Position numbers and translations under genes: made by a program
Shown here: one piece after another, positions 1 to 64,000 of the stretch
How positions within the stretch are numbered: position 1 is the stretch's first letter
Layout of the letters: each line of letters begins with the position of its first letter
Origin: an archaeon
Lineage (GTDB): Archaea; Nanobdellota; Nanobdellia; Pacearchaeales; UBA284
Assembly (NCBI GenBank): GCA_020343435.1
Contig: CP070794.1
Coordinates: forward strand, 397,209-461,208
Reading direction: 5' to 3'
Length of the DNA: 64,000 bases
Notes under the pieces: model-generated
Told to the model about the DNA's origin: nothing
What the model saw: the letters and a program-made list of their open reading frames with translations, nothing else
Database searches by the model: none

Positions 1-843
1 TGCAAGAACAAGGAATTAAGATTCTTGCTTTAAATTTTAAGTTTCCATTTGGATCAAGTTGTTGTGACACTAATTGTTCATTTAACTTTTGCCAAGTTCA
101 AGGAATTAAGTTAAAAGTTATTGATTGTACAAAAGGAAAACTCTTTCAAGAGTATCTTAATCTTGTTAAAAAACCAAAACATGGAACAGGTACTGCAATA
201 AATCCATGTATTGATTGTAGAATCTTTATTTTAAAAAAAGCTAAAGAGATAATGAAAAAAGAATGTTATGATTTTATTGTTACTGGAGAAGTTTTAGGAG
301 AAAGGCCAATGTCTCAATATAGAAAAGCTTTAGATTTAGTTGAAAAAGAATCTGGATTAAAAGGAAAAATTCTAAGACCTTTATCTGCTAAAAGATTAGA
401 AGAAACTGAACCTGAAAAAAAAAGGATTAGTTAATAGAGAAGAACTATACTCTATTCAAGGAAGATCAAGAAAAAAACAAATTGAATTAGCTAAAAAATT
501 TGATATTGATTATCCAACTCCTGCTGGAGGATGTTTACTGTGTGAAAAGATATTTGCAGAAAGATTAAAAGACTTATTCAAGAGACAAAAGAAAGTTGAA
601 CCAAGAGATATTGAATTACTAAGAACTGGGAGACATTTCTTGTTCAAAAATTATAAAATAATTGTTGGGAGAAATCATGTTGAAAATCTAATGATTCAAA
701 AACTAAAAAGAAAAGATAAGTTGTTTGAATTAAAAGACAAACCAGGACCTTCTGTTTTATTACAAGGAACTGGTGGAGAAAAGAAAGCTGAAGAATTGCT
801 ATTAAGATATTCTAAACATAAAGATAATATTGTTAAGAAATAG
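1..843 (+). CDS. PP-loop ATPase / tRNA sulfurtransferase-like enzyme (ThiI/MnmA superfamily). The 5' end lies outside the window and the frame is broken by a +1 shift in an A9 run.
   Basis: The frame is open from the window edge (codons phased on nt 3) to the stop at 432-434. It then continues without stops in the next frame from 424 to the stop at 841-843. Motifs NPCIDCRIF, IVTGEVLGERPMSQ, ILRPL and GGCLLCE resemble PP-loop thiolation enzymes. Confidence 0.55.
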
Positions 844-1339
844 TAAGTATTATAAACTTCAAAATAATCTAAAAAGAATGAGAAATCGGGGTGTGGGTTT
901 AATACTCATAATTCTTGGAATTGTGATAGCATTTATCTTAATATCATTTACAGCACAATTACAAGAACAGAGTCTAAATCAATGTATTTGTACACAGGAA
1001 GGAGGAACATGTGCTCATCAACAAGGATTACCATGGCAATCTTTCATAGGGTTTTTATTTGTGATTATTCTGATAATTTTTGGTATATATATATTTAGAA
1101 AGAAAGAAATTAAAGAGAAAAGGAAAATAACTAAAAAAGATCTTGGATTGTTAGATAAAGATGAAAAGAAGATCTATAAATTGATAACAGACGCTGATGG
1201 AACAATATTTCAATCAGAGTTAGTTGATAAATCTGGATTTGCTAAAGTTAAAGTTACAAGAATTCTAGATAAGTTAGAAGGTAAGAATATAGTGACTAGG
1301 AGAAGAAGAGGGATGACTAATGTAGTAATTTTGAATTGA
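830..1339 (+). CDS. Membrane-anchored winged-helix transcription regulator with a Cys-containing outer loop
   Basis: 169-aa ORF with two hydrophobic helices flanking the loop NQCICTQEGGTCAHQQG. The C-terminal part (ELVDKSGFAKVKVTRILDKLEGKNIV) looks like a MarR/TrmB-type wHTH. The alternative start MRNRG at 878 is possible. Confidence 0.6.
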   Translation: MLRNSKYYKLQNNLKRMRNRGVGLILIILGIVIAFILISFTAQLQEQSLNQCICTQEGGTCAHQQGLPWQSFIGFLFVIILIIFGIYIFRKKEIKEKRKITKKDLGLLDKDEKKIYKLITDADGTIFQSELVDKSGFAKVKVTRILDKLEGKNIVTRRRRGMTNVVILN

Positions 1340-1413
1340 AACTAGTTTCAAACAATGGCTTATAAGCTGTTTCTTTTTAGGTATTTTGTAAAATAAACTA
1401 GTGGAGGTGGTTT

Positions 1414-1710
1414 ATGAACAAAATATGGTTGGTGACATTGATTGTCGTGGTTGTTGGAGGAACTTTGTTTGGTTTGACAACATTTGTAAATGCTGGCGAT
1501 GGGCAAGCAGCATTTGAATGCGAAGATTGTGGAAACCAGTGTACTGCTAAAAACAATTGTGGTTTGGAAAGTTGCGGTGCCTTAAATGGCGGATCCTGTA
1601 ACTGCAATGCTGAATCAGATTGTGGAGGTGGTTGTACACAAGGTAACACATGTGGAGCATCTAGTTGTCAAGCACAACAAGGGAGAACCTGTGGTTGCGG
1701 GGCTAGATAG
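1414..1710 (+). CDS. Secreted Cys/Gly-rich protein made of two tandem 27-aa 6-Cys modules
   Basis: Strong SD GGAGGTG (1403-1409) lies upstream of the ATG. There is an N-terminal hydrophobic signal ending VNA|GDG. The mature part has 13 Cys, and the spacing C-x3-C-x5-C-x4-C-x7-C-x-C occurs twice (aa 38-64 and 69-95). Confidence 0.7.
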   Translation: MNKIWLVTLIVVVVGGTLFGLTTFVNAGDGQAAFECEDCGNQCTAKNNCGLESCGALNGGSCNCNAESDCGGGCTQGNTCGASSCQAQQGRTCGCGAR

Positions 1711-1717
1711 TGATGAA

Positions 1718-1738
1718 AGGGGGCTTTTGCCTCCTTTT
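1718..1738 (+). terminator. Hairpin plus T-run downstream of the Cys-rich gene
   Basis: AGGGGGC-TTTT-GCCTCCT (one G:U pair) followed by TTT, starting 8 nt after the stop codon. Confidence 0.35.
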
Positions 1739-1782
1739 AATCTCTCCGTAAGAATTATAAACCAAAAAAAACAAAATATAAA

Positions 1783-2181
1783 ATGAAGAAAGTTGGGTTT
1801 GTCTTGATTTTAGCAGTTATCTGTTTAGCTGTTGTTTTAAATGGATGTGGTAATGGGAATAATGAATTATTGATTATCAGGGATCAGATGGATATTCCTG
1901 CTGATAAGTGTTCTTTGATGGATGATTATCTGATTATTTATGAAACTGGGTGTCTACATTGTGAAAAAGTATTACCAAGATTGGCCCAAGTAGAAGATGA
2001 GCTTGGAATGGAGTTTGTAGAGTATAATTTAGCTATTGAAGCAGATTACAATAAAGTAACTCAAGATTGGGAAGTATTACCACAAGGGGTTCCTGCTGTG
2101 ATTATTGGCTGTAAAGCTTATTTAGGATCTGGATACTCTGTTGAAGACTTCAAACAAGCTGTTCAAGCCACTAGTTCTTAA
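1783..2181 (+). CDS. Extracytoplasmic thioredoxin-fold lipoprotein (CxxC)
   Basis: Signal with lipobox-like LNGC, redox motif GCLHCEKV after a beta-strand (LIIYE), and a cis-Pro-like GVPAVII. Confidence 0.65.
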   Translation: MKKVGFVLILAVICLAVVLNGCGNGNNELLIIRDQMDIPADKCSLMDDYLIIYETGCLHCEKVLPRLAQVEDELGMEFVEYNLAIEADYNKVTQDWEVLPQGVPAVIIGCKAYLGSGYSVEDFKQAVQATSS

Positions 2182-2204
2182 AACGAAAGGTTTATATATT
2201 ATAA

Positions 2205-2255
2205 TGAATATATATTCATATTAAAGAACTAAGATAGTTTATGAATATATATTCA
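2205..2255. promoter_or_regulatory. Twin operator-like palindromes in the DUF134 gene promoter/leader
   Basis: The perfect 14-bp palindrome TGAATATATATTCA occurs at 2205-2218 and again at 2242-2255, 37 bp centre to centre. A TATA-like TTTATATA lies at 2191-2198 and the ATG is at 2258. Confidence 0.5.
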
Positions 2256-2257
2256 AA

Positions 2258-2575
2258 ATGAGGTCAAAGAAAACAAGGAAAATAGAGTGGAAGCCAGGAT
2301 GGAGATATTTCACTCCTGTAGATGATAAGATGATGGAAGTAGAAGAAATTAGCTTAACTCATGATGAAATAGAAGCAATAAGATTAAAGGATTTGCAGAA
2401 TGAGGATCAAAGATTGGCTGCTGAGAAGATGAATGTCTCACAGCCCACATTTTCAAGATTAGTTAAAGATGCTAGAAGGAAGATTGCAGGCGCTCTTGTC
2501 AAAGGAGATATCATTAAAGTCCAAGGAGGCTCATTTGAAGTAGTTAAAAAAAGTTTAAAAAATAAAAAACAGTGA
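2258..2575 (+). CDS. DUF134 (UPF0251) family DNA-binding protein
   Basis: Family-typical layout: the segment EEISLTHDEIEAIRLKDL followed by the sigma-70 region-4-like HTH AAEKMNVSQPTFSRLVKDARRKIAGALVKG. Confidence 0.85.
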   Translation: MRSKKTRKIEWKPGWRYFTPVDDKMMEVEEISLTHDEIEAIRLKDLQNEDQRLAAEKMNVSQPTFSRLVKDARRKIAGALVKGDIIKVQGGSFEVVKKSLKNKKQ

Positions 2576-2586
2576 TATAATAAAAG

Positions 2587-3285
2587 ATGGTTTTCAATAT
2601 ATTATCATTAATAGGATTAGCATTGGCAGATGCAGTTAATCCATGTGAACTAGCTGTTCTTACTTTAGCTTTGATAGCTATTTTAACAAGATATCCTAGG
2701 GATAGAAAAATGGTTCTTAAAGTTGGACTGATGTTTACTTTAGCTATATTTTTGATGTATATTGTTTATGGAATTGTTTTAATTAATGTTTTTGGTTTAG
2801 CTGCAGGAATTAAATCAATAGGTCCAATTTTGTATAAGATATTTGGAGCTATTGGAATTGTTTTAGGATTATCTAATATCAAGGATTTCTTTTCTTATGG
2901 AGCAGGAGGATTTGTAATGGAAATGCCAAGAAGATGGCGTCCATCTTTAAAAGGATTAATTGTTAAGATTACTTCCCCATGGGGAGCATTTGTTGTTGGA
3001 ATAATTTGTGCTGTATTTTTAACACCATGTACTATGGGTCCTTATATTGTAGCATCAGGAATATTACAACCACTAGGATTTATTAGAGCATTACCATTAT
3101 TGATAATGTATAATATCATATTTGTTTTACCAATGATTGTGATTACATTATTGATTTACTGGGGTTTCACAAGTGTAGATAAAGTATCTGGTTGGAGAGC
3201 AAAGAATTTGAGATTAATGCATCTAATTGCAGGTATCTTGTTATTAGTTATAGGATTAGCATTAATATTTGGATGGTTAATCTAA
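2587..3285 (+). CDS. ccdA: CcdA/DsbD-family transmembrane thiol:disulfide electron transporter
   Basis: Polytopic membrane protein with the two conserved membrane Cys motifs (ADAVNPCELAV and FLTPCTMGPY). Confidence 0.8.
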   Translation: MVFNILSLIGLALADAVNPCELAVLTLALIAILTRYPRDRKMVLKVGLMFTLAIFLMYIVYGIVLINVFGLAAGIKSIGPILYKIFGAIGIVLGLSNIKDFFSYGAGGFVMEMPRRWRPSLKGLIVKITSPWGAFVVGIICAVFLTPCTMGPYIVASGILQPLGFIRALPLLIMYNIIFVLPMIVITLLIYWGFTSVDKVSGWRAKNLRLMHLIAGILLLVIGLALIFGWLI

Positions 3286-4187
3286 ATATAAGAATATTTT
3301 TTTGGCAGAATTCTTTTTCCATACATCAACATCCCCTTAATATCAAACTCATTAAACAAAGAGTAAGAAACAACTGGAGCAATACAACCACAAGTTGAAC
3401 AATCCATACCAGGGCCCATAACACAAGGGATTTTAGTCTCTCCTTCTGGATCAAAACTTAAGAATTTAGAAGGTTGCATGAAAAAACATTTTTTATAGAA
3501 CCTTTTATCCTTGAAAATACTTATTATGTTTGGAGTTAACAAAACAACATCCTTATCTTTTTTAAGAACCTCTCTTAACTTATTAATGGTCCAGTCTAAT
3601 TTTTTTCCTTCTAAATATAAAGGATCTTTAGGTCCTTTAGGTTTTACATATGTGCTAAAAGTGATTCCATCAACATCAGCTTCTCTTGTTATTTTAATCA
3701 TATCATCAATATATTTGTAATTGGCAGTTGAAAGAGTTGGTGTTATGATTACTCTCTTATCTCCTTTAATATTTTTCATGATTTTATCAAAACATTTTGC
3801 TCCTCTGATCTTCTCATGTATTTTTTTAGGTCCATCTACACTAACAAAAATTCTACATTGTACTTCTTCAGGAATTTTTCTTGTACCATTTGTAACAATA
3901 GTGATTGTTTTGAACATTTTGTAAGCTTTTTTAATTAAATTCATTCTTAAGGTTGGTTCTCCACCTGTTAAATGAGCTGAAAGTGCTCCTTTTTTGATGT
4001 GTTTTCTCCAAAGAGAAATCCATTGTTTATCTGTCAATTCTCTACTCTCTCTAGGATAAGTTTCCCTATAGCAATGATGGCATCTTAGATTACATTTGTT
4101 AGTAATTTCATAATTAATATCTGGAGGAAAATCTTTAGGACGAGTTATCTCTCTCCACATTAATCTGAATAATCTTATTAATTGCAT
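3282..4187 (-). CDS. Radical SAM protein with a C-terminal Cys cluster
   Basis: CNLRCHHCY (CxxxCxxC) near the N-terminus, a GGEP SAM-binding motif, and C-terminal CVMGPGMDCSTCGC. Confidence 0.8.
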   Translation of the reverse strand: MQLIRLFRLMWREITRPKDFPPDINYEITNKCNLRCHHCYRETYPRESRELTDKQWISLWRKHIKKGALSAHLTGGEPTLRMNLIKKAYKMFKTITIVTNGTRKIPEEVQCRIFVSVDGPKKIHEKIRGAKCFDKIMKNIKGDKRVIITPTLSTANYKYIDDMIKITREADVDGITFSTYVKPKGPKDPLYLEGKKLDWTINKLREVLKKDKDVVLLTPNIISIFKDKRFYKKCFFMQPSKFLSFDPEGETKIPCVMGPGMDCSTCGCIAPVVSYSLFNEFDIKGMLMYGKRILPKKYSYI

Positions 4188-4225
4188 GCTTAGAATAAAT
4201 TAATTCCCTTTAAGAACTTTTGGAG

Positions 4226-5749
4226 TTACCTTTCCAAAAGGTCTCTTACTTCTAAAATTCTATTAAGAGTATAGTCTTCTGAGTGGCTCTCCTCCTCAAC
4301 CATGTTAGCAATTGTTCTGTTGGTCCCCCTCTCAGAAGAGTCTTCGCTATAAAGCCTGTCTACATGTTCTCCCTGGTTTGGAACTAACTCATCTTTTCTT
4401 GCTGTTATAATTCCAACTTTTTCTGTTCTTATTTTTGAAGGATCTACTTCAGGCATATCTATCATAAGTCTAAGAGTTGTTGTTAAAGCATCTCCAGTAG
4501 CATCTATCCATCCAGCAGCAGCTTGTTCAGCCAGATTATCTAATCTTCCACCCCATCCACGTCTAGCATAATGAATTCCAATGTCATCATCTCCTTGCAT
4601 AACATGTCTTGCAATATTATAGAAAACATTTTCTCCTTTCTTTGCTCTGTTTTTTAACATTCTAAAAAGAGTTGATGCTGATCTGAGAACTAATTCTGGC
4701 ATTGAAATGCTTTTTTCTCTTCCTGTAAAGTTCTTTTCAACAAGATATTTTGTTGTTTTAAAACCAAGGTTAGCATACTGTTTAAATAAATCTAATACAG
4801 ATTTTCCAAGTCTAACTTCTCTTCCTCCAAATTTTCTTCCTAATAAAGGAAATGTTATTTCTCCAACATAAGATTTAGAACCTGTTCTGTCTAAAATTAA
4901 GGAATCTAAATCATAAGTTCCTTTTTGTGCCCACATTTGTGCTAGAGCTCCCCCAAATGAATAACCTGCTACTATTGGGGGTTTTATTAAATCATCTTTA
5001 AAATGAGAGATTACTTCATCAGCAGAATCAGCAACATAATCCCAATCAGGAGAAGGAATTGCTGCAGCATTTGGATGAAGAGGAAGTTTTGATGGATCAT
5101 TTTTGAGATTTTTTGAGGATTGGTATAATAATCTTCCCACCAACCCACCAACAAGGGCTTTAATTCCTTTTTTTCCTTGAACAGGTCTTGAATTTGCTAA
5201 AAGATGATGTAGTGCTGTTTGTGCAACTTTAAGTGCTGGTGCTGGAGACTTTCTAGATGCTCTATAAAGTCTTTCTTGTTCTCTTAGTTGCTCTCTGTAT
5301 TCTGGTTTTTCCCTTAAAGGATCTAAATTTAATCTGTTATAATTAACAACAAGCATATTATTTCCTTCATTCAAAACTTTTGGGATTTCTGGTAATAAAA
5401 AAGACTCATTACTAACCCATGGAAGAAAATAAATCATAGTTCTAGTATCTGAGGTCTGGTGTGGAGATCTGAACATCATACCATGCATCTGGTTTGGTAA
5501 AGAAAATGCTTCATAACGTCCAGAAGGAGATCTATACTCTAAGGTTCCTTTTGGGGCTTTGCTTGTTCTTGGTTCTGGAACTGCTGGTTTCAAAACCTTG
5601 CCATCCTCAGAAATCTCATAATGTGGAAGCCTGAATCCTCTAGTAGAGATTCTATCTAAATCTTTGTCTACTTCTTCAGGAGTTATTTTCCTCTCAAAAG
5701 GATTCACTAACCCCCATAAAAATTTTGAAACTTCTTTCCCTGTTCCCAT
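4226..5749 (-). CDS. Orphan protein with an alpha/beta-hydrolase-like nucleophile elbow
   Basis: 507-aa ORF with GxSxG (AGYSFGGALAQ). Later candidate Asp (RKDELVP) and His (EESHSEDY). No signal peptide. G+C is visibly higher than in neighbouring genes. Confidence 0.45.
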   Translation of the reverse strand: MGTGKEVSKFLWGLVNPFERKITPEEVDKDLDRISTRGFRLPHYEISEDGKVLKPAVPEPRTSKAPKGTLEYRSPSGRYEAFSLPNQMHGMMFRSPHQTSDTRTMIYFLPWVSNESFLLPEIPKVLNEGNNMLVVNYNRLNLDPLREKPEYREQLREQERLYRASRKSPAPALKVAQTALHHLLANSRPVQGKKGIKALVGGLVGRLLYQSSKNLKNDPSKLPLHPNAAAIPSPDWDYVADSADEVISHFKDDLIKPPIVAGYSFGGALAQMWAQKGTYDLDSLILDRTGSKSYVGEITFPLLGRKFGGREVRLGKSVLDLFKQYANLGFKTTKYLVEKNFTGREKSISMPELVLRSASTLFRMLKNRAKKGENVFYNIARHVMQGDDDIGIHYARRGWGGRLDNLAEQAAAGWIDATGDALTTTLRLMIDMPEVDPSKIRTEKVGIITARKDELVPNQGEHVDRLYSEDSSERGTNRTIANMVEEESHSEDYTLNRILEVRDLLER

Positions 5750-5847
5750 AAAGAATCAACAGATTCTTTCTTTTTAAATTTAACTACTGGAGAGTTAATA
5801 AATTCTTTAAGGTTAATTTTATAATATAAAATCTGTTTAAGTTATTA

Positions 5848-7377
5848 ATGAAAAAGAGGTTTATTAAAGATAGACTTAATCATCAATGTTCTATTGGAAA
5901 ACAAGGCAAATGCTGTAAGAACTGTTTATTAGGACCATGTATTGTTCTAAATCGCCAAGATAAAGGTGCTTGCGGAGCTTCGCAAGATTTAGTTGTTTCA
6001 AGGAATATTTTAAGATTTACAGCAGGAGGAGCATCAGCTCATTGTGGTCATGCTTATCATACATTAAAGTATTTGAAAAAAGATTATCCTTTTGATTATA
6101 TTAAGAAAAAAGCTCCAAGTTATTTGTATAACTTATGGAAAAAACATGGATTCTTACCAAAAGCAAAACTAGAACATTTCAAAGATATTTCAGAAGCTCT
6201 ACATACAACAACAATGGGAACAAATGCAGATTATAAAGATGTAATAAAATGGTGTTTAAGATTAGGAATTTTAGATGGATATTATGGATTGTATTTAGCA
6301 ACAGAATTAGAAGACCAGGTTTTTGGAAAACCTGAAGTCAGGGTTGGAGAATTAAATCTTGGAGTTATCCAACCAAATAAAATAAATATAGCTGTTCATG
6401 GACATGAACCTATTTTAGCTGAAGCATTAATTAAAGAAGTAAGAAAAAAAGAGAATTTAGATATCAATTTAATTGGAGTTTGCTGCACAGGACAAGCTGT
6501 TTTAGCAAGACACGGGATTCCAATGGCTGCTAATTTTCTTTTACAAGAAAATGTGATTGCAACTGGAATGATTGAGGCAATGGTTGTTGATGTTCAGTGT
6601 ATTATGCCAAGTATCTCTGATTTAGCTGAATGCTATCATACAAAGATCATTACAACAAATGAATTATGTAAAATGCCTAATGCTGTTCATATGCCTATAA
6701 CAAATAAAAAAGAAGCTGAAGAAGTTGCTCATAAAATAATTAGTATGGCAAGAACAATGGGAAGGCATAGACTAAAAAATAAAAGGATTAGAGAAAATAA
6801 AAAAGTTGCTGTTGTTGGGTTTCATGAAAGAAATCTTCCTTATTCTCCAAAAGAGATTGCAGATAAGATTAGAAAAGCTCAATTAAAAGGAGTAATTGCT
6901 GTTGTTGGATGTGATAATATCAGAGTTAAAGAGGATTGGGTTAAGTTATATAAAGAATTAAGTAAAGATTATTTATTTTTAACTACTGGTTGTATTGGTT
7001 TTAAACTTGCTAATGCAGGATTATTAGATGGAAAGAATTTCTATCATCTTGGATCTTGTGTAAACAATGCAAGAATTGCTGAAGTCTTTAGATTAATTGC
7101 TAAAGCTGCTAAAAAACAGATTCATGACATGCCTTTTTTAATTTCTTGTCCACAACCCATATCTGAAAAAGCTATTTCAATAGGAATGTTTTTTGCTGCT
7201 TTGGGAGTTGATGTTCATTTTGGTTATAACTTCTTATTATCAAGTGATATGCATATTGCAAAATATTTAGAAGAGGCTTTGAAAAAGACTTTCAAAAGCA
7301 AAGTATTCTTAGAGATGAAACCTAAACAATTTAAAAGAAGATTGCAAAAAGAAGGATTATCCACAATATATAAATAA
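5848..7377 (+). CDS. Compact CooS-like protein (Ni-CODH/prismane family)
   Basis: N-terminal CSIGKQGKCCKNCLLGPC and GACGASQDLVVSRNILRFTAGGASAHCGH. Also AVHGHEP, GVCCTGQ, DVQCIMPS, VVGCDN and LGSCVNNARI, in the same order as CooS cluster-ligand motifs. Only 509 aa. Confidence 0.7.
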   Translation: MKKRFIKDRLNHQCSIGKQGKCCKNCLLGPCIVLNRQDKGACGASQDLVVSRNILRFTAGGASAHCGHAYHTLKYLKKDYPFDYIKKKAPSYLYNLWKKHGFLPKAKLEHFKDISEALHTTTMGTNADYKDVIKWCLRLGILDGYYGLYLATELEDQVFGKPEVRVGELNLGVIQPNKINIAVHGHEPILAEALIKEVRKKENLDINLIGVCCTGQAVLARHGIPMAANFLLQENVIATGMIEAMVVDVQCIMPSISDLAECYHTKIITTNELCKMPNAVHMPITNKKEAEEVAHKIISMARTMGRHRLKNKRIRENKKVAVVGFHERNLPYSPKEIADKIRKAQLKGVIAVVGCDNIRVKEDWVKLYKELSKDYLFLTTGCIGFKLANAGLLDGKNFYHLGSCVNNARIAEVFRLIAKAAKKQIHDMPFLISCPQPISEKAISIGMFFAALGVDVHFGYNFLLSSDMHIAKYLEEALKKTFKSKVFLEMKPKQFKRRLQKEGLSTIYK

Positions 7378-7448
7378 TGTAACCACTTTGAGATAGTTAC
7401 AAATAGAAAGATTTATAAAGTATAGATGTTATAGGTATATAGGTTAAA

Positions 7449-7913
7449 ATGGTTAAAGGAGATGTATTTGGTTTTGGAGCATTAACTTCTAGTTATGCAA
7501 GAGTAGATAAAAGAGCAATTAAAACGCTCTCTAAACATTTGGGTGGTTTAAAACAAAAAGTAACTGATGCTGGATTAGATCTTATTGCAAGTGATTTTGA
7601 TTCAGATAAAGCTGAAGAAATGGATGCTCTAATAAGAGGGGCAATGGAGACATGTAGAACTTACTACAAAGAAAGTTTGCCTTCTCCTGGTTCAACCACC
7701 CCAACCACCATGACAGAGTCAGAAATTAGGGGGGTTAGTGATCGTGCTCTTCAATGGTTTGATAGAAAACTAACTGCGCTTAATGTTATAAGGAGACCCA
7801 AAACAAAAGAATGGATCCCCCATCCAATGAATAATAATCAAGAATATTCCTGGGCCCAAGCAGTGAATACTGGAGATGATTTTTACAGAAGGGAATACTT
7901 GAAACTTAGATAA
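7449..7913 (+). CDS. Hypothetical protein (orphan)
   Basis: 154-aa ORF with no recognisable motif and somewhat elevated G+C. Confidence 0.45.
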   Translation: MVKGDVFGFGALTSSYARVDKRAIKTLSKHLGGLKQKVTDAGLDLIASDFDSDKAEEMDALIRGAMETCRTYYKESLPSPGSTTPTTMTESEIRGVSDRALQWFDRKLTALNVIRRPKTKEWIPHPMNNNQEYSWAQAVNTGDDFYRREYLKLR

Positions 7914-7943
7914 TTTTATAATGTCTTTTTTTCTTAATTAGTT

Positions 7944-8819
7944 ATGATATATGATGTAATTATTATTGGTAGTGGGGCTGCAGCACTAACTGCTGCTATT
8001 TATTCTGTAAGATACAAATTAAATACTTTAGTCATTGGAAAAGAAATTGGCGGAAAGATGATCTGGACACCAACTATTGAAAATTATCCTGGATTTGGTA
8101 AAATAAGTGGTATCGAACTTTCAAAAAAAATGGAAGATCAAGTAAAAAAATTAGGTGTTAAAGTTTTGAAAGAAGAAGTTAAAATGCTTTGCAGAGAAAA
8201 AGAATTATTGATTATAAAAACTGAAAAACAAAGATATGAAGCAAAATCTGTTATAGTTGCTTGGGGAACTCAAAAAAGAAAATTGGATGTTGAGAATGAA
8301 GATAAGTATATAGGTAAAGGAATTGCATATTGTGCAACTTGTGATGCTCCCTTATTTAGAAATAAAGATGTAGTGGTTGTTGGTGGTGGAAATTCTGCAG
8401 CTATAGCAGTAGATCTCTTAAAAAAGTATGCTAAAAAAATTTACATGGTTTACCTAGATCTTTTTATGGATCCTTCTGAACTTGAAAAGATAAAAAAAGA
8501 TGTTGAAATAATTCAGGGAACTATTAAAAAAATAGGTGGGGATAAGTTTGTAAAATCTGTTACTTTGAATTCTGGAAGAAAATTAGATGTTCAAGGAATT
8601 TTTGTTGAAATTGGAGATCTTCCTAATGAAATTCCTTGTGAGAAGATTAAGATTAAAACAAATAAACAAGGATATATTTTAACTGATCAAAATATGAAAA
8701 CTTCTGTTAACGGAATTTTTGCAATAGGAGATTGCATTTCCAAACCTTTGAAACAAATTGTGACTGCTGCAAGTGATGGCGCAACAGCAGCTCATTCTGC
8801 TTACAAATTCTTGAAATAG
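7944..8819 (+). CDS. trxB: Thioredoxin-reductase-like flavoprotein (low-Mr TrxR fold)
   Basis: FAD motif IIIGSGAAALTAAIY, redox CATC (AYCATCDAPLF), second dinucleotide motif VVGGGNSA, and GDC near the C-terminus. The HRRxxxR NADPH motif is absent (YLDLFMD in its place). Confidence 0.8.
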   Translation: MIYDVIIIGSGAAALTAAIYSVRYKLNTLVIGKEIGGKMIWTPTIENYPGFGKISGIELSKKMEDQVKKLGVKVLKEEVKMLCREKELLIIKTEKQRYEAKSVIVAWGTQKRKLDVENEDKYIGKGIAYCATCDAPLFRNKDVVVVGGGNSAAIAVDLLKKYAKKIYMVYLDLFMDPSELEKIKKDVEIIQGTIKKIGGDKFVKSVTLNSGRKLDVQGIFVEIGDLPNEIPCEKIKIKTNKQGYILTDQNMKTSVNGIFAIGDCISKPLKQIVTAASDGATAAHSAYKFLK

Positions 8820-8855
8820 AAAGGCTTTTAAATTTCTTAACTCTGGTTTAAAGAT

Positions 8856-8927
8856 GCCCTGATGGTGTAGCGGTTAGCATTGAGCCCTGTCGAGGCTCCG
8901 ACCCGAGTTCGAATCTCGGTCAGGGCG
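8856..8927 (+). tRNA. tRNA-Asp (GTC)
   Basis: Cloverleaf read by eye: acceptor GCCCTGA/TCAGGGC, anticodon arm GAGCC-CTGTCGA-GGCTC, T arm CCGAG-TTCGAAT-CTCGG. Confidence 0.9.
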
Positions 8928-8992
8928 TTTTCTCACAAATATAGCACTTTTCTATAACAAAGCTTTTAAAGAAAAAATTCCCTTAAAGGAAG

Positions 8993-9139
8993 ATGGCAGA
9001 TCCAAATTGTCCGAAATGTAAAGGTAAGGGGCTTGTTAAAGAGAAAGATGGAACGGTCCATGTTTGTTATGACTGTTTAACTAGGGGAAGCTTAGATCAA
9101 CATTCTCAAAAAGTTAAAGATACTAATAAGAAAATATAA
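8993..9139 (+). CDS. Small (48 aa) DnaJ-type zinc-finger protein
   Basis: MADPNCPKCKGKGLV...VCYDCLTRG contains CxxCxGxG plus a second CxxC. It ends 30 nt upstream of the B12-radical SAM gene on the same strand. It is below the length cut-off of the ORF track. Confidence 0.4.
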   Translation: MADPNCPKCKGKGLVKEKDGTVHVCYDCLTRGSLDQHSQKVKDTNKKI

Positions 9140-9169
9140 GGATTCTCGATAATAAAGATTTAAAAAGTC

Positions 9170-10609
9170 ATGATATTAAAGAATAAGATGGGAAAACTAA
9201 AGCACATATTAGCTATTGTTCCTACTGGTTTTTTAAGTAAATCCACTGGTTCTTTCCATAGTGGTAATCTTGCTGCTCCAATATTAAGATCGTTAACTCC
9301 TAGAGATGTAAAAATAACATTAATTGATGAACAACTTGGTGGAAAAATTCCATGGAATACAGATGCTGAGATGGTTTTGTTAGTTAGTGTAATAACTTCT
9401 GCAGCTCCAAAAGCTTATAGAATTGCTAATATATTCAAGAAAAAAGGCAAGGTTGTTGGAATGGGGGGGCCACATCCAAGTGTTGATCCCAAAGAAGTGT
9501 TAGAATTTGCTGATTTTGTTGGAATAGGAGAATTAGAAGGATATTGGTCAAATATTTTAAAAGATTTTGAAAAAGGGAAATTAAAAAAGATGTATAAAAA
9601 TACAAAACATATTGATCTTGCAACTCTTCCTTATCCAGATAGGAGAATAATCCAAAATATGAAGAAGAAAGGGCATAAGAAAGAGTATCTTTTTACAACA
9701 GTAACATACACCACAAGAGGATGTCCTTATAATTGTTCATTTTGTACTGTAACAAACATATTTGGATCAAGATACAGATTAAGACCTGTAAGAGATGTTG
9801 TTGATGACTTAAAAAAATATTATGGCGGTTTAAGAAAATTTGGATTTATCCTTTTTGTAGATGATAATATCTGGGCGGTTCCAAGATATGCTAAAGAATT
9901 GTTTAGAGCGTTAATAAAGGAAAAAATTAGATTAAAATGGTTGAGTCAAGCAAGTCTGCACCAAGCTTCAGATTTGGAATTGCTAAAGCTTGCTAAAAAG
10001 GCTGGTTGTGCTGCTCTTTTTATTGGTTATGAAAGTGTGACTCCTGAAAGTTTGAATGAAGCTAGTAAAAAGGTTAATGATGTAGGAAAATTCAAAAAAT
10101 TAACTAAAAATATTCATGAGGCTGGAATGTTGGTTATAGGTAGTTTTGTTCTTGGTTTTGATCACGATACTATTGAAAGTATTAAAGCTACTGTAAAATT
10201 TGCAGTTGAAGCAAATATAGATTATGCTGAGTTTTGTATTCTAACTCCATTTTACAATACTGTAAGTTATGATAAAATGAAAAAAGAAGGAAGAATGTTT
10301 ATTGATGGAGCAGGAGGGGGGAAGTTTCATGATAATTGGAGTTTTTATACATTCACAAATGTTGTTTTCAAACCAAAAAATTTTACACCAGAAGAACTTA
10401 AAAAATGGCAAGTTTGGGCTTATACCAAATTCCACGGGTTTAGATCTTTAATGATAAGATTAACTGGATGGCTTAGACATTATCCGTTTTATGCTCCTTT
10501 TCTTTGGTTCTTTAATATGTTTGAGAGACCCAGGTTACAAGATACATTTGACACCTTAAGAAAAGAGATAAGAAAGTGGGAAAAAAAGAATAATATTAAA
10601 GGGTATTAA
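9170..10609 (+). CDS. B12-binding-domain radical SAM protein
   Basis: N-terminal Rossmann-like B12-binding region, then TTRGCPYNCSFCTV (CxxxCxxC) and a long C-terminal extension. Confidence 0.85.
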   Translation: MILKNKMGKLKHILAIVPTGFLSKSTGSFHSGNLAAPILRSLTPRDVKITLIDEQLGGKIPWNTDAEMVLLVSVITSAAPKAYRIANIFKKKGKVVGMGGPHPSVDPKEVLEFADFVGIGELEGYWSNILKDFEKGKLKKMYKNTKHIDLATLPYPDRRIIQNMKKKGHKKEYLFTTVTYTTRGCPYNCSFCTVTNIFGSRYRLRPVRDVVDDLKKYYGGLRKFGFILFVDDNIWAVPRYAKELFRALIKEKIRLKWLSQASLHQASDLELLKLAKKAGCAALFIGYESVTPESLNEASKKVNDVGKFKKLTKNIHEAGMLVIGSFVLGFDHDTIESIKATVKFAVEANIDYAEFCILTPFYNTVSYDKMKKEGRMFIDGAGGGKFHDNWSFYTFTNVVFKPKNFTPEELKKWQVWAYTKFHGFRSLMIRLTGWLRHYPFYAPFLWFFNMFERPRLQDTFDTLRKEIRKWEKKNNIKGY

Positions 10610-10610
10610 G

Positions 10611-10683
10611 TGGGTCTGCAGGGACTCGAACCCTGGACACCTGGCTTAAAAGGCCAGTGCTCTACCGACTGAGCTACAGACCC
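10611..10683 (-). tRNA. tRNA-Lys (TTT)
   Basis: The reverse complement folds as GGGTCTG..CAGACCC-A, with anticodon arm CTGGC-CTTTTAA-GCCAG and T arm CAGGG-TTCGAGT-CCCTG. Confidence 0.9.
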
Positions 10684-10729
10684 TTAAAGAAAATTTAGTT
10701 TTTTTGATTTAAAAAGTTACGTATCAGAA

Positions 10730-12103
10730 TCAAATTGCTTTTCCATCACAGATAAACCGGTATTTCCTATTCCAGTCTTCCTTTGTCATCTTTTGCATAT
10801 CTTTTGCGTACTTATCAAGGAATTTCTTTAACTTAGGATCATTAACTATTGTTGCTGCTCCTGGATGAGAAGGTTTTGCTTTTCCTTTCTTAACAGCATT
10901 TCTAAGAACTTCTGGATTATCAATAATGCAACAAGGAGTTAACCAGTTTTTAATCTTTTTCTGTCCTTTTCTAAGTTCTTCAAAGAATTTAGATTGAATA
11001 GCTTTCTTTAATGTTGTAGTTTTTATGTTATCTACGTAAAAGTGTACAAAAACACAAGGTTCTATATTTCCATGAGCATTAACATGCATGTAACCTCCTC
11101 CAAGAGTTTTATCTTGTGTTGCTCCTGCAATACATCCATGTACAAAAGGACCATCATTCCAGAAATCGCCAATAAAGATTTTAACATTGGGGTTGCTTCT
11201 CCATTTATGAACTTTTTTTCTTAAAACAGTTCTCTGTTGGGGAGTTTGCATAAGTTTTGTATTTGGTTTTAATCCAATTGGGACATAAGTAAAGAACCAT
11301 CCAAATAAACATCCTTGTTTTTGATAAAACTGTAAGAACTTATCTGTAGATATTACATCTGAGTTATATCTTGTTGGAACTGCTGAGAAACCAAAAGCGC
11401 AACCATGTTTTCTTAAGTTAGCCATTGCTCTTATTACTCTATCATAAACTCCTTTTCCTCTTCTTTGATCTGTTTCTTTTCTAAATCCTTCAACAGAGAT
11501 TGCTGGAACAAGATTTCCTAGCTTTGCCATTTTTTTAGCAACACTGTCTGTTATCATGGTTCCGTTTGTATAAATCTGGAAGTAAATATCAGGATATTCT
11601 TTTGCCATTCTGAATAAATGTGGCCAGACAAATGGTTCTCCACCAGAGATTGTTAGAAAAGTTAATCCAAATTCTCTAGCTTCATCTAATGTTTTCTTTA
11701 CAGTTTCATAAGGCATATCATCTTTTACAGTATATTCTCCAGCATAACAACCAGTACATCTTAGATTACATCTCATTGTTGGACTAACTACAAAAATAGA
11801 TGGGGGATAAATTCCATACTTTTTATGATAAGCATTTCTTCTCTCATAACCCTGGATTAAATAACCAATTATAAAGTTCTTAGTTAGTTTTTTTCTAACT
11901 TCTGGAGCTAGTTTTCCTAGTCTACTCATTACTGGTTTAAAAATAGTATCTGTTTTTAGGTTCTCTATAACTTTTTTTCTTTCAGAATCCTTAGTAAAGA
12001 ATTTAAGAAGATTGGCGATTTTATCAATATTCTTTTCAGATTTAGTCATGTATTTGACAACTTGATTCAATGCAGCCCCCTTAATACTTCCAAAGATTCC
12101 CAT
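10730..12103 (-). CDS. Radical SAM protein (457 aa), function unknown
   Basis: TMRCNLRCTGCYAGEY, a GGEPF motif, and additional dispersed Cys (HGCIAG, EPCVFVH, TPCCIIDNP). Confidence 0.8.
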   Translation of the reverse strand: MGIFGSIKGAALNQVVKYMTKSEKNIDKIANLLKFFTKDSERKKVIENLKTDTIFKPVMSRLGKLAPEVRKKLTKNFIIGYLIQGYERRNAYHKKYGIYPPSIFVVSPTMRCNLRCTGCYAGEYTVKDDMPYETVKKTLDEAREFGLTFLTISGGEPFVWPHLFRMAKEYPDIYFQIYTNGTMITDSVAKKMAKLGNLVPAISVEGFRKETDQRRGKGVYDRVIRAMANLRKHGCAFGFSAVPTRYNSDVISTDKFLQFYQKQGCLFGWFFTYVPIGLKPNTKLMQTPQQRTVLRKKVHKWRSNPNVKIFIGDFWNDGPFVHGCIAGATQDKTLGGGYMHVNAHGNIEPCVFVHFYVDNIKTTTLKKAIQSKFFEELRKGQKKIKNWLTPCCIIDNPEVLRNAVKKGKAKPSHPGAATIVNDPKLKKFLDKYAKDMQKMTKEDWNRKYRFICDGKAI

Positions 12104-12149
12104 TGTTTAAAGAGAGTTTTTTCCTTTAAAAACCTTATGGTAATAAAAA

Positions 12150-13268
12150 TTACCTTCGCTGAATGATAAAACTATTCACCAATTTTCTCGCTTTTTCTCG
12201 ATTTTTTTGGTGTTGTTTTAAGAATGTATTTATCTTGTTTATTAGGATTTTCTTGAGTTCTGATGTTAACATTTCTCCAGATCTGTATTTTCGTTCAATT
12301 TCAGCTAGTTTTTTATCATCTGGTTCAAAGAACATTTTCAAGTATTGGAATGAAACATCTATATCTGGATTTCCTCCTTTTTTCCTATGTTCTGATGTTG
12401 ATTCCTTTCCTCCTGAGAAAGCATATTTGTTAATTTTTCTTTTTACTTCTTCTGGAGAATCTGTCATAGCAATAAAAGAGCTTGGGTCACTTGAGGACAT
12501 TTTCCCGCCTCCTTTTAGCCCAGGTATGAATAAGTGATAGGTTGATGCTATCGGGATAAACTTATGATCCTTGTTTCTATTAGCCATCCCTCTTGCTAAT
12601 CTTATATGTGGATCTTGATCTACGCCAACTGGAATAAATGTTGGGATTATTCCTTCAAATTCTGGGAGTTGTGGGTGATACATGTCTGATGCTTGTAGTA
12701 AAGAAGCATTCATTTTTCCAGGAGTGATATTTCCATAAACTCCTTTAAACTCATTAAATGTTGCATATCTTGAAAAATTTGAAGCTAAAGTGTAAAAGGC
12801 ATTTGATTTTTTTGCATCTTTAGATCTTTCAGATTGAAAATAAAAATCAACATTCTTTGGAGATAATCCTAGAGCAATATAATTAATGAGATATTGTTCT
12901 ATGGCAACTTTCTTTAATTCTGCTAAAGATTTTTGTCTTGCATTGTATGCCTCAAGATCTGCAACAGCGATATAAATTTTAGCCCCCAGTTTTTGATAAA
13001 AAATAAATTGTTGAGCGAGAATCATGTGGCCCAAATGAAATTTTCCAGAGGGCATTAATCCAGTCATCATAACAAACTTCTTTTTGTTTTTTATTGTATC
13101 TAGGATTATGTTGAAATCCCTATGCGCAAAGATGATCTTCCTTCTAAATAAAAGATTTCTATTGAAAAATTCTGGGAGCTTTCCAAGTGGTTTAATACCA
13201 AATTCTTTTACCAATTTTTTGTAATCTATACATCCCTTAACTTCCCAAGGAGATACTTTGAAACTCAT
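12150..13268 (-). CDS. trpS: Tryptophanyl-tRNA synthetase (archaeal/eukaryal type)
   Basis: N-terminal VSPWEV..IDYKKLVKEFG, HIGH-type PSGKFHLGHM, and KMSKS-type KMSSSDP. Confidence 0.8.
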   Translation of the reverse strand: MSFKVSPWEVKGCIDYKKLVKEFGIKPLGKLPEFFNRNLLFRRKIIFAHRDFNIILDTIKNKKKFVMMTGLMPSGKFHLGHMILAQQFIFYQKLGAKIYIAVADLEAYNARQKSLAELKKVAIEQYLINYIALGLSPKNVDFYFQSERSKDAKKSNAFYTLASNFSRYATFNEFKGVYGNITPGKMNASLLQASDMYHPQLPEFEGIIPTFIPVGVDQDPHIRLARGMANRNKDHKFIPIASTYHLFIPGLKGGGKMSSSDPSSFIAMTDSPEEVKRKINKYAFSGGKESTSEHRKKGGNPDIDVSFQYLKMFFEPDDKKLAEIERKYRSGEMLTSELKKILINKINTFLKQHQKNREKARKLVNSFIIQRR

Positions 13269-13303
13269 AGTTAAAAGAAGAGAAAAGATTTTATAAAGGT
13301 TTC

Positions 13304-14344
13304 TTGATTATTTTTTCTATGAAACATAATGTTAAAGTAACTGTAATAATTCTTGTCATGTTTTTGATAAGCATGTTTATTGGTTTAGCTGTTATTGGTT
13401 CTTATGATAACTTTTTTGGAAAAAGTGCTCAAGAAGCTGCTAAAGAAAAAAATGTTTCTGTAGAAAAACCAGAATTAAGTTTTGTTGTAGAAACTGTTCC
13501 AGAACCTATTGAGTTCAAGAGGACGATTGATGTGGTTAGTGTTATAGTTAGTATTTTAATTGCAATAGCTATAGCTGTGGGATTATTCTTTCTGCTTACT
13601 AGATTGAGAATTAATGTTGTTTTGAAAGGTTGGTTTACTGTTATTGTGTTTATCTGTCTTGTTATTGCATTAACAATGATTCTTTATTCTGTTATGGGTG
13701 GACCGAAAAGTCTGTTTACTCTTTTTGGGAGGACTGTGGCTTTAGGAGAGGTAATTGCCATTCCTTTGGCAGCTTTTTTAACTTATTTTAAGATTAAAAA
13801 AAGAGATATGATTGCACATAACCTTTCTGAATTACTGATTTATCCTGGAATTGCAGTAATATTTGTTCCAATCCTAAATGTTTTAGCTGCTGCTATTCTG
13901 TTAATATTAATTTCAGTTTATGATATGATTGCTGTATGGAAAACCAAACATATGCAAGCTTTAGCAAAGTATCAAATTACTCATTTAAAGATCTTTTCAG
14001 GATTCTTTTTACCTTATGCTGGTAAAAAAGAAAAAGCTAAGATAAAAAGAATAAGGAGTAAAGCAAAAGCTATGAAATCTAAAAAGAAAAGAGAGATATT
14101 TTTGAAAAAGCAAAAAGTTAATCTCAATGTTGCAGCACTTGGTGGGGGGGATGTTGCATTTCCATTAATATTTATTGGAACTATATTAATAACTCATGGA
14201 TTTTTACCAGCATTAACAGTTGTTTTAACAACTCTCCTTGCTTTGGGATTATTATTATTCTTTGCAAAGAAAGGTAAGTTCTATCCAGCAATGCCATTCT
14301 TATCAGCTGGTTGTTTCTTAGGATTACTACTAATTTTAATTTAG
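13304..14344 (+). CDS. Presenilin/signal-peptide-peptidase homologue (A22 intramembrane aspartyl protease)
   Basis: Polytopic protein carrying YD (SVYDMIAVW), GxGD (LGGGDVAFP) and PAL (FLPALTVV) in order. The true start is probably the ATG at 13319. Confidence 0.75.
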   Translation: MIIFSMKHNVKVTVIILVMFLISMFIGLAVIGSYDNFFGKSAQEAAKEKNVSVEKPELSFVVETVPEPIEFKRTIDVVSVIVSILIAIAIAVGLFFLLTRLRINVVLKGWFTVIVFICLVIALTMILYSVMGGPKSLFTLFGRTVALGEVIAIPLAAFLTYFKIKKRDMIAHNLSELLIYPGIAVIFVPILNVLAAAILLILISVYDMIAVWKTKHMQALAKYQITHLKIFSGFFLPYAGKKEKAKIKRIRSKAKAMKSKKKREIFLKKQKVNLNVAALGGGDVAFPLIFIGTILITHGFLPALTVVLTTLLALGLLLFFAKKGKFYPAMPFLSAGCFLGLLLILI

Positions 14345-14802
14345 TAAATCAACATAACAACAACACCAACAATTTGAGAAAACCTTATTTTTTCATTAAA
14401 AAGACCATTGTCTCCTTTAACTTTGCAAAACCAACCTCCCTCATCTGTTCCTGTGTTAGTAACTCTATGAACAATAACTTTCTCTTCTTGATTAAATGCT
14501 ATAATGTCTCCAACTTTGATCTGGGAATAATGCATTGGTTTTATTTCTATACCATTTGTATCTTCATCTATCAAAGGATCCATACTATTAGTATTAGAAT
14601 AAGAAGTTAAAACAGCATTTTTCAAATTAATAATTACTCTATCCTCTTGAACCTCAATTTCATTACCCCTAATCCAGTTAGAAGGGCTTGGTTTTTCTCT
14701 AACAAAAGAAAAAAAGCCTTCATCTGCGTAAGCCATTGCAAATAAAAAAACCAAAACTACTGATAAAACCACACAGATTAAGATTGCTTTATCCATTGTC
14801 AC
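14341..14802 (-). CDS. Signal peptidase I, archaeal/ER (S26B) type
   Basis: N-terminal TM helix, Ser box NSMDPLI, His box VIVHRV, and a GDN box (VKGDNG). Confidence 0.7.
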   Translation of the reverse strand: MTMDKAILICVVLSVVLVFLFAMAYADEGFFSFVREKPSPSNWIRGNEIEVQEDRVIINLKNAVLTSYSNTNSMDPLIDEDTNGIEIKPMHYSQIKVGDIIAFNQEEKVIVHRVTNTGTDEGGWFCKVKGDNGLFNEKIRFSQIVGVVVMLIY

Positions 14803-14894
14803 TATAAGATTACTACACTTTAAAAGGATTATTGTAAAAAAAGATAATTAAAATGAGAAGCTTTAAATACTAAAAAATCCTATAAAAAAGATTG

Positions 14895-14958
14895 GAAAGA
14901 GGTGGAGGAATTGAGCTTTGGTCTTCGGATCTTTGTTTGACCTTGGACACCTTCTTTC
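14895..14958 (+). ncRNA. Candidate small structured RNA (unclassified)
   Basis: G+C-rich island in an AT-rich spacer. An outer stem GAAAGAGGTG/CACC(T)TCTTTC encloses GGTC-TTCG-GATC, whose G:U pair works only on the + strand. TATA-like TTTAAATA lies at 14862-14869, about 26 nt upstream. Confidence 0.25.
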
Positions 14959-14962
14959 TAAG

Positions 14963-16849
14963 TTATCTTATTCTTATGATGTCTAAATTTCTAGGTACAG
15001 AAGTCTCGACTTTATAGATCTTATAAAAACTTGAAGCAAGATCTAAGGATCTTGATGGTTCTCCATGATTTACTATAATTCTTCTAGGAGAAGGATTAAG
15101 ATTGTTTACAAAACCTAATAATTCTTTTCTTCCTGCATGAGCTGAAAAACTATCAATAGATTTAACCTCTAATTTAATTGGAACAATTTCATCTTTTTCA
15201 CCTTCAAAAGTTAATTCTTTTACTCCTTCCTGGATCTGTCTTCCTAAAGATCCATGTCCTTGATAAGATACTATGATTAAAGAATTATTTTTATTATCTG
15301 CTAGATTTTTTAGATATTCTACAGATGCTCCTCCAACAAGCATACCAGATGTTGCTAAAATAATGCAAGGTCCTCCTTCAATAACTTCTTGTCTTTCTTT
15401 AGCTGAACCCACATGATTAAATCTTTCTGATAAAAATGGATTTTTATCTTGAAATACTTGTGTTTTTAAGTAAGAGGATAAAAAATTGGGATAAGCTGTA
15501 TGAATGGCGGTTATATCCCAAACCATCCCATCAATATAAACAGGAACATTTTTCTTGATCCTTCCTTCTTTTATTGCTGCATCAATAACCATCATAATTT
15601 CCTGTGCTCTCCCAACCCCAAGAACAGGAACAAGTGCTTTTCCTTTTCTTTCTAACGTCTTATTAATTGTATCTATTAAAATATCCTCTGTTTCTTTTCT
15701 TGACATAAAAATATTTTGTTTTCCACCATAAGTACTTTCACAAATTAAAGTTTCTAATCTTGGGAATTTGTTTGCTGCTAAATCTAAAACTCTTGATCTA
15801 GCAAATTTGAAATCTGCTGTATAAAGTAAATTATGTAAACCATTTCCAATATTGAGATGAATCATAGAACTTCCTAAACAATGACCAGCATTGTATAAAG
15901 TTAATCTTACATCTGGAGTGATATCTGTAACAACATTAAAATCTAAGGCAATAGAATGTTTAATCATTGTTTTTACATCTGCTATCTTGAATAAAGGGGA
16001 TTCTGCTTTTTTGTAACTAACCCCTATAAAGTCTAGAGCTAGTAAAGCTGCAATATCTCTTGTTGGGGCAGTCATATAACATGGACCTTTATATCCTAAT
16101 TTGTAAAGATAAGGAACTAAACCAGAATGATCAAGATGAGCATGAGAGATAATTATTGCATCTAATTCTTTAATATCAAACTCTGGAACATTTAGAATGG
16201 GGAATTTATCAGAATTACTTGCTGCAATATCTATTCCACAATCTAATAAGATTTTAGATTCAGGTGTTTGTAATAATAAACAAGATCTTCCAACTTGTCT
16301 TCCCCCTCCTAAAAATCCTAATCTAACCCATTCATCTTTTTTTTCTGGGGACCATTCAGTGTAAATCTGTTTACCAATAGAATTTAAGAATTTTTTTCTA
16401 TAACTAACATTTTCAAATAAAGTATGTCTGATTGCTGTTGTAATCTTACTTTTAATTGCTGGGATTCTCATAATTGTTGGTGTCCAAAAAGTTTTTTCCT
16501 TGATTGTTTTTAGAATTTCTCCACCCTTCCCTATAGCTAATCCTGGTTTTTTAACTTCAACTACAACAGAACTTCTCGCATCATCAAATAAGATATTGTC
16601 AACTTCAGCTTCTTTTGGGATTAGTTTATTAATCTCTTTCTTAGTCTCTTCTTCACTTAATAGAATTTCTTTTGAAGCTCTTAATTCAACTCTTTTTTTT
16701 AGTTTATTTACTAATCCTCTTATCTTTTCATCAGATTTTAGAAAAAAGGATTTGTCTCCAGTATATAAAACTATATTGGCTCCTTCAAAGGTTGCTGAGC
16801 TAACTACTTTCGGTAATTCATCCAGAATTACTTTTAAAATGTCGGGCAT
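14963..16849 (-). CDS. aCPSF1/FttA: KH-domain beta-CASP metallo-beta-lactamase ribonuclease
   Basis: N-terminal KH-like region (GLAIGKGGEILKTIKEKT), the HxHxDH motif (ISHAHLDHSG), and a 628-aa length typical of aCPSF1. Confidence 0.9.
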   Translation of the reverse strand: MPDILKVILDELPKVVSSATFEGANIVLYTGDKSFFLKSDEKIRGLVNKLKKRVELRASKEILLSEEETKKEINKLIPKEAEVDNILFDDARSSVVVEVKKPGLAIGKGGEILKTIKEKTFWTPTIMRIPAIKSKITTAIRHTLFENVSYRKKFLNSIGKQIYTEWSPEKKDEWVRLGFLGGGRQVGRSCLLLQTPESKILLDCGIDIAASNSDKFPILNVPEFDIKELDAIIISHAHLDHSGLVPYLYKLGYKGPCYMTAPTRDIAALLALDFIGVSYKKAESPLFKIADVKTMIKHSIALDFNVVTDITPDVRLTLYNAGHCLGSSMIHLNIGNGLHNLLYTADFKFARSRVLDLAANKFPRLETLICESTYGGKQNIFMSRKETEDILIDTINKTLERKGKALVPVLGVGRAQEIMMVIDAAIKEGRIKKNVPVYIDGMVWDITAIHTAYPNFLSSYLKTQVFQDKNPFLSERFNHVGSAKERQEVIEGGPCIILATSGMLVGGASVEYLKNLADNKNNSLIIVSYQGHGSLGRQIQEGVKELTFEGEKDEIVPIKLEVKSIDSFSAHAGRKELLGFVNNLNPSPRRIIVNHGEPSRSLDLASSFYKIYKVETSVPRNLDIIRIR

Positions 16850-16867
16850 TTTTAAAAGAATTTAATT

Positions 16868-17530
16868 TTATAATGTTTTCTTTACTAAAACTTCTTTAAC
16901 TTCTTCTGAAAGGACTTTTCTTGCTCCTTTTTCATCTATTACAACAACGTCAATTCCTGATCCTGAACATGTATCTCTTTTCATAGCTGCACTTATTGCT
17001 CTAACTGCTAATCTGATTCCTTCTTTTGTTGTTAAACCTTCTTTATATGAGTCTTCTAAAACTCCAAAAGCCATTACACTTCCAGAACCATCTGAAGCAT
17101 AATTTTTACGTTCTACCAAACATCCGTCTGGTGAAACTTCGTAAAGCCAGAATCCTTTTTTGTCTTTTCCCCCAACTAAAAAGGCGGTAATTGCCATTAA
17201 AGGACTAAATTTTCTTATATTTTCATATGAGATCATAGTTAGGAGACTTGATATTTCTTTTACTGTTGGTTCTTTTTTAGTTCTTATTTTCTTAAGTCTT
17301 AATTCTGCTTTTACCATTTTTATGACTAATTGGATATCTGATACATTTCCAGCTATAGTTACTGCGATGTTGTCTGTTATTGGGAATACTTTTTCAACAT
17401 CTCTACTAGAAATGATTGGAGGATACCCTGCTGTAGCTCTTTTATCTGCAGCTAGAACTACCCCGTCTTTACATACCAATCCGAGAGTTGTAGTTCCGGA
17501 TTTAATAACCTTTTCATCAATGGGTTCCAT
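16868..17530 (-). CDS. psmB: Proteasome subunit beta
   Basis: Propeptide followed by the catalytic TTTLGLVCKDGVVLAADKRAT. Confidence 0.9.
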   Translation of the reverse strand: MEPIDEKVIKSGTTTLGLVCKDGVVLAADKRATAGYPPIISSRDVEKVFPITDNIAVTIAGNVSDIQLVIKMVKAELRLKKIRTKKEPTVKEISSLLTMISYENIRKFSPLMAITAFLVGGKDKKGFWLYEVSPDGCLVERKNYASDGSGSVMAFGVLEDSYKEGLTTKEGIRLAVRAISAAMKRDTCSGSGIDVVVIDEKGARKVLSEEVKEVLVKKTL

Positions 17531-17587
17531 TTTAGAAACTCTTTTTAATGGGTGGTTTGAAAAGTTTTTAAATGTTTCTGTGGGGGA

Positions 17588-18469
17588 TTAAGGTGAGATA
17601 TATTGACTACAACTAAAAGTTGAAGGATCTGAATAAGTTTTAATTACCACACCTGCTTTTATTGGAAAAGCTACATGAGTGCCTCTTGTTGTTTTATAGG
17701 GCCTATCCCCTAGATAGCCCCCTAAACCAGCATAAGTTGTGGGAAGGTCTTCTCTAAACTTTCCTAATCTTGTTCCCCAGGAGGGATCTATTTCAAAGTT
17801 ACATACTCCATCACAATAAGAGAAGACATTACTATCTTGGTCTGCTCTCCAAGAAAAAAATTGTTTATTTTGTATGGTTGAATCCTCTTTGAATATCCTT
17901 GTATCTACGCTCGCAGTCATTACAACTGGAGGATCATTGGTTCTTATAGGAACCAACATTTCTTTTTCATTATATCTTTTCCAATCTTTTAATTCCCATG
18001 TCATGTCTGCTGCGTTTCCAAGAATTGGTTCTGCCATTCCAGATTTAGACTCCCAATTATAACCATGGTAACGCTCTATAGAATCTGTTAATGCTAAGGT
18101 TAAAGTGCTTCTATACTTTACATTATCTTCTTTTGTTTTGGTTTCAATGTATAGCTTACCAGGTAAGGTATCCAAACAATAGTTATGATCTAATATTAAT
18201 CTACTTGGTTCAAGAGCTTGTATTCCAGTAGCATGAGGATTTACTGGTCTGATTATTGGCTCCTTTTCTAACCCCTTATTAATATCTACAATATATGTAG
18301 ATTCATTACCTAACCAAGAGGTTCCTCCGCTTCTCCCTGGTTCTCTGTATACTTCTCTAGTGCAATCAAAAGGTTCTGGTTCTGAAACTTTAGATTGTGG
18401 ATCTCTTTTACAACATAAAGGAGCTGTTAGAAGTGCTAATGCTAATATTGTTACAAGGGTTCTTCCCAT
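17588..18469 (-). CDS. Orphan secreted/lipoprotein-like protein
   Basis: The signal MGRTLVTILALALLTAPLCC is followed by a 270-aa domain with no recognisable motif. G+C is visibly higher than in flanking genes. Confidence 0.45.
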   Translation of the reverse strand: MGRTLVTILALALLTAPLCCKRDPQSKVSEPEPFDCTREVYREPGRSGGTSWLGNESTYIVDINKGLEKEPIIRPVNPHATGIQALEPSRLILDHNYCLDTLPGKLYIETKTKEDNVKYRSTLTLALTDSIERYHGYNWESKSGMAEPILGNAADMTWELKDWKRYNEKEMLVPIRTNDPPVVMTASVDTRIFKEDSTIQNKQFFSWRADQDSNVFSYCDGVCNFEIDPSWGTRLGKFREDLPTTYAGLGGYLGDRPYKTTRGTHVAFPIKAGVVIKTYSDPSTFSCSQYISP

Positions 18470-18522
18470 GTTTTTTATAAGATACTCTAACTTTTAACTT
18501 TTTCTAGAATAAAATAGATAAA

Positions 18523-18645
18523 TCCCAGCGGCCGGACTCGAACCGGCATCCTCACGGGTTCTGCCGCGCGTAAGCGAACGCATGCTCGAGCCTTACGCAT
18601 AAGCATAGGCTACAGCCGTGCGCTCCACCGTTGAGCTACACTGGG
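18523..18645 (-). tRNA. tRNA-Tyr (GTA) with a 51-nt intron at the canonical 37/38 position
   Basis: Reverse complement: acceptor CCCAGTG/CGCTGGG with C1:G72, anticodon stem CACGG/CCGTG, loop CTGTAG|intron|C, T arm GCCGG-TTCGAGT-CCGGC. Confidence 0.85.
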
Positions 18646-18678
18646 ATAGAAATACTAAGAATTTGTATTTTTAAAGGT

Positions 18679-19956
18679 TTATGGAAGAAGTCTTTCAGTA
18701 TCTCTTGGAGAGAAAGTTGCTTCTCTAACATTTCCTAATCCCAACATTTGGGTTATAACCCTTGTTGGGCTTAACCCAAAACCAGCGTGTTTTGGACAGC
18801 CATATTTGAAAAAGTCAACATAAAATTGTAAAGGTTTTAAGTTAAGTTTCATTTCTTTAGCTTGTTTTTGTAATATCTCTGCTCTGTGCTCTCTTTGAGA
18901 TCCTGTTGTGATTTCAACACCATTATAAATTAGATCAAAACTCATTGTTAGTTTTGGTGATTCTCTCATATGGTAAAATGGCCTTTCTGAAATAGGATAA
19001 TGGGTGACAAAAACAAAATCATGTTTGTATTTTTTCTTAACATACTCTCCTAATTTCTTTTCTGCAGAAGTGTCTAATCTTTTTGTTTTTATAGCTTTCA
19101 AAGCATCTTGATACTTAATTCTTGGAAAAGGAGTTTTAGGAATTGTTATTTTTATTCCAAAAACTTTTTCTATTTGTTGCCCATATTTCTTTTTTACTTG
19201 TTCTAATGAATATTTTATCCATCTTTCTTTAAAATCCATTAATTCTTTCCAATCTATCCAAGATATTTCAACATCTAAGGAAGTGTATTCTGTATCATGT
19301 CTTGTTGTGTGGGAAGGATTTGCTCTAAATACTGGAGCAATTTCAAAAACTTTTTCAAAACCTGCAGCCATAGCCATTTGTTTGTAGATTTGTGGGGATT
19401 GAGCTAAGTAAGCTTTTTTATTGAAATAAGGAACTTCAAATAATTCTGCTGCCCCTTCTGAAGGAATTCCCATAAGTTTTGGAGAGTGTAATTCTATTAA
19501 CCCCTCTTTTATGAAAAATTCTCTTGTTGCTCTTTCAAATTCTGTAGAAACTCTGAATATTAAGAGATGTTTTGGTTTTCTTAGATCTAAAAAACGCCAG
19601 TCTAATCTTTTGGATAAGTCTGTTTTAATACTTTTATCTTTTTCATTAACTAAAATGGGTAGTTTTGCAGCTTTGTTTAATAAGGTTATACCTTTTATTT
19701 CAACTTCAACATTGCTTCTTGCTTCTTCATGTTTTACTTTAGCTTCTTTTGCTTTTCCTTTGATTTCAACAACTGATTCTAAACTTAGATCTGAGAATTT
19801 TTTGAATAATTTTGAATCTTTAATAAAACACTGAACTACTCCAGTTACATCTCTTAATAATAAGAATTTGATTTTAGCTAGATCTCTTAATTCATGTACA
19901 AAACCTTGTAAAAATACTTCTCCTCTTTTGATATCTTGGATATAAGTTCTTTTCAT
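18679..19956 (-). CDS. aspS: Aspartyl-tRNA synthetase (archaeal class IIb)
   Basis: Motifs AYLAQSPQIYKQ, FRANPSHTTRH and GFGLSPTRV, with a C-terminal FSPRDTERLLP. Confidence 0.85.
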   Translation of the reverse strand: MKRTYIQDIKRGEVFLQGFVHELRDLAKIKFLLLRDVTGVVQCFIKDSKLFKKFSDLSLESVVEIKGKAKEAKVKHEEARSNVEVEIKGITLLNKAAKLPILVNEKDKSIKTDLSKRLDWRFLDLRKPKHLLIFRVSTEFERATREFFIKEGLIELHSPKLMGIPSEGAAELFEVPYFNKKAYLAQSPQIYKQMAMAAGFEKVFEIAPVFRANPSHTTRHDTEYTSLDVEISWIDWKELMDFKERWIKYSLEQVKKKYGQQIEKVFGIKITIPKTPFPRIKYQDALKAIKTKRLDTSAEKKLGEYVKKKYKHDFVFVTHYPISERPFYHMRESPKLTMSFDLIYNGVEITTGSQREHRAEILQKQAKEMKLNLKPLQFYVDFFKYGCPKHAGFGLSPTRVITQMLGLGNVREATFSPRDTERLLP

Positions 19957-19964
19957 AGTCTTAA

Positions 19965-21392
19965 TTATTTAGTATACTTTTTAAGGATTTCTGAAGCCTC
20001 AGCAGGATTGACTTTTCCTTTGAAATGTTTCATTACCAAGCCCATGTATGCATTTAAGGATAATCCTGGTTTTGAAGCAACTATTTCTTGAACAAAGGCT
20101 TCTAAATCTCTTGGATCTATTGATTCTGTTTTTAATGCTTGTTCTATTGATTTACCTTTTATTATTTCTAACATTAGTTGTTTAGCTTGAGATTCTTGTA
20201 TTTCTTTTTTCCTGGTTTTTTCTAATAGAGATTCTAAGATATCTAAGGGTAATTTTTTTTCAATTTCTTGTATCTTGATTTTTTCATGGCTTGCTATTTC
20301 TTTTGGCCATAGTATTAAGAATTTGACTACAAGATCTGGTTTATTGTATGCTTTTAGTAAAGATTTGAATTCTTGTAATTTTCTTTCTTTTAATATTAAT
20401 TTGATCATTTCAGGATTCATCCCTTTTTCTTTTAATTCTAATTTTATTGTTTCGTGTAATTTTGGAATGTTTTTCTTTGCTTCATCAACATAAGATTTTG
20501 TATAGATCAAAGGCACATCTGTTTCAGGATACATTCTTGCTGATCCTGGTAGTGGTCTTAAGAAACTTGTTGTTCCATCTTCATTTGCTTTTCTAACTTC
20601 TGGTTTCCCCTCTTTTGATTTTGCTTGTCTTTTTGCTTCATATTCTAAAACTTTTTCAAATAGATATGGTTCTTGAACTCCTTTTATTTCAACTCTTGGA
20701 TGTTTTGGAGTACTGATGTTTAGATCTTGTCTTATTGTTCCAATTCCTCTTTTAACTTTACAAGCTCTGAGAATTTCTCCGATTTTTAATGCAGCTATTT
20801 TAGCTTCTTTTGGTGTTGTGATATCTGGTTTGGTTACAATCTCAACTAAAGGAATTCCCAATCTATCTAATCTGAAGGTTACAGAACTCTTATCTCTTCT
20901 TATTTCTCTTGCAGCATCCTCTTCTAATGTTATTGATTGAATTCCTATTTTTTTCTTTTTTCCTTCTAATTCTATTTCAAAGAATCCATCTTCTGCAACT
21001 AATGCTGTTCTTTGAAAGCCTGATACGCATGATCCGTTTATGATTGTTTTTCTCATAACTTGAACTGCTGGAAAAATTCTTGATTTGAATATTAAAGCTA
21101 ATTGTAATGCTATTATCAAAGCATCTTTATTTATTTCATGTGGGGGTTCTTCATCCAATTCTACTAAGCAGCTAACGTCTTTGTAAAATTCGTAAATGAA
21201 AGTTTTATCTTTTAGTTCCTCGTGATAAGCTGCTACATCTACTTTTCCAGACTCTCCTGCTACTGCTTTTATTTTTCTTCTTATTACTTTATCTGGTTTA
21301 TCTTGTTTTAAGATAGAAGGACATGAACAGAATAACTTATTTGTATCTAACTGTTGATGTATTTCTATACCTGCTTTTATTTTTTCAGACAT
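19965..21392 (-). CDS. Asp/Glu-tRNA amidotransferase subunit of the GatB/GatE family
   Basis: N-terminal AGIEIHQQLDTNKLFCSCPS and a C-terminal YqeY-like tail (YMGLVMKHFKGKVNPAEASEILKKY). The 475-aa length matches GatB. Confidence 0.8.
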   Translation of the reverse strand: MSEKIKAGIEIHQQLDTNKLFCSCPSILKQDKPDKVIRRKIKAVAGESGKVDVAAYHEELKDKTFIYEFYKDVSCLVELDEEPPHEINKDALIIALQLALIFKSRIFPAVQVMRKTIINGSCVSGFQRTALVAEDGFFEIELEGKKKKIGIQSITLEEDAAREIRRDKSSVTFRLDRLGIPLVEIVTKPDITTPKEAKIAALKIGEILRACKVKRGIGTIRQDLNISTPKHPRVEIKGVQEPYLFEKVLEYEAKRQAKSKEGKPEVRKANEDGTTSFLRPLPGSARMYPETDVPLIYTKSYVDEAKKNIPKLHETIKLELKEKGMNPEMIKLILKERKLQEFKSLLKAYNKPDLVVKFLILWPKEIASHEKIKIQEIEKKLPLDILESLLEKTRKKEIQESQAKQLMLEIIKGKSIEQALKTESIDPRDLEAFVQEIVASKPGLSLNAYMGLVMKHFKGKVNPAEASEILKKYTK

Positions 21393-21422
21393 GTATAAGA
21401 AAAAGGATTCTAATTAATAAAT

Positions 21423-21782
21423 TTAACCACTTAATCTATAACTCTCTGCTTTCCCCTTATTTGCAACTGCTACAGCAATAGGAACACAATAAGAGCCTCC
21501 TGAAAGATCCATAACAACCACTTTTTCGGGAATGTCTGGACCAAAATTAAGAACATATCCTCTCCTAGAAACATGATCTTTTGCACCTAATGGGATATGG
21601 GGGGTTGAATGATCAATCGGGCCAAGTTCTCTTTCTAAACTTAAAAGTGCAGATTCTGGAGCAAACTCTCTTGTGGTTCTTGGTTCAAGGGTTGTTAATA
21701 CTCCATGAAACCATTCCTCTAGGGCATCTTGTCTAGCTCCAATTTTTGCATTTCTTGATCTAACGACTGTTTCATCCTTCAT
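21423..21782 (-). CDS. Hypothetical protein (orphan)
   Basis: 119-aa ORF with elevated G+C, lying just outside the left end of the integrated element. Confidence 0.4.
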   Translation of the reverse strand: MKDETVVRSRNAKIGARQDALEEWFHGVLTTLEPRTTREFAPESALLSLERELGPIDHSTPHIPLGAKDHVSRRGYVLNFGPDIPEKVVVMDLSGGSYCVPIAVAVANKGKAESYRLSG

Positions 21783-21842
21783 TTTAACAATAGATCCAGA
21801 AAAAGATGGTTTTTAAATATTTATATTCGGAAATATATAAAA

Positions 21843-21854
21843 ATGCTCCCGCCG
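21843..21854 (+). repeat. Distal att-like direct repeat (copy of the tRNA-Glu 3' end)
   Basis: ATGCTCCCGCCG is identical to 28960-28971. It is a G+C-rich 12-mer inside a 276-nt AT-rich non-coding spacer. Confidence 0.65.
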
Positions 21855-21870
21855 TAAGCGGAACAAGAAT

Positions 21871-21881
21871 GACAGTGCTCT
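21871..21881 (+). repeat. Left inverted repeat just inside the element end
   Basis: GACAGTGCTCT is the exact reverse complement of 28937-28947. Confidence 0.6.
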
Positions 21882-22058
21882 CACTGTTTAATTTTTATTA
21901 TGTCTGTTACGACTATTTATCGAGGAGATTGAACTTTATATATTTTATGTTTTTGTATAAGAAAAAAGATTTTTTCAACATAGAAAAGATTATAAAGGCT
22001 TAAATTATTAGTTTTTTGGGGTGGTGGTCACCAGAAACCTTATTCTGAGATTAACAAA

Positions 22059-22367
22059 ATGACCTGGTTTACAAAACAATTAAGTGATGGAAGATTTTTT
22101 CATGCTGGAAGAGTCTATAGAGAAATCCCACTTCCAAAAGAAGATTCTTTACCAGAAGAGTATAGAGGCAAAATTGTAGATGTTATGTATGGCTCTATCA
22201 CTGGAACTGAAAGAGAGCATTCTGGAGGCACTCAAGCAATGATTGTTGAATCAGAAGGAATGGAAAGATTGGTTTTTGAAAAAGGAAAATGGAATGGTGT
22301 TGATCCTAACCTTAAACCAGTGTTTACTATTGCCGATAGAATAGCTAATGAAGCTGGCGGTTTCTAA
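22059..22367 (+). CDS. Hypothetical protein (element cargo)
   Basis: 102-aa ORF with elevated G+C and no recognisable motif. Confidence 0.45.
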   Translation: MTWFTKQLSDGRFFHAGRVYREIPLPKEDSLPEEYRGKIVDVMYGSITGTEREHSGGTQAMIVESEGMERLVFEKGKWNGVDPNLKPVFTIADRIANEAGGF

Positions 22368-22438
22368 TTTTCAATTTCATTATATCTATTTGCATTATAT
22401 TAAAGACAAGCTAAGAAATAGTAAATTCTAAATAATAT

Positions 22439-24046
22439 TTATTGTTTTTTGTTTTTTTCTGGATCATAGTTAATTATTTTAAAAACAAAAGCCCCATTAG
22501 CATGAGAGATATCCGCTACATTATAATCCCCCGATATTAAAACACATCCATTATTTTTTGAAATCATATCATACAATTTTTTGTCAGCATCAAAAGGATC
22601 TGTTATCTCATAATCTTTTGTTGTTATCTTTATTTTTCCTGATTGTTGAAACATCTTTAATTTTTCTAATTCTTTTTGTGCACCTCTTTTCTGAGATAAT
22701 CGAATTGTTTCAATTTCATCCAAAATTTTAAATGGTTGAATTACACAACAACCCTCAAATATTGGTTTTTCTGAATTAAAATCTTTACTTAATATGCCTG
22801 CAACATAGGCGTTGGTATCACATATGATGTGGGTAAATTTTTTTCTTAAACAATCCTTTTCTATTATCTTATTACATTTAGAACAATGATAATTAATCTT
22901 TTTCTTTTGTGGATTATAATATATAAGGATTTTGCTTATTTCTTCTTTGCAGTTGGGACATAAGAATTTTAGTTCTATTTGTTTTTTTGGATATCTTTGT
23001 TCTATTTCTTTAACATTACTCCATTTTTTTCTTACAAAATCTGGGAACTCTAAAGAAGGGTGTGATTTTCTGAAGACCCTTAACCATTTTCCGGTTATGT
23101 CATTACTTGCCCCCTTTCCAAAACTAATACTTTTTTTATTATCATATAATGTATTTAATCTATTTAATTCTTCCATTTTTGAAAGTCTTATTTGTCTTGC
23201 AACAATAGAGGCCAGCTTTACGGCAGTAACATTTTCATCCATTTTACTTTTACAAATAAATTCAATCTTATTTTTCTTCAAATTTTCCAAGTATTTTTGC
23301 AATTTATCTCTGATATTATAATTATCAATTACCAATAGAAAATTCTGATTTACAACATTTGAATATTTTCTTATAAGATTAATATATTTATTATCCATCA
23401 AACGATTTAAATTAAAAGGAAAATTAGTGATTTCTAAAGAAGAGATAATTTCATAATAATACTTTATTTTGTATTCTCGTAATAAACTACAATAATAATT
23501 TAATTCTTTTAAACTTAGGGTTTTTATATCTCTTTTTAAATCTTTAAATAGAAGTAGTTTGTCTTTAGGTAGCAATACCGAACCAAAAACCATCGGACCA
23601 ATACATTCTCCTTTTCCAGCTTCATCAAATCCGATAATGCATTCTTTCAATTCATATAATTTTGATTCATCAATTTCTATTGCTTTTGCCTTATCTCTTC
23701 TCTTAATAAATGTTAAATTAATTGAATTTTTTAAAAAAGAACTTATTTTCTCAAAAAAATCCCCTTCTTTTCCTTGTAATAGGCATTTCCCAGTACCATA
23801 AAAAATTAGATTTAGGGAATCCTTATTATTGGATAGTATTAATTTTAAGATTATATTTTGTTTTTCATCTTTACTTTCAACAATTATCCTAAATTTGTTT
23901 CTAATTAATTCTTTTATTTTCTTAATTTCACTTAGATTAAACTGGAATGTTTCTGAACTCATTTTGATTAACCAAGAATAAACATCAGCAGCACTGATGG
24001 CTTCATATCCTTCAGCAACCTCTGCGATTGAACCCTTGCGGGGCAT
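22439..24046 (-). CDS. RNase HIII-like domain / zinc ribbon / PIN-domain fusion protein
   Basis: An N-terminal RNase HIII-type segment (LIFYGTGKCLLQGKEG) is followed by a type-2 RNase H core (GFDEAGKGECIGPMVFG ... DENVTAVKLASIVAR). Then come CPNC..17 aa..CSKC and a PIN-like C-terminus (IICDTNAYV, LDEIE, DADKKL, ISGDYNVADISHANGAFV). Confidence 0.6.
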   Translation of the reverse strand: MPRKGSIAEVAEGYEAISAADVYSWLIKMSSETFQFNLSEIKKIKELIRNKFRIIVESKDEKQNIILKLILSNNKDSLNLIFYGTGKCLLQGKEGDFFEKISSFLKNSINLTFIKRRDKAKAIEIDESKLYELKECIIGFDEAGKGECIGPMVFGSVLLPKDKLLLFKDLKRDIKTLSLKELNYYCSLLREYKIKYYYEIISSLEITNFPFNLNRLMDNKYINLIRKYSNVVNQNFLLVIDNYNIRDKLQKYLENLKKNKIEFICKSKMDENVTAVKLASIVARQIRLSKMEELNRLNTLYDNKKSISFGKGASNDITGKWLRVFRKSHPSLEFPDFVRKKWSNVKEIEQRYPKKQIELKFLCPNCKEEISKILIYYNPQKKKINYHCSKCNKIIEKDCLRKKFTHIICDTNAYVAGILSKDFNSEKPIFEGCCVIQPFKILDEIETIRLSQKRGAQKELEKLKMFQQSGKIKITTKDYEITDPFDADKKLYDMISKNNGCVLISGDYNVADISHANGAFVFKIINYDPEKNKKQ

Positions 24047-24258
24047 CCGGCATATCTGCCATCATACCACACTGCTATTCTTATTAATATTCTTATTCTT
24101 TTAAATGTTTAGTTATTTAATTATCCAAATACTTTAATTAAATTTGAAAAGACAGATATAAATTCTTTTCTATTCTAAAAATTGTAACAAAAGAAATATA
24201 TTCAAAATATGCTGGCTTCTTCTGACTTTTTTATTAAAATTTAATAATATTTATATAT

Positions 24259-24615
24259 TTGAATCAACTTGTCTTCATTATGAAAAAACATGATTGGTTT
24301 GAAGATTTAAAAGGAACTATAAGAAAATTCAAGAATATTGACAATGCTATTGCATGCTTTAAGTTCAAATATGAAAGAGAAATGCAATTGCCACAATGGG
24401 TTTTAGGGATTGGTATTGCTATGCTTCTATCCTCAAATATTTCAAGTATCATTCAATCTAATTCAGATTTTTTAAAGATAACTGGAATAGTGGGATATGT
24501 TGTATCATTGGTTCTTTTTTTGGTTGGTATCATCTTGTTGATTGTTTTATCAAATCGCCAAAAAAAAGCTATGAGTTATTTATATTTAGAAAAAGATAAG
24601 AAAAATAAAAAATGA
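24259..24615 (+). CDS. Small membrane protein (element cargo)
   Basis: Two predicted TM helices. The probable true start is the ATG at 24280. The gene overlaps the next gene by 4 nt. Confidence 0.5.
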   Translation: MNQLVFIMKKHDWFEDLKGTIRKFKNIDNAIACFKFKYEREMQLPQWVLGIGIAMLLSSNISSIIQSNSDFLKITGIVGYVVSLVLFLVGIILLIVLSNRQKKAMSYLYLEKDKKNKK

Positions 24616-25325
24616 ACTTCAAAGAGATTAAGATAATAATTGGATTTGTAATACTTTTTCTCCTTCTATTTAGTATCCCAAGCATCTTCGCTTTCCGAGA
24701 CCCCCTCTTAGTAAAATTGATTAACAACAGCGAATGCAGAGATGCCCTTAATATTGCTTCAGAGAATGATATATTAGAAATAAGTCTTCCAAAAAATTTC
24801 AATTGCAAGGATGTAACAATTGAGATGAATTTTAGTGGAAATATATGTCGTTGTGATGGTCTTAGAGACAATTATTTTCATGATTCTGTTGGCGAAGAAA
24901 AATATAATTATACTAACAATCTTTATTTCTGTTTATTAACTTTTAAAAATGCATATGATAGTTGTTGTTGCCCCCATTATTCTGGGAAAAAAAATTGTAT
25001 AGAAACAGATTTGATCAATAATAAGTTTGACATAAAGATAGGTTATTCTGAGAGTTATGGTCAACCTTATTTGTTTAATAAAACTCTTAAAGTAATACAT
25101 CAAGAAGATTTGGAAAAAGAATGCAAAATCTGGAATTTCGAGAAAACTGGAATTAATGTTGGTATCCCTTTAATTATTATTTCTGGGATTTGTTCGATTA
25201 TTGGTTTTTATCTTTCTAAAAAAGGAAAGACACAAAAACTAAAAAAGATAGGTACAACAATGGCTATATTGGGAGTTATAATAACTATAATTTTAGCGGT
25301 ATTGAATAGATTTAAAATTTTGTAA
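24612..25325 (+). CDS. Cys-rich membrane-anchored exposed protein (element cargo)
   Basis: N-terminal signal/TM, a Cys-rich ectodomain with N-x-S/T sequons, and two C-terminal TM helices. Confidence 0.5.
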   Translation: MNFKEIKIIIGFVILFLLLFSIPSIFAFRDPLLVKLINNSECRDALNIASENDILEISLPKNFNCKDVTIEMNFSGNICRCDGLRDNYFHDSVGEEKYNYTNNLYFCLLTFKNAYDSCCCPHYSGKKNCIETDLINNKFDIKIGYSESYGQPYLFNKTLKVIHQEDLEKECKIWNFEKTGINVGIPLIIISGICSIIGFYLSKKGKTQKLKKIGTTMAILGVIITIILAVLNRFKIL

Positions 25326-25350
25326 ATTCTGACTTAGTCCACAAAAAACA

Positions 25351-25746
25351 TTATACTATTTTTTCTTTATAGGTTATGGAACTACAATTAGGACATTTTC
25401 TCAATTTATTTAAAGAATCTTGTAAAGCATTTTTATTGCGATTAGTTTGCATACCTGCACCAGCAGCAAGCCAACTTCCCGCTAACATACCAAAACCAGT
25501 AGCAACTTGATAAGATCTATTTTTCTTTAATTCTCTTTCAAGTTCCTTCTCTTTTAATACAGAAGAATACCAAACTTTCCCACAGCGATTGCATTTTCTT
25601 TTATATTCCTTATTATCAATTTTTTGTTTTTTGCCATACTGTTTCTTGCACTTAATACTGCAAAATCTTTTATCTTTGGTTCTATAAACTAAACCTGTCT
25701 TAAGATTTCCAAGTTTTTTATTGCAGTTCGGACAAAAAGATACCAT
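25351..25746 (-). CDS. Double zinc-ribbon protein with a central Gly-zipper hydrophobic segment (element cargo)
   Basis: CPNC..CSIKC, CNRCGKVW and CPNC motifs, plus GFGMLAGSWLAAGAGM in the middle. Confidence 0.5.
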   Translation of the reverse strand: MVSFCPNCNKKLGNLKTGLVYRTKDKRFCSIKCKKQYGKKQKIDNKEYKRKCNRCGKVWYSSVLKEKELERELKKNRSYQVATGFGMLAGSWLAAGAGMQTNRNKNALQDSLNKLRKCPNCSSITYKEKIV

Positions 25747-25748
25747 TG

Positions 25749-25813
25749 TATATTTTTGTAGATATGTAGTTTTATAGTAATGGCTTATATATAAAGATTT
25801 CTACAAAAATATA
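25749..25813. promoter_or_regulatory. Divergent promoter region bracketed by a 14-bp inverted repeat
   Basis: TATATTTTTGTAGA (25749-25762) and TCTACAAAAATATA (25800-25813) flank central TATA-like boxes between the zinc-ribbon gene and the RHH gene. Confidence 0.4.
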
Positions 25814-25821
25814 TCTCTACA

Positions 25822-25959
25822 ATGGCAAAACCAAAAAGACAAGTAAGTTTCTTTATTGAAACAGATTTATGGAAAAAGTTTTCTAAAAAATGTATAGATA
25901 AGGACAAGTCAAAGACAGAAGCTCTTGTAGAATTAATCAAAGGATTCTTAGGAGACTAA
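25822..25959 (+). CDS. Small ribbon-helix-helix (CopG-like) protein, 45 aa
   Basis: MAKPKRQVSFFIETDLWKKFSKKCIDKDKSKTEALVELIKGFLGD shows a beta-strand/helix/helix pattern. It is below the length cut-off of the ORF track. Confidence 0.45.
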   Translation: MAKPKRQVSFFIETDLWKKFSKKCIDKDKSKTEALVELIKGFLGD

Positions 25960-26225
25960 GCATAAGTATATACTCATGCAGAAAAAACTACTGTTGTATT
26001 ACCATTACAAAAGTCATAAGGAAGCAAATTCTATAACTTAAGGACTTTTGGCATGTTTCTATTAGTTTTTTGCTGAATAAATTTTTTTAGAAAATCTTAT
26101 AGAAATATGTTTAGTTTCCTATGGATTTTGTCTGTTTTTCTCGAAGCTTGGTAAAAATAATCTTGTCACTAAGTCTAATATTCTTCTTCATGGGGAGCTA
26201 AAAGGGTGGGTGCTCTGAGAGAGAG

Positions 26226-27113
26226 CTATACTTTATTTCCTATGTTCTTAGCTGTTTCTATATCTTGTTTTATTTCTGGTTCTTTGTTTAATGGCGCCGC
26301 CGAATCAAAAAGTTTTATTTCTTTCTCACGCAAAGAAATTATTTTTCTTATTTTATCTTTTGCGTTATACCCTTTTTCTTCCCATTCTGGGTATCCATAA
26401 CTCTGTTCTATCTTCTTATGCTTAATACCTAATTGAATACCTTTGGAAGCAATAACATCCTTTTGTAAAGCATATTCTTGCCAAGGACAAATAGCTACTT
26501 GTTCTGGAATACCTATTTTCAAACCAGGATATCCTATCTCTAATTCTGACTTAAGACTAAAGAATTTCTCATTGTTAATTTGTTCTATTGTAATCGGATC
26601 AAAACCAAATGTTCTAAAGTAAGCAATTAATTTACAACCATTCTTAGTTTTATGAAATTTAAAACTGCCGTCAGGCAAGAAGAAACGAAAAGCATATTTC
26701 CAGCCCCTTGGGCAATAACCAAGAAAGGACTTATCTTTCTCTAATTTCCTTATTAATTTATCTGGGAGATCATTTATTTTAGCTTCATATACAAAAGCAT
26801 GGCCAGATAGAACCAATGGTTTATTTTTTCCTAATTGATACCCTGTGATAAACCTTTCTATTTCTTTTTTTCTGTATGGATTAATTCCATAAAAGTTTAT
26901 TGAGTCTTTTAAAACAAAGATTAATCCTTTCTCTTCTAATCTTTTTATCGCCTTAGAGATGCCTCCAAAAGTGGATTTTGTTCTTCTAAGTAGTTCTTTT
27001 TGATTGAGCAAAGGTCCCTCTTTTACAAGATGGATTAAGATACTTACTTCTAAATGAGACAACGCGACTTTTTCCCAAGAAAATTTACTAATTTTCTTCA
27101 TCTTGTTTTTCAT
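26226..27113 (-). CDS. Winged-helix DNA-binding protein with a large C-terminal domain (element cargo; possible replication or regulatory protein)
   Basis: N-terminal wHTH (LIHLVKEGPLLNQKELLRRTKSTFGGISKAIKRLEEKGLI). The remainder is unrecognised. Confidence 0.55.
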   Translation of the reverse strand: MKNKMKKISKFSWEKVALSHLEVSILIHLVKEGPLLNQKELLRRTKSTFGGISKAIKRLEEKGLIFVLKDSINFYGINPYRKKEIERFITGYQLGKNKPLVLSGHAFVYEAKINDLPDKLIRKLEKDKSFLGYCPRGWKYAFRFFLPDGSFKFHKTKNGCKLIAYFRTFGFDPITIEQINNEKFFSLKSELEIGYPGLKIGIPEQVAICPWQEYALQKDVIASKGIQLGIKHKKIEQSYGYPEWEEKGYNAKDKIRKIISLREKEIKLFDSAAPLNKEPEIKQDIETAKNIGNKV

Positions 27114-27244
27114 TTTTTTTGTTCTCCGAGCTATTAATAAGATTTAATATTATCTCCTCCCACTGCTCTAAAGGTTGTTTTTGTTCCATTATACTTTCCA
27201 AGGAAAAAATATATAAGGACTTAGTGGTAAATTTTACTATAAAA

Positions 27245-27733
27245 ATGAAAATAAATAAAAAAGATTTCGAAGGGAAATTAATTCATCAAGATGAAGAAGG
27301 AATAACTTTTCTTAGTAGGTTTGAAAACAAGGGAAATGGTGTACTTGCACTAAATCTTTATGGATATACTAAATATAAACCGGATAATAATAGAATGACT
27401 TTAAAAACAACTGGGAGTCATCTTAGTCCAGAAAAAAACACTTTAATTCGAGCAAAGATCACAGAGAAAAAATTAACTGGTCTTTGGAATATATCTAATA
27501 AAATGAGACTTAGGGCCGTGGCTAAAGATAGACGATTCAAAGCAAATGAGCTTGCAGCAGTAACTATATTTTCAAATAAAAATGAAATTTCTGTAAAACC
27601 TGCAAATATCCAATTTGATGATCCAGAACCATCAAAAACATATGAAAGTCTCGGACCTTTTCCAGAAGATTGTGGATCTAATAAATCTTGCAATCATTTC
27701 AAGAAAAAAGTTTCTTCTTTAGAAGATCCATAA
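27245..27733 (+). CDS. Hypothetical protein (element cargo)
   Basis: In-frame ATG at 27245, preceded by an A/T-rich TATA-like stretch. The track ORF starts earlier at 27119 in what is probably non-coding sequence. The 3' end overlaps the integrase 3' end by 35 nt. Confidence 0.35.
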   Translation: MKINKKDFEGKLIHQDEEGITFLSRFENKGNGVLALNLYGYTKYKPDNNRMTLKTTGSHLSPEKNTLIRAKITEKKLTGLWNISNKMRLRAVAKDRRFKANELAAVTIFSNKNEISVKPANIQFDDPEPSKTYESLGPFPEDCGSNKSCNHFKKKVSSLEDP

Positions 27734-28874
27734 ACTCCTTATCTTTTACAAGATTATTCATTAGTTCATTTATTTTATTCCTCTCTAAATCTGCTTTAAC
27801 AATTTTATTAGCTTCTTCTTGATCTAAAATCATCCCACACATCTCACAAAAAAGGCTTGTGGGTTTATTTCTATGCTTACATCTCCCGCATTCTTTAATT
27901 TCAATTTTACTTTTTTCTTTTTTCTCTCTTTGTATTCCATTTAATTCTAAAATAGCATCATCAGTATCTCTTTGAGATAAATGAACATAAACAGCAGCCA
28001 TCTTGGAACCTTGTTTCCATCCCATTACTGATTTTAGTTGAGCGTCACTTAAATGTTTAGCAAGATAAGTTGCTCTGGCATGCCTAAAACTGTGAGGATT
28101 TACTCTTTTTCTAACCCCTGCTTTTTCTTTTGCATTCTTTAGAATATTTTTTATTCTCGCATAGGTTATCAAATTATTCTTTTGAGAAAGCCAAACAAAT
28201 GATTCAGGATTGTGATTATCTGGATGACCATCATTTATCCAATTCAAGAGATAACCTGAAGAAGAAATTAATCTAACATATCTGGAACCAGTTTTGCCAA
28301 AAACACTTATTTTTGCTCCAAATTCATCAAAAGAAACATTCTTTATTTTAATTGTTGCTAATTCTCCAATTCTACATCCAGATTCATATAAACAGGCAAT
28401 AAATGCTTTATCTCTACTCTTATTTGAGTTTTGTATTAACTTCAAGATATCTTCTTCATTTAGTAAATCTTCTGGTAGTCTTTGTTTGCCTGAATCGGCA
28501 GTAGTCTTAATCCATCTAACTTCTTCTGGGTAAATATCTTCCGCATTTCTTAACCACTTGTAGAATTTCTTTAATATTATCCTAAAACCCCTTTTAGTAT
28601 TGTAAGCATAATCTTTTTTCTCAATAACTGCTAAAACATGTTGTATATCCTCTTGATTGCATTTATCGAGGTCTCTAACAACAATCTCAGTAATTTTTCT
28701 TAAATCATAAAGATATCTTGCAATTTTAGCCTTTCCTATCCCATCTGCAATACAAGCATCTTGAAATTTCATTAAAATTTCTTTATTTTTCTTAGAAATA
28801 TCACTTTCTTTTATTCTTTTTATTGTTGCTTCTAATTTCTTTGCATAATGATGTATATCTATTGTTTGTTCCAT
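27699..28874 (-). CDS. Tyrosine recombinase/integrase with a C-terminal zinc ribbon
   Basis: Catalytic region with HSFRHARATYLAK and GWKQGSKMAAVYVHLS (R..HxxR..Y pattern). An extra CGRCKH..CEMCG follows. The gene is 86 nt from tRNA-Glu. Confidence 0.85.
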   Translation of the reverse strand: MEQTIDIHHYAKKLEATIKRIKESDISKKNKEILMKFQDACIADGIGKAKIARYLYDLRKITEIVVRDLDKCNQEDIQHVLAVIEKKDYAYNTKRGFRIILKKFYKWLRNAEDIYPEEVRWIKTTADSGKQRLPEDLLNEEDILKLIQNSNKSRDKAFIACLYESGCRIGELATIKIKNVSFDEFGAKISVFGKTGSRYVRLISSSGYLLNWINDGHPDNHNPESFVWLSQKNNLITYARIKNILKNAKEKAGVRKRVNPHSFRHARATYLAKHLSDAQLKSVMGWKQGSKMAAVYVHLSQRDTDDAILELNGIQREKKEKSKIEIKECGRCKHRNKPTSLFCEMCGMILDQEEANKIVKADLERNKINELMNNLVKDKEFMDLLKKKLFS

Positions 28875-28936
28875 ATTGCTCTTAATGAGCAGTGGTTTTA
28901 AACACCAGTGGTAACTTTTACCACAAACTACTCATA

Positions 28937-28947
28937 AGAGCACTGTC
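28937..28947 (+). repeat. Right inverted repeat just inside the element end
   Basis: AGAGCACTGTC is the reverse complement of 21871-21881. Confidence 0.6.
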
Positions 28948-28960
28948 GAATGTATATTCA

Positions 28961-29033
28961 TGCTCCCGCCGGGATTTGAACCCGGGTCACTGCCTCGAGA
29001 GGGCAGTATCCTTGGCCTCTAGACTACAGGAGC
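28961..29033 (-). tRNA. tRNA-Glu (CTC)
   Basis: Reverse complement: GCTCCTG..CGGGAGC-A, anticodon arm CTGCC-CTCTCGA-GGCAG, T arm CCGGG-TTCAAAT-CCCGG. Confidence 0.9.
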
Positions 29034-29069
29034 TTACTAACTAGAAGAATTAGTGTTTTAAAAGATTTC

Positions 29070-29213
29070 TTAAATCTTAATTTTTTCAACAACAATGATC
29101 TGTCCACATTTTTTACAGAATAAAATCTTATTATCTCTATTACTAGCCATTACTTTTTCTTTAGTCTTACATTTGGGACATTCCACTTCTATTTCCTTTT
29201 CTTGGAGTTTCAT
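29070..29213 (-). CDS. Small (47 aa) zinc-ribbon protein
   Basis: MKLQEKEIEVECPKCKTKEK...FCKKCGQIIVV has two CxxC pairs. Its leader carries the motif TTAACAGGCTAAGG. Confidence 0.4.
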   Translation of the reverse strand: MKLQEKEIEVECPKCKTKEKVMASNRDNKILFCKKCGQIIVVEKIKI

Positions 29214-29309
29214 TTTCCTTAGCCTGTTAATTCTTAGGAATTTGGTCTATTTATAATTTCTTGTTTTCTAGAATATAAAAAATAAAATAGAAAGAAAAAT
29301 TATCTAGAT

Positions 29310-29564
29310 TTATTCTTCAACTAAAAAAACAGTATCATTGGGTCTTACTCTGTCCTTTACTTTTACTCCAATGTCATCTCCTGCTTTTGCAGTTTCAACT
29401 GCTTTATTCTCTATCTGTATGCTATCTACTGCTTGTTCAAAATCTGTTGTATGTCCCTTTATGTGGATTTTGTTCCCTACCTTAAGTTCTGCAGTTAGTT
29501 TTAGTGCTGCTACTCCTGGCTTTGCAAAGTAAATAAAGACCTTTCCGATTTCTTTTTCTGCCAT
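29310..29564 (-). CDS. Small beta-barrel protein resembling EF-Tu domain 2
   Basis: 84-aa ORF. The pattern LKVGNKIHIKGHTTDFEQAVDSIQIENKAVETAKAGDDIGVKV is typical of translation-factor domain II-like proteins. Confidence 0.55.
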   Translation of the reverse strand: MAEKEIGKVFIYFAKPGVAALKLTAELKVGNKIHIKGHTTDFEQAVDSIQIENKAVETAKAGDDIGVKVKDRVRPNDTVFLVEE

Positions 29565-29602
29565 GTATTTTAGAGTAGGGTTAATTATTTAAATTTAATG
29601 AA

Positions 29603-29675
29603 TAGCTCCACCAGGATTCGAACCTGGGTCATGAGGACCAGAACCTCATATGCTTGACCACTACACTATGGAGCT
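29603..29675 (-). tRNA. tRNA-Gln (CTG)
   Basis: Reverse complement: AGCTCCA..TGGAGCT-A, anticodon arm TGAGG-TTCTGGT-CCTCA, T arm CCAGG-TTCGAAT-CCTGG. Confidence 0.9.
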
Positions 29676-29728
29676 ATATAATTCTAAATTAACAATCTTT
29701 AAAAAATGTTTTTGTTTATGAATATTGT

Positions 29729-29801
29729 GCCTTTGTAGCTCAGTTGGTAGAGCGCTTCGTTGGTAACGAAGAGGTCGTGGGTTCAAATCCCACCAGAGGC
29801 T
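29729..29801 (+). tRNA. tRNA-Thr (GGT)
   Basis: GCCTTTG..CAGAGGC-T, anticodon arm CTTCG-TTGGTAA-CGAAG, T arm GTGGG-TTCAAAT-CCCAC. Confidence 0.9.
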
Positions 29802-29838
29802 TACAAAACTATAAAAAGCCCTTAAAACTACAGATAAA

Positions 29839-30324
29839 ATGGAAAAGCATCATGGATTAAATGAGTTAAAGAAGGAATATTCTAAGTTCGTGAAAAAATA
29901 CAAATTACCAGAATTCTCTGAGCTTAACAAAGAATTTGAGATAGAGAAAGTTCAAGAAAAAGAGACAGAATTCTTGTTAAGAGAGATTAGAAGAGCTATA
30001 AGTGAAAAAATAGTTGCTTTCCTTAAATTCTTAGAATTATTTATGAATCCTTCTGGAGCTCCATTATTTATCCTAATTTCATTAAAAGGACTAACCCATA
30101 GTAAAAAAGAGAAAATAGAACACCTGTATAGTGAATTAGTAAAAACAGAATTAGGGTCTGTATCTTTGGATATTGAATATCAAGAAAAAGAAGAAGTAAG
30201 ATTCATAAAAGAGTGTTATAAAAAATGGAAAGAGGTTAAACCTGATTTACATGGTATTTTCAAAGAACTAGAGAAAATTCATTCAAAGGGTTCTGAAAAG
30301 AAAACTAAAAGTTATTTTGGTTAG
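29839..30324 (+). CDS. Hypothetical cytoplasmic protein
   Basis: 161-aa ORF with helical, K/E-rich composition and no recognisable motif. Confidence 0.5.
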   Translation: MEKHHGLNELKKEYSKFVKKYKLPEFSELNKEFEIEKVQEKETEFLLREIRRAISEKIVAFLKFLELFMNPSGAPLFILISLKGLTHSKKEKIEHLYSELVKTELGSVSLDIEYQEKEEVRFIKECYKKWKEVKPDLHGIFKELEKIHSKGSEKKTKSYFG

Positions 30325-31973
30325 AATAAAGAATTAAAATCTATTTCTATACAGCTTACCGGCAGTTTAAGATTCCAGTTAGATATTGTTTGTGGGGATA
30401 ATTCTCCAATAAATCCAATTATCTTGTCTTTTATCTTTATTTCTGCAGATCTTCCTGGAATAAAGTAAGGATAATCTTTTGGAACTAAAGAGTATTCTAA
30501 TTTTTTATTTTTTAAAATATAATCTAAAACTTGAACAGCCTCGGTAAAATTAGCTTTTGCATGAGATATTGCTAGAGCTAATTTAAGATTATCTTTTGTT
30601 TTGGTTTCTGCTCTTGGAGATGGTTCTGTTGTTAAACCAATCTCAAATATTTTTTGAGGATAATCTTTTGTAGTGTTATTAGACAAAAATTTAATTAGTG
30701 AAGGCAACAACCATTTTCTTAGACATGTGAAAGTTTCTGAATAAGGGTTAATTAATTCTACTATTTCTCCTTTTTTCATGTTCACATTATCAAATTGTTC
30801 TTTTTTATTAGATAATAAGAAAGAAGCAATTTCTTGGAATTCTAATCCTGTTAAAAGATCTGCTATCTGTGCTTTTCTTTTTGTTGTTTCTAGAATTCCT
30901 CCTGTTGTGTACATCTTAGGTTCTACTGGTTTAAAGTTTTTGAACCCATAATTAATTGCTATATCTTCAATTAGATCTACGTTATGGATAATATCTTGTC
31001 TATAGAAAGGAATCTCAACAACAAATTGATTGTTGGTTTGTTTTACACCATATCTTAATTTTGTTAATAAATCAATAACTTGTTTTGGTTTTAGATCTAA
31101 TCCTAACAGAGAATTAATTTCTTCTAATTTTATTCTTCTACTTTTTGTCTTAAAGAAGGGAGTTGTGATTTTTTTTCTATCTTTTATAATTACAGAATAG
31201 ATTTTTCCACCACGTTCTGCTAATGCTGAAACAGTTATATTAAGTACATGGGATAGTTTATCTAAATCAAATCCTGAAACCTCTATGAAAACATTTTTTG
31301 TTTTCTCAGTTATCTTACCACTATAATCAGAATTAATAATTGGGGGCATGCTCAGAACATTTTTATCAGCGTCGATAAAAATAGGATATTCTTTCTTATC
31401 TTTTAATAAATGTCCATAGGCTTGTCCTTTTTCATGTTTTTCTACAATTTGTTTTAAGTTTAATTTTTCTACTAAACCTAAGGGTGTGAAACTTAGAGCT
31501 TCTGGTTTATATGTTGTATAAGTTATTGGCCATTTTATTTTATCAAAATCATAAATTCCTATTGCAGCTTCTTTTCTTCTTCTTCCAAAAGTATCACATA
31601 GTTTTTCTTGTAATTGTACTATCTGTTCTATGAATTTTTCAGTGAAATGTAGATCTTTTACCACAGCACAAACTGTGAATGGTCTAATACTTTTTACTTT
31701 ATGAGAAACTTTGACGATGAAACTAGATTTTTCTACAGGATATGTTGCTAATTTTCTTTCTCTTCCAACCAATCCCTTGAGTTCTCTTGCAATTCCTTCT
31801 GTAGATAATAAATCTGCCCTGTTTGTGTCTTCGATTTTAACTATTAGTTTATCTTTTTCTACGTTTTCTACACTAACTTTAGTCATTTCTAGTAATTCTG
31901 TTAGTTTTTCTATTGTAAATGGTTTTTTTACTAGTTTTTCTATGTCTTTTTTACTAATTTCTATTGTTGGCAT
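30321..31973 (-). CDS. pheT: Phenylalanyl-tRNA synthetase beta subunit (archaeal type)
   Basis: 550-aa ORF with a typical N-terminus (MPTIEISKKDIEKL). It sits immediately downstream of pheS and is separated from it by 1 nt. Confidence 0.85.
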   Translation of the reverse strand: MPTIEISKKDIEKLVKKPFTIEKLTELLEMTKVSVENVEKDKLIVKIEDTNRADLLSTEGIARELKGLVGRERKLATYPVEKSSFIVKVSHKVKSIRPFTVCAVVKDLHFTEKFIEQIVQLQEKLCDTFGRRRKEAAIGIYDFDKIKWPITYTTYKPEALSFTPLGLVEKLNLKQIVEKHEKGQAYGHLLKDKKEYPIFIDADKNVLSMPPIINSDYSGKITEKTKNVFIEVSGFDLDKLSHVLNITVSALAERGGKIYSVIIKDRKKITTPFFKTKSRRIKLEEINSLLGLDLKPKQVIDLLTKLRYGVKQTNNQFVVEIPFYRQDIIHNVDLIEDIAINYGFKNFKPVEPKMYTTGGILETTKRKAQIADLLTGLEFQEIASFLLSNKKEQFDNVNMKKGEIVELINPYSETFTCLRKWLLPSLIKFLSNNTTKDYPQKIFEIGLTTEPSPRAETKTKDNLKLALAISHAKANFTEAVQVLDYILKNKKLEYSLVPKDYPYFIPGRSAEIKIKDKIIGFIGELSPQTISNWNLKLPVSCIEIDFNSLF

Positions 31974-31974
31974 T

Positions 31975-33453
31975 TTATGATTTTCTTAAAAAGTTTATAT
32001 CTTGACTAAATATATCTCTGATATCTTTGATTCCTCTTTCTATCATAAATAATCTATCAATTCCCAATCCCCAGGCAATTACTTTTTTATCAATTCCAAA
32101 AGGTTCTGTAACTTCTGGTCTGAATATTCCTGCTCCACCCAATTCCAACCATTTACCATCAAAATAAGCTTGTAATTCAACTGATGGTTCTGTGAAAGGG
32201 AAATATGCTGGAACAAATCTTATTTTTGTTGTTTTAGCTATTTTCTCTGCAAAGAGTTTTAATAATCCTAATAAGTGTCTGAAATTAACATCTCCAATAA
32301 CTATTCCATCTAATTGGTTGAATTCTGTTAAATGAGAAGAATCTATAACATCTGGCCTAAATACCCTTGATATTGTGTAGTATTTTCCAGGTATTTTTGG
32401 TTTGCTAGCCATTACCCTGGATGATACAGCTGTTCCTTGGCTTCTTAGAAGCAATTTAGAGGTCTCTTCATTACTAAACTTGTATTTCCAACCTTCTGAA
32501 CCTGTTTTCCAGCCATTTTCATGAGTTTTTTTAATTTTTAGTAATAGATTATGATGTTTTCTTAGATCTGCTTTTCCTTTTATGAAGTATAGATCATGAA
32601 TTCCCTTAGCAGGATGGTTTTGGGGCATGAATAGAGAACAACAATTAAAGAAACTATCTTCAACTATTGGTCCGTCAGCTTCTTGGAATCCTATTGCTGA
32701 GAGTTCATCTTTGACTTTTTCTAAGAATTTTAAGTAAGGATGTCTTTTTCCTCCAAAAATGGATGGAGTTTTTGTTTTGATATCATAAACTCTGAATTTT
32801 TTTCCTTTCCATTTTTTATTTTTAATTATTTCTGGAGTTAATTGCTCTATTAAATCTTGTCTGAATGTTTTTGCTTTTGTAATTAAGTGTTTGCCTTCTT
32901 CTGTTATTTCATATGAAACTTCTTCTTTTTTCTCTACAAGAATTAGATTTCTTCTTTTTTGTAATTCTTTGATTAGTTTTTCTTGAGATTTTAATTGAGA
33001 TAATGGTTTTGGTAAAGATTCTAAGAATTTTTCTTCAGGGAACTTGTTTACTAGCTCTTCTTTTGATTTTTCAAAGGTTAGTTTACCTGACTCTATTTTA
33101 ATCATTCCTTTGTCTTTTAATGACCCTAGAGCTGCTTGGAATTCATTATCAGATAATCCTGATTGTTTTTTAGCTTCTTGAAACTGTAGATCTGGTTTTG
33201 TTGAGATTAATGTTAAAAGATTCCTCTCTGGTAGTCCTGTTTTAACATATCTTATCCCATTTACATCTAGAATTAGGGTTTCTTTCTTGGTTTTTTTAAG
33301 AGTTATGATTTTTTTATTTGATAAAAACTGTAAAGCTCTCTTTATTGATGTTTCATCTAACCCTGATTTTTCTTCGATCTCTTTTAGATTTTTTAGTTCT
33401 AAGAAAGGAAGGATTTTCCTCTCTATGGGACTAAGAGATAATAGTTTATCCAT
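31975..33453 (-). CDS. pheS: Phenylalanyl-tRNA synthetase alpha subunit
   Basis: Class II motifs RVFRPDVIDSSHLTEFNQLDG and GLGIDRL, with N-terminal wHTH repeats. Confidence 0.9.
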   Translation of the reverse strand: MDKLLSLSPIERKILPFLELKNLKEIEEKSGLDETSIKRALQFLSNKKIITLKKTKKETLILDVNGIRYVKTGLPERNLLTLISTKPDLQFQEAKKQSGLSDNEFQAALGSLKDKGMIKIESGKLTFEKSKEELVNKFPEEKFLESLPKPLSQLKSQEKLIKELQKRRNLILVEKKEEVSYEITEEGKHLITKAKTFRQDLIEQLTPEIIKNKKWKGKKFRVYDIKTKTPSIFGGKRHPYLKFLEKVKDELSAIGFQEADGPIVEDSFFNCCSLFMPQNHPAKGIHDLYFIKGKADLRKHHNLLLKIKKTHENGWKTGSEGWKYKFSNEETSKLLLRSQGTAVSSRVMASKPKIPGKYYTISRVFRPDVIDSSHLTEFNQLDGIVIGDVNFRHLLGLLKLFAEKIAKTTKIRFVPAYFPFTEPSVELQAYFDGKWLELGGAGIFRPEVTEPFGIDKKVIAWGLGIDRLFMIERGIKDIRDIFSQDINFLRKS

Positions 33454-33484
33454 AGATTATTAAAGAAAAAAGAACTTTAAAAAC

Positions 33485-35071
33485 TTACTTTCTCTTTCTT
33501 TGAAGAGGTCTTTCAATTTTCTTTGGTTTTCTACCTAAAAAGATTGCTAAGACTATGATCACTACAATCAATACGATGATTAAGATTACCCATCCAATGT
33601 TGTGTTTGAATTCAAACCAGAATTGATCTGATCCAGATGCGCTTGGAGTCTCTTTTGAAACACTGAAGGTTACTTCTTCTTCAATTGTTTGACCATTATA
33701 AGTTAATGTTAATGTGAAACTTACTGTTCCTGAGATATCTTCTCTAATTGAGAAGTACATTGTTTCAATTGCGGTTTCTCCTGCTCCTAAATCATGATCT
33801 ATATAACATTCTTCTGCTTGTTCATTCCATGATTGAGAATCAGAAACACAAACTTGATAATCTTCAATTGTTGCTGTTCCAGTATTTTTTACCTTTACAT
33901 CAAAACTCATAGATTCTCCTGCAAAAGCAGAACCCATTCTCTCGGCTGATAATGATAAGGATTCTGTTAAAACAACACATCCACCCTTAATTTCAATATC
34001 TTCATACTGGGTTGCTGAATCTCTATATTCATCGTCATCGTCATCGTAATTAAAGTAAGCTGTTAATTTTAGAGAGTATGTTCCTTCTTCTATATCTTCT
34101 GGGATATCAAAGTTGAAAAAGAAAGTTTCTTCTTCTCCTTCTTGAACTTCATCTTCCTCTGATAAATCTATTCCTAATTCATTGCTGAAAAAAGTTAATT
34201 CTACATCTTCATCTCTTTTACCAGCATTTCCTAATCTTACTGTTAAATCTGTGAATGAACCACATCTCACTTCTTCTTCAGATAAAGTTATTCTATCAAA
34301 TATGATATGGTGAGATTTTTGTTTGAGTTCTATATCAACAGAGTCTTCTAAACAGTCATCTTCATCATCTTCATCATATGCTTTGGCATTTACTACAAAT
34401 CTATTATCTGGATCTGCATCATATGGAATTTTTAATGAGAAAGTGAAGGTTTCATCTTCATCTTCTTCTAATGAGATGTCTTCTGAAATATCTTTAACTA
34501 CTTCATTTTCATCAATATCATAAAGTTCTATTTCAACTGTTGCATCAAGGTCATCATCTGCTTCTACCTTTATTTCTACATCAATTGTGTCTCCTAAGTA
34601 GAAATCATCCCCACTATCTGGTTCTTTAATTGTGAAAGTACTCATTTCATCTGCATTTCCTTCACAGAAACATCTTCTTACTCTGATAGGTTGGGTAAAT
34701 GTGTAATTAGTATCATTTCCTCCATAGTTATGAGATACATATATAGTAACACTATAAGTTTCTGCATAAACAGTGTTAACATCAACTGTGAAATTAACTA
34801 TTGAGCTGTTGTTTGCACCGATTGTGAATGGTGTTCCTGTATTAATAGTAATATTAAGCTCATCTAAAACAGAACTTGGAACTGCAGCCCAGATTCCATT
34901 AATTGTGGCTGTAGTTGTGGTGTTTCCATTAATTAGATTAAAAGAACCTTGTTCTGTATCATCCCAACATATTTCTGTAGTTGTAACACCTGCAGAAAGA
35001 GTAGCTGTTGCAGCTGACATGGCCAAAATGCAAGCTAAACATAAAACAACGCTTAACAATATTTTGTTCAT
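33485..35071 (-). CDS. Acidic cell-surface protein with signal peptide and C-terminal TM anchor
   Basis: Signal MNKILLSVVLCLACILAMSA, D/E-rich Ig-like repeats, and a C-terminal TM helix with a basic tail. Confidence 0.6.
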   Translation of the reverse strand: MNKILLSVVLCLACILAMSAATATLSAGVTTTEICWDDTEQGSFNLINGNTTTTATINGIWAAVPSSVLDELNITINTGTPFTIGANNSSIVNFTVDVNTVYAETYSVTIYVSHNYGGNDTNYTFTQPIRVRRCFCEGNADEMSTFTIKEPDSGDDFYLGDTIDVEIKVEADDDLDATVEIELYDIDENEVVKDISEDISLEEDEDETFTFSLKIPYDADPDNRFVVNAKAYDEDDEDDCLEDSVDIELKQKSHHIIFDRITLSEEEVRCGSFTDLTVRLGNAGKRDEDVELTFFSNELGIDLSEEDEVQEGEEETFFFNFDIPEDIEEGTYSLKLTAYFNYDDDDDEYRDSATQYEDIEIKGGCVVLTESLSLSAERMGSAFAGESMSFDVKVKNTGTATIEDYQVCVSDSQSWNEQAEECYIDHDLGAGETAIETMYFSIREDISGTVSFTLTLTYNGQTIEEEVTFSVSKETPSASGSDQFWFEFKHNIGWVILIIVLIVVIIVLAIFLGRKPKKIERPLQRKRK

Positions 35072-35148
35072 TTTTTCTTAGCCTTTATTTTTGTTGTAAT
35101 TCTCAAGTTAAGTCACTTTAAAAACTTTTCTGTTCTGTTTTGAAACAG

Positions 35149-35424
35149 TTAATTAAAAGCGTTCTTGATCTTCAGAATTGCTTCAGCAACGTTCTGTCCT
35201 TTGTTAGTTAATTTGATTAGTTTTATTCTTCCTTTCTTTTCAAAAGCAACTAATCCATATTTTTCTAGACTTTGTAGAATTTTAACAGCATGAGAATAAG
35301 TACAATCAACTTCCTTAGCTAATAAACTTCCATATCTTGCTCTTAAGTTTTTTTTCAAAGCGATTAGAATTAGGGCGGGTTTCTTTCTAAAAAATGTATC
35401 AAATGCGTCTTTCATTTTCATCAT
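35149..35424 (-). CDS. Small winged-helix transcription regulator
   Basis: 91-aa ORF with the wHTH pattern YGSLLAKEVDCTYSHAVKILQSLEKYGLVAFEKKGR. Its leader carries the motif TTAACAGGCTAAGG. Confidence 0.6.
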   Translation of the reverse strand: MMKMKDAFDTFFRKKPALILIALKKNLRARYGSLLAKEVDCTYSHAVKILQSLEKYGLVAFEKKGRIKLIKLTNKGQNVAEAILKIKNAFN

Positions 35425-35551
35425 TTTCCCTTAGCCTGTTAAATGATTATTATAATATAAACTATATGTTAGAGTATAACCTTTGTTTATAAAGTTTTCG
35501 TTTTAGAGTGAGAACACTTTTAGGGACGGTAAGAAAAACTACTTTTCGTCG

Positions 35552-35995
35552 CTATTTGCAGTTATATCCTGCTTCTAGAGCTTTTTCCCAATCTTTTGAG
35601 ATATTTTTGGGGATATACTCTCTCCATTTATTTAGGTTAAGTTTTACTTTCATCTGTTTTAATAAGAATCCTAACAAGACAAAATTAACCATATTAGCAT
35701 GTCCAAGTTTTTCTTTTGTGATTTTTAGGAAATAATTTCCATCAATTCTTTTTGCTGTTGGAAGAGCATCTTCTGTTTTAACAAATTCTAATAATAAATC
35801 TGATTTTTCAAAAAAAGGAACTTCTATTTCATTGATATCTGTCATTAAGAAAGAACTTACAACTCCTTTTCTCATTGTTGGACCATAAAGAGTATAATTG
35901 TAAACATGAATATGGTTTTGAGCTAGAATTTTTCCAAGTAAACTTGTCATTAACTTAGTTCCTTGTCCTGCGAAAGCTATAATTTGAATTTTCAT
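35552..35995 (-). CDS. 2-oxoacid:ferredoxin oxidoreductase gamma subunit (short)
   Basis: The N-terminus IIAFAGQGTKLMTSLLGKIL and YGPTMRKG resemble the POR/KOR gamma family. The gene overlaps the beta subunit gene by 4 nt. Confidence 0.6.
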   Translation of the reverse strand: MKIQIIAFAGQGTKLMTSLLGKILAQNHIHVYNYTLYGPTMRKGVVSSFLMTDINEIEVPFFEKSDLLLEFVKTEDALPTAKRIDGNYFLKITKEKLGHANMVNFVLLGFLLKQMKVKLNLNKWREYIPKNISKDWEKALEAGYNCK

Positions 35996-36714
35996 CTTTT
36001 AATGATTCCTAATTCATCTTCTTTTAGATCCTTTACATTTTCTTTTATCTTGAATCTTTCTTTATACCATTTTAACATTTTTGCAACATCCATGCCCAAT
36101 TTTCTTCCAACATTAACTGGACATTGTGATTTTATATCTACAAAAGAAAACCCTTTATGTTTCATTGCTTCTTTAACACATCTAGTTAAGTGATCTGGAA
36201 ATGCTGTTGAACTTCTAGCAAAAAAGTTATTGTGAGATAAAATAATGTCTTTAATATTAATCATAGGTTCTTGATTTCCATAAGGAGAAGTTGTTGTAAC
36301 TCTTTTTATTGGAGTTGTTGGAGCTCTTTGTCCTCCAGTCATTGCGTAAACTTCATTATTTGAACAAAAAACTTTGATATCATCGTTTCTTCTTGAAGCA
36401 TGTAATAAATGATTTAATCCTATAGCTAATAAATCTCCGTCTCCACTGAAAACAATTGCTTTTGCATGTGGTTTAACTTCTTTTATTCCAACAGCTACTG
36501 GAATTGTTCTTCCATGTAATGCTTGTAAAGAATTAACATCAAAATATCCTGAGGATCTTCCTGCACAGCCAATTCCTGAAATAACATAAGTATCCTTCTT
36601 AGGAAAATTAAGTTCAGCTAATTCTGCACAGACAGCATTGTAAATCATGTAAAGGCCACAACCATCACACCATCTTATTCTCACTTCTTTCCGTTTGTAA
36701 TCTTCTGTTTTCAT
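35992..36714 (-). CDS. 2-oxoacid:ferredoxin oxidoreductase beta subunit (TPP-binding)
   Basis: RWCDGCGLYMIYNAV and the TPP motif FSGDGDLLAIGLNHL. Confidence 0.85.
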   Translation of the reverse strand: MKTEDYKRKEVRIRWCDGCGLYMIYNAVCAELAELNFPKKDTYVISGIGCAGRSSGYFDVNSLQALHGRTIPVAVGIKEVKPHAKAIVFSGDGDLLAIGLNHLLHASRRNDDIKVFCSNNEVYAMTGGQRAPTTPIKRVTTTSPYGNQEPMINIKDIILSHNNFFARSSTAFPDHLTRCVKEAMKHKGFSFVDIKSQCPVNVGRKLGMDVAKMLKWYKERFKIKENVKDLKEDELGIIKR

Positions 36715-37721
36715 TTTAGTAAAGCTTTTCTAACTTCTGCTAATCTGATTTCTCCACCAGTAATTGGAACTCGTTTAACTTCTCTTTTTAGGAAAGATTC
36801 TAATAAAGTTGCATACTGTCCTTCATTCATTTCCGCAACAATTATTTTTTTGTATTTCTTTGAAATTGTTTTTAATTGTTCTATGATTGGAAATAATCTT
36901 ATTGGTCTAAATAATGAGAATTTATCTTTAAAAGCTGCAACAGCTCTTGATAATGATCCAAATGAGATAACTAAAGTATCTGATTTCTTATTTTCATGAT
37001 AATCATAGAAATTGTAATGTTTAGCTACAGATAATTGTTTTTCTTTTAATCTTTTAGTTACCCTTCTATAAGCTAATCTATCTGTAGTTTTAGGAATTCC
37101 ATCTTCTGCTACTAAACTTGTAAAATGTCTTGTTTTGGTTAAGAATTGTTTTCTTGTTTTTAGAGGAATCTCTTTTTTCATTACTGTTTCATATCCATGT
37201 CCTATGTAAGCATCTAATAACATGATTACTGGACTTAGAGATTCTTCAGCTGCATTAAAAGAGTGAATTGTAAATTCGTATGCTTCTTGAGGTGAATTCG
37301 GAGAGAAGACTATTGGAAAGAAATCCCCTGCTGATCCTACACAAGATGCAAAAATATCTCCTTGTGATGCTCTTGTTGGCATTCCTGTTCCTGGACCAAC
37401 CCTTTGAACATCTATGATAACTGCTGGGATTTCTGTTCTATGTCCAAATCCAATTCCCTCTTGCATTAGATTAAATCCTGGTCCTGATGTAGCAGTCATT
37501 GCTTTTGCTCCAGTCATTGAAGCTCCGTAAAGAGAAAGAATAGCTGCTATTTCATCTTCAGCTTGGAAAAAAGGAACTTCTGTTCTCGCAATTCCATGCA
37601 TTATCTCAGATGCTGGAGTTATTGGATAACCAGTGTATAATCCTATTTTAGCTTGTAGTGCTCCTAGGACAACTGCTTCATTACCTTGTAAAAATAATTT
37701 CTCTTTCCTCTTTTCTGTCAT
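36711..37721 (-). CDS. 2-oxoacid:ferredoxin oxidoreductase alpha subunit
   Basis: FLQGNEAVVLGAL and YTGYPITPASEI are typical of the alpha subunit. Confidence 0.85.
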   Translation of the reverse strand: MTEKRKEKLFLQGNEAVVLGALQAKIGLYTGYPITPASEIMHGIARTEVPFFQAEDEIAAILSLYGASMTGAKAMTATSGPGFNLMQEGIGFGHRTEIPAVIIDVQRVGPGTGMPTRASQGDIFASCVGSAGDFFPIVFSPNSPQEAYEFTIHSFNAAEESLSPVIMLLDAYIGHGYETVMKKEIPLKTRKQFLTKTRHFTSLVAEDGIPKTTDRLAYRRVTKRLKEKQLSVAKHYNFYDYHENKKSDTLVISFGSLSRAVAAFKDKFSLFRPIRLFPIIEQLKTISKKYKKIIVAEMNEGQYATLLESFLKREVKRVPITGGEIRLAEVRKALLK

Positions 37722-37752
37722 GTCTTAAAGAAAGCTAGCTGTTTTTTAAACT

Positions 37753-38616
37753 TTACTTATTAACAACTTTGTAAATATCTTTTAGATCTTTTTGCCTCAT
37801 TAAAGGTACAAAACTATATCCTCTTTCTTTTGAAACAAATCTTAATTCTCCTTTTCTGAATTCCCAGATTTCTAATCCTCCGTAATCAAAGAACTCTCTT
37901 GATGGGAATAATAAAACTCCTCTTTCCTTGAGTAGATGTCTAGCCATATGTTTAACATCTTTAAGATGTTCTTTTGAAACTCCTGCTGTAAAGAAGATTC
38001 TATCATATTTATTGAACCAGATTGGATTATCTATGTTTAAAGCATCTCCAATAACAAATTGAATTTCAAATTTTTTCTTAAGTTTGTTATTTTTTATTTT
38101 TTTGATAAAATTATTGATGTTATTAATGGCTCCATGAGCTAATTTTGGAAAAATTTCACAAGTAGTTACTGTTCCTGGAAATACTAAATAGGAAGTCAAA
38201 GCGGCATGATAGCCTGTATTTGTTCCTATTTCTAAAACATCTAATCCTGGCCATAGATCTAATTTATGTAACATTCTTGCAACTGTGGTTGGTTGACTTA
38301 TTGTTTGCCCAAAAGCAATATGTTTTGCTTCATCTTCATAAGGATGAGATTTAACAAAGAATTTTCTATCAACAATTCTAAATGCTTCTTCAATATGAAT
38401 TGGCAAACCAGTATTATTAATTTTAATAGATTTAATCATTAACTCCATTTCGTTATTGATCTTAACTCTGTGTTCTGTTTTTCTTCTTATTTTTCTTACT
38501 GTTTTCTTTTTTCTTTTTTTAATGGCTCTCTTTTTTACTTTTCTTTTTATTTTCTTCTTAGTTTTTCTTTTAACTTTCTTTCTAGAAGTTTTCCTTTTCT
38601 TTTTCCTCTTTTTCAT
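37753..38616 (-). CDS. pcm: Protein-L-isoaspartate O-methyltransferase with a possible Lys/Arg-rich N-terminal extension
   Basis: GQTISQPTTVARML and the SAM motif LEIGTNTGYHAA. The first 50 or so codons are almost entirely K/R. An alternative start lies at residue M57 (nt 38448). Confidence 0.75.
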   Translation of the reverse strand: MKKRKKKRKTSRKKVKRKTKKKIKRKVKKRAIKKRKKKTVRKIRRKTEHRVKINNEMELMIKSIKINNTGLPIHIEEAFRIVDRKFFVKSHPYEDEAKHIAFGQTISQPTTVARMLHKLDLWPGLDVLEIGTNTGYHAALTSYLVFPGTVTTCEIFPKLAHGAINNINNFIKKIKNNKLKKKFEIQFVIGDALNIDNPIWFNKYDRIFFTAGVSKEHLKDVKHMARHLLKERGVLLFPSREFFDYGGLEIWEFRKGELRFVSKERGYSFVPLMRQKDLKDIYKVVNK

Positions 38617-38691
38617 TAGAACAAATAAGTTGTTTTAATTTTTAAAGGTTCTGTTAGTTAAATTTTTAAAGAGAATGTTCTTAGGAGAAAC

Positions 38692-38919
38692 ATGGCACCA
38701 AAGAGAAAATATGTTGCTCCAAAGAGCCAAGGAACAAACACAATGGCAATTCTTGGATTGATCTTTGCATTTGTTTTCTCAATTCTTGGATTGATTTTTA
38801 GCATAATAGCCTTAAATCAAATTAAGAAGAGCGGAGAAAAAGGACATGGTCTTGCAATTGCTGGATTAATTATTAGTATTGCTGGGATGGTTCTTGTTGC
38901 TATACTAATGCTTGTTTAA
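38692..38919 (+). CDS. DUF4190-like small membrane protein
   Basis: Two TM helices with the typical AILGLIFAF...GLAIAGLIISIAG pattern. Confidence 0.55.
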   Translation: MAPKRKYVAPKSQGTNTMAILGLIFAFVFSILGLIFSIIALNQIKKSGEKGHGLAIAGLIISIAGMVLVAILMLV

Positions 38920-40151
38920 GATAATTTTCTTTCAATTCTTATAAGCTCATGTAGTTTAGCAAATCTTTCTTTTCCTAGAATTCCTGTTTTAATAATCTGA
39001 GCTTGCCATCCTAATGCAAAATGTGCTAAAGAATGATCATAAGTTTCTCCAGATCTGTGAGATAAAACAATTGTTATCCCTTTAGATCTTGCTAAATCAA
39101 CAACTTTTTTAGTTTGGATTAAAGACCCCACTTGATTTGGTTTAACAATTAATGCATTAATTGATTTTAGTTGTATTGCTTTCTTAACTCTATCAAAATG
39201 TGTGCATGTTAAATCATCTCCACATATTAAACAATTCTTAGTTTGTTTTAATAATCTGGCAAAAGATTCGAAATCTTCATCATGAAAAGGATCTTCAATG
39301 TAAGAAATATTATATTTTTTTATTAATTCTGCCATATAACTGATTTGATCTTTTTTATTGAGGCTAAGTTCTCTCCTATTTGGTTTAAAATTCTTATATC
39401 TATAAGATTGAGACTTCCATAAAGAATCTGCTGCAGCATCAATTCCATAATTAAGTTCTACTCCAAATGTTTTCTGGATTCTTTCTTGTACTTTTTTAAA
39501 TATATCTAAAACAGATTCATTATCTAAGAAAGATGCTAAAGCATTTTCATAAGTTAGAGAATTTTTCCAAAATCTATCAAGATCTTTTAGAAGATGTTTA
39601 CATTCTTTATATGCTTGCAAATTAATGAAATAAGCATCAAAGAAATTTTTTGTTTTTGGTAAAAATAAGAATTCCTGGAAATCTGTTTTTTGTCTTTGTT
39701 GTAGATGTTTTCCTCCCCCAATTGCATTTCCAAGAGGAGAAGGAAATCTGACGTTTTTATCTTTGAATAAATAATGCCATAATTCTTGCTCATGGGAATT
39801 TGCTATTGCTTTTAGAACAGCTGTTTCCAAAGCGTAAAGAGCATTTCCTCCGAAAACAGAGAGATTGTTTGTCTTATCAGCTTTTTTTACAAATTCTTCG
39901 ATTTTTTCAAGATCCTGGAATTCATTAAAAGATGTTTTTTCATTGATAAGTTTTTTTCCAAAAGCATTAATCATTGAGATTGAGAAATCAATTCCTTTTT
40001 TTGAGAAAACTTGAACCTCATGTTTTCCTTTAGAGGTTCCTTCAGGAGCACTAGCTTCAAAGGATTTTCCATTAGCTTTCACAGTTACAGAAATTGTAGC
40101 CCGGCCTTTAGAATTAGGTATTTTTCTTGCAATCACCTCTTGAATATACAT
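38916..40151 (-). CDS. eno: Enolase
   Basis: SHRSGET signature, a GDDL motif, and an N-terminus typical of the family (IARKIPNSKGRATISVTV). Confidence 0.85.
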   Translation of the reverse strand: MYIQEVIARKIPNSKGRATISVTVKANGKSFEASAPEGTSKGKHEVQVFSKKGIDFSISMINAFGKKLINEKTSFNEFQDLEKIEEFVKKADKTNNLSVFGGNALYALETAVLKAIANSHEQELWHYLFKDKNVRFPSPLGNAIGGGKHLQQRQKTDFQEFLFLPKTKNFFDAYFINLQAYKECKHLLKDLDRFWKNSLTYENALASFLDNESVLDIFKKVQERIQKTFGVELNYGIDAAADSLWKSQSYRYKNFKPNRRELSLNKKDQISYMAELIKKYNISYIEDPFHDEDFESFARLLKQTKNCLICGDDLTCTHFDRVKKAIQLKSINALIVKPNQVGSLIQTKKVVDLARSKGITIVLSHRSGETYDHSLAHFALGWQAQIIKTGILGKERFAKLHELIRIERKLS

Positions 40152-40186
40152 GTTTTAGAATAAAGTTATTTTTTATATAAACCTTT

Positions 40187-40507
40187 TTATTCCTCTACTG
40201 GTTCTTCTGGGGGTTCTACTGGTTTATCCTCTTTTTTAGGAATTGGTGGTTCTTCTTTTTCAACTACTTCCTTGAATTCTGGGCTTGGACCTGTTTTTTT
40301 TGGCATAGGTCTTTTGATTGTTATTGGCAAAATTCCTGCTTCAAGTTCTGCTTCTGCTATTTTGATAGCGTCATAATGCATCTCTTCTAATTGTTCTTTA
40401 GTTAACTTTAACAAGATGGGGGCATTTGCGCTTATTTGTAAAGCTCTTGCTCCTAGAATTCTTGCGATTTCATATTTAGTATATTCTTCTTTTGAAAAGT
40501 TCTTCAT
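40187..40507 (-). CDS. rpoK: DNA-directed RNA polymerase subunit K (Rpo6) with a P/E/K-rich tail
   Basis: YTKYEIARILGARALQIS motif. The gene sits downstream of rrp42 as in the archaeal superoperon. Confidence 0.8.
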   Translation of the reverse strand: MKNFSKEEYTKYEIARILGARALQISANAPILLKLTKEQLEEMHYDAIKIAEAELEAGILPITIKRPMPKKTGPSPEFKEVVEKEEPPIPKKEDKPVEPPEEPVEE

Positions 40508-41304
40508 TTTTTAGATTTAGATATTTTATCTTTTAATTTTTTTGCTTGTTTAGATATTTTATTTACCATATCTAAAAGTTGTTCTATCTCTATAGGTTCT
40601 TCTCCTATTTTGATCATTCCATGAATTGTTGGTTCATCTTTATTAAAAGTTACTGAAGCTGTTATCTTTGTTTTTGAAGAAGATTCTTCTTCAGAAGTTG
40701 GGTCTAAAATAAAAGTATCATTAACTTTGTAAGCAGTTACTGTTAATGGAATGGTGTTTAAAGGTAATTTTTTATTAGAATGTTCTTCATGATTTACTTT
40801 TTCTCCATCTAATTTTGGAATTTTGCATTCTAGTAATGCTGCTACTGCAGCTAATGCGCTTGCATCTACTAAATTTCCTGCATCATTGGTAGGATAGATG
40901 TCTATGAAAACTCCCCAAACTTTTTCTTCTTTTTTAATGCATAATTTCTTAGTATCTATGAAATTTGATTCTCTAATTGCTCTATCCACAGATCTTGCTA
41001 AGCCTATTGCATTGATTCCTGGTGGACCAGATTCAAATTCATCTGATGCTAATGGACTTAATTCTGCTGTTACCATCATGACTCCAGAATCTGGAGAATC
41101 TGGATAAGGTTCTAGAATATCTATTTTAACTCCAACAATTACTTCTGTGTCTCCTAGTTTTACTCTTGCTGAACCTTCTGCTTTTGAAGAGATTCCTGTT
41201 TCAATAGATAGTTCTCTAAAATCTAATAATCCTCTCCCATCTAATCTTTCTTTATTTTCCAGTAATTCTCTTATTTTCTCTTTATTTATTTTTGATAATT
41301 TCAT
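40504..41304 (-). CDS. rrp42: Exosome complex protein Rrp42
   Basis: RNase PH-like fold signature (RLDGRGLLDFRELS) and position after rrp41. Confidence 0.85.
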   Translation of the reverse strand: MKLSKINKEKIRELLENKERLDGRGLLDFRELSIETGISSKAEGSARVKLGDTEVIVGVKIDILEPYPDSPDSGVMMVTAELSPLASDEFESGPPGINAIGLARSVDRAIRESNFIDTKKLCIKKEEKVWGVFIDIYPTNDAGNLVDASALAAVAALLECKIPKLDGEKVNHEEHSNKKLPLNTIPLTVTAYKVNDTFILDPTSEEESSSKTKITASVTFNKDEPTIHGMIKIGEEPIEIEQLLDMVNKISKQAKKLKDKISKSKK

Positions 41305-42011
41305 TTTTCTTTAACCTTTTTCAAGGCTTTTTTCTGAATTTCTACTATGTTTAAACATGTTTTTTTAGATAATTCAAGAGCTTCTTTAAGTTCTTTAGTA
41401 TTAAGATCTCCATCCATATGTAATAAAGATAATTTTCCAGATCTTCCTAAGAAAGCTGTAGCAACATCTGTTGCAGCTTTTTCTTCTTTTATTTTATAAT
41501 CTTCTTCATCTTTTGTTAGGTCTACAATAATAGTTTTACCTAATTTGCCCCCAGATACTGATCCAATTAATTCTTTCATTGGAATTCCTGCATTTGCTAA
41601 TGCCATTGATGCAGCATTTACAGCAGCGCATCTTGTGGATGCATCTGCTTCAATGATTTGTATAAAAACATCAATAACTGTATTAGGAAACTGGTCTAGT
41701 AATACTGCTGGTTCTAAAGCTTTAGCGATTTCATGAGAAATTTCTTGACTTCTTCTACTTGGTCCTGGTCTCATTCTTTCACTTACTGAAAAACTCAACA
41801 TAGTATAATTACATCTTAGAACTCCTTTTTCAGGATTTTCTAGATGTCTTGGGATTAATTGTCTTGGACCATAAACTGCTGCTATTGCTTTACTTTTCCC
41901 AAATGAGAATGATGCTGAACCATCTGCTCTGGGTATAATTCCTACTTTTGCTTCTATCTTTCTTGTTTCTTCTGGTTTTCTTCCGTCTGGTCTTTTAAAT
42001 TTTTCAGCCAT
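41301..42011 (-). CDS. rrp41: Exosome complex exonuclease Rrp41
   Basis: RPDGRKPEETRKIE and ADGSASFSFG are typical RNase PH motifs. Confidence 0.9.
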   Translation of the reverse strand: MAEKFKRPDGRKPEETRKIEAKVGIIPRADGSASFSFGKSKAIAAVYGPRQLIPRHLENPEKGVLRCNYTMLSFSVSERMRPGPSRRSQEISHEIAKALEPAVLLDQFPNTVIDVFIQIIEADASTRCAAVNAASMALANAGIPMKELIGSVSGGKLGKTIIVDLTKDEEDYKIKEEKAATDVATAFLGRSGKLSLLHMDGDLNTKELKEALELSKKTCLNIVEIQKKALKKVKEK

Positions 42012-42690
42012 TTTTTCTTTTATTTAAAAAATCTTTAACTTGATCTGTTAAACCGTCAATAAAAGGTTTTTCAACAATTAATGTTATAGCATCTCTTGCT
42101 AACATTTCTGATTGAATATCTCTTCCTTTTATCCATATCATTCCATTTTGTCCTACAATGATGCTACATCCTGTTTCATTTTTTATTGTACTAACCATGC
42201 TTCCTGCTCTTCCAATAACTCTTGGAACTCTTGTTGGATTAACACTCATTAAAAATCCTCCATTTAATTTTTTACAAGTTTGGTCCTTCATTGTTAATTC
42301 TACACTTTTAGTTCTTGTAGCTCTAACCTTACAAACCAAAGTATCTCCAATTGCATAATGTTCTGCTAAATCTTTTTTATTGATATAACCAGCACATTCT
42401 GCTACTGGTAAGAATCCTAGATGTGGGGCTCCAACATCTATGAACCATCCGTTGAATGTTAGATCAGTTACTTGTCCTATAACAGTATTTCCTGTTCTTG
42501 GAATATAAGCTCCGCTTAAAGGAATTACTTTAACTAGTTTATCAGATTTTTCAAGTAATCCAAATTTTAATGCTATGATATCCTTACCTTCTCTTCGTGT
42601 TCCATCTCCTGGTAAGAATTCTTTTCCTGAAGCAATTACTTCTCCAGGAACCACTATTGTTCTTTTTTTATCTGTTTTTTCTTTTGTCAT
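42004..42690 (-). CDS. rrp4: Exosome RNA-binding protein Rrp4 (S1 + KH)
   Basis: S1-like core and a KH GxxG motif (IGRAGSMVSTIKNETG). Confidence 0.85.
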   Translation of the reverse strand: MTKEKTDKKRTIVVPGEVIASGKEFLPGDGTRREGKDIIALKFGLLEKSDKLVKVIPLSGAYIPRTGNTVIGQVTDLTFNGWFIDVGAPHLGFLPVAECAGYINKKDLAEHYAIGDTLVCKVRATRTKSVELTMKDQTCKKLNGGFLMSVNPTRVPRVIGRAGSMVSTIKNETGCSIIVGQNGMIWIKGRDIQSEMLARDAITLIVEKPFIDGLTDQVKDFLNKRKNG

Positions 42691-42704
42691 TTGTTAAAAC
42701 TAAT

Positions 42705-43397
42705 TTAATCGTTTTTAAGTTCTTCGGTTACAGCTGAACCATGAGTCATGTTGTTTAATTTATCATAAAAGTCCATTTGCATTCCTGCTGGTAGTTCTAT
42801 TGTGCATTTTAGAGAACCGTCATTTAGCCACTCTTCTTTTTCTTTTTTAACTTTTTGGAATAAAGAATAAACTCTTCCAGTGTGTTCTGGAGGAACTGTT
42901 ATAACTATCCTCTTTGTTGAGATTTTAATTGGAAGTTTGGATTCTAATTGTTTGATTATTCCTACAGCTTGAGATGCTGCATCTTTGTTTTCTTCTATTT
43001 TTACACCAGCATCTTTTATTGCTGTTTCAACAACTGTTGCTGTGTATGGCATGTTTGTTCTAGGATCTATTCCATTTTTTGTTAAGAAATCTACAATTTG
43101 TTTTAGTTTCTGTTCTCTTGCTTTTTCTCTGTATTGTTGTGGTAATTGTAATTCTCCTTGTTTGATTATTTTTTCAGCAATATCTGAGATATTTTCAGAT
43201 CCAAAGAAGTCTTTAAGATCAGCGTTAGATGCTCTTAACCCTTTTTTATTATCTGTGAAAACTTCATCTGTTACTAAGATATTGTTAATAGAACTTTTAT
43301 CTAGTTTTCCTTTTTTAAAATCAACAGCTTTGTCACAATCTACAAGAATTTCAAAACTCTTATTCTTAATTCTTAATCGTGCTATAATGTTTGGCAT
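42705..43397 (-). CDS. SBDS/Sdo1 ribosome maturation protein
   Basis: N-terminal ARLRIKNKSFEILVD, 230 aa, and the conserved position between psmA and rrp4. Confidence 0.85.
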   Translation of the reverse strand: MPNIIARLRIKNKSFEILVDCDKAVDFKKGKLDKSSINNILVTDEVFTDNKKGLRASNADLKDFFGSENISDIAEKIIKQGELQLPQQYREKAREQKLKQIVDFLTKNGIDPRTNMPYTATVVETAIKDAGVKIEENKDAASQAVGIIKQLESKLPIKISTKRIVITVPPEHTGRVYSLFQKVKKEKEEWLNDGSLKCTIELPAGMQMDFYDKLNNMTHGSAVTEELKND

Positions 43398-43405
43398 TTT
43401 AATAA

Positions 43406-44128
43406 TTATTTAATATAGCTTGCCAGTTTTTCTGAAACTAATCTTTTAGCTACTTTGTCCTCCTTATCTACATAATATGCTTCAAATCTTGAAACATTAA
43501 ATGATTTTCCTAGTATTTTTTTGAATATTGATAATGCTAATTTAATTCCTTGATCTATTGTTAATGTTGATTTGTAAGATGATCTTAACATATCAATTAT
43601 TTTATCATCATTTTCTCCAATTGCTGTTGCTTTGTATGAAAAATAATTCCCTGTAACTTCACTAACAAATAATTTTGCTGTGTCATCTGGGTTTACTCCT
43701 GCAACCATCATCTTTATTCCAAAAGGTCTTACTCCTCCGTATTGAGTATAAGCTTGTTTGATATTTGCAATCTCTTTCATTATAGATTCAACATCTGCTG
43801 GTTCTTCATATGTTATTCTATGTTGTTGAGCAAAGATCTGTGCTTTTTCTAGTAATACTCTTGCATCACTTAGAATTCCAGCAGCACTTGTGATAACATG
43901 TTCATCTATTTGATTGATTTTCATAGAGAACTCTGGCATCATTAAAGGATCTACTGTTCTTCTATCTGTTACAATTAATGTTCCATTACTGCAAACCATT
44001 CCTATTGTAGAAGAGCCAAGTCTAACTGTCTTTTCTGCATACTCTACTTGCAATAACCTACCTTCAGGACTAAATAAAGTGGCTGCTCTATCATAGCCCA
44101 TTGCTTGGTGTTGCATTTCCATTGCCAT
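43406..44128 (-). CDS. psmA: Proteasome subunit alpha
   Basis: YDRAATLFSPEGRLLQVEYA signature. Confidence 0.9.
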   Translation of the reverse strand: MAMEMQHQAMGYDRAATLFSPEGRLLQVEYAEKTVRLGSSTIGMVCSNGTLIVTDRRTVDPLMMPEFSMKINQIDEHVITSAAGILSDARVLLEKAQIFAQQHRITYEEPADVESIMKEIANIKQAYTQYGGVRPFGIKMMVAGVNPDDTAKLFVSEVTGNYFSYKATAIGENDDKIIDMLRSSYKSTLTIDQGIKLALSIFKKILGKSFNVSRFEAYYVDKEDKVAKRLVSEKLASYIK

Positions 44129-44259
44129 TTTCTCTTTTCTTGATTAGGAAAATTTTTTAGATATATAAAGGTTTTGGGATCAGATTTCGGTTGAATTACC
44201 AATTAAAATATATATTTTTTAGTAACAAAATTTATATTAAGGGGTTTTTTCTTTAAAGG

Positions 44260-45618
44260 ATGAGCAAGGCACTAGTTACAGAGATTTTAGACAGGTTGGG
44301 GATCAAAGAAAGGAGGATCAGAGTTTTCACATCAAGTGATGTTGCAATGGCTATCACAGGAGGGAGAATTGATCCCAGTGACAAAAATGCGCTTAGAGAA
44401 TTTGCTAGGGATGTTGCAATAAAACATGGAGCAAGAATCCCTAAATTGGGAGACATAGACTCTGAAGGAGGAGGTGATGATGGAGGATATGAAATGTTTG
44501 GAAAAACTGGAAAGTATGGTCATCTAAGAACAAAGAAAGATTTTGCAAGAGCTATCCAAGAAACAGATGCTACAAAACCTTCTGAATTGGAAAATGCGTT
44601 GTATCAAGCAGCCTATGCAAAAGTTATTAAAACAAAAGAAGCAACATGGGAAGATCTTTTTGGAGGAAAATACTCTCCTGGGAGGGGGGACAGACCCCCT
44701 GAAAATGATAAAAAGAGGAGAACCACAAAAAGAAGAGGATTAGAAAGAGAAATGGGAAAAACCAGAAAATCTAGAGGAAGTCAAAAACTAGATCCTGTTG
44801 CATCTGCAGTTGAAAGATATAGAGCAGGAGGAAAGAGGAGATATATCCCTCAATCACTATATGACTCTTTCTCTGAGGAACAGCTCATAGTTTATTTAGA
44901 ATTGTTGAATTTAAGAAATTTAAGAGGATTAAAGGATCATCATAAGTCTCTACAAAGAGCTTTAGAAAGCAGGGGCATTGATCCAAAAGATTATATTGGT
45001 AGATTTAGAAAACCAAAAACAGTACTAGATGAAAAAGTTGGAAAGACAAGAAGGCCAAGGCCTACTAAAAGAAGGAAAGAAGGTATAGGTAATGTGGCAG
45101 AAGCACTAAGAGTATATAAGAGAACACATTCTCGTGTCAGCCAAGCTTTTTATGATCAATTTGATAGAGATCAATTAGGAGATTATGCTACCTCTTTAGG
45201 GATTGGAACAATAACTGAGTTTAGAACAAAGCATAGATCTCTATTAGTAAGTATGAGGAAAAAGGGTTTTAAACCAGAAGAGTATATTGGCCAACCCCAA
45301 AAACCAACAAAAACTAGGAAAAAACCAAGTAGAGGTCCTAGAAGAAAACCTTCACCAACAGAACCTGTTGAAGAATATAATTTAGATGACCAAATTGATG
45401 ATGTTTTGGCATTGAGAGCAAGAAAAGAAAGGCTTTGGGAATATGCGCAACAAGAAGATAGAGACCTAATAAAAACAGGAGTAGCAAAAGGGTATCATAA
45501 ATTAGATATGGATGGTATTGTAGAAAAAGATCCTTGGTATTATGATGTAATGTGGAAAAGAAATCTTATTGATCCTTTTGTGACAGTACTCTCAAAAGGA
45601 ACAAAGAAAAAGAAATGA
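44260..45618 (+). CDS. Orphan highly basic protein with an internal tandem repeat of about 72 aa
   Basis: 452-aa ORF. Residues ~180-253 and ~279-350 align (VA.A...Y...SQ..YD.F...QL..Y ... H.SL ... G..P..YIG...KP) and are separated by GKTR(K/R)-type basic linkers. G+C is elevated. Confidence 0.5.
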   Translation: MSKALVTEILDRLGIKERRIRVFTSSDVAMAITGGRIDPSDKNALREFARDVAIKHGARIPKLGDIDSEGGGDDGGYEMFGKTGKYGHLRTKKDFARAIQETDATKPSELENALYQAAYAKVIKTKEATWEDLFGGKYSPGRGDRPPENDKKRRTTKRRGLEREMGKTRKSRGSQKLDPVASAVERYRAGGKRRYIPQSLYDSFSEEQLIVYLELLNLRNLRGLKDHHKSLQRALESRGIDPKDYIGRFRKPKTVLDEKVGKTRRPRPTKRRKEGIGNVAEALRVYKRTHSRVSQAFYDQFDRDQLGDYATSLGIGTITEFRTKHRSLLVSMRKKGFKPEEYIGQPQKPTKTRKKPSRGPRRKPSPTEPVEEYNLDDQIDDVLALRARKERLWEYAQQEDRDLIKTGVAKGYHKLDMDGIVEKDPWYYDVMWKRNLIDPFVTVLSKGTKKKK

Positions 45619-45678
45619 GAATTCTTTAATCAAAACCTATTTAAAATAGAGTTCTTTATTCATTAAAAAGAGGAAAAA

Positions 45679-46218
45679 ATGGATAAAAAAGCTCAAACTA
45701 TGGGCGTTCCCTTTCAGTTAATTTTCACATTAATAATTATAGCAGTAGTCATAGTTTTTGGATTCTTTGCAATTAGAATGTTCTTAGGAAGAGCTGAACA
45801 AGCTAAATTTGGAACTGCTTTTAATGAAATAAGTACAGAAATTGAAGAAGCTTATAGTAGAGCAGGAGGAACAGCAAAAGTAATTACAGTTGATATGCCT
45901 AAAGGTATTGAAGCAGTTTGTTTTTTCAATCAAAGTGCTCCTTGTAGAGATATAGATTTATCATATGATGAACTAGGATACTCATTTTGTGATTTGATAG
46001 ATGAATATGAAGAAAACTTTTTTTACTGGACATTTAGAGCAGCAATGGAGTATAAAGCAAATCCTAATTGGAATATTACTTGTCAAAATAAGTTATGTGT
46101 AAAAATTCCTTCAGGAAGAAACCCTAAATGCTTTTTTCCAGATAATAATAGGCAACTTCAATTAAATATTACTAAAAATTTTGGAGATCCTTATGTTCAT
46201 GTTGATGAAGTAAGATGA
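45679..46218 (+). CDS. Type IV pilin-like protein (class III signal peptide)
   Basis: The N-terminus MDKKAQTMGVPFQLIFTLIIIAVVIVFGFF is followed by a Cys-containing globular domain. Confidence 0.55.
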   Translation: MDKKAQTMGVPFQLIFTLIIIAVVIVFGFFAIRMFLGRAEQAKFGTAFNEISTEIEEAYSRAGGTAKVITVDMPKGIEAVCFFNQSAPCRDIDLSYDELGYSFCDLIDEYEENFFYWTFRAAMEYKANPNWNITCQNKLCVKIPSGRNPKCFFPDNNRQLQLNITKNFGDPYVHVDEVR

Positions 46219-47159
46219 AAAACAAAAAAGGAATGGAATTTTCTTGGCTATTTGCTGTTATTGTTGGAGCAATAATCTTATTCTTAGCTTTTTATTTTAT
46301 AACAACAAATGTAACAACACAAGAAATGAAAGGAGCTACTGAAGAAGTTCATAGTTTAGAAGTTTTGTTTAATCCTTTTGCTTATTTGGGGGCAATGGGA
46401 GCAATAACATCAAAACCTATTGTTCTACCTGATGAAACTAGATTAGAATTTGAGTGTGATACGTATGAATTGGGCAGTAATACTATCATCTTAGATTCAG
46501 GTGTTCCAAAAGAAGTTTATGATAAGTATATTTTTGCAGATGATCTTGAATCTAAAGAAATTCATACGATTAGTAAACCATTAATTTTACCGTGGAGAGT
46601 TGCTGATCTGATATATGTTTTTCCAAAAAATCAGCATTACTGTTTTATTGATGCTCCAATAAGATTAATAGAAGAATTAGAAAACTTAAATGTAAGTAAT
46701 TTGTTTTTTGATGAATTAGATTGTCCTGAAGAGGGTATAAGAATTTGTTTTGGAGGAGCTGGATGTGATATATTAGTTTCTAGTTCAAGAGCATATTCTC
46801 AAGGATATGTTAGAAAACAAGGTTCTAGTCCAATGTATTTTGCTGGAGATAATTTTGCTTTGATGTTAGGAGCTATTTTCTCAAGAGATGATGATTATTA
46901 TAACTGTAATGTGAAAAGATTAGCAAAGAGATTAGATCTTGAAATTAATGTTTACAAAGATAAACAAGCAGCATTGTTAACAAGGGGGTGTAGTTCAAAT
47001 GTTAATTTAGATTCTTTTAAACAAGCTGTTCTAAGAATAAAAGAATTACGAGAGAATCAAGGGAGAATCCCAATTACTGAACAATTGATGAGTTCTTTAT
47101 ATTCATCAGCTCAAAGTGTAGAATTTTCAAATTCAAATTCACAATGTCCTTTATTTTAA
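46215..47159 (+). CDS. Type IV pilin-like protein (class III signal peptide)
   Basis: MKNKKG|MEFSWLFAVIVGAIILFLAF. The gene overlaps the upstream gene by 4 nt. Confidence 0.55.
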   Translation: MKNKKGMEFSWLFAVIVGAIILFLAFYFITTNVTTQEMKGATEEVHSLEVLFNPFAYLGAMGAITSKPIVLPDETRLEFECDTYELGSNTIILDSGVPKEVYDKYIFADDLESKEIHTISKPLILPWRVADLIYVFPKNQHYCFIDAPIRLIEELENLNVSNLFFDELDCPEEGIRICFGGAGCDILVSSSRAYSQGYVRKQGSSPMYFAGDNFALMLGAIFSRDDDYYNCNVKRLAKRLDLEINVYKDKQAALLTRGCSSNVNLDSFKQAVLRIKELRENQGRIPITEQLMSSLYSSAQSVEFSNSNSQCPLF

Positions 47160-47160
47160 A

Positions 47161-47625
47161 ATGAAAAAAGGCCAATTCAAAATTCAAGAGATGGCATTTG
47201 TTTTAGTAGCTGTGGTAATCTTATTTGGATTGGTGTTCTTATTTTTTGCAAGATTTGAATTAGGAAGAGTTCAAGATGTTGCAGAAGAACTAAGAGAGGA
47301 CAGAGCAATAACATTAACAAGAACTGTTGCTTCAATGCCAGAATTAAGATGTTCTAGAAGTGTTTTAAGAGTTAGCGAAGCTGCGTGTTTAGATATAGAT
47401 AAAGTTGAATCGTTTAATAATAGCGCGAGCTTGAGAGAAAGTTATGATTCAATGTGGAAATCGAACTATGTTACAAGTATTGTTGTAGAAGAGATCTATC
47501 CTGATAAAAATACTTATTATATTTATAACAGAGGATTTGCAAATGAGAGTTATTTTAGTTTCATGCCTTTATGTTCAGAAGATAAATGTGTAATCGCAAG
47601 ATTAATTGTGGGGATTAACTTATGA
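47161..47625 (+). CDS. Type IV pilin-like protein (class III signal peptide)
   Basis: MKKG|QFKIQEMAFVLVAVVILFGLVFLFF. Confidence 0.6.
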   Translation: MKKGQFKIQEMAFVLVAVVILFGLVFLFFARFELGRVQDVAEELREDRAITLTRTVASMPELRCSRSVLRVSEAACLDIDKVESFNNSASLRESYDSMWKSNYVTSIVVEEIYPDKNTYYIYNRGFANESYFSFMPLCSEDKCVIARLIVGINL

Positions 47626-48140
47626 AAAGAAAAGGACAAGAAGAGACAATGGGATTTGTAATAATAATCCTTATCTTAGTGGTTGTTGGAGTTGTTTTCT
47701 TAGGTTTTGCTTTAAACAAAGGAGCTAAAGATGTTGATCCTCATAAAAAACAAGTTGAAGATCTTATGCAATCAATGTTATTATTTACAACAGATTGTGA
47801 AGTTGCAGGAGATACATTAAATGTTAGGGAGTTAATTAGAGAATGTGAGAGAATTCCTGATAAAGATTGTGCAAATCAAGTTAATGTATGTGATAAGAGG
47901 AACGAAATAATGGAGGATCTGTTGGATAATACTCTTGGACAAGGGATTGTGGCTGGAGTTGAGAATGCATTTATACAAGGATTTACTCTAGATTTCAATT
48001 CTTCTGTTTATACTGTTCCAAGTATAATAGAAAGAGGTAATTTATCTGGTAATTATTTCAGTGCTTATGTTCCAATACCTGTAGGAGCTTATCAGGAGGA
48101 TGTAGAACTCAGTTTAAAGTGTTATTATGCTATAGATTAA
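47622..48140 (+). CDS. Type IV pilin-like protein (class III signal peptide)
   Basis: MKRKG|QEETMGFVIIILILVVVGVVFLGF. The gene overlaps the upstream gene by 4 nt. Confidence 0.6.
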   Translation: MKRKGQEETMGFVIIILILVVVGVVFLGFALNKGAKDVDPHKKQVEDLMQSMLLFTTDCEVAGDTLNVRELIRECERIPDKDCANQVNVCDKRNEIMEDLLDNTLGQGIVAGVENAFIQGFTLDFNSSVYTVPSIIERGNLSGNYFSAYVPIPVGAYQEDVELSLKCYYAID

Positions 48141-48573
48141 TCAAAAGATTAAGATTTCTGGTTTGAAGTAAGGGCTTTAATTTTTCTCTATGCTTGGTTT
48201 TTTGATGAGCTAATTTGATTAAACCGAACTTTTCAAGTAATCTTAAGTCTTGTCTCACAATTTTAAAATCTCTACCAGTAAGCTTAGCTAGCTCATAAAT
48301 TGATCCAGGTTCCCTGGTCTTGATAAAGTGTAATAACCTGGCTTTTTCATTGCTAAACAAGGATCTGACATCTGAAATGCCTATTGGCTGCAGTGCTGGG
48401 GGTGTAGCTTGCTTAATCTGGCTTAATCCTCTTGTAACTCCTGACCTTAGTCTTCTGAGAGCTGGAACCCAAGCGACCAATCCGCTCTGTTCTAAGAGGT
48501 TTTTGACTCTAGATTCGTGTTTTTTATCTTGATGTTCTAAAGATATGAAAATATTTTTTTCTCTTTTTTCCAT
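48130..48573 (-). CDS. Winged-helix transcription regulator
   Basis: The C-terminal half (ARLLHFIKTREPGSIYELAKLTGRDFKIVRQDLRLLEKFGLI) is ArsR/MarR-like. Confidence 0.55.
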   Translation of the reverse strand: MEKREKNIFISLEHQDKKHESRVKNLLEQSGLVAWVPALRRLRSGVTRGLSQIKQATPPALQPIGISDVRSLFSNEKARLLHFIKTREPGSIYELAKLTGRDFKIVRQDLRLLEKFGLIKLAHQKTKHREKLKPLLQTRNLNLLINL

Positions 48574-48728
48574 TTTCCGTCGTGAAAAATGAAGAAAAAG
48601 AAGTATATAAATATTATGTTCTTTAAGTATATAGGTTAATTTAACATATATGTGATGGGGATACAGATAAAAGAAGTGCTACTATAAATTGTGTTTTTTT
48701 GATGTAACTTTCTCATAGAAACGTAACC

Positions 48729-48736
48729 TTTATAAA
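48729..48736 (+). promoter_or_regulatory. TATA box candidate for the S-layer-like gene
   Basis: TTTATAAA lies in the 300-nt spacer. A second A/T box is at 48782-48793. SD GGAGGT is at 48861-48866. Confidence 0.4.
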
Positions 48737-48812
48737 TGAAATTAAGAAAAAACAGCCTATATTTAGGGTTTATGGAAAGCTTTTTAAATAAAATTTCGTT
48801 AATTTTAGTATA

Positions 48813-48841
48813 GCTGGCCAGCGATCGTTCTTAGCGGTCGC
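48813..48841 (+). promoter_or_regulatory. G+C-rich palindrome/hairpin in the S-layer gene leader
   Basis: GCTGGCCAGC is a perfect 10-bp palindrome. It overlaps the hairpin GCGATCG-TTCTTAG-CGGTCGC. Confidence 0.4.
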
Positions 48842-48872
48842 AATTAGAAAACGATTGAAAGGAGGTTAAAAA

Positions 48873-51185
48873 ATGAGGTTATTTAAAAGAATAGCACCTA
48901 TCGCATTGGGAGCAGTATTTGCATTTGCACTTATCGGTGCACCAGCAATGGGAGCTAGCTTAAACAACTGGGATGATAACTTCCCAGCAGCTAGCACTGC
49001 AATCGTCATAGGAGCAAACGCTGCAACACAGGATGAGACTGCTGTTGTAGACATTGCAAACACATTGGGAATCAGTACTTCAACTACTGAATACGATGAG
49101 GAATACCAAATCGTAAAATCCACAAACAATGTGAACCTTGGTGATGACTTACAAGATATTAAGACTTCATTACAAGACGATGAATTGCCTGGAATTCTTG
49201 GTGATGGAACTTACACAGACCAAGCAAACTCTGACTATGACTATACCCAAAAGTTAAGTTTAATCAACAATGCATTAGTCTTAACACATTTCTCTGACTC
49301 TGACTACGATAATGAGGAACCAACACTTGGTTTCAACCCAGCTGGAAATACAAATGTGTTGAACTATACCCTTGAGTTTAGTACAACACCAACTTTCAGC
49401 ACAACAAACATTGAAACTACAGACATAGAGATTATGGGCAATAGTTATTATGTAAGTGATGTAACCACAGATAAGATTACATTACTTGACGCTGCAACTA
49501 CCACAATAGTTACTGAAGGTGAAACAGGAACTATAGAAGGTAAAGATGTTGAGATCCTTTATGTAGGAAGTACTCCTGAAGTAAAACTTAAGATTGATGG
49601 TGAAACCACCAATACTTTAAGTGAAGGAGCATCTTACAAATTAAGTGATGGATCTTATGTTGGTATCAAGGACATCATGTATGTTGCAAAAGATACTGGT
49701 GTAAGCAGTGTAGAGGTTGCATTAGGAAAAGGTAAGATTGAAATCGAGGATGGAAACCTTGTGCAGATTAATGACGACTCTGTGATGGACTTATATGGTT
49801 ACCTAACCAATACAAGTGGTTATTGGGTAAGTATGACACTTAGATGGCTATTAGATGATGAAGCTTTCTTAACAGAAGGTGATGCATTAACATTCCCTGG
49901 ACTTGAAACTCTTCAAGTTATGCTTAAGGACTTTTATTTCCCAGGTGAAGAAGTAGTCACTGTTGATGGTGGTGCAACATATATACAAATGAAGGTTCCT
50001 TTAGAAAAAGGAACTGCAACTATCTACCCTATATGGTTAAATAGTACTGCATATTTCATTGGAACTGGTAAAGATGGTAATAACCAGTTAGTAACTACTC
50101 ATGCAAGTACTCTAGATTATAACTATACTGGAGGAGATAGAAACTTTATAGCATCATACAACGGAACAGATAATGCACAGTCTTACTTATGTAAAGTAAC
50201 AATAACTGGAGATGCAACATATAACTATACCACAATATACTATTGGAATGGTGACGATGATGAATGGGTAACTTCTTGTGAAAATAGAAGAGATGGACAA
50301 GAATGTAATATCGGAGATGTAACTTTAACAATTGGAACAATTGTTAAAACAGCTACATTAAAGTGGGTTAACTTTACTGGAGCCACTGGCGTAACTTTTG
50401 ATGAAGTTTACACCAAAGGAGGATTAAGAATCCAATTATTCCAGAACTCAAGTAGCTCAGCCGCAGGATATATCAACTTCACAAACACAACCCATAACAA
50501 CACAGCAACCGCAACATACACATTGTGGATGAAAGAAGCAAACAAAGATGACGCTCTAGGAACTGGAGATGATATTAATTTAACAGTTAGTAGATCTTCA
50601 GACAATAAGACATCTATAACTGCTATAACTACAGACTGGTTAGGTACTGGAGCTCCATTTGAGTATCCAAGCCAAAACGATGTCTGGGTTGGTTATACAG
50701 AATCTGATCTTGGAACAAAAGTTGTTTGGGACAAGACTGGAGATGAGTATGATGTTGATGTGACCTATGCAGGTGGAGAATCTTATGCAAACGTATTTAT
50801 TGTAAGCACTGTTGCAAGTACAACAACTGCTTCAAGCGTTGCAGTAAAAGATTCTGAAATCGATGATGTCAAGACTAAAAATCTTGTAGTTGTTGGTGGA
50901 TCTGGTATCAATGAGGTAGCAGCATACTTACTTGGTTTAGACTACCCAACATATGGTAGTTCTGACGCATGGCAAACTGCCACTGCTGTTGATGAACCTG
51001 GTAAGGCTCTATTGAAAATCATGGAATCCCCATACTCAAGTAGCAAGTATGCATTACTTGTAGCTGGATGGGAAGGAATTGATACAAAGAGAGCTGCAAA
51101 AGCATTGACCACACCAATCGATGGTCTAACAGGCGAGTCTTTGGTGCTAAGCACAGTCGATGAGGTTGCAACCGTCTTAACTTAA
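48873..51185 (+). CDS. Putative S-layer / major surface protein
   Basis: 770-aa ORF with a strong SD and the signal MRLFKRIAPIALGAVFAFALIGAPAMGA. The composition is Thr/Asn/Gly-rich with sequons, codon usage is distinct, and a long T-rich terminator follows. Confidence 0.6.
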   Translation: MRLFKRIAPIALGAVFAFALIGAPAMGASLNNWDDNFPAASTAIVIGANAATQDETAVVDIANTLGISTSTTEYDEEYQIVKSTNNVNLGDDLQDIKTSLQDDELPGILGDGTYTDQANSDYDYTQKLSLINNALVLTHFSDSDYDNEEPTLGFNPAGNTNVLNYTLEFSTTPTFSTTNIETTDIEIMGNSYYVSDVTTDKITLLDAATTTIVTEGETGTIEGKDVEILYVGSTPEVKLKIDGETTNTLSEGASYKLSDGSYVGIKDIMYVAKDTGVSSVEVALGKGKIEIEDGNLVQINDDSVMDLYGYLTNTSGYWVSMTLRWLLDDEAFLTEGDALTFPGLETLQVMLKDFYFPGEEVVTVDGGATYIQMKVPLEKGTATIYPIWLNSTAYFIGTGKDGNNQLVTTHASTLDYNYTGGDRNFIASYNGTDNAQSYLCKVTITGDATYNYTTIYYWNGDDDEWVTSCENRRDGQECNIGDVTLTIGTIVKTATLKWVNFTGATGVTFDEVYTKGGLRIQLFQNSSSSAAGYINFTNTTHNNTATATYTLWMKEANKDDALGTGDDINLTVSRSSDNKTSITAITTDWLGTGAPFEYPSQNDVWVGYTESDLGTKVVWDKTGDEYDVDVTYAGGESYANVFIVSTVASTTTASSVAVKDSEIDDVKTKNLVVVGGSGINEVAAYLLGLDYPTYGSSDAWQTATAVDEPGKALLKIMESPYSSSKYALLVAGWEGIDTKRAAKALTTPIDGLTGESLVLSTVDEVATVLT

Positions 51186-51207
51186 GAAGAGGTGCTATAG
51201 AAGGAAA

Positions 51208-51242
51208 TTTTTTATTTTCTTTTTTTCTTTTTCTTTTTTTCT
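51208..51242 (+). terminator. Oligo-T terminator region
   Basis: A 35-nt tract consisting almost entirely of T runs, starting 23 nt after the S-layer gene stop. Confidence 0.55.
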
Positions 51243-51276
51243 TAATATTTATAAAGTATTATTTTCTAATTTAGTT

Positions 51277-51888
51277 ATGAAACCATTAGAGTCTCAAGAA
51301 AGAAGAGACAACAAATTAAAGAAGAGGAATATGGCTCTTGGAATAATCATTGCAGTAGTTCTAGTTGCAGGAACAGTTGGTTGGGCATTATCTGGAGGAA
51401 CTACTGAAAAAAGTGAAGAATATAATGGTTTTACTTTTGTACAAGTTCAGAATTATTGGCAAACAATTGTAAAATTATTTGGACAAGATTTTCCCTTACA
51501 TACAACATTTTTACCTAAAGAAGTAGAAAACATAACAGGTAATACTATTGGGTTGACTTATGTTGGTTTTGTGAATAAAAATCTTTACATTTTGGCAAAT
51601 TCAGGTAATGAAAGACAAGCTGCAAATGATATTTTAGTTAATTTCCAAAATCTTGTAAATAGGATTCAGTTTGCTTGTTTAGAAGAAGACTCTGAAGATA
51701 GTTTCTGTGCTGATAAACCTATAAAAAGTTGTGAAGATGTTTCAGAAGAAAGTGCCATTATTGTAATTAAAGATAGTGAATCGACAAGTTTAAAATATGA
51801 AAATGGCTGTTTAACAATAGAGGGATCTAATCCCAATCTTAAAAAGGCTACAGATAAAGCTTTATTTGTAATGTTTGAGGTAATGTGA
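51277..51888 (+). CDS. Membrane-anchored Cys-containing exported protein
   Basis: 203-aa ORF with a single N-terminal TM helix (ALGIIIAVVLVAGTVGWAL). Confidence 0.5.
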   Translation: MKPLESQERRDNKLKKRNMALGIIIAVVLVAGTVGWALSGGTTEKSEEYNGFTFVQVQNYWQTIVKLFGQDFPLHTTFLPKEVENITGNTIGLTYVGFVNKNLYILANSGNERQAANDILVNFQNLVNRIQFACLEEDSEDSFCADKPIKSCEDVSEESAIIVIKDSESTSLKYENGCLTIEGSNPNLKKATDKALFVMFEVM

Positions 51889-52505
51889 TGGTTAAAAGAA
51901 AGAGATTAAAAGTTTGGTTATTGGTTTTAGTTATAGTAATTGTAGTTCTGATAGTTTTATTTGCTATTGGCACATTTAAAAAATCTGATACAGGTATTTG
52001 GGATTATAATGGTTTAAAATTCCATAATGAAACTGTGGGTAATTCTACGTTTTATGTTGCTGGAGTAGATATTTATATTAATGGAACTCCAAATAGTTAT
52101 GGGTTTTATTTTAGAAACTATCCTTCAGAATTAGAAGAAATTCCGTTTAACGTGGTTTCAAGGATTAGGAATAAGGCATATATTGCATTTTCACCTGAAA
52201 CTTTGGAGTGTGAAGATACTAGTTTAATTGCATGGAATTTGGGAGAGTTTTTTGGGAGAATGGGTTCTGAGGCTACAGGAGCTATAACAACCCCTATTAA
52301 AGACGGTAAATTAAGCATTGTTGTGAATTGTTCTGTGGTTGTTCCAGGAGCAACAATCTTGGTTGTAGAAGCTGGTTCAGAAGCTAATAGAGTTTATACT
52401 CATCCAGAGAATAGGGAGTGTATTGTAATTGAAACAACAGATTGTGAAATAATAAAAGGTTCTGAAAGATTTATTTTAGGGATGTTGCTTAGCCTATTAC
52501 GTTAA
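51885..52505 (+). CDS. Membrane-anchored Cys-containing exported protein
   Basis: 206-aa ORF with an N-terminal TM helix (VWLLVLVIVIVVLIVLFAIG). It overlaps the previous gene by 4 nt. Confidence 0.5.
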   Translation: MMVKRKRLKVWLLVLVIVIVVLIVLFAIGTFKKSDTGIWDYNGLKFHNETVGNSTFYVAGVDIYINGTPNSYGFYFRNYPSELEEIPFNVVSRIRNKAYIAFSPETLECEDTSLIAWNLGEFFGRMGSEATGAITTPIKDGKLSIVVNCSVVVPGATILVVEAGSEANRVYTHPENRECIVIETTDCEIIKGSERFILGMLLSLLR

Positions 52506-52537
52506 GTTTAAAACTGAATTTGTATTCTTAATTCTAA

Positions 52538-52620
52538 GCCGGGATGGCCCAACGGTACGGCGCTGGCCTTGAGAGCCAGTTGGACTTTGTCCTTTCCAGG
52601 TTCGAATCCTGGTCCCGGCG
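52538..52620 (+). tRNA. tRNA-Ser (TGA)
   Basis: GCCGGGA..TCCCGGC-G, anticodon arm CTGGC-CTTGAGA-GCCAG, a long variable arm, and T arm CCAGG-TTCGAAT-CCTGG. Confidence 0.9.
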
Positions 52621-52649
52621 TTTTTTAAAAAGTTAGAATTCTATTGCTC

Positions 52650-55292
52650 TTACTTCTTACCATGCTTTTTCAGATATTGGGATTTTCCAATAAGCATTAG
52701 TACTAAAAAAGCTACTGCAGCAAGAATAATTATTATCCATGGTAAAGATCCTTTTCCTAAAGTTAATCCTTTTCCTTTCCCATCTTCAGAATCTTCTTCT
52801 GAGTAGGATTTTATAGAGAATGTTGCTTTTCCATCTGTTATAGATTCTAATTTAATTGATATATCTGTTATAGTGTCTTCATCTAAATCAACATATGCTG
52901 TTTCTCCAACTGTTAATGTTAAAGTAATTGGTTCAGAACTAATTTCAAATGTAACTGTATCGTTTGTTATATTCAATATTGTGATTGTGTGATTGGTTTC
53001 ATTAAATGAGAAGTTAAAAGATTCTCCTTCTTCTAGGATTACTGTTGCTGGTGATCTCCCAATTGTTGGAGGAGTATCAGCTACACTTTCTTCTTCTTCC
53101 TCTTCATCTTCTTCTTCATCACCGGTACCACCCCCTCCACCAGAAGGAGTTTCTGGAGTGCTTATATCAACATAGACACTTCCAGATATACTTGGTCCTG
53201 TTCCAGAGAAGTGAGGAATTCTTATCCAAATTCTGTTATTAGTTGTATCGATATGACAAGGATAAGTTGTGTTAATTTGAGATGTTCCTGTTGTTGTAGC
53301 TTGACATATATTGTCTCCCATCAAAGTTTCCCAAACTGAACTAGAAGTATTATAATGAGAATAATTTCCTGCGAGATATGTACCATTACTTCCATTATTA
53401 GTTGTATTCCATATAACTGTCCAATCATCATCATAGAAATGAGGGATGGATATGTTTACTTGTGAAGAATCATTTAAACCAGAGTTATTAGTCTCTGAAT
53501 AAGGTATGGATATTAAGACATAGTCATAGATTGTTGGTCCTTTTGATCCAAATCTTAATGCTGATTCAAATACTCCACTTGAATTTGTTTCATTTGTACT
53601 ATTATCAAATAATCCATCTGGTGGTCCTGAAGCCATCAAATCAACATTCACATAATGTATGATGATTCCAGTAGCTAACTGTCCCATTCTAAAGCTTAAA
53701 GCTCCCCCTCCAAAAACTGCTCCCATAGGATTGAATTGATCACTACTTGAGTTTGTTTTTATACAATCACTTGGAGGGTTGGGGACATCACAAGTTGAGT
53801 TTGATTTGATAAGAGTAATTGCTACGCTTGCAAATTTTTCACTTTCATTCCCTCCGATAGGTACTGGATTGAAAGCTGAAACAGAGATATTATTTGATGT
53901 GTTTAATTGGGCTGCTGTTTTCTGTCCCACTCTTCTTGGCGCAAAATTATTACTAAAAATATTAATTTCCTTTACACTATTTCCAGTTACATTTAATAAC
54001 ATAACACTGAAATTAACTCCTCCAGAAGCGTTTTGTTGATTCACATTTTCCATAATTGTGAATGTTGTACAATTATGACTTGAATAATCAAAAGTAACTT
54101 CTATATGTGCAGAAACATTTGCCATTGTGCTATTAGTAGTAGAGTTAACCAAATGTATTGTTTGTTTTGCAGTTGGTAAGTTTCTAGTAGATCCAGTATT
54201 ACCATCACTAACACTTATATTTGCTACCCCTCCATAAAGAGAATATAATGAGAAATTCATTTCAGTGTCTGAAGATGAATTATTCAAAGTTATATTTCTA
54301 AATTTCCCATACCAACTTCCATTATATGCTGTTGCATATAGGATATAAGACACTGTTTCTGCTGGTGCAAAAGGTAATGTGATGTTATACCATCCATTTG
54401 TTGAATTAAACTCATTTGTTGAACCATTCCAAGCACTTGCATTAAAAGGAAGTGTTCCATACCTTATTGATATCATGTTCCCTGGTTCTAAAACAAAAGG
54501 TATAACACTATGGTTTTTTGTGTTAGTATCATTATCCCATTCTGCCCCTCCAGTGGCATTGTTTGTTAGATAACCATACAGCCTTATAGTTGACTCTGAT
54601 ATATTGAATACCCTATTAAGAGTTTTTGTTGTTACATTGTAAGTTGAATTCGTCCAATTATTTGCTCCGACACCCAAGTTGTAAGAAGAATTTGAAGTAA
54701 AATTATTCCAATTATAACTAACTGGAACAAAATTTGTCCCACTCCCTTGACTAGGATATATCATAATAGAGTAATTTCTATTTCTAGGAACATAGCATAA
54801 TGTTGATTCGTTATCTCCACTACAAGAAGAAACTTCATAACCTAATTTTTGATCTTTAACCATATATCCAAAAGCTACATTTCCAGAACCATTCACTGCT
54901 GTGATATTGATTGTTCCTGCAGGTTGTAGATAAAAGGTTGTATTAGCTAACATCTCTAATTCTACATATCCTAATGCTGGAAGAGATTTCCCAACATAAT
55001 CAACATATCCAATTGTGGTATTGTTTCTTGTCATGGAGATTGCATAGAAATGGCTTGAATTTTCTTCTAAACTTATATTAAACCAACCAGAAGCATTTGT
55101 TGATGTATAATTCTGATAAACTTGCCCCCATGTCTCATTTCTTGTTATTATACTAATATTAGAATCATTTAAGGGATTTCCACTTGTATCAACAACTGTC
55201 CCATTAAGTTCAAAAGTAGCTGCAGTTGCAAGAGATATTCCTAAGAATAAGATTACTATGAAAACTGAAAACAATAAGAGTTTTTTGTTCAT
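52650..55292 (-). CDS. Large sequon-rich surface glycoprotein with a C-terminal TM anchor
   Basis: 880-aa ORF with a signal peptide. My hand count gives roughly 60 N-x-S/T sequons. There is a GGGGG/poly-E linker, a distal beta-rich domain, and a TM helix with a basic tail. Confidence 0.6.
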   Translation of the reverse strand: MNKKLLLFSVFIVILFLGISLATAATFELNGTVVDTSGNPLNDSNISIITRNETWGQVYQNYTSTNASGWFNISLEENSSHFYAISMTRNNTTIGYVDYVGKSLPALGYVELEMLANTTFYLQPAGTINITAVNGSGNVAFGYMVKDQKLGYEVSSCSGDNESTLCYVPRNRNYSIMIYPSQGSGTNFVPVSYNWNNFTSNSSYNLGVGANNWTNSTYNVTTKTLNRVFNISESTIRLYGYLTNNATGGAEWDNDTNTKNHSVIPFVLEPGNMISIRYGTLPFNASAWNGSTNEFNSTNGWYNITLPFAPAETVSYILYATAYNGSWYGKFRNITLNNSSSDTEMNFSLYSLYGGVANISVSDGNTGSTRNLPTAKQTIHLVNSTTNSTMANVSAHIEVTFDYSSHNCTTFTIMENVNQQNASGGVNFSVMLLNVTGNSVKEINIFSNNFAPRRVGQKTAAQLNTSNNISVSAFNPVPIGGNESEKFASVAITLIKSNSTCDVPNPPSDCIKTNSSSDQFNPMGAVFGGGALSFRMGQLATGIIIHYVNVDLMASGPPDGLFDNSTNETNSSGVFESALRFGSKGPTIYDYVLISIPYSETNNSGLNDSSQVNISIPHFYDDDWTVIWNTTNNGSNGTYLAGNYSHYNTSSSVWETLMGDNICQATTTGTSQINTTYPCHIDTTNNRIWIRIPHFSGTGPSISGSVYVDISTPETPSGGGGGTGDEEEDEEEEEESVADTPPTIGRSPATVILEEGESFNFSFNETNHTITILNITNDTVTFEISSEPITLTLTVGETAYVDLDEDTITDISIKLESITDGKATFSIKSYSEEDSEDGKGKGLTLGKGSLPWIIIILAAVAFLVLMLIGKSQYLKKHGKK

Positions 55293-55383
55293 TCTCCCCT
55301 TTTTTATATAAGCTATAGAGATTCTCTATTTAAAAAAGTTTTGGTTTAGAAAGGTTTTTAAATCATTTTCAAGTTTATAGAAT

Positions 55384-55672
55384 GTAGCTAGGAAGCTGGT
55401 TGTCTGCATTAAGCAGAGGAAGGTCCGCTCACCCCTTGAAAGAGGAAGTGGCTGGTTTTCGAAAGAAAACTTGTCGTGAGGCAAAGCTCTGTCACAGAAA
55501 CGACACAGTCTCTGTGGAGATATGAAACTTGCGTTGATCTACGAAGCAGAGAATTTGATGAAACGGGCAACTCAGTCGGTGCAACTCGTGAAGAGGCTTA
55601 GTAGGATGCCAGTATGGTTGATTTGAAGCTAAAACTTCAAGAGCCAACAAAAAGTGGCCTAATCCTAGCTAC
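55384..55672 (+). ncRNA. rnpB: RNase P RNA
   Basis: A perfect 10-bp terminal helix (GTAGCTAGGA/TCCTAGCTAC). Conserved elements GAGGAAGGTCCGC (compare GAGGAAAGUCC) and CACAGAAA are present. The region is a G+C-rich island of about 290 nt. Confidence 0.85.
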
Positions 55673-55681
55673 TTATTACAA

Positions 55682-55843
55682 ATGGCAGAAGAATTAAAAA
55701 TACCATCCTCGGGTGGAGGATTGATGCGTTATTCAGAAGAATATGATAGTAAGATAAGGATAAAACCAGAGGTTATTATTGGAATAACAATTGCAATTAT
55801 AGCTTTTGAATTATTATTAAGAGTTTTTGGTGGAGCAGTTTGA
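55682..55843 (+). CDS. secG: Preprotein translocase subunit Sec61-beta (archaeal SecG), 53 aa
   Basis: MAEELKIPSSGGGLMRYSEEYDSKIRIKPEVIIGITIAIIAFELLLRVF shows the typical tail-anchored pattern. It is below the length cut-off of the ORF track. Confidence 0.7.
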   Translation: MAEELKIPSSGGGLMRYSEEYDSKIRIKPEVIIGITIAIIAFELLLRVFGGAV

Positions 55844-55883
55844 TTCTAGAAAAATACTTAAAATTTAAAATCTTAATTAAAAA

Positions 55884-56345
55884 ATGGTTTATGAGAAATA
55901 TGGAACTAAAGGAAGTCCTGAACACAAATCATGTGGAGGAATTGTCTTTAAAAAAGATTCTAGAGAAGTTTTATTGTTAAAAAGGTCTAAGGAAAAATGG
56001 GGGAAAGAGAGTTGGCATCTTCCAAAAAGAACAACTTTATCTGGAGAGAAAGACAAGCAAACTGTTGAAAGAGGAGTTCTAGAAGAAACAGGATGGGAAG
56101 TTAAAGCTTTTGAATTAATAGGAGAATTAAAATCAACATTTAGAAGAGCTGGGACAGATATAAACAAAACAACTTATTATTACAGATGTGAACCAGTTAA
56201 AAAGATTACAGATGAAATAGAAGTATCTCATAATTCTGTTGAATGGGTTCAATTAGATGAAGCAATAAAAAGAACAGCAGAGTATAAGGAAGCTGAACAT
56301 GAAGATGAGATCTTAACTAAATTTAAAGAACATATTTTACATTAA
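55884..56345 (+). CDS. NUDIX hydrolase
   Basis: Nudix box GEKDKQTVERGVLEETGWE. Confidence 0.8.
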   Translation: MVYEKYGTKGSPEHKSCGGIVFKKDSREVLLLKRSKEKWGKESWHLPKRTTLSGEKDKQTVERGVLEETGWEVKAFELIGELKSTFRRAGTDINKTTYYYRCEPVKKITDEIEVSHNSVEWVQLDEAIKRTAEYKEAEHEDEILTKFKEHILH

Positions 56346-56381
56346 CATAATTGTTTTATATTCTAAAAACTTCTAAGTTTA

Positions 56382-56804
56382 ATGTTAGATCAAATACAAA
56401 TTGCTGAAAAGTTTCTAAGAACAGCAGATCATTTAACTTATGTTACTTATCCACTAATGCAAGACGGTAATATTTTAAAAAAAATTCTTCTGAATTTAAA
56501 GTTGAGTATGGAAAAAGTTGTTTACATCCTTTCAGATAAGAAAAAAGATAATGGTAGAGTTACTGAAAAGTTTAATGAGTTATTAAATGAAGAAGAAATA
56601 AAGATTATTCCAAAAATGATTGATAATTTTAGAAAAAAAGAACAAAGTTCTGTTGAATTTCTAAGAAAAAATAAACTTGTGTTAATGAATGACGATCTGA
56701 AAGTAGACACAATAAATTTAGATGATCTGAAAGAGTACATACAATTACTAAAAAAATTAATTAGAGAAATAAAAAACAAGTATCAGACATCGATAAATAT
56801 ATAA
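56382..56804 (+). CDS. Hypothetical helical protein, paralogue of the next gene
   Basis: It shares the ADHL.YV...D..IL pattern and a C-terminal F.RKN....D....I....LK..Y pattern with 56870-57322. Confidence 0.5.
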   Translation: MLDQIQIAEKFLRTADHLTYVTYPLMQDGNILKKILLNLKLSMEKVVYILSDKKKDNGRVTEKFNELLNEEEIKIIPKMIDNFRKKEQSSVEFLRKNKLVLMNDDLKVDTINLDDLKEYIQLLKKLIREIKNKYQTSINI

Positions 56805-56869
56805 AGAAGTTCGTATTTCTACAAGTTCCCTAAAATGCCTAAAAAAGAGAATTAATGAATTCTTAAAAC

Positions 56870-57322
56870 ATGAAGAACTTAATGAAAGAGATAAAAAGAG
56901 AACAAAAGATGGCAGATCATCTTTTTTATGTTAGTCTAAAATACACCAAAAGCGGAGATGTTATCTTAAATTTGATTAAAAGGTGGGAGATGGTGGTTCA
57001 CCATTGTATATTCTTGTTATTAAAAAAATCTAAAAAGAAAAAATCTATTACAATTGTTCCATCTGCTCCAAAAGCTAAAGAGTTATTAGTTAGGAGATAC
57101 TATAGAGATCCTATTGTTAAGAAAGTTTTAGATTATTATGCACTCTTTAGGAGAATGCCTAACTTAGAAAAGATAAAAGAACATGAGTTTAGAAAAAACG
57201 TTGCTGTTAGAGTTATAGATGCTGGAAAGGAAATTGAGATTAATATGGAAAAGTTGAAAAAATTTTATGAATTGTTCAATGACTTTGTGAGATATTGTGA
57301 AAAGGTTTATGCTAGAAAATAA
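56870..57322 (+). CDS. Hypothetical helical protein, paralogue of the previous gene
   Basis: See 56382-56804. Confidence 0.5.
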   Translation: MKNLMKEIKREQKMADHLFYVSLKYTKSGDVILNLIKRWEMVVHHCIFLLLKKSKKKKSITIVPSAPKAKELLVRRYYRDPIVKKVLDYYALFRRMPNLEKIKEHEFRKNVAVRVIDAGKEIEINMEKLKKFYELFNDFVRYCEKVYARK

Positions 57323-57357
57323 AAAAAGTTTTTAAAGGGCAGAATTTTAATAATAAT

Positions 57358-58122
57358 ATGAAAAGAGGAAAATTAGTTGTTTTAACATCAGGAAAGGGGG
57401 GTACTGGAAAAACAGTAAGTTCTATAAATATTGCAGCAGCATTACATGCTCTAGGAAAAAATGTTGTTCTTGTTGATGCTAATTTAACAACACCAAATGT
57501 TTCTTTGCATCTGGGAGCCCCAGTTGTTCCAACAACATTAAATCATGTTTTGAGAGGCAATAAAAGAGTAAATCAAGCAGTTTATGAACATCATTCTGGT
57601 CTGAAAGTTGTTCCTGCAAGTATCTCTGTAGATGCTTTAAGAAAAGTAAGACCTGAGAAGTTTAGGGGGGCAGTTAAAAAATTAAAGAATATAGCAGACT
57701 TAGTTATTGTTGATTCTTCTGCAGGATTAGGAAAAGAGGCTTTAATGGCAATACAACATGCTGATGAATTATTAGTTGTAACAAATCCTGAAATACCAGC
57801 TGTAACAGATGCATTAAAAACAATTAAATTAGCTGAGAAATTAAAGAAAAAGATTGTTGGAGTTGTTGTTACAAGAAGAAGGGGGAGAAAAGAGATGTCT
57901 GTTAAAAATGTAGCTTATATGTTAGAAAAACCAATAATTGGTGTTGTTCCAGAAGATGAATCTGTACCAGAATCTATTATGTTAAGAGATATTTTAGTTA
58001 ACTGTAAACCAAGAAGCAAGGCTGCAAGAAGTTATAAAAGAATAGCTTCAAGAATGGTGGGGGAAAAATTTCTTGATAAGCCTGGATTTTTCGAAAGCCT
58101 TTTCAGTTGGATGAAAAGGTAA
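57358..58122 (+). CDS. minD: MinD/ParA-family P-loop ATPase
   Basis: Deviant Walker A TSGKGGTGKTVSS, 254 aa. Confidence 0.85.
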   Translation: MKRGKLVVLTSGKGGTGKTVSSINIAAALHALGKNVVLVDANLTTPNVSLHLGAPVVPTTLNHVLRGNKRVNQAVYEHHSGLKVVPASISVDALRKVRPEKFRGAVKKLKNIADLVIVDSSAGLGKEALMAIQHADELLVVTNPEIPAVTDALKTIKLAEKLKKKIVGVVVTRRRGRKEMSVKNVAYMLEKPIIGVVPEDESVPESIMLRDILVNCKPRSKAARSYKRIASRMVGEKFLDKPGFFESLFSWMKR

Positions 58123-61100
58123 GGTACGATAAGGTTTCTTCTTTTCTTTTTTTATTAGTTTCTTGTATAGTAAGAATGATAAAACAGCTGCTACTGCTAA
58201 AAGGATTACAGATAAGGCGAATGCAACAACAGGATCTCCTGGTTTTGGTTCTATAACTTCAAAAATTGTGCTGGCACTAGCATAGTCTTCTCCATACCTC
58301 ACTTCTGCAAAAAGGACATGGGTTCCTGCATAGGTGTTTTTAGGAACTTTAAAAGATCCCCAATGGCTAGATTGAGTTTCTATAGCCATAGATTCTGATT
58401 TTGTTAATATTACTTGATCCTTTGAATTTTTAACTAAGTATGTTAAATTTATATCTAACATTCCTTCTCCAGACATTTTACGCATGTGAATAATAAAAAA
58501 GAAATCATCTCCAGGATGCACTTCTAAAAATTGTTTTGGTATTTCTATCTCAACATCTAATAAAGTTTTACAGGGTTCTACTTCGATTATTATTTCGATA
58601 TCTTCTATGACCTTTCCAGATTGTACTAGTATCTTTCCAAAATATATATCTGGCTCACAATTTCCTTTGGGAGTTATTTGAACACTAATGTTCTTAGTTT
58701 CTTTAGGTTTTAATTCAAAATTGTTTTCACTTAAACTCACAAATTCTGAGATAGATGCAATATCAAGAGTTGTATTTATCTTATTTGACCCATTGTTTCT
58801 TATTGTGAAATATTCTCTTTTGATCCCTCCCGAAAATACAGAAGTTTTGATTAGTTTTCTGCTTATGACAAAGGCGGGTAGTTGTTCTCTTGGGAAGCCT
58901 CCTCCGCCTCCTCCGCCAGTTCCTCCTTGGACACTAACTGTAAGATTATATTTTTCAGATTCTCCAAGATTTGGGCCATCACTGCAATTAACACTCCAAA
59001 AGTATGCTCCATTATTTACATTCTGGATGAAGCTATTTTGAGTACCATTAGTTATTGAATAGTCAGTCTGGACTAATGTGTCATTTATAATAAGTTCACA
59101 GTATGAAATTCCTGCATTATCTGTAACATTATAAGTAAAGGTTATAGTATTTGAGGATGTTATAGTTGAGTCGTTTACAGGAGTTAAAAGAGTAATATTT
59201 GGAGCTGTTGAATCAGGACATGAATCTGGCCAGTTATTGTTATTAAAATCAGCATATTTACAGATGCTGTCATTTACTTGGTTACAGACGAAGAATGTTG
59301 TTTCATTACCTTTTATTATGTTATTGTCAGTTGTCTCATTTACATTTGCATAAATTGAATAAACCCCTTCACTTAATGAGGAAACATCAGCTGTTCCATA
59401 ACAAATTGAACCTGTTGCTGCAAATGATGTAAGAGAAATTTCATCGGTTGAGTTCTTTGCAAATATTTCACACGAACCTAAAGTATCTGTTGCAACTACA
59501 TTGAATGTTGAATTAATGACTAGTGATGAATTAGTGGTGTTTAGGAACATCATATCTACTGTTACTGTATTACCTCTTGGTAGTATATTAAGTTGATATG
59601 TTTCTTGGATAGGAGTTCCAATATTTGAATAATAATCAACAGGAGTTACATTAATATAATATGTACCTTCTTGTGATGGTGTAAAGTTTCCTAAACAGGA
59701 TGTGCTATTAGAAGGATTATGGGTTTCTGTACCATAAATATACCAATCACAAAGACCTAATTGATTGTTGTCAGATATATTAGCTCTTAAATATACTGGA
59801 GAGCTATAACTTAACATTCCAGAAGATGGAATTACTTCGATAGACTGGGCTTGTGGAGTGATATTTTCAACAATTTCATATGGTATGTAATTTTCTGTTG
59901 ATAATTGCTCTTCTCCTGCTTCTTCTGCCCATATTAGTTCATAGGTTGAAGAACTTAACTCTTCAACTGATTCTATTAAGAATGAGAGCTCGTAACCAGA
60001 AGGAAAATCTTCTGTAGATTCAACTATAAATCCATTTGGGGTTTCAGTAATTCCAAAGTCTGCAGCATCTTGGCCAGAGAGATATGCTGTTGAGACATTG
60101 AACTTAGATTTATTAAATATTCCACCCACAGCACTTCCTAAAGTCCATTGTGCATGAGTAGATTCGCTTGTATCTTTTAATGTAATATTATACCAATAAC
60201 CATTTTTTATTCTTGAGGTATGATCTAGTATGTATGTGTCAGAAGCTGAATTTATTGAAGTCTGACCATCTTTTGTTGGCAAACTTAATGGAGTTGTTCC
60301 TGAGATTGTTGTCAAGTTGCATTGAGTATTACATCCATAATCATAACAATCTGTACTATTATCTGCATCATTATCAAATCCGTCAAAGCAATCTGAAAGA
60401 GTTGATTCTGAAGCTCTGCAATATACATCTGTGTTGTTTATTACTCCTCCTATTTCATCAACACAATATGAATCATTGCAATCTATTGATCCATCGGCAT
60501 CATTATCAAAATTATCTGAGCAATCTACTTCTGCTGCTTCACATAATGCTCCTGATGTATCTCCGACCATACCTAAACAATCAGTGTCTGCGCAATCAGT
60601 TCCATCTGAGCCTATACCTCCATCATTGTCACTTGAATCTGCGCAAGAATCCCATGTAACATTTTCATAAGCTTTACATTCACCTATCCCGCACATGCCA
60701 AATTGGTGGAAACAATCAGTGTCTGCGCAATCTACAGTTGTATCTAAATCATTGTCAATTGTGTCAGAACATTTACCAGGATTGTTAAATCCAGGAACTG
60801 AGGAATTATATTCATAATCAGAGCATGATTGTTCTGAATTATTTGGATTTACAACATTATTGCAGTCTGTGTCATTGCAATCTATACCTGTTGATGAATT
60901 AGAGACCCAAACACTGGCCCAGTAGTATGCATCAAGGTCATTGTCAATATTGTCAAAGCACCATGAGGAGTTCAATGATTCATTACCAGGAGCTAGTCCA
61001 TGAGACTGGCAATCATAATCATCAAAATCTGTATCATTTGAGAAAGTTTGATTAAAGTAAGCTTCATAACCAGATGTGTCGTTGATCCAGCCAGCATGAG

Positions 61101-63261
61101 GCATTGAGCTAGCATACTGGTCATAATCATTATCAAAACTATCTGTGCAGTTGATCTCTCTTCCTAATTCACATCTATAACCATTACTTAAGGTTGTTAA
61201 GTTGCAATCTTCATCTGGGTTATAATTTGTTCCATAACTAAAATAACCCCCCCATCTACAATCTATTCCAGAACCATTAGTATTATTAACAGAATACTCG
61301 TCTGTGTAATAACCTGATAAGAAAATAGCATCCCAATCATTATCAAGGTTATCATTACATAAAGACCCTGTTTCTTCTGATAGATTATTCTGTCTACAAT
61401 AAGAATCACAGTCATACTCTGCATAAGCTGGAGTGATATTTGCTGTAGGTCCTGAGACAGCACTTATTTCGCAATCTTTTAGTTGTAATGCATCATTGTC
61501 AAAGTTATCTGAACAATTATTTTCATAAGCCCAGTTACATAATTGGCCTACTGAACCACCTATCTTACCACTGCAGTCAGGATCTTCACAATCTATCAAA
61601 TCAGATGAATACGTAGAATTATATTTTGTTCCATTGTTGTCAACTTTTTCTGATGCAGCAAAATCTGTTTCACCTAAAGTGTAATCCCAATCATTATTAA
61701 GAGTATCGTTACATGTAAGTTCTACAGCAGGGCAAGCTGAATCATTTTGGAAACAATCTGAATCATGGCAATCTGTATAACCAGTACCACTTGTATAATC
61801 ATAATCATTATCAAACTCGTCTGTACAGTTAATTTCTGTTTGATAATTACAAACACCTGTTTTTCCAGATCCAAACTCATTTGTCTGTGAATCATCCCCT
61901 TGTGTGTTATTGCAATCAAGATCAAAGCAGTCAAAACTATACTGCCATATTCCATTTAAGTAATCAAAATCATTATTTGCTTCATCACCACATCTTCCTC
62001 CAGCATCTGTAGCAGCAGATGTGTTTTCTGATTCATTATTATTTTTAAACCCATAACTTGGATTAAATGTGGCATTGAAATAAGCTGGGTCTCCATCATT
62101 TCCAACAACACCATATCCTAAGATTAAGTACAAGGATCTGTTTTCATCTAAATCAGCATCAAATGATACATTGAATGTTAAATCTAAGGTTCCAGTAAAA
62201 GGGCTGCCTAATCTATTGTGAGCTACATTAAAGGTTCCATCTCCATTAGGAGTGAATGTTGTTGTACCTGAACCTGTTTCATTTCCATAAACAGTTGCAT
62301 TACTTACATTAGTTAAGTTATATATTGTAATTGTAAATGTTTTTGAAGCTAAAGTTTCAGTTAACCTTAGTTTGAAATTTCCACTTGTATTTGTGTATCT
62401 TGTGTAAGCTATAGGGGTTGTGTAGCCACCAAATGAAACATTAAAGGTTGCATAACCATTTGGATCATCTATTCCAGCATAGTATCCTCCAAAGTAATCT
62501 ATTGGGTCGCATGTTGGAAAAAATATTCCATTGCAGTAACTATCGCTGCAAGCTACACCAGGATTATTAAAACATGTCTCATTGACTGGGTTTCCATTTC
62601 TCATTTGCAAAGCAAATAATGTATCTTCTGCAAACTCGCATTTACCTGTATTATTAAAATAAGTGCCTGGTGTTCCTCTGCATGCTATTGCTCTTGTAAC
62701 TTCAGAAGAATCCCAGTATACTGGACTATGAACATAAATCCTGCTATTGTTCGTTGATTGATTATATGAACCACTTGAATTTGTGAATGTGCAGTTTTTT
62801 AATATCCAAGGAAGATAGTGATTAGTGGGGTGGTCTGTTATAGGGTCTGAAGAATTCATTGTGTAGTTCATAGTGTAATTTTCATTTGTTAAGGAAAGAC
62901 CTGTTTCACTTAAGTTCATTATTGAACCATTTGATAGGTTGATAAAACAGCTTATCATCTCTGTTGGGCCAATAGTTATATTGACAAATCTAATGCTAAA
63001 ATTATTAACACGGGTTCCAACTAAACTAGAATTGTAAGGTTCAAATACTCCTTCTGGAGGCATTATTTGATCCCAAGGTACTGCTCTTTCACCAGATATA
63101 ACTATTATTGAAGCGCTAATTGACTGAGCAGATGCTTCTCCACTAATCTCAATTGCAGATCCTGTTGTGTTAATACTAGAACTTGTAACTGTAACAGCTG
63201 AACTAAAGGAAATTAAGAATACAAAACAGAGTAAAAATATTATAAGTAATCCCCTTTTCAT
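58048..63261 (-). CDS. Giant (1737 aa) surface protein with 11 Cys/Asp-rich C-x-D-x2-D-N-D repeats and a C-terminal TM anchor
   Basis: Signal peptide and sequon-rich N-terminal region. Residues ~424-981 carry repeats such as CSDNFDNDADGSIDCNDSYC. Ig/CARDB-like domains, a poly-Gly linker, a TM helix and a basic tail follow. Confidence 0.65.
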   Translation of the reverse strand: MKRGLLIIFLLCFVFLISFSSAVTVTSSSINTTGSAIEISGEASAQSISASIIVISGERAVPWDQIMPPEGVFEPYNSSLVGTRVNNFSIRFVNITIGPTEMISCFINLSNGSIMNLSETGLSLTNENYTMNYTMNSSDPITDHPTNHYLPWILKNCTFTNSSGSYNQSTNNSRIYVHSPVYWDSSEVTRAIACRGTPGTYFNNTGKCEFAEDTLFALQMRNGNPVNETCFNNPGVACSDSYCNGIFFPTCDPIDYFGGYYAGIDDPNGYATFNVSFGGYTTPIAYTRYTNTSGNFKLRLTETLASKTFTITIYNLTNVSNATVYGNETGSGTTTFTPNGDGTFNVAHNRLGSPFTGTLDLTFNVSFDADLDENRSLYLILGYGVVGNDGDPAYFNATFNPSYGFKNNNESENTSAATDAGGRCGDEANNDFDYLNGIWQYSFDCFDLDCNNTQGDDSQTNEFGSGKTGVCNYQTEINCTDEFDNDYDYTSGTGYTDCHDSDCFQNDSACPAVELTCNDTLNNDWDYTLGETDFAASEKVDNNGTKYNSTYSSDLIDCEDPDCSGKIGGSVGQLCNWAYENNCSDNFDNDALQLKDCEISAVSGPTANITPAYAEYDCDSYCRQNNLSEETGSLCNDNLDNDWDAIFLSGYYTDEYSVNNTNGSGIDCRWGGYFSYGTNYNPDEDCNLTTLSNGYRCELGREINCTDSFDNDYDQYASSMPHAGWINDTSGYEAYFNQTFSNDTDFDDYDCQSHGLAPGNESLNSSWCFDNIDNDLDAYYWASVWVSNSSTGIDCNDTDCNNVVNPNNSEQSCSDYEYNSSVPGFNNPGKCSDTIDNDLDTTVDCADTDCFHQFGMCGIGECKAYENVTWDSCADSSDNDGGIGSDGTDCADTDCLGMVGDTSGALCEAAEVDCSDNFDNDADGSIDCNDSYCVDEIGGVINNTDVYCRASESTLSDCFDGFDNDADNSTDCYDYGCNTQCNLTTISGTTPLSLPTKDGQTSINSASDTYILDHTSRIKNGYWYNITLKDTSESTHAQWTLGSAVGGIFNKSKFNVSTAYLSGQDAADFGITETPNGFIVESTEDFPSGYELSFLIESVEELSSSTYELIWAEEAGEEQLSTENYIPYEIVENITPQAQSIEVIPSSGMLSYSSPVYLRANISDNNQLGLCDWYIYGTETHNPSNSTSCLGNFTPSQEGTYYINVTPVDYYSNIGTPIQETYQLNILPRGNTVTVDMMFLNTTNSSLVINSTFNVVATDTLGSCEIFAKNSTDEISLTSFAATGSICYGTADVSSLSEGVYSIYANVNETTDNNIIKGNETTFFVCNQVNDSICKYADFNNNNWPDSCPDSTAPNITLLTPVNDSTITSSNTITFTYNVTDNAGISYCELIINDTLVQTDYSITNGTQNSFIQNVNNGAYFWSVNCSDGPNLGESEKYNLTVSVQGGTGGGGGGGFPREQLPAFVISRKLIKTSVFSGGIKREYFTIRNNGSNKINTTLDIASISEFVSLSENNFELKPKETKNISVQITPKGNCEPDIYFGKILVQSGKVIEDIEIIIEVEPCKTLLDVEIEIPKQFLEVHPGDDFFFIIHMRKMSGEGMLDINLTYLVKNSKDQVILTKSESMAIETQSSHWGSFKVPKNTYAGTHVLFAEVRYGEDYASASTIFEVIEPKPGDPVVAFALSVILLAVAAVLSFLLYKKLIKKEKKKPYRTLPFHPTEKAFEKSRLIKKFFPHHS

Positions 63262-63305
63262 ATAACCCCACGTCCTTTTAAATATTTAAAGTTATCCCAA
63301 AGAAT

Positions 63306-63887
63306 TTACTTTTGTTTTGCTTTTTTTGGTAGTTGTTGGTTACTTGGTTTCTTTTTCTTTGAAAGGAAGATTATTAAGAGTATCACTACTACAATAACTA
63401 CAATTAAGATTATTGCCCATGTAGGAAATCCTTTCTCTTCTCCTCCTGGTCTAGTTACAACCACTGGGAAATATTTTTCTATACTAGAACCCATTTGAAC
63501 AACTCCTCGTATTTCTTCTAGAACGGTAGTAAAAGATACTCCTACTTTATATTCTGTTCCATATTTTGCATCTTCAGGAATAGTTATATGCAGATTAACT
63601 AAAATATCTTTTCTTCCAAAAGGAACAAAATAATCAAGGTTTTGGTCAGTAAGTTCAGTTATTTCTTCTCCAGAGACCAACACTGCTCTAAGAGTTATAT
63701 TACTTCCTCCTCTCATGTTTTGAAGTTCTAAAGCAACATCTATTTCTTGTCCAGGAACAACTTCCAAAGGCCTGGTTTCCCAGTAAGGAGATGTTATCCC
63801 AAAAGCTTGAATTCCTGAAGTAACTAGTATCATAGCTAAAACTAAAACTAAAGTTAAAAATACTTTTTTGTTTTTAAGTTTGTTCAT
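63306..63887 (-). CDS. Small surface protein with signal peptide and C-terminal TM anchor
   Basis: 193-aa ORF with SD GAGGT upstream, the signal LVLVLAMILVTSGIQA, and a C-terminal TM helix with a K-rich tail. Confidence 0.55.
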   Translation of the reverse strand: MNKLKNKKVFLTLVLVLAMILVTSGIQAFGITSPYWETRPLEVVPGQEIDVALELQNMRGGSNITLRAVLVSGEEITELTDQNLDYFVPFGRKDILVNLHITIPEDAKYGTEYKVGVSFTTVLEEIRGVVQMGSSIEKYFPVVVTRPGGEEKGFPTWAIILIVVIVVVILLIIFLSKKKKPSNQQLPKKAKQK

Positions 63888-63913
63888 TTTACCTCTTTTT
63901 TATTATGTTTAAC

Positions 63914-64000
63914 TTATGTAATCTTAATTGTCCAAGATCCTAGTGTTGTTGTATTATACTCTTGAGCTATGAGTGTTGTAGAGAGTTGCGGTGTTATACA
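63914..64000 (-). CDS. 3' end of a further minus-strand CDS (partial)
   Basis: Open frame from the window edge ending ...GSWTIKIT, with the stop at 63914-63916, directly upstream of 63306-63887. Confidence 0.3.
   Translation of the reverse strand, partial: CITPQLSTTLIAQEYNTTTLGSWTIKIT

Follow-up and report, generated by a model that had tools for sequence, protein, structure and literature searches.

A Cys-rich mini-protein with a Sec-type signal behind a regulator-operator cassette of DPANN archaea, a putative extracellular metal binder

Membrane-bound one-component regulators include ToxR and CadC in bacteria and ArnR in Sulfolobus; the first two harbour an N-terminal OmpR-type winged helix-turn-helix (wHTH) domain and a single transmembrane (TM) helix, and the TM helices of ArnR are C-terminal. 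Small proteins that sequester metals comprise metallothioneins, the classical ones being cytosolic, and secreted copper-storage or copper-binding proteins, with SmtA, MymT, Csp1 and the PcoE/CusF types as representatives. Extracytoplasmic thiol pathways such as ScsB/C/D and CcdA-ResA are tied to copper stress or cytochrome maturation. Archaeal cop clusters code for a CopR regulator, a CopT/CopM TRASH chaperone and a CopA ATPase. In Pyrococcus furiosus, the copper activator CopR is a soluble octamer of the Lrp/AsnC type. It detects copper with its cytoplasmic TRASH domain, and its (semi-)palindromic site is located directly upstream of the BRE/TATA elements (PMC7830388).

We analysed a 64-kb stretch of DNA, hereafter called the window, from a tiny symbiotic-type (DPANN) archaeon. 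Positions 878-1740 hold one copy of a regulator-operator cassette that occurs widely among DPANN archaea and here includes the gene for a previously undescribed exported Cys-rich mini-protein; a literature search returned no paper on its family. The cassette would comprise three parts: a one-component regulator with two TM helices, a Cys/His/Met loop outside and a DUF7343 wHTH domain in the cytoplasm; an almost invariant operator, GAAACTAGTTTC, that immediately precedes the BRE/TATA of the following gene, a GTTTC half-site coming just past the TATA box; and a swappable cargo gene for an extracytoplasmic protein. An earlier note on this DNA had described the Cys-rich protein and its neighbours, and all its open reading frame positions agree with ours.

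The regulator gene (878..1339, + strand) codes for 153 residues. The maximal open reading frame begins at TTG 830, which had been taken as the start, but an alignment with 27 homologues makes ATG 878 the most likely one. The protein consists of a basic N-terminus, TM1, an outer loop, TM2, a Lys/Glu-rich linker and a C-terminal DUF7343 wHTH domain (~1154-1333; Pfam DUF7343, 6.7e-12, 45.5 bits with a cut-off of 27.6; MarR, 2.6e-5). The location of the loop outside the cell is predicted by the positive-inside rule. Its residues, previously read as C-x-C-x7-C, actually form a C-x-C-x6-C-x-H motif, C36-I-C38-x6-C45-A-H47 (983..1018, + strand), a putative sensing site. C36, C45 and Q54 are invariant and the FQ...KV..TR.LDKLE...RRRGM segment is conserved among 25-28 aligned homologues. 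The two invariant loop Cys residues have His, Met or additional Cys residues nearby, in most members as C-[ST]-H-G-x-x-C-x-M-[YW], and which type of loop a regulator has co-varies with its class of cargo gene. This regulator family, represented once in the window, is apparently limited to DPANN archaea within the data searched.

Like ToxR, CadC and ArnR, the regulator is a single polypeptide with TM segments, a sensing part predicted to be extracytoplasmic, and a DNA-binding domain in the cytoplasm that would act on a nearby promoter. It has no homology to them and differs by its two N-terminal TM helices around a ~25-residue loop and its C-terminal wHTH domain. The cassette resembles archaeal cop clusters by the proximity of a wHTH regulator gene and metal-handling cargo, and some cassettes (loci L016, L130 and L140) also code for small Cys-rich CxxC...CxxC proteins that look TRASH-like by eye; a model scan of two of these gave no match. 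Unlike CopR, the regulator is tethered to the membrane and has a Cys/His/Met loop outside, a DUF7343 wHTH domain, no TRASH domain and a different operator sequence.

The perfect 12-bp palindrome GAAACTAGTTTC (1338..1349) overlaps the regulator stop codon and lies ~10 bp ahead of the TATA-like box of the Cys-rich gene (TTATAAG, 1360-1366, + strand), followed by a third half-site, CTGTTTC (1367-1373). Its position just upstream of the BRE/TATA is that of the P. furiosus CopR site. We read the palindrome as a DNA site, because with a stem of 5 bp and a loop of 2 nt it cannot fold into a hairpin. The window has no other exact copy of it. Association counts, here and below, stem from loci chosen either for the module pattern or for a regulator and do not represent an unbiased genome census: exact copies are present in 75 of the 150 loci fetched, 57-97 bp ahead of 34 of 39 genes of the Cys-rich family, and within 200 bp past the regulator stop codon in 35 of 77 regulator-seeded loci. 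The latter harbour 21 further copies in 270 kb (~0.6 expected). The consensus of 91 sites is TGAAACTAGTTTCA-N9/10-tTAtAa-N2-tgttt, with the downstream half-site (<=1 mismatch) in 60 of them. The linkage between palindromes and regulator genes suggests that the wHTH protein binds this site.

The cargo protein of the window (98 residues; 1414..1710, + strand) begins with a signal peptide (1414-1494), as the earlier note had proposed, which by eye is Sec-like with its short basic N-terminus, ~20-residue hydrophobic stretch and VNA|GD junction. The mature protein, 71 residues long, is made of two Cys/Gly/Ser/Asn-rich modules (1519-1605 with 7 Cys and 1621-1698 with 6 Cys, + strand). Their identical C-x3-C-x5-C-x4-C-x7-C-x-C spacing is real, with 14 of 27 residues identical between them, and an extra Cys upstream in module 1 (C-x2-C) brings the total to 13. 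No other copy of the 6-Cys pattern was found in the window, and none in shuffles. With 21-22% Cys, ~0% aromatic residues, no His or Met, CxC and CxxC motifs and its small size, the Cys domain is metallothionein-like in composition. No Pfam or NCBIfam model matches the protein, including those of known metal-binding families, and its AlphaFold2 model is uninformative (pLDDT 56), with no fold predicted. It has no sequence relationship to metallothioneins or to copper-storage or copper-binding proteins, and metal binding is a prediction here. Unlike classical metallothioneins, it has a Sec-type signal.

The Shine-Dalgarno sequence GGAGGTG (1403..1409, + strand), 4 nt ahead of the ATG of this gene, had been singled out as the best in the window; of the three copies of this heptamer in the window, it is the only one before the Cys-rich start codon, the others being at 1624, within the gene, and at 44470. 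GGAGG also precedes nearly all genes of the family. The gene is richer in G+C than its flanks (0.43-0.47 versus 0.26-0.33), in line with the earlier note, and its Cys, Gly and Ala codons explain this. A promoter-like region of its own precedes the gene, and a terminator-like hairpin, AAAGGGGGC-UUUU-GCCUCCUUU and then a U-rich run (1714..1740, + strand; folding energy -20.2 kcal/mol, z = -2.55 relative to shuffles), follows it, which suggests that the gene forms its own transcription unit.

Searches with the module revealed a conserved family of exported-type proteins with fixed Cys spacing (~44 homologous clusters in an exhaustive HMMER search). The family exists as one-module (64-72 residues) and two-module (92-103 residues) forms, and its 36 genomic members are essentially all from DPANN archaea. 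C43, N48, C49, C54, C62 and C64 are invariant, and Gly50 and Ala56 are also conserved along with Asn48; these non-Cys positions are more strongly conserved than is the case in metallothioneins. Either C36 or C39 may be absent, the conserved core being six Cys with a dispensable seventh. This pattern of Cys, Asn, Gly and Ala residues would also fit a three-disulfide knotted fold.

The link drawn earlier between the Cys-rich gene and that of the membrane-tethered wHTH protein holds across the family, as a regulator gene is present in 27 of the 36 Cys-rich loci, mostly directly upstream on the same strand. In Aenigmatarchaeota, DsbA-, Trx- or CcdA-type genes repeatedly adjoin the module, which is found next to a His-rich P1B-type ATPase and DsbA in locus L047 and next to a ZIP-like gene and an ABC exporter in L016, and is fused to DsbA in L059. 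Its C-x-C-G-[GRK]-like ending also occurs as a Cys/Gly tail on HMA- and cupredoxin-containing membrane proteins of the same cassettes; these tails gave no significant match to the module hmm profile.

A search seeded with the regulator yielded >228 relatives, with the Cys-rich gene in just 3-4 of 59 informative loci. A Pfam scan of 76 co-directional downstream genes revealed HMA (11), FtrD-like (5), Cupredoxin_1 (5), Rhodanese (3), Thioredoxin_2 (3), DsbA-type (2) and ICMT (2) domains, as well as DsbD_2, VKOR, DUF411 and plastocyanin-type domains. Cargo proteins also include secreted His/Met-rich proteins, and some of the HMA domains give CopZ or MerTP-like scores. As pure redox proteins (Prx, Grx, hemerythrin, rhodanese) are present as well, oxidative or thiol stress rather than a metal could be the signal.

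Since the cassette drives mostly metal-binding and thiol-redox genes in related archaea, the mini-protein is most likely an extracellular metal binder, and this cargo context best supports the metal-binding exported mini-protein among the readings offered earlier. We give a probability of about 0.5 to the reading in which the Cys-rich protein is exported, binds metal through its many thiolates much like a metallothionein, and is induced by a membrane sensor of metal or thiol stress. The data establish the family, the cassette, the operator and the range of cargo genes; from the cassette context we infer which protein occupies the operator, what is sensed and what the Cys-rich protein binds. 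The loop would sense a soft metal, for instance Cu(I), or metal-linked thiol oxidation, and sensing would alter operator occupancy by a tethered wHTH dimer. The Cys-rich protein would then be made, with strong translation, and exported to bind or buffer metal outside the membrane via its thiolates, as metallothioneins do. A neighbouring housekeeping route of TrxB, the CcdA-like protein and the Trx-like lipoprotein, not dedicated to the Cys-rich protein, might keep those thiols reduced.

Alternatively, DsbA-type enzymes might form three disulfides from the six core Cys, yielding a knotted secreted protein that an episymbiotic archaeon would use as a structural, adhesive, antimicrobial or host-interaction effector, with a regulator that merely times expression. 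We consider this unlikely, because elsewhere the cargo of this cassette consists of metal-handling proteins rather than effectors, AlphaFold2 predicts no fold, the C-terminus is similar to the flexible Cys/Gly tails seen on HMA and cupredoxin proteins, and the adjacent extracytoplasmic thiol pathway in the window is of the reducing (CcdA) type; the fixed spacing of the core, the turn-like positions of the conserved Asn, Gly and Ala, the dispensable seventh Cys, the adjacent (L047) or fused (L059) DsbA, and the signal peptide and strong Shine-Dalgarno sequence speak in its favour.

The thiol genes of the window code for a Trx-like CxxC lipoprotein (1783..2181, + strand), with lipobox-like LNGC, CLHC and cis-Pro-like GVPAV motifs, and for a CcdA/DsbD-type membrane thiol-disulfide transporter-like protein (2587..3285, + strand) with NPC in TM1 and TPC in TM4; between them is the gene of a DUF134 DNA-binding protein (2258..2575, + strand; Pfam, 6.6e-22). 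The Trx-fold and CcdA labels stand on weak NCBIfam matches (GlrX_YruB, 0.003, for the former) and on homologues, with no significant Pfam match for either protein; the CcdA-like protein itself reaches no Pfam DsbD model. Many of its 374 homologues have PF13386 (DsbD_2) or PF11139 and the JGI name CcdA, and they are often fused to Grx or Trx domains. Homologues of the Trx-like protein (1e-22 to 5e-45) adjoin CcdA-like genes, and DUF134 adjoins a CcdA-like gene in L151, in relatives without the module. TrxB is also encoded near the two thiol genes in the window, and the set of Trx-like, DUF134, CcdA-like, Prismane and TrxB genes is conserved in Pacearchaeota relatives devoid of the regulator, Cys-rich gene and operator. 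It is a housekeeping locus, not part of the cassette.

The DUF134 protein, proposed as a partner, was not found beside other Cys-rich family members, and that proposal is not supported. A dedicated disulfide-handling system is only loosely supported: the conservation of the locus without the module and the separate promoter-like region and hairpin of the Cys-rich gene argue against it, and the recurrence of DsbA/Trx/CcdA-type genes near the module in Aenigmatarchaeota, with one DsbA fusion, argues for it. As in the Scs and CcdA-ResA systems, a membrane protein of the CcdA/DsbD type is accompanied by exported Trx- or DsbA-like proteins, and in related loci thiol genes adjoin or are fused to the module, along with metal transporters. 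In contrast to those systems, the thiol genes of the window lie in a locus that relatives retain without the module, and no cytochrome c maturation genes were seen.

It is improbable that the Cys-rich protein is itself an extracytoplasmic thiol-redox component, for example a sacrificial thiol buffer that protects from oxidants or a DsbA/Trx redox partner or shuttle in organisms without quinones, with the regulator loop as a disulfide switch sensing envelope oxidation. The two invariant loop Cys, the Prx, Grx, Trx, DsbA, VKOR, rhodanese and hemerythrin cargo, the DsbA-module fusion and the CcdA-like, Trx-like and TrxB genes nearby are in line with such a role, but HMA, cupredoxin, FtrD-like, DUF411 and His/Met-rich cargo outnumber pure redox genes, a simple disulfide switch would not need the conserved loop His and Met, and relatives without the module also conserve the CcdA/Trx locus. 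The adjacency of the Cys-rich and regulator genes and the predicted extracytoplasmic location of both the peptide domain and the loop might also evoke a pair of autoinducer and receptor used in signalling between cells or with a host. That the Cys-rich protein is the cognate ligand is very unlikely, as most regulators have no Cys-rich gene nearby and carry other cargo behind the same operator, so the peptide cannot be the general signal of the regulator family.

The convergent gene (3282..4187, - strand; PF04055, 6.8e-15) codes for an orphan radical SAM enzyme that ends in a twitch/SPASM-like Cys cluster; the AlphaFold2 model of the enzyme (pLDDT 93.9) has SkfB, BlsE, CteB, SuiB, anSME, viperin and MoaA as nearest folds. 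A SCIFF/ranthipeptide-like RiPP precursor modified by this enzyme before export, as the earlier note had envisaged, is essentially excluded: the short Cys-rich protein, a twitch/SPASM-like gene within 2 kb and the maturases SkfB, CteB and SuiB among the nearest folds recall such systems, but the two genes converge from three genes apart, the protein, which starts with a Sec-type signal, matches no SCIFF or other precursor model, the enzyme lacks an N-terminal peptide-recognition (RRE) domain, its core beginning at residue 26, the non-RiPP BlsE, viperin and MoaA are also among the nearest folds, and there is no conserved pairing, as orthologues (50-57% identity) have unrelated neighbours that include no Cys-rich, CcdA or Trx genes and no radical SAM homologue occurs beside other family members save one unrelated 500-residue SPASM enzyme in L059. 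The enzyme is unrelated to the Cys-rich module, and its proposed role as a partner is not supported. Its stop codon (TAG, complement of 3282-3284) overlaps that of the CcdA-like gene (TAA, 3283-3285) by 2 nt, as reported.

The 1414-1710 (+) gene codes for a 98-residue protein annotated as hypothetical by NCBI, and most of what an earlier note had read from its sequence was borne out. These features include the positions of the ORF, two modules with the same Cys spacing (C-x3-C-x5-C-x4-C-x7-C-x-C, at 1519-1605 and 1621-1698) that share 14 of 27 identical residues, and a putative Sec-type signal peptide, predicted from a short basic N-terminus, a hydrophobic run of ~20 residues and a VNA|GD site. 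The protein harbours 13 Cys residues, with one additional Cys upstream in module 1. As also reported in that note, a Shine-Dalgarno sequence (GGAGGTG) is found 4 nt ahead of the ATG, and the G+C content of the gene is high (0.43-0.47, versus 0.26-0.33 nearby), as expected from its TGY, GGN and GCN codons. The gene is followed by a hairpin with a U-run tail. Neither the 64-kb window nor shuffled sequences contained further copies of the module Cys pattern, and no Rfam element was found in 830-4187. The protein matched no family, including the described metallothionein families, in Pfam at E <= 10 or in NCBIfam at E <= 0.1.

A word-indexed protein search with the 98-residue query returned the query only. 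We recovered the family by scanning 1.84 billion representatives exhaustively with HMMER, which yielded 50 matches. Six of them, long and with multiple matching stretches, match 'FECEDCG' and come from C2H2 zinc-finger arrays of eukaryotes; they were discarded as spurious. The remaining matches are all small and built in the same way, as either one-module (64-72 residues) or two-module forms (92-103 residues), and thus the homologues with conserved Cys spacing that the earlier note had called for do exist. In the family alignment, C43, N48, C49, C54, C62 and C64 are invariant, and conservation reaches 90% or more at C39, G50 and A56. Genomic members were sought with a degenerate DNA pattern in one genome per species, which returned 61 stretches. 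Approximately 36 of those are true members, from Woese-, Pace-, Nano- and Aenigmatarchaeota or unclassified low-GC MAGs, and ~23 are chance matches in bacteria, mostly of high G+C content. Four pattern matches on viral contigs are also due to chance, as they are interrupted by stop codons or lack the right context. The family of Cys-rich mini-proteins, whose N-termini predict export, is restricted to DPANN archaea. Two bacterial signalling proteins retrieved with the DNA pattern (L013 5444-5509 and L037 6706-6771; L numbers denote fetched loci) match the two-CW model (NF045718), and the one scanned carries a GGDEF domain. They share the C-x5-C-x4-C-x7-C-x-C spacing and the NCG and CPA motifs with the module because the search pattern itself selected those features. 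The window protein has no NF045718 match.

The Cys domains of 43 members contain 21-22% Cys, 56-63% Gly, Ser, Thr, Asn or Ala and 0-0.6% aromatic residues, with neither His nor Met. This composition is that of the metallothionein class (small proteins in which 15-30% of the residues are Cys, arranged as CxC/CxxC, and aromatic residues are nearly absent). One-module proteins usually have seven Cys, either of the first two of which can be absent, and second modules have six, and therefore the conserved core consists of six Cys. For that reason we dropped the odd number of Cys residues (7 or 13) as an argument against disulfides, the extra Cys being dispensable. A core of six Cys, together with the conserved Asn, Gly and Ala residues, would also fit a three-disulfide knot, which we consider unlikely, the composition and the genetic context described below pointing to metal binding. 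The AlphaFold2 model of the window protein, obtained with 43 sequences, is not confident as to the fold (pLDDT 56, pTM 0.21).

Upstream of the Cys-rich genes, we identified a strikingly conserved element, the perfect palindrome GAAACTAGTTTC followed after ~10 bp by a TATA-like box and then (C)TGTTTC. The palindrome lies 57-97 bp upstream of 34 of 39 family genes, in 22 cases as an exact copy, and four of the five exceptions are Cys-rich genes in second position, behind a gene that bears the element. From 91 sites, the consensus is TGAAACTAGTTTCA-N9/10-tTAtAa-N2-tgttt. The operator-like palindrome is thus near-invariant, with a fixed spacing to the TATA-like box. A hairpin with a 5-bp stem and 2 nt in the loop could not form, and we therefore read it as a DNA site. 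The window contains a single exact copy of the palindrome in its 64 kb, at 1338-1349. With its operator, TATA box, Shine-Dalgarno sequence, ORF and terminator, the Cys-rich gene looks like a self-contained unit. Of the 150 loci fetched, 75 contain an exact copy. The position directly 5' of the BRE/TATA region matches that of the site of CopR, a copper activator from Pyrococcus furiosus (PMC7830388). Repression would be an equally possible role of the third half-site, 3' of the TATA box.

In the window, the palindrome overlaps the stop codon of the gene for a membrane-tethered winged helix-turn-helix regulator (878..1339 (+), with ATG 878 as the probable start codon). The regulator matches PF24034 (DUF7343) with 45.5 bits for a cut-off of 27.6 and falls just under the MarR cut-off (24.5 versus 24.6 bits), and a PDB sequence search with it returned nothing significant. 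Two hydrophobic segments surround a loop, and the basic residues at the N-terminus and after the second segment would place that loop outside the cell. The earlier note was right about a Cys-bearing loop but not about its C-x-C-x7-C spacing, which is actually C-x-C-x6-C-x-H. Two Cys of the loop and one Gln are invariant among the aligned regulators, with an adjoining His or Met. The loop of most members reads C-[ST]-H-G-x-x-C-x-M-[YW], and that of the window and Aenigmatarchaeota proteins C-x-C...C-x-[HM]. The regulator gene is linked to the Cys-rich family: phmmer searches with the window proteins found it in 27 of the 36 Cys-rich loci, mostly directly upstream on the same strand, and this part of the proposed neighbourhood is thus conserved. 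We infer from this linkage that the regulator probably binds the palindrome.

A metagenome scan seeded with the regulator alignment revealed over 228 relatives, and the 80 best were retained. Among these, the palindrome occurs within 200 bp after the regulator gene in 35 of 77 loci, with 21 further copies elsewhere in 270 kb, versus ~0.6 expected, and the Cys-rich gene is present in just 3-4 of the 59 loci whose downstream sequence was long enough. The distribution of the regulator is therefore much wider than that of the Cys-rich gene. As most regulators lack a peptide gene, it is very improbable that the two proteins form a cognate peptide-receptor pair, in spite of their linkage in the Cys-rich loci. 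In many Woese- and Pacearchaeota loci (e.g. L017, L025, L030, L035, L044, L050, L052, L055 and L064), the regulator gene is located 3' of a same-strand string of NifS-like, DUF1858 and IscU genes, sometimes with a peroxiredoxin gene, and it may be co-transcribed with these Fe-S cluster assembly genes.

We assigned the co-directional genes downstream of the regulator genes (n=76, from the same best 80 of >228 relatives) with Pfam, using gene calls from a simple ORF picker; this tally and the co-occurrence counts come from loci picked by module pattern or by regulator and are thus not an unbiased census. HMA domains, which score as CopZ- or MerTP-like, are found in 11 of the 76 cargo proteins, FtrD-like and Cupredoxin_1 in five each, Rhodanese and Thioredoxin_2 in three each, Thioredoxin_4/DSBA, ICMT and Hemerythrin in two each, and DsbD_2, VKOR, DUF411, plastocyanin-type, Grx and AhpC in one each. 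Other cargo genes code for small secreted proteins rich in His or Met. One type of regulator, with one operator, thus fronts mainly metal-binding and thiol-redox extracytoplasmic genes.

The loop subtype co-varies with the class of cargo (loci L071-L150 and L016-L070), and the operator sequence remains unchanged. Loops in ...C.MY are associated with the Cys-rich gene, those in ...CPMW with HMA membrane proteins and those in ...CPM[HQ] with FtrD-like, HMA and DsbA genes. A family of 230 residues ending in MVGGC is associated with two other loop types, and the CxC type of the window with the Cys-rich gene, DsbA (L072) or a fusion of DsbA to the module (L059). Several HMA and cupredoxin membrane proteins have C-terminal Cys/Gly tails, such as GGSCGGSSGGCGCGG (L082, L087, L089, L111, L130, L135 and L140); most of them begin with an HMA domain and several carry a Cupredoxin_1 domain. 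The tails resemble the end of the module, C-x-C-G-[RKG], but the module HMM gave no significant match with them. Separately, 13 of 77 cargo proteins (best 80 of >228 regulator relatives) end in ...GGC-COOH, mostly as MVGGC, with genes directly 3' of the regulator gene in L083, L086, L100, L114, L132, L141, L144 and L150. They belong to two unrelated families, one of secreted proteins (220-238 residues, CEYCCGA...ACGCAHS) and one of small His/Met-rich proteins (70-105 residues). One member of each had no match in an NCBIfam scan, and no Pfam model stood out for the 230-residue family.

Our overall reading, to which we give a probability of about one half, is that the Cys-rich protein is an exported thiolate metal binder behind a membrane sensor of metal or thiol stress. 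The outside Cys/His/Met loop would sense a soft metal, or thiol oxidation linked to metals, and the Cys-rich protein would bind metal via its thiolates outside the membrane. Metal-thiolate clusters and metal-induced expression would fit the HMA, cupredoxin and FtrD-like genes found behind the cassette elsewhere. The cargo list also holds enough pure redox genes for a response to thiol stress to be conceivable, but we find this improbable. More tentatively, the metal-binder reading may extend to a DPANN envelope-stress regulon, in which a tethered winged helix-turn-helix sensor with an outside Cys/His/Met loop would act through an operator (TGAAACTAGTTTCA, TATA, GTTTC) on interchangeable extracytoplasmic cargo, including a new secreted metallothionein-like family.

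The genes downstream of the Cys-rich gene code for Trx-like (1783..2181 (+)), DUF134 (2258..2575 (+)), CcdA-like (2587..3285 (+)) and radical SAM (3282..4187 (-)) proteins, the stop codons of the last two overlapping by 2 nt, as the earlier note had seen. Pfam and NCBIfam assigned the DUF7343/MarR-like, DUF134, Radical_SAM and Prismane proteins of the window and, weakly, the Trx-like and CcdA-like proteins. The Trx-like protein has CLHC and GVPAV motifs that are kept in homologues, but its model matches are weak (0.003 and 0.03), and a Pfam scan at E <= 10 added nothing of use. The CcdA-like protein harbours NPC and TPC motifs; it weakly matches ArsG (3.4e-6, NCBIfam) and has no Pfam match even at E <= 10. 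It has 374 homologues, mostly from Pacearchaeota, many of which, at 50-70% identity, carry PF13386/PF11139 (DsbD_2/SfLAP) signatures and the JGI name CcdA, often in Grx or Trx fusions. PDB sequence searches found no significant match for either protein.

In three relatives whose CcdA-like proteins are 64-71% identical to that of the window, genes for a ThiI-type PP-loop protein, a Trx-like homologue and the CcdA-like protein occur in this order. A Grx gene follows the ThiI-type gene in two of them and a DUF134 gene precedes the CcdA-like gene in one; a Prismane gene is nearby, coding in L151 and L152 for a protein of 513 residues, and a TrxB-type gene is nearby in all three. The frame of the window is the same (ThiI-type 1-843, Prismane 5848-7377 and TrxB 7944-8819). 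None of these relatives has the regulator gene, the Cys-rich gene or the palindrome, which indicates that the regulator-cargo module is embedded in a housekeeping thiol locus that is itself conserved. Conversely, phmmer found no Trx-like, DUF134 or radical SAM homologue in the 36 Cys-rich loci, and a CcdA-like one in L045 only; the proposed partnership of these genes with the Cys-rich gene is not supported. The idea of a dedicated disulfide-handling cluster is likewise unsupported for the window, whose thiol locus is kept in relatives without the module. Thiol enzymes do recur next to the module in Aenigmatarchaeota. In L045, a Trx::CcdA-like fusion gene lies at a distance of three genes; L059 has the DsbA-module fusion, and L047 the order His-rich P1B-type ATPase, DsbA, Cys-rich gene, ABC exporter, FtrD-like and Trx-like; in L016, a ZIP-like gene and an ABC exporter gene neighbour the module.

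The radical SAM enzyme belongs to an orphan family of ~300 residues with five invariant C-terminal Cys (C234, C255, C263, C266 and C268). Its orthologues (50-57% identity) are found in Nanoarchaeia, Spirochaetales and other genomes, with more distant ones in Asgard archaea, and their genetic neighbourhoods are unrelated, with no conserved neighbours. The AlphaFold2 model is confident (pLDDT 93.9) and resembles SkfB, BlsE, CteB, SuiB and anSME (twitch/SPASM), as well as viperin and MoaA, but there is no Pfam SPASM match, and as the radical SAM core begins at residue 26 there is no room for an N-terminal RRE. The proposal of a SCIFF/ranthipeptide-type maturation, with the Cys-rich protein as a RiPP precursor of this enzyme, is highly implausible because of the context (no radical SAM homologue beside 36 family members, hence no conserved maturase pairing), the Sec-type-like N-terminus and the lack of matches to precursor models (e.g. 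TIGR03973; NCBIfam and Pfam, E <= 0.1).

ToxR, CadC and ArnR are membrane-bound one-component regulators, and the DUF7343 regulator appears similar to them in combining transmembrane segments and a DNA-binding domain in one polypeptide, with an adjacent putative target promoter. Archaeal cop clusters are functionally near, but CopR is soluble there and has a TRASH domain, and metallothioneins and secreted copper-binding proteins are also near by function. By sequence, the system is a member of none of these groups. The literature searched had no mention of DUF7343, of the operator sequence or of an archaeal metallothionein, and our searches on DPANN Cys-rich, winged helix-turn-helix or copper systems found no description of the cassette. 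To our knowledge, neither an extracellular metallothionein-type protein nor a membrane-bound metal sensor-regulator is known in archaea, and these would be the first if the regulon reading holds.

DPANN archaea have very small genomes and few transcription factors, and experimental genetics is almost absent. A regulator-operator pair that spans several of their phyla, with directly readable cargo, represents a concrete, testable regulon and suggests a way for these cells to sense conditions outside the membrane. The operator sequence can serve as a probe in EMSA and to predict the regulon genome-wide. No annotation exists for the Cys-rich family or for the cargo proteins with MVGGC ends or Cys/Gly tails; should they bind metals, inferences of metal tolerance or scavenging from groundwater and sediment DPANN genomes would change. 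The appealing RiPP and dedicated-disulfide-cluster readings of the window are corrected as unsupported.

Other features of the window include the Prismane/CO-dehydrogenase-like protein of 509 residues (5848-7377 (+)), which is shorter than CooS and scores 348 bits with the CooS model, for a cut-off of 478. The 4226-5749 (-) gene codes for a 507-residue protein with weak alpha/beta-hydrolase matches (E ~5e-4) and has a higher G+C content (0.37-0.40) than its surroundings. The ThiI/NFACT-R_2-type PP-loop gene at 1-843 is 71% and 61% identical, in two pieces, to L152 3353-4354; it is split by a frame shift (frame 3 to 1) at an A9 run at ~415-430, either a homopolymer assembly error or a real frameshift. 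A 123-nt tRNA match (18523-18645 (-)), found by Rfam and missed by ARAGORN, probably contains an intron. Finally, an archaeal RNase P RNA (55384-55672 (+), 128 bits, Rfam) and archaeal housekeeping genes establish the archaeal origin of the window.

Follow-up and report, generated by a model that had tools for sequence, protein, structure and literature searches.

A 7.1-kb element very probably integrated site-specifically at the 3′ end of an archaeal tRNA-Glu(CUC) gene

Positions 21843–28971 of the window, the whole 64,000-nucleotide stretch of archaeal DNA that was analyzed, very probably represent a 7.1-kb mobile element integrated site-specifically at the 3′ end of tRNA-Glu(CUC) (Table 1). 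It fits the category that Krupovic et al. (2019, PMC6563490) call cryptic integrated elements, or mini genomic islands. Integration into this tRNA gene had been proposed in the initial annotation, with coordinates that proved correct to the base, and is well supported by the terminal repeats, by sister elements, by empty sites in relatives, and by cargo that is not part of the core genome.

Table 1. Features of the integrated element and its target, in window coordinates
Feature	Coordinates	Strand	Basis and remarks
Distal copy of 12-bp att core	21843..21854	.	Exact repeat search
Distal sub-terminal inverted-repeat arm	21871..21881	+	Repeat search; alignment with sister elements
Distal-end ORF, 102 aa	22059..22367	+	Function not assigned; cargo
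Multidomain nuclease, 535 aa	22439..24046	-	PF01351 3e-20, PF15935; cargo, common to L007
Two-transmembrane-segment protein, 118 aa	24259..24615	+	Cargo
Cys-rich membrane protein, 237 aa	24612..25325	+	One N-terminal and two C-terminal hydrophobic segments; cargo
Zinc-ribbon protein, 131 aa	25351..25746	-	Ribbons at N- and C-terminus; Gly-rich hydrophobic middle; cargo
RHH-like small regulator, 45 aa	25822..25959	+	Sequence pattern; 78% identical in L007
wHTH backbone protein, 295 aa	26226..27113	-	N-terminal MarR-like winged helix and alpha/beta C-domain
Conserved micro-ORF, 37 aa	27088..27201	-	Motif L-x-(E/Q)-W-E-x-I-I-L; overlaps wHTH gene start
Convergent ORF, 162 aa from ATG	27245..27733	+	3′ end overlaps integrase 3′ end
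Tyrosine integrase, 391 aa	27699..28874	-	PF00589 7.7e-24, PF02899
Conserved integrase leader	28875..28936	-	By-eye alignment of five elements
Integrase-proximal sub-terminal inverted-repeat arm (GACAGTGCTCT)	28937..28947	-	Repeat search; alignment with sister elements
tRNA-proximal copy of 12-bp att core	28960..28971	.	ATGCTCCCGCCG on +, CGGCGGGAGCAT in tRNA sense
tRNA-Glu(CUC), integration target (attB)	28961..29033	-	ARAGORN; Rfam tRNA 62.1 bits

The target gene was identified as tRNA-Glu with anticodon CTC by both ARAGORN and Rfam. The 12-mer ATGCTCCCGCCG has two exact copies in the whole 64 kb, both on the same strand. The right copy comprises the final 11 nt of tRNA-Glu plus one flanking base, and the left copy lies within a 276-nt spacer (21783–22058), as had been described. 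The target tRNA is intact because its last 11 nt are supplied by the element-proximal repeat. When up to one mismatch was allowed, none of 100 dinucleotide shuffles yielded any match to the 12-mer, indicating that the repeat is non-random. On the host side of the distal core, TTTTATAT comes next, which is similar to the native tRNA-Glu 3′ trailer (GGAGCAT followed by TTTT) of the empty-site relatives L103 and L107. The GC content of the element is 28.8%, compared with 31–32% in the flanks.

The tyrosine recombinase gene, which the initial annotation had called intact, begins 86 nt from the tRNA-Glu 3′ end and is full length. Its product has three parts: a SAM-like N-domain, then a catalytic domain of the R-K-HxxR-W-Y type, and at the C-terminus a CxxC...CxxC zinc ribbon. 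The catalytic set is complete (R168, K194, H261-x-x-R264, W286, and Y296). Searches returned 1771 homologues, and the zinc-ribbon cysteines are invariant. In IMG/VR, there was no close relative; those present were at most 38% identical. That the int gene is unbroken by integration makes the enzyme one of the classical, class II type. The top NCBIfam match was the XerA model, with a score of 122 bits; this is far under the 220-bit equivalog cut-off, and assignment as a XerA equivalog was rejected.

Other metagenomes encode integrases 65–70% identical to this one, located 85 nt downstream of a tRNA-Glu or tRNA-Asp gene, and these independent related elements repeat the geometry seen here, strengthening the earlier proposal that copies of the tRNA 3′ end mark the boundaries of the element. 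At loci L001/L002 (integrase 70% identical), int lies 85 nt after tRNA-Asp, the final 12 nt of which are repeated 4577 bp away. At L007–L009 (67%), an intron-containing tRNA-Glu precedes int by 85 nt, the 12-nt repeat is 7.67 kb distant, and the tRNA-Thr/Gln/Glu synteny is that of this locus; the PheRS...tRNA-Glu synteny of L185 (66%) is likewise shared. The core has the same length and position relative to the tRNA in L007 (CGGCGGGGGCAT) and L001 (CGGTGTGGGCGT). A common backbone with different cargo is found in L001, L007, and L188, and tandem arrays at one tRNA occur at L007 and L184. In the wider integrase family, a same-strand tRNA is present within 400 nt upstream of int at 39 of 57 archaeal GTDB loci, and a repeat of 11–16 nt ending at the tRNA 3′ end is found 2.4–11.2 kb away at 14 of the 30 testable loci.

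Inverted repeats of 11 bp had also been reported just inside each end. GACAGTGCTCT lies 16 nt inside the left core, and its exact reverse complement lies 12 nt inside the right one; 0.51 matches with up to one mismatch would be expected, and the only exact matches are the two arms, which are not expected by chance. The arms stand as exact 11-nt repeats, but the conserved part is shorter, a 7–8-nt GTGCTCT(T). Five elements have this motif in the integrase-proximal arm, 15–16 nt from the core. In the distal arm, a conserved AG(A/G)GCAC, then ATTCT...CTTA, begins exactly 27 nt before the core in this element, L001, and L007. The motifs keep fixed core distances in three to five elements, although the cores differ, consistent with the recombinase-site-like geometry suggested previously. 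Of 17 repeat-bounded elements in the wider family, 9 have significant sub-terminal inverted repeats. The inverted motifs may be integrase-binding sites, although the role of the arms is uncertain because their spacing in attP, 40 bp, is too wide for a simple Xer-type core site. The adjoining integrase leader contains a palindrome, TGCTCNNNNNGAGCA (28877–28891), that abuts the int start codon, a TATA-like box TTTAAAA (28894–28903), and a hairpin with a 7-bp stem (28908–28924). This region is presumably the promoter/operator of int, and the palindrome may be the binding site for a regulator.

Empty sites, which the initial annotation had proposed to look for, were found in relatives with tRNA-Glu near GatE and no insert, at L103 and L107. 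Here (GatE 56–58% identical), tRNA-Glu lies 1.0–1.4 kb upstream of GatE with neither integrase nor repeat. Both relatives are fairly distant, and what their empty sites show is therefore that the hotspot varies, not the exact allele that preceded insertion. These comparisons also bear on the explanation that there is no element, only chance repeats and a chromosomal XerA-type resolvase located by a tRNA. Although XerA is the top model match and the GC content is only about 3 points off the flanks, this explanation is effectively refuted by the low XerA score, the outcome of the shuffles, the recurrence of the architecture with matching repeats at other tRNAs, and the absence of the insert in relatives.

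No excised circle, attP junction, or same-species empty site was found. Circular contigs were absent among 188 loci compared, IMG/VR contained no att-arm match, and the exact proteins of the element are recorded in the source MAG only. The lack of a detected circular or empty form would suit a fixed remnant island, one that integrated once, lost its mobility, and was retained by the host for its cargo. Decay in place of this sort is exemplified by L106, where the orthologous tRNA-Glu carries an integrase-less 4.8-kb island between 17-nt repeats. Such a history is unlikely here, given that the integrase ORF is full length and has kept every catalytic and zinc-binding residue, the two 12-nt cores, like the two 11-nt arms, have remained identical, and the backbone genes are all intact. 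A mobile element still able to excise is the reading we infer.

The backbone consists of int, the convergent ORF, the conserved micro-ORF, the wHTH/C-domain protein, and the small regulator. The convergent ORF would encode 204 aa if begun at an upstream TTG (27119); its place is kept in all close relatives (140–167 aa), its sequence is hardly kept, and the family gave sub-threshold MazE/AbrB-like matches only, in two relatives. The micro-ORF, which was absent from the initial annotation, aligns with 31–52-aa ORFs of L007, L001, L185, L188, and L101, in which the W is invariant. In the C-domain of the 295-aa protein, His105 and Glu243 are invariant and Glu245 is nearly so. This family comprises only about 60 clusters in 1.84 billion proteins, and its members have an integrase gene just upstream in every context covering the upstream side (L191/L192 end before this position); the elements encoding these homologues have defense or toxin cargo. 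Pfam searches of the 295-aa protein returned nothing besides the wHTH, and structural comparison of the C-domain gave no significant match (best Foldseek E ∼2e-3, TM ∼0.3). The protein may be a regulator or a replication initiator. The 45-aa protein, which has no Pfam match, is RHH-like by sequence pattern only; in L001, L185, and L188, a small wHTH protein takes its place. The backbone may serve the regulation, and perhaps the replication, of an excised circle.

The variable distal half may be cargo that benefits the host-element pair. Only the 295-, 45-, and 535-aa proteins have relatives among the related loci compared; the 118- and 237-aa membrane proteins have no homologues there, and the 131-aa zinc-ribbon protein is not conserved in relatives. 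The 535-aa protein contains, in order, a TBP-like N-domain resembling the N-terminus of RnlA or RNase HIII, RNase HII, a zinc ribbon, and a PIN-like C-domain. Its earlier description as an RNase H/PIN fusion holds for RNase HII, matched by PF01351 and by PDB entry 1uax (2e-14; TIGR00729 under cut-off), but the C-domain has no Pfam PIN match and is PIN-like only by a D-E-D-D pattern, invariant across seven homologues. Homologues of this protein occur in another tRNA-bounded island or next to type I R-M. Cargo varies between relatives and is there defense- or toxin-like, including R-M systems, GmrSD, HNH+Mrr, RHS toxins, and ParE. The content is non-housekeeping, as previously judged: no cargo gene is a conserved core gene, and those with relatives recur in islands.

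Profile searches of the element detected no capsid, packaging ATPase, or PHROG structural gene, confirming the initial reading on capsid-like genes and ATPases, and no known replication gene. The element bears no sign of being viral or conjugative. A provirus of an undescribed small archaeal virus, enveloped or spindle-type, with the 118- and 237-aa proteins as virion components, is a very improbable alternative. The two membrane proteins and the zinc-ribbon protein do stand side by side, many archaeal viruses similarly have no recognizable replication gene, and a weak match to the Pox_A14 envelope protein was obtained (E 0.027, well below threshold). However, besides the missing structural genes and the lack of a close IMG/VR relative, sisters with the same backbone (L001, L007, and L188) are without these membrane genes, and known spindle viruses and pleolipoviruses are larger than 7.1 kb.

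Integration of the mobile element would follow the classical (lambda/pNOB8) paradigm, in which the integrase gene stays intact. In the circular form, attP would comprise the 12-bp core CGGCGGGAGCAT with an inverted GTGCTCT motif on either side, at distances of 16 bp and 12 bp. A circular element carrying this site would meet the tRNA-Glu gene, and its own integrase would swap strands inside the 12-bp identity; the core would thereby be duplicated and a complete tRNA regenerated.

The integrase resembles the classical class II XerA/XerC/pNOB8-SNJ2 supergroup in its intact gene, attP beside int, tRNA 3′ end target, and SAM-like N-domain with a PF00589 catalytic domain (Badel et al. 2021, PMC8371274). 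The 12-bp core falls within the 8–13 bp of the examples given for archaeal classical integrases, among them the short cores of Msmi-Pro1 (11 bp) and SNJ2 (13 bp), but is far shorter than the 40–50-bp pNOB8 sites of Sulfolobales (PMC8371274). The HxxR (Xer-like) box contrasts with YxxR in the pNOB8 type, and the additional C-terminal CxxC...CxxC zinc ribbon is a feature that PMC8371274 leaves out, the word “zinc” being absent from it. Small mobile elements of Atabeyarchaeia (Asgard) similarly have a tyrosine integrase, range in size from a few to tens of kb, and combine an attachment motif of ∼11 bp (11 bp in Yucahu-i) with HTH proteins and cargo of the R-M kind; a relationship of their integrases to Aenigmarchaeota and Bathyarchaeia enzymes has been reported (Valentin-Alvarado et al. 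2024, PMC11529989). Those elements have coexisting circles and SF3 helicases (PMC11529989), whereas neither circle nor helicase was found here and integration is into a tRNA 3′ end.

Bacterial tRNA-integrating (defense) and phage-satellite-like islands share an integrase beside a tRNA, a maintenance module with exchangeable defense or toxin cargo, and tandem arrays at one tRNA, as at L007 and L184. The present element differs in its archaeal host, its unrelated backbone proteins, and the absence of any sign of helper dependence or packaging. The family, undescribed before yet ordinary in kind, is one of mini-islands with an integrase, a few DNA-binding proteins, and exchangeable nuclease or defense-type cargo. 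[quoted passage not shown] 2019, PMC6563490). Compared by description rather than by sequence, the present element differs from these in its small-genome, DPANN-like host, its five-gene backbone of its own protein families, and its integrase with a C-terminal zinc ribbon. It is like them in its small size, tyrosine integrase, and short att duplication, in having a wHTH protein as the sole replication/regulation candidate and no viral or conjugative hallmarks, and in the presence of defense genes among the cargo (PMC6563490).

The 64-kb window contains exactly two copies of the 12-nt sequence ATGCTCCCGCCG (plus-strand reading), and a match was obtained in none of 100 dinucleotide-preserving shuffles, even when one mismatch was allowed. 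The proximal copy comprises the final 11 nt of tRNA-Glu and one flanking base, whereas the distal copy lies within a 276-nt spacer between the 119-aa and 102-aa ORFs. The initial annotation had described an insert bounded by a direct repeat that arose by duplication of the tRNA gene end, and this description was upheld by the exact 12-nt match; tRNA calls, repeat and arm searches and ORF positions likewise reproduced every coordinate that it had given. The GC content of the element was 28.8%, compared with 31-32% in the flanks. Integration is envisaged as recombination, by a classical, gene-intact integrase, of a 12-bp attP core with the 3' end of tRNA-Glu. The attP of the excised circle would then read AACTACTCATAAGAGCACTGTCGAATGTATATTC-ATGCTCCCGCCG-TAAGCGGAACAAGAATGACAGTGCTCTCACTG, and the empty attB would read AATATTTATATTCGGAAATATATAAAA-ATGCTCCCGCCG-GGATTTGAACCCGGGTCACTGCC.

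Positions of the element, its features and neighbouring genes in the window, and of islands in comparison loci from other genomes or metagenomes
Feature	Position	Strand	Remarks
tRNA-Tyr(GTA)	18522-18646	-	51-nt intron
119-aa ORF	21423-21782	-	between element and GatE
Element	21843-28971
Direct repeat, distal copy	21843-21854
Arm GACAGTGCTCT	21871-21881		16 nt inside repeat
102-aa ORF	22059-22367
535-aa protein	22439-24046	-	RnlA/RNase HIII-N-terminus-like domain, RNase HII, zinc ribbon, C-terminal domain
Two membrane proteins			237 and 118 aa
131-aa protein			double zinc ribbon
45-aa protein		opposite to integrase	RHH-like
295-aa protein	26226-27113	-	MarR-like wHTH, long C-terminal extension
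Micro-ORF	27088-27201		37 aa
Convergent ORF			162-204 aa; 3' end overlaps integrase 3' end
Overlap of integrase and convergent-ORF 3' ends	27699-27733
Tyrosine recombinase/integrase	27699-28874	-	391 aa; start 86 nt from tRNA
Arm, exact reverse complement	28937-28947		12 nt inside repeat
Direct repeat, proximal copy	28960-28971
tRNA-Glu(CTC)	28961-29033	-	ARAGORN and Rfam
Archaeal RNase P RNA	55384-55672	+	128 bits
L007, tandem island	11436-13622
L007, second tRNA-Glu 3'-end copy	13605-13622		18 nt
L099, 295-aa homologue paired with integrase	8797-10906
L106, island at orthologous tRNA-Glu	3546-8511
L184, nested islands	4358-15073		12-nt tRNA-Ala 3'-end copies at 12483 and 15062

The gene adjoining the tRNA encodes an integrase that matched PF00589 (7.7e-24) and that also contains a SAM-like N-domain and a C-terminal CxxC...CxxC zinc ribbon. 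Residues R168, K194, H261, R264, W286 and Y296 were invariant in an alignment of 33 integrase sequences, and this complete catalytic set agrees with the earlier identification of an intact tyrosine recombinase beside the tRNA. The enzyme is of the classical (class II) archaeal type, as opposed to the SSV-type "suicidal" integrases, with an uninterrupted ORF and the core positioned 86 nt upstream of the start codon, outside the ORF. Assignment to the pNOB8-type subfamily in the strict sense was rejected. The consensus of that subfamily is R...YxxR...Y (She et al.; PMC8371274), but the window protein contains H261-S-F-R264, and HxxR is invariant in its family; the integrase is therefore Xer-like and classical rather than strictly pNOB8-type. 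Integrase homologues numbered 1771. An exact-protein look-up recorded the identical integrase only in the source MAG, and no exact match to the 119-aa flank protein was on record outside that MAG. Neither a second integrase nor a second RNase HII was present in the window.

The integrase gene and an ORF of 140-204 aa converge and invariably overlap at their 3' ends. The same overlap was observed in the sister loci L001, L007, L185 and L188, where the position of the ORF is kept but its sequence is not. Matches of this ORF to MazE/AbrB-like proteins were sub-threshold, and homology between the positionally equivalent ORFs was rejected because their similarity was not significant. The overlap may permit antisense or occlusion regulation of int.

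The layout of the window element recurred on contigs encoding integrases that are 65-70% identical. In loci L001 and L002, the integrase starts 85 nt past tRNA-Asp(GTC), the final 12 nt of which (CGGTGTGGGCGT) are repeated 4577 bp downstream. In loci L007-L009, it starts 85 nt past an intron-containing tRNA-Glu(CTC) that lies in the same tRNA-Thr/tRNA-Gln/tRNA-Glu synteny as in the window, and CGGCGGGGGCAT is repeated 7.67 kb downstream; this element also has the genes for the window's 295-aa protein (67% identical), 45-aa protein (78%) and RNase HII (33%). Locus L185 showed PheRS...tRNA-Gln/tRNA-Glu synteny and the same backbone, and L188 contained the backbone together with HNH and Mrr nucleases. 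The 86 nt separating the tRNA from the int start codon could be aligned across five elements (window, L001, L007, L185 and L188) and comprise, in order, the core, a 15-16-nt spacer, GTGCTCTT, a hairpin, a TTAAAA box and a palindrome, TGCTC-N5-GAGCA, that abuts the int ATG. At the distal end, the three elements for which both ends were available all have AG(A/G)GCAC starting exactly 27 nt ahead of the core, with ATTCT and CTTA after it. Given that the arm motif is conserved at the far end as well as at the integrase end, the inverted repeat reported at the element ends in the initial annotation is the window's version of this motif, which is kept even in elements with a tRNA-Asp core in place of the tRNA-Glu one. 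By such comparison the att architecture is unusually well defined, and proteins are predicted to bind the arm motifs and the start-codon palindrome. A tandem island with a gene for an AAA_14/DUF4143 ATPase is bounded in L007 by a second copy of the tRNA-Glu 3' end, observed 2.2 kb past the distal repeat of the first element.

When a single genome from each GTDB species was scanned with a profile, 80 loci of the wider integrase family were obtained. The main sources were Woese-, Pace-, Aenigm-, Micr- and Nanoarchaeota, and some loci came from Asgard archaea, Bathyarchaeia and Methanosarcinales. A same-strand tRNA was present within 400 nt upstream of the integrase at 39 of the 57 archaeal loci with enough upstream sequence. 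These tRNAs represented 12 isoacceptor types, and the gaps were mostly 40-125 nt. At 14 of 30 testable loci, an 11-16-nt repeat ending no more than 4 nt from the tRNA 3' end was found 2.4-11.2 kb downstream; cores of 8-13 bp have already been documented for classical archaeal integrases (PMC8371274). Nine of the 17 repeat-bounded elements had a perfect 9-13-nt inverted repeat around the core, with each arm no more than 45 nt away and of a length reached in at most 5 of 500 shuffles; the distal arm-to-core gap usually exceeded the proximal gap by 2-5 nt. An alternative in which chance repeats happen to flank a chromosomal Xer gene is effectively excluded. A XerA chromosome-dimer resolvase was also rejected as an identity for the integrase, which scored 122.1 bits against the NCBIfam equivalog NF040815 (cut-off 220) and contains the extra zinc ribbon; further, a resolvase encoded by a single gene and acting at dif is at odds with family members that adjoin many different tRNAs with repeats.

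Of the best GTDB hits to this zinc-ribbon integrase family, about a fifth were in MAGs labelled as bacteria. These comprise 17 loci among L024-L078, from Phycisphaerae, Planctomycetes, Victivallales and others, including a 2.6-Mb Phycisphaerales chromosome (L039), and only one of the 17 was adjacent to a tRNA. They may reflect either mis-binning or real inter-domain spread with a different choice of target.

Relatives of the host locus were retrieved by means of GatE, which is encoded two genes to the left of the element. In loci L103 and L107 (GatE 56-58% identical), a same-strand tRNA-Glu(CTC) precedes GatE by 1.0-1.4 kb, with one or two small genes, and neither an integrase nor a tRNA-end repeat, between them. 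The native trailer in these loci, GGAGCAT-TTTT, resembles the host side of the distal repeat in the window, GGAGCAT-TTTTATAT. The empty site that the initial annotation had suggested seeking was thus found in relatives, although at the level of the locus rather than of the allele because L103 and L107 are distant. With the 7.1 kb taken out, the window has the arrangement of these relatives. Taken together with the repeat, the intact integrase and the conserved arms, the empty sites bear out the original reading of an element integrated into tRNA-Glu(CUC).

In locus L106, which shares the tRNA-Gln/84-aa-gene/tRNA-Glu synteny, an integrase-less 4.8-kb island was observed at the orthologous tRNA-Glu. 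It is bounded by a 17-nt tRNA-end repeat, encodes a RelE/AbrB pair, a radical SAM protein, an Lrp-type regulator and a PLP enzyme, and looks like a decayed or trans-mobilised island. Since L103 and L107 are empty while L106 and L007 contain islands, this tRNA-Glu is a recurrent integration hotspot in the lineage.

Several other features of the surroundings were recorded. The 119-aa flank ORF, a putative gene, had no family match and an amino-acid composition that looked atypical for the AT-rich host genome; its equivalence to the gene (119-127 aa) in the same slot of L103 and L107 was rejected, as no similarity was found. The default tRNA scan missed the tRNA-Tyr, which was picked up by Rfam and by the intron mode of ARAGORN, and the tRNA-Glu at the integration site contains an intron in several relatives too. 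The archaeal RNase P RNA confirms that the host is an archaeon.

The cargo of the element includes a 535-aa protein, for which an RNase H/PIN fusion had been proposed. The RNase H part was substantiated as RNase HII (PF01351, 3e-20; PDB 1uax, 2e-14). The C-terminal domain matched no Pfam family, PIN included, at E <= 5. It may be PIN-like by motif, as all seven homologues aligned have D, E, D and D residues with the spacing of a PIN domain. PADLOC assigned no element cargo to a known defence family and gave no significant match. A relationship between the 131-aa zinc-ribbon protein and a 126-aa protein of L007 was considered and rejected. Only five homologues of the 535-aa protein were retrieved. 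One, in L183, is placed between a type I R-M system, which it directly follows, and an RNase H gene. Another, in L184, belongs to nested islands that have 12-nt repeats of the tRNA-Ala end at their borders; with the window and L007 counted, tRNA-integrated elements account for three of the four contexts of this family. By guilt by association, the protein is a lead for a candidate conflict-related nuclease. In L184, two adjacent tRNA-Ala genes each have a downstream copy of their 3' end, and the nested islands encode a 396-aa integrase and DpnI alongside the homologue of the RNase HII-zinc ribbon-PIN-like protein.

Among the backbone proteins, the micro-ORF product is conserved, with the motif L-x-E-W-E-K-I-I-L, and the window and L007 have an RHH-like protein in the small-regulator slot, whereas L001, L185 and L188 have a small wHTH protein there. 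The 295-aa protein had only 29 homologues in an index of 5.8 billion proteins, and 62 cluster representatives out of 1.84 billion reached E <= 1e-3 in a profile search. Even distant family members all have His105 and Glu243, and nearly all have Glu245. Pfam revealed nothing in this protein beyond the wHTH domain. Models built with AlphaFold for the full-length protein and for the C-domain alone (pLDDT 72-74) gave a beta-alpha-beta4-alpha unit for the C-domain, whose Foldseek matches were weak (E >= 2e-3, TM about 0.3) and were to TBP-like folds (TBP, PGM C-domain, RnlA and, at E 0.18, the RCR initiator RepDE, 4cwc). Given that searches of the PDB and BFVD with the protein or its C-domain returned only the wHTH domain or non-significant TBP-like folds, the name Rep protein was rejected. 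An HUH/RCR reading of the motifs "GHAF" and "EYAIQK" was also discarded, there being no HUH motif, no invariant Tyr in distant members and no profile support. Profile searches of the element proteins detected no RCR Rep, prim-pol, helicase or Orc/MCM.

The 295-aa gene follows an integrase in every context covering its upstream side, which leaves out L191 and L192, where the contig ends before that position. Cargo varied among these contexts and included RHS/YD toxins (L099), an Eco57I-type R-M system with a methyltransferase, a PD-(D/E)xK protein and ParE (L101), GmrSD beside tRNA-Asp (L189 and L190) and a type I R-M system (L191). In L099, the 295-aa homologue is 65% identical but the integrase only 19% identical to that of the window, which shows that modules of the backbone are exchanged between integrase types. 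The L099 toxins are RHS/YD-repeat proteins of 1520 and 1122 aa.

No capsid, packaging, conjugation or known replication genes were found between the repeats. When all nine proteins were searched against Pfam, PHROGs and NCBIfam, the sole viral-function matches were to the integrase, consistent with the earlier statement that no capsid-like gene is recognisable. A provirus is unlikely, as hallmark genes are absent, sister elements do not share the membrane genes and no close relative is present in IMG/VR: single-protein scans with the integrase and the 295-aa protein returned nothing there, and an integrase-family profile scan returned only relatives at or below 38% identity. The element very probably belongs instead to the site-specifically integrated, cryptic-integrated-element class. 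Such elements bear an integrase, are bounded by att sites and are devoid of viral, casposon and conjugation signature genes (PMC6563490), as was found for the window element. A terminal-overlap test revealed no circular contigs among 188 loci, and att-arm DNA patterns had no match in IMG/VR; the missing circle or attP junction in these two sets is weak evidence against excision. The element is probably able to excise today, and the alternative of a fixed remnant island is considered improbable.

In kind, the element is an ordinary tRNA-integrating island, the backbone family and nuclease cargo of which are uncharacterised. The roles of the backbone proteins are putative. A tentative and somewhat doubtful proposal is that such islands constitute an undescribed family of self-maintaining mini-replicons or defence-carrying islands, which may be defined by the integrase, the micro-ORF and the wHTH/C-domain protein and hosted by DPANN and other uncultivated archaea. 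If so, the C-domain (invariant His and Glu, TBP-like fold) would be a new replication initiator or recombination directionality factor, and the RNase HII-zinc ribbon-PIN-like protein would be a new anti-MGE nuclease, since its only contexts are such islands or the neighbourhood of R-M systems. Both families are worth testing. To our knowledge, the mobile elements of small-genome (DPANN-type) archaea have barely been catalogued, and there are no genetic tools for these organisms. The integration module (391-aa integrase, 12-bp core and about 30-bp arms) is testable, and its natural tRNA-Glu and tRNA-Asp specificity variants could provide a compact system for target switching or integration vectors. 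The islands also show swappable defence or toxin cargo at tRNA hotspots even in very small archaeal genomes. No circle was found for the window element, in contrast to the similar small integrase elements of Asgard archaea, which have an att motif of about 11 bp, carry R-M cargo and have been observed as circles (PMC11529989).

Follow-up and report, generated by a model that had tools for sequence, protein, structure and literature searches.

The protein encoded at positions 22439..23962 (reverse strand) of the window, by which we mean the whole 64-kb stretch of DNA analyzed here, is, as judged from sequence profiles and a structural model, built from four modules: a TBP-like N-terminal domain, a type-2 RNase H core, a Cys4 zinc ribbon, and a VapC-group PIN domain. 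We regard it, with about even confidence, as a single-chain, two-headed nuclease whose gene is carried by small tRNA-integrating elements and defense islands in DPANN archaea and which most likely acts in genetic conflict. It presents itself as a defense-gene candidate because it combines an undescribed double nuclease with a conserved leader RNA, sits on a mobile element, and usually has restriction genes as neighbors in related genomes.

The open reading frame originally assigned to this gene (22439..24046, reverse strand, 535 aa) is present in the window, and every string quoted from it in the original prediction can be located in its translation: LIFYGTGKCLLQGKEG at residues 80-95, GFDEAGKGECIGPMVFG at 139-155, VIDNYN at 239-244, MDENVTAVKLASIVAR at 269-284, CPNC at 363-366, CSKC at 388-391, IICDTNAYV at 407-415, LDEIE at 442-446, DADKKL at 486-491, and ISGDYNV at 504-510 (residue numbers follow the 535-aa frame throughout). 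The reading frame therefore stands, but its start codon does not. Homologs begin with M[STGA]S[EQS]TF, which is equivalent to M29 of the 535-aa frame, and codons 1-28 overlap a conserved noncoding RNA motif that does not share the gene's reading frame at most homologous loci. The start at 24046 is thus very probably wrong and codons 1-28 are very probably not coding, and we consequently revise the coding sequence to 22439..23962, giving 507 aa from M29, with the stop codon included in the coordinates. The upstream RNA motif had been missed in the original prediction, hence the wrong start codon there. A reading of MPRKGSIAEVAEGYEAISAA as a conserved N-terminal interaction motif was also considered and rejected, since in loci L004, L006, L007, L009, and L014 this segment does not lie in the gene's reading frame; indels that are not multiples of three likewise rule out a peptide.

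The TBP-like N-domain (residues 29-113; 23708..23962, reverse strand) is homologous to both the substrate-binding N-domain of RNase HIII and the N-terminal domain of RnlA. The RNase HIII model TIGR00716 (rnhC) aligns with residues 37-318, Foldseek superposes the AF2 model on Bst RNase HIII (2d0a) over 353 columns, and the family profile aligns from its N terminus (position 9-10) with the RNase HIII structures 3vn5 and 4py5, which together bear out the RNase HIII-like N-terminal segment proposed from the sequence. Pfam RnlA_toxin matches residues 43-106 weakly, and among the relatives DUF3378 matches the N-domain of three and RnlA_toxin that of eight. In the AF2 model, this domain is predicted with a pLDDT of 92-95.

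The type-2 RNase H catalytic domain, with an archaeal-type C-terminal helical subdomain, follows at residues 134-352 (22991..23647, reverse strand) and is delineated by profiles, fold, and conservation. Pfam RNase_HII matches residues 138-345 (E 3e-20; 73.4 bits against a cut-off of 25.8), the AF2 model superposes on archaeal RNase HII with TM scores of 0.75-0.80 (1uax, 1eke, 1io2; best value 0.80), and the DEDD carboxylates are conserved among 37 relatives (D141 in 36, E142 in 35, D241 in 35, and D270 in 33), so that the type-2 core originally predicted is well founded. TIGR00729 aligns with residues 137-350 at 84.5 bits, below its equivalog cut-off of 123.3, and TIGR00716 reaches 63.1 bits, below its own cut-off of 161.2; the core scores higher against archaeal RNase HII. 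Identity of the catalytic domain to canonical archaeal RNase HII is 29-33%, and the family profile scores 124 bits against 1uax. Taken as a whole, the core resembles archaeal RNase HII more than bacterial RNase HIII, a point on which the original prediction was silent.

Within this archaeal scaffold, the residues that set substrate specificity are of a different kind. The GRG-P of RNase HII is replaced by GxG-E across the family (GKG-E in the window protein), forming a D141-E142-A-G144-K-G146-E147 motif (D-E-x-G-K-G-E) in which G144, G146, and E147 are kept in 36, 34, and 35 of the 37 relatives, respectively. The same spacing is found in Ta-RNase H3 (D78-E79-x-G81-K82-G83-E84), where Glu84 binds two 2'-OH groups (PMC4132731). 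Residue A313 aligns with the tyrosine of GSGYPSD in Pyrococcus horikoshii RNase HII; none of the 37 relatives has a tyrosine in this column, which holds Ala, Pro, or Ser instead. Type 3 enzymes do not cleave at the junction because this tyrosine is missing (PMC3025331). By sequence, then, the core is archaeal RNase HII-like overall with RNase H3-type specificity marks (DExGxGE, no junction tyrosine), a combination that predicts an enzyme cutting RNA/DNA hybrids and sparing single embedded ribonucleotides.

Downstream of the core lies a predicted Cys4 zinc ribbon (residues 360-395; 22862..22969, reverse strand). Its cysteines C363, C366, and C391 are present in all 37 relatives and C388 in 34, and it is modeled as a pair of beta-hairpins, in keeping with the CPNC...CSKC ribbon read from the sequence; Pfam zinc-ribbon matches are weak. 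The C-terminal part of the protein is a VapC-group PIN nuclease domain (residues 404-527; 22466..22837, reverse strand) with D410, E444, and D488 conserved in 37 of 37 relatives, D507 in 36, and an invariant E459. No Pfam PIN-family model matches the window protein above its gathering score. Among the 37 relatives, however, PIN_4 matches ten (best E 7e-5) and PIN three (best E 3e-6), and PIN_9 and PIN_10 matches also occur. Foldseek aligns the domain with 3i8o (TMt 0.72), 3ix7 (0.65), and 1o4w (0.62), each with a probability of 1.00, and also with 5f4h, and the family profile matches MJ1533 (3i8o) at E 1.7e-13, 1o4w at 1e-5, and 3ix7 at 2e-5. These matches and the conserved acidic residues substantiate the C-terminal PIN-like domain. 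A FEN-like reading of it is disfavored, as every one of its relatives falls within the VapC group. The profile searches, structure prediction, and catalytic-residue comparison that had been proposed as checks accordingly recover both an RNase H and a PIN fold with conserved acidic residues.

Both active sites are kept across the approximately 37 relatives, which share 17-53% identity. The AF2 model was built from the alignment of these 37 sequences (pLDDT 88.5); an earlier model from six sequences gave no usable PIN region (pLDDT 64, with residues 478-535 below 50). The family is rare, accounting for 64 of 1.84 billion representatives, and its clusters contain one to eight members; the six-sequence protein alignment matched only three GTDB genomes and nothing in IMG/VR or in a metagenome scan. 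Tblastn against 50,697 phage and 72,556 plasmid records returned no homolog of the nuclease, a fold search of BFVD gave no viral protein of this architecture, and no model of known or candidate defense systems in PADLOC-DB 2.0 matched the nuclease at E <= 0.01. PHROGs and PADLOC likewise gave nothing for the nuclease or for the element ORFs without a family match. Our literature search found no paper on this architecture, and one homolog carries the automatic IMG label "ribonuclease HIII/FCF1/RNAP subunit". Apart from this label, the searches agree with the earlier statement that the fusion is not a described architecture.

Immediately upstream of the gene, a structured RNA-like motif of approximately 93 nt (23984..24076, reverse strand) occupies the 5' leader and overlaps the 28 codons that were mis-called as coding. 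Between loci it shows indels that are not multiples of three and changes of frame. RNAalifold predicts 23 base pairs for it, 11 of them with compensatory changes. In a pair count, 98.9% of the cells are paired and seven pairs are changed on both sides; none of 500 shuffles scores as high, and slid controls reach 23-49%. A covariance model places the motif directly upstream of a homologous gene in 11 further distinct loci (12 in all) and finds no convincing copy elsewhere. It is present once at each locus, is better conserved than the protein, and abuts the start codon in the distant homologs L011, L015, and L026; in the subfamily of P0035 and P0041 no leader motif is detectable. T-rich tracts that could be archaeal terminators follow it in several loci. 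Rfam contains no family that matches at gathering thresholds, the best hits being to unrelated models (E 0.54 and 2.4), and a C/D-box or K-turn RNA, a hammerhead-like ribozyme, a tRNA-like element, and a known riboswitch were each rejected for lack of an Rfam match and because the consensus did not fit on inspection by hand. A DNA scan with the pattern TTCRAYCGNNGAGGTTGCTGAA gave nine matches in the collection, of which six are chance occurrences without the rest of the motif. We propose the leader as a candidate new structured RNA, on the grounds of its covariation and its strict association with the gene.

The gene lies within a putative integrated element of 7.1 kb (21855..28959), which is bracketed by two att-like direct repeats of ATGCTCCCGCCG. 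The proximal copy (28960..28971) overlaps the 3' end of a tRNA-Glu (CUC) gene (28961..29033, reverse strand), the probable integration target, and the distal copy (21843..21854) reproduces the last 11 nt of this tRNA plus 1 nt. This exact 12-nt sequence occurs only twice in the 64 kb and in none of 100 shuffles. Immediately 3' of the tRNA gene, a tyrosine recombinase of 391 aa is encoded (27699..28874, reverse strand; Pfam Phage_integrase E 7.7e-24, PHROG integrase E 1e-31). The element further contains genes for a wHTH/MarR-like protein of 295 aa (26226-27113) and a zinc-ribbon protein of 131 aa (25351-25746), both on the reverse strand, and four forward-strand ORFs without a family match (22059-22367, 24259-24615, 24612-25325, and 27119-27733). 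GC content is 27-28% at 22-26 kb versus 31-33% in the flanks, which hold housekeeping genes: GatB, AspRS, proteasome, and FttA on one side and a tRNA cluster with PheRS on the other. The homolog from a Woesearchaeota genome (L002) resides in an independent element at a tRNA-Ala gene, with an integrase-like gene and a 37-nt direct repeat of 89% identity. Except for the integrase in L002, no homologs of the window element's proteins occur at the other loci. The repeats, tRNA genes, and integrases of these two genomes support the view that the nuclease gene is cargo of an integrase- and att-bounded island, both in the window and in one independent genome. The claim that the fusion is carried on a mobile element thus gains support, and the suggested survey for recurrence beside integrases has yielded a second case.

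Restriction or modification genes lie within 2 kb of the nuclease gene in eight of 11 informative loci, although these loci are partly non-independent: L001 and L011 share a DUF2779 flank, and L004, L015, L007, and L024 share an IS-family transposase. The associated systems are of several types. In L001, type I hsdMSR is directly upstream and an RNase H1 gene is adjacent; in L011, type III Mod/Res is directly upstream; and in L012, GmrSD lies 10 nt upstream, accompanied by Cmr, CARF, Fic, and a type I restriction-modification system. DpnI is found in L002, type IIG-like methyltransferases in L004, L015, and L024, and Mrr with two methyltransferases in L007. In L001, L011, and L012 the nuclease gene directly follows the HsdR, Res, or GmrSD gene in the same orientation. 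The window, L006, and L026 are the three loci without such neighbors, and the window element contains no recognizable restriction gene. No conserved protein partner was found across the loci. Restriction-modification systems are under-represented in DPANN archaea, in which compact single-gene systems are enriched (PMC12988326). The original prediction had left a role in element replication and one in conflict side by side; the neighborhoods favor conflict or defense and make replication the less favored of the two.

The role we consider most likely is defense of the host or of the element against other invading DNA. The N-domain and the H3-like core would bind extended RNA/DNA hybrids, for example replication primers, R-loops, or transcription and replication intermediates of the invader, and cut their RNA strand while sparing single embedded ribonucleotides. 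The tethered PIN domain could then cut adjoining single-stranded RNA or, more broadly, cellular RNA, so that the invader would lose priming or expression or the cell would enter abortive shutdown. The leader RNA may hold this potentially toxic enzyme under tight control in cis, whether through autoregulation, with the protein binding or cleaving it, or as a ligand sensor. Genomic association does not discriminate between defense, anti-defense, and element maintenance. More tentatively, and as a possibility that we rate below the general conflict role, the leader RNA and the RNase H3-like/PIN enzyme may together form an unrecognized, self-contained module for immunity (or inter-element exclusion) in DPANN archaea. 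In it, a structured RNA switch, which might sense a ligand or be autoregulatory, would govern the nuclease, and the nuclease would recognize RNA/DNA hybrids formed by invading replicons and destroy RNA associated with them.

A second reading, which we consider unlikely, is an enzyme for replication or maintenance of the element or host: the RNase H would remove RNA primers or resolve R-loops and the PIN domain would trim the released RNA or flap, so that elements dependent on host polymerases would have a compact nuclease for processing Okazaki fragments or origins. Its presence as cargo of small integrative elements would suit such a role, as would the replication genes near some loci. In L007, the gene directly precedes that for an MCM helicase, beyond which lie numerous small ORFs of the kind typically seen in archaeal plasmids or proviruses; L004 also has MCM, and L006 a DNA ligase with a DHH protein; MCM, a RecJ-like protein, and DNA ligase fall within 10 kb in L004 and L006; and the RNase H1 gene in L001 could be read in the same way. 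Viruses such as T4, moreover, encode primer-removing nucleases of the PIN-like superfamily (PMC5499597). In compact DPANN genomes, however, chance alone should fairly often place a replication gene within 10 kb, whereas it should not place restriction genes as near as 2 kb. By its affinities, the PIN domain belongs with VapC-type endoribonucleases (PINA/MJ1533, COG4956, PIN_9, PIN_4) rather than with FEN-type 5' nucleases, neither the window element nor that of L002 encodes a recognizable replication protein, and the phage and plasmid records hold no homologs and IMG/VR no close relatives. An enlarged version of the host's own RNase H, its mobile and restriction-modification neighbors reflecting only the small mosaic genomes of DPANN archaea, is the least probable of the readings and in our view highly improbable. 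In its favor are the catalytic domain, whose nearest counterpart is canonical archaeal RNase HII, and the housekeeping neighbors in L004 and L006. The 64-kb window contains no second RNase HII, which is uninformative because it covers only approximately 10% of the 648-kb contig. Against a housekeeping enzyme stand its position inside att-bounded islands in two genomes, the lack of conserved synteny among the 11 loci, the great rarity of the family among sampled DPANN genomes compared with the near-universal, single-copy archaeal RNase HII (PMC3914693), and the replacement of the junction tyrosine and GRG-P, both needed for ribonucleotide excision.

The leader RNA raises the further question of an addiction module resembling toxin-antitoxin systems, in which the PIN domain or the whole enzyme would be the toxin and the upstream RNA a cis-encoded antitoxin or inhibitor, similar to type III systems, and the pair would stabilize its carrier element or island. 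Among toxins of toxin-antitoxin systems, PIN domains are the most frequent (PMC5499597), no protein partner accompanies the gene, and the RNA, whose conservation exceeds that of the protein, directly precedes the gene in 12 distinct loci and in several of them is followed by the possible terminators. Yet it is single-copy, unlike the tandem repeats of ToxI-type antitoxins, and because it abuts the start codon in L011, L015, and L026, a cis-acting 5' untranslated region fits better than a separate RNA. An addiction module would also leave the conserved, seemingly intact hybrid-specific RNase H module unexplained, and the motif is not detectable in the P0035 and P0041 subfamily. We therefore judge it somewhat less probable still than a replication enzyme.

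A role in conflict would be of interest because few defense systems are recognized in DPANN archaea and little is understood of the mobile elements in these organisms. With its repeated occurrence near restriction genes of types I, IIG, IIM, III, and IV and its carriage on tRNA-integrating elements, this compact single-gene nuclease offers a testable candidate for a new archaeal conflict system. The enzyme would be a natural counterpart of an engineered separation-of-function mutant of RNase H2, with proline exchanged for an acidic residue after GxG and the junction tyrosine lost, and its joining of hybrid recognition to a second RNase could help to study or detect RNA/DNA hybrids. Should the more tentative immune-module reading hold, an RNase HIII-type architecture (TBP-like domain plus hybrid-specific type-2 core) would exist on an archaeal RNase HII scaffold, implying an origin in archaea or two separate origins, at odds with the view that RNase HIII derived from bacterial RNase HII (PMC3597702).

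Among known enzymes, bacterial RNase HIII (RnhC; Bst 2D0A, Aquifex 3VN5, T. ammonificans 4PY5) shares with the window protein the order of a TBP-like N-domain followed by a type-2 core, the DExGxGE motif with its 2'-OH-reading glutamate, and the lack of the junction tyrosine. It is, however, a bacterial housekeeping enzyme, whereas the window protein is archaeal and mobile, carries an additional zinc ribbon and PIN domain, falls below the TIGR00716 cut-off, and has a core and helical subdomain nearer to archaeal and eukaryal RNase HII. Archaeal RNase HII (P. horikoshii 1UAX, T. kodakarensis 1IO2, A. fulgidus 1I39) is the best overall match (residues 137-352), with the DEDD carboxylates and the FPxxVRxxW C-terminal helices in common. 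In contrast to the window protein, it lacks the TBP-like N-domain, ends where the zinc ribbon and PIN domain are added, and retains GRG-P and the tyrosine; nor is the window gene a conserved chromosomal gene.

In its combination of a TBP-like/RNase H-fold domain with a second RNase, the protein resembles RnlA/LsoA (RNase LS) and other "two-headed RNases" of conflict systems (Anantharaman et al. 2013, PMC3710099), to which weak Pfam RnlA_toxin and fold matches and a likewise defense-associated setting also connect it. The second nuclease of RnlA/LsoA is HEPN, whereas here it is a metal-dependent PIN domain, and the window protein further differs in being archaeal, in having a type-2 RNase H module that appears catalytically intact, and in the absence of an RnlB-like protein antitoxin. 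The closest PIN folds and profiles, PINA/MJ1533 (3I8O, 5F4H), PIN-TRAM COG4956 (3IX7), and Fcf1-like PIN_9 (AF0591, 1O4W), are canonical PIN endoribonucleases of the VapC group (PMC5499597). Their partners are an ATPase and a KH domain (PINA) or TRAM and transmembrane helices (COG4956), and none is fused to an RNase H. The pairing of PIN and zinc ribbon recalls Nob1, although the ribbon follows or interrupts the PIN domain there and precedes it here.

With respect to gene placement, the family resembles PrrC and RloC-type RNases, whose genes likewise lie beside or inside restriction-modification operons of varied type and for which a model of the RNase as a second line of defense has been described (PMC3710099). 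The domains of PrrC and RloC are unrelated (ABC ATPase plus HEPN), the window-type gene also occurs without restriction-modification neighbors, and the likeness is one of placement, not of evidenced physical or regulatory coupling to restriction-modification proteins. The protein differs from type II VapBC systems in that its PIN is the C-terminal domain of a 507-aa enzyme with no conserved neighboring protein gene, and from type III toxin-antitoxin systems in that the leader RNA occurs once per locus, without tandem repeats. Its carrier, by comparison, has the organization of a tRNA-integrating island, with an integrase beside tRNA-Glu and repeats of the tRNA 3' end at both borders.

The open reading frame at 22439-24046 on the minus strand (535 aa) is present in the window, and every peptide string quoted in the original prediction is found in its translation. 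Its central part, predicted to be a type-2 RNase H core, matches Pfam RNase_HII over residues 138-345 (E 3e-20, 73 bits versus a gathering score of 25.8), and aligns to the NCBIfam models of archaeal RNase HII (TIGR00729, residues 137-350, 84.5 bits) and RNase HIII (TIGR00716, residues 37-318, 63.1 bits), in both cases under the equivalog cut-off. The second of these alignments includes the N-terminal domain, consistent with its predicted relationship to RNase HIII; Pfam additionally gives a weak match of residues 43-106 to RnlA_toxin. Searching PDB sequences placed archaeal RNase HII (1uax, E 2e-14) and mammalian RNase H2A at the top, with RNase HIII chains weaker.

An alignment of 6 sequences gave no usable PIN region in AlphaFold2, whereas a model built on a 37-sequence alignment reached a mean pLDDT of 88.5. 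The top Foldseek match of this model in the PDB is Bst RNase HIII (2d0a), with 353 aligned columns across both the N-terminal domain and the core, and archaeal RNase HII matches at TM 0.75-0.80; RnlA matched weakly. The C-terminus, proposed to be a PIN domain, matches the PIN domains of MJ1533 (3i8o, TMt 0.72), PINA (5f4h), TTHA0540 (3ix7), and AF0591 (1o4w). The family profile recovers these folds from sequence alone, scoring 124 bits for 1uax, 101 and 86 bits for the RNase HIII structures 3vn5 and 4py5 (both alignments beginning in the N-terminal domain), E 1.7e-13 for the MJ1533 PIN domain, and E 1e-5 for AF0591. Every PIN relative found here is a canonical PIN endoribonuclease of the VapC group, and none is a FEN-type 5' nuclease (PMC5499597). 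The domain assignments of the original prediction hold throughout.

Conservation was counted over 37 relatives that are 17-53% identical. The RNase H carboxylates are D141 (36/37), E142 (35/37), D241 (35/37), and D270 (33/37, with Glu in two more), and in the PIN domain D410, E444, and D488 are conserved in all 37 and D507 in 36, with E459 also invariant. The cysteines of the predicted zinc ribbon are retained as well (C363, C366, and C391 in 37/37, C388 in 34/37). Because these active-site residues are conserved across the family, both nuclease modules appear to be selected as active enzymes.

Strand 1 is followed by the loop D-E-A-G-K-G-E, spaced exactly as D78-E79-x-G81-K82-G83-E84 of T. 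ammonificans RNase H3, where Glu84 binds two 2'-OH groups and the motif glycines alone are conserved (PMC4132731). Across the family, G144 and G146 are near-invariant, position 145 varies among K, A, T, and R, and 35/37 relatives keep E147. RNase H2 carries GRG-P in this loop together with a tyrosine that, at the RNA-DNA junction, stacks on the deoxyribose; type 3 enzymes are without this tyrosine, and its absence explains their failure to cut junctions (PMC3025331). In an alignment with P. horikoshii RNase HII, Ala313 lies opposite the Tyr of GSGYPSD, and none of the family members in the 37-relative alignment has Tyr in this column. Given the H3-type loop and the missing junction tyrosine, we infer an enzyme that would cut RNA/DNA hybrid stretches rather than excise ribonucleotides, and that may resemble a natural version of the RNase H2 separation-of-function variant combining P45D with replacement of the Tyr (PMC4132731). 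Compared with bacterial RNase HIII, archaeal/eukaryal RNase HII is the nearer match to the core and C-terminal helices (FPDFVRKKW...), and the nearest non-fusion relatives are ordinary archaeal RNase HII proteins (205-224 aa, 29-33% identity). Judged by sequence, the protein therefore combines an archaeal RNase HII-like scaffold with the architecture and predicted specificity marks of RNase HIII, an enzyme for which descent from bacterial RNase HII has been argued (PMC3597702).

A word-indexed search returned only five full-length relatives (44-53% identity). An exhaustive HMM search of 1.84 billion representatives with the C-terminal 181 residues yielded 64 proteins; about 40 of these are 480-530 aa long and match at approximately residues 325-500, indicating the same fusion. 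Among 37 full-length members, Pfam detects RNase_HII in 35, PIN_4 in 10, PIN in 3, PIN_9 in 2, and PIN_10 in 1, while the N-terminal domain matches RnlA_toxin in 8 and DUF3378, the RNase HIII N-domain, in 3. Clusters hold 1-8 sequences each, and close relatives occur in three GTDB genomes, from Pacearchaeota, Nanoarchaeota, and Woesearchaeota. One member is auto-annotated by IMG as [quoted passage not shown]. Phage and plasmid collections contained no homologue, none was found in IMG/VR among close relatives, and no PADLOC model matches the protein. Two members, P0039 (622 aa) and P0061 (651 aa), have additional N-terminal sequence, and among the 37 aligned members one matched PCMT methyltransferase and one Fibrillarin, which are candidate fusions or gene-calling artefacts.

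The peptide MPRKGSIAEVAEGYEAISAA, at the apparent N-terminus, shows 63-80% conservation upstream of homologues, although the proteins themselves share only 30-50% identity. It was rejected as coding sequence: its frame differs from that of the gene in five loci (L004, L006, L007, L009, and L014), and indels in the upstream DNA alignment are not multiples of three. Since this peptide is out of frame elsewhere, residues 1-26 have pLDDT <50 in the AlphaFold2 model, and homologues begin with M[STGA]S[EQS]TF at the M29 equivalent, the predicted coding sequence is 22439-23962 (minus strand), 507 aa, starting at M29.

The ~93 nt at 23984-24076 (minus strand), mis-translated as the first 28 codons of the 535-aa frame, behave in sequence comparisons as a structured RNA. 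Of the 23 pairs that RNAalifold predicts, 11 show compensatory changes. In a MAFFT alignment of 9 distinct leader sequences, the proportion of paired cells is 98.9%, and both sides have changed in 7 pairs; 0/500 shuffles equal this result, and slid controls reach 23-49% pairing. The predicted fold has outer stems P1 and P2, where the covariation sits, hairpins CCCC-GNRA-GGG and CAAYC-GCUGA-GGUUG, and very highly conserved unpaired stretches. All copies that a covariance model finds lie directly upstream of family genes, as nine strong matches (88-110 bits) and diverged copies in L015 (8152-8225), L011 (8440-8534), and L026 (9897-9993), which score 25-32 bits (E 1e-4 to 1e-6), precede homologues of 30-33% identity, and adjoin the start codon. 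A DNA pattern scan added one locus, L024 (1979-2076, minus strand), with the gene again 3' of the motif; six other matches were rejected as chance. The remaining copies lie at L001 9971-10063, L002 9888-9982, L004 8906-9000, L006 9892-9984, L007 9898-9996, L009 1035-1124, and L014 1939-2028, so that the motif, conserved better than the protein, immediately precedes the nuclease gene in 12 distinct loci. No copy is detectable in a distant subfamily (P0035, P0041), and no Rfam family matches the motif. We read it as a putative cis-acting 5' leader, with protein binding, ligand binding, or action as an RNA inhibitor as candidate roles.

The original prediction that the gene is element-encoded is borne out by its surroundings. 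Immediately 3' of tRNA-Glu (28961-29033, minus strand), the probable integration target, is the gene of a 391-aa tyrosine integrase (27699-28874, minus strand; Pfam E 8e-24). The direct repeat ATGCTCCCGCCG, comprising the last 11 nt of tRNA-Glu plus one base, recurs once, at 21843-21854; the 64-kb window has no further copy, and 100 shuffles produced none. The 7.1 kb between the repeats also hold the nuclease gene with its leader, a wHTH protein, a zinc-ribbon protein, and four further ORFs with no family match, and GC content is 27-28% at 22-26 kb versus 31-33% nearby. Housekeeping genes flank the repeats: GatB, AspRS, a proteasome subunit, and FttA lie to one side, tRNAs and PheRS to the other. 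Together with the tRNA set, FttA, and the proteasome subunit, an archaeal RNase P RNA (55384-55672, plus strand, 128 bits) confirms the window as archaeal chromosome of ~31% GC. Just beyond the distal repeat, upstream of GatB, is a 119-aa ORF (21423-21782, minus strand) with no Pfam match at E <= 0.001. Elsewhere are a 123-nt Rfam tRNA (18523-18645, minus strand, 53 bits) absent from the ARAGORN calls, probably an intron-containing archaeal tRNA, and a very large ORF of 1737 aa (58048-63261, minus strand).

Independent support comes from L002, a Woesearchaeota MAG, in which a 37-nt direct repeat (89% identity) from the 3' end of tRNA-Ala(CGC), at 4526-4562 and 12483-12519, brackets 8 kb containing an integrase-like gene, a DpnI-like gene, and a homologue with leader. 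A third, partial copy, TAGAGACGGCGGGTCCA (15056-15072), 2.6 kb past the second, suggests a tandem pair of integrated islands, the second of which has HTH, ParE-like, and other small genes.

Eleven loci with enough flanking DNA were judged. A restriction or modification gene lies within 2 kb in 8/11. RM systems are under-represented in the lineage concerned (PMC12988326). The gene order is DUF2779, type I hsdM/S/R, nuclease gene, RNase H1 in L001; DUF2779, type III Mod/Res, nuclease gene in L011; and Cmr, CARF, Fic, GmrSD, a 10-nt gap, and the nuclease gene in L012, with type I RM and an integrase farther away. Besides DpnI in L002, there is an 887-aa type IIG-like methyltransferase and a DDE transposase after the nuclease gene in L004, an MmeI-like methyltransferase and DDE transposase in L015, an MTase-S fusion, PD-(D/E)XK nuclease, and DDE transposase in L024, and a PD-(D/E)XK nuclease, two methyltransferases, and Mrr upstream in L007. 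The window, L006, and L026 have no RM gene nearby, and no protein partner is conserved across the homologue loci compared. With a background of 10% per locus, P(>=8/11) is ~1e-6, a rough estimate. Nor are the loci wholly independent: L001 and L011 carry DUF2779 proteins of 52% identity, and L004, L015, L007, and L024 carry transposases of 35-47% identity.

L001 3233-11605 and L011 2056-10066 share their outer genes, the DUF2779 protein and the RNase H/PIN gene (~31% identical), around type I hsdMSR and type III Mod/Res, respectively, which looks like a cassette or hotspot with its R-M module exchanged. Homologous DDE_Tnp_1 transposases lie near the nuclease gene at L004 13251-14483, L015 6430-7662, L007 39-1052, and L024 6996-8027. 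In L004, L015, and L024 they adjoin type IIG-like methyltransferases that are related to one another, and the arrangement may represent a recurrent IS-associated defence cassette. The region 12082-21518, directly downstream of the L007 homologue, resembles an integrated archaeal plasmid or provirus: it carries an MCM helicase gene, >20 small ORFs, a reverse transcriptase, and an RNA ligase.

Anatomy and context are read most economically as those of a mobile two-headed RNase associated with defence islands. Its TBP-like domain and H3-like core would find and cut the RNA of RNA/DNA hybrids, such as primers or R-loops of invading replicons, the VapC-type PIN domain would cut single-stranded RNA, adjoining or bulk, and the leader RNA would hold back expression of a potentially toxic enzyme. 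Service to the element itself, in replication or primer removal, would suit the adjacent MCM gene in L007, but is weakened by the VapC-type PIN domain and by the absence of the family from plasmid and virus collections. A housekeeping RNase H is likewise weakened, since the gene sits in an island, the family is rare, the loci share no synteny, and the junction-recognition residues are lost. A rival to the two-headed defence RNase is a type-III-TA-like addiction module, in which the leader would serve as RNA antitoxin.

The searchable literature gave no description of this architecture, in agreement with the original prediction, or of the RNA motif. Each domain is already known, and RNase fusions in conflict systems are a known theme; it is this combination that was not found described. 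The roles proposed for RnlA-family and R-M-linked HEPN RNases (PMC3710099) would parallel the reading of a defence-associated two-headed RNase.
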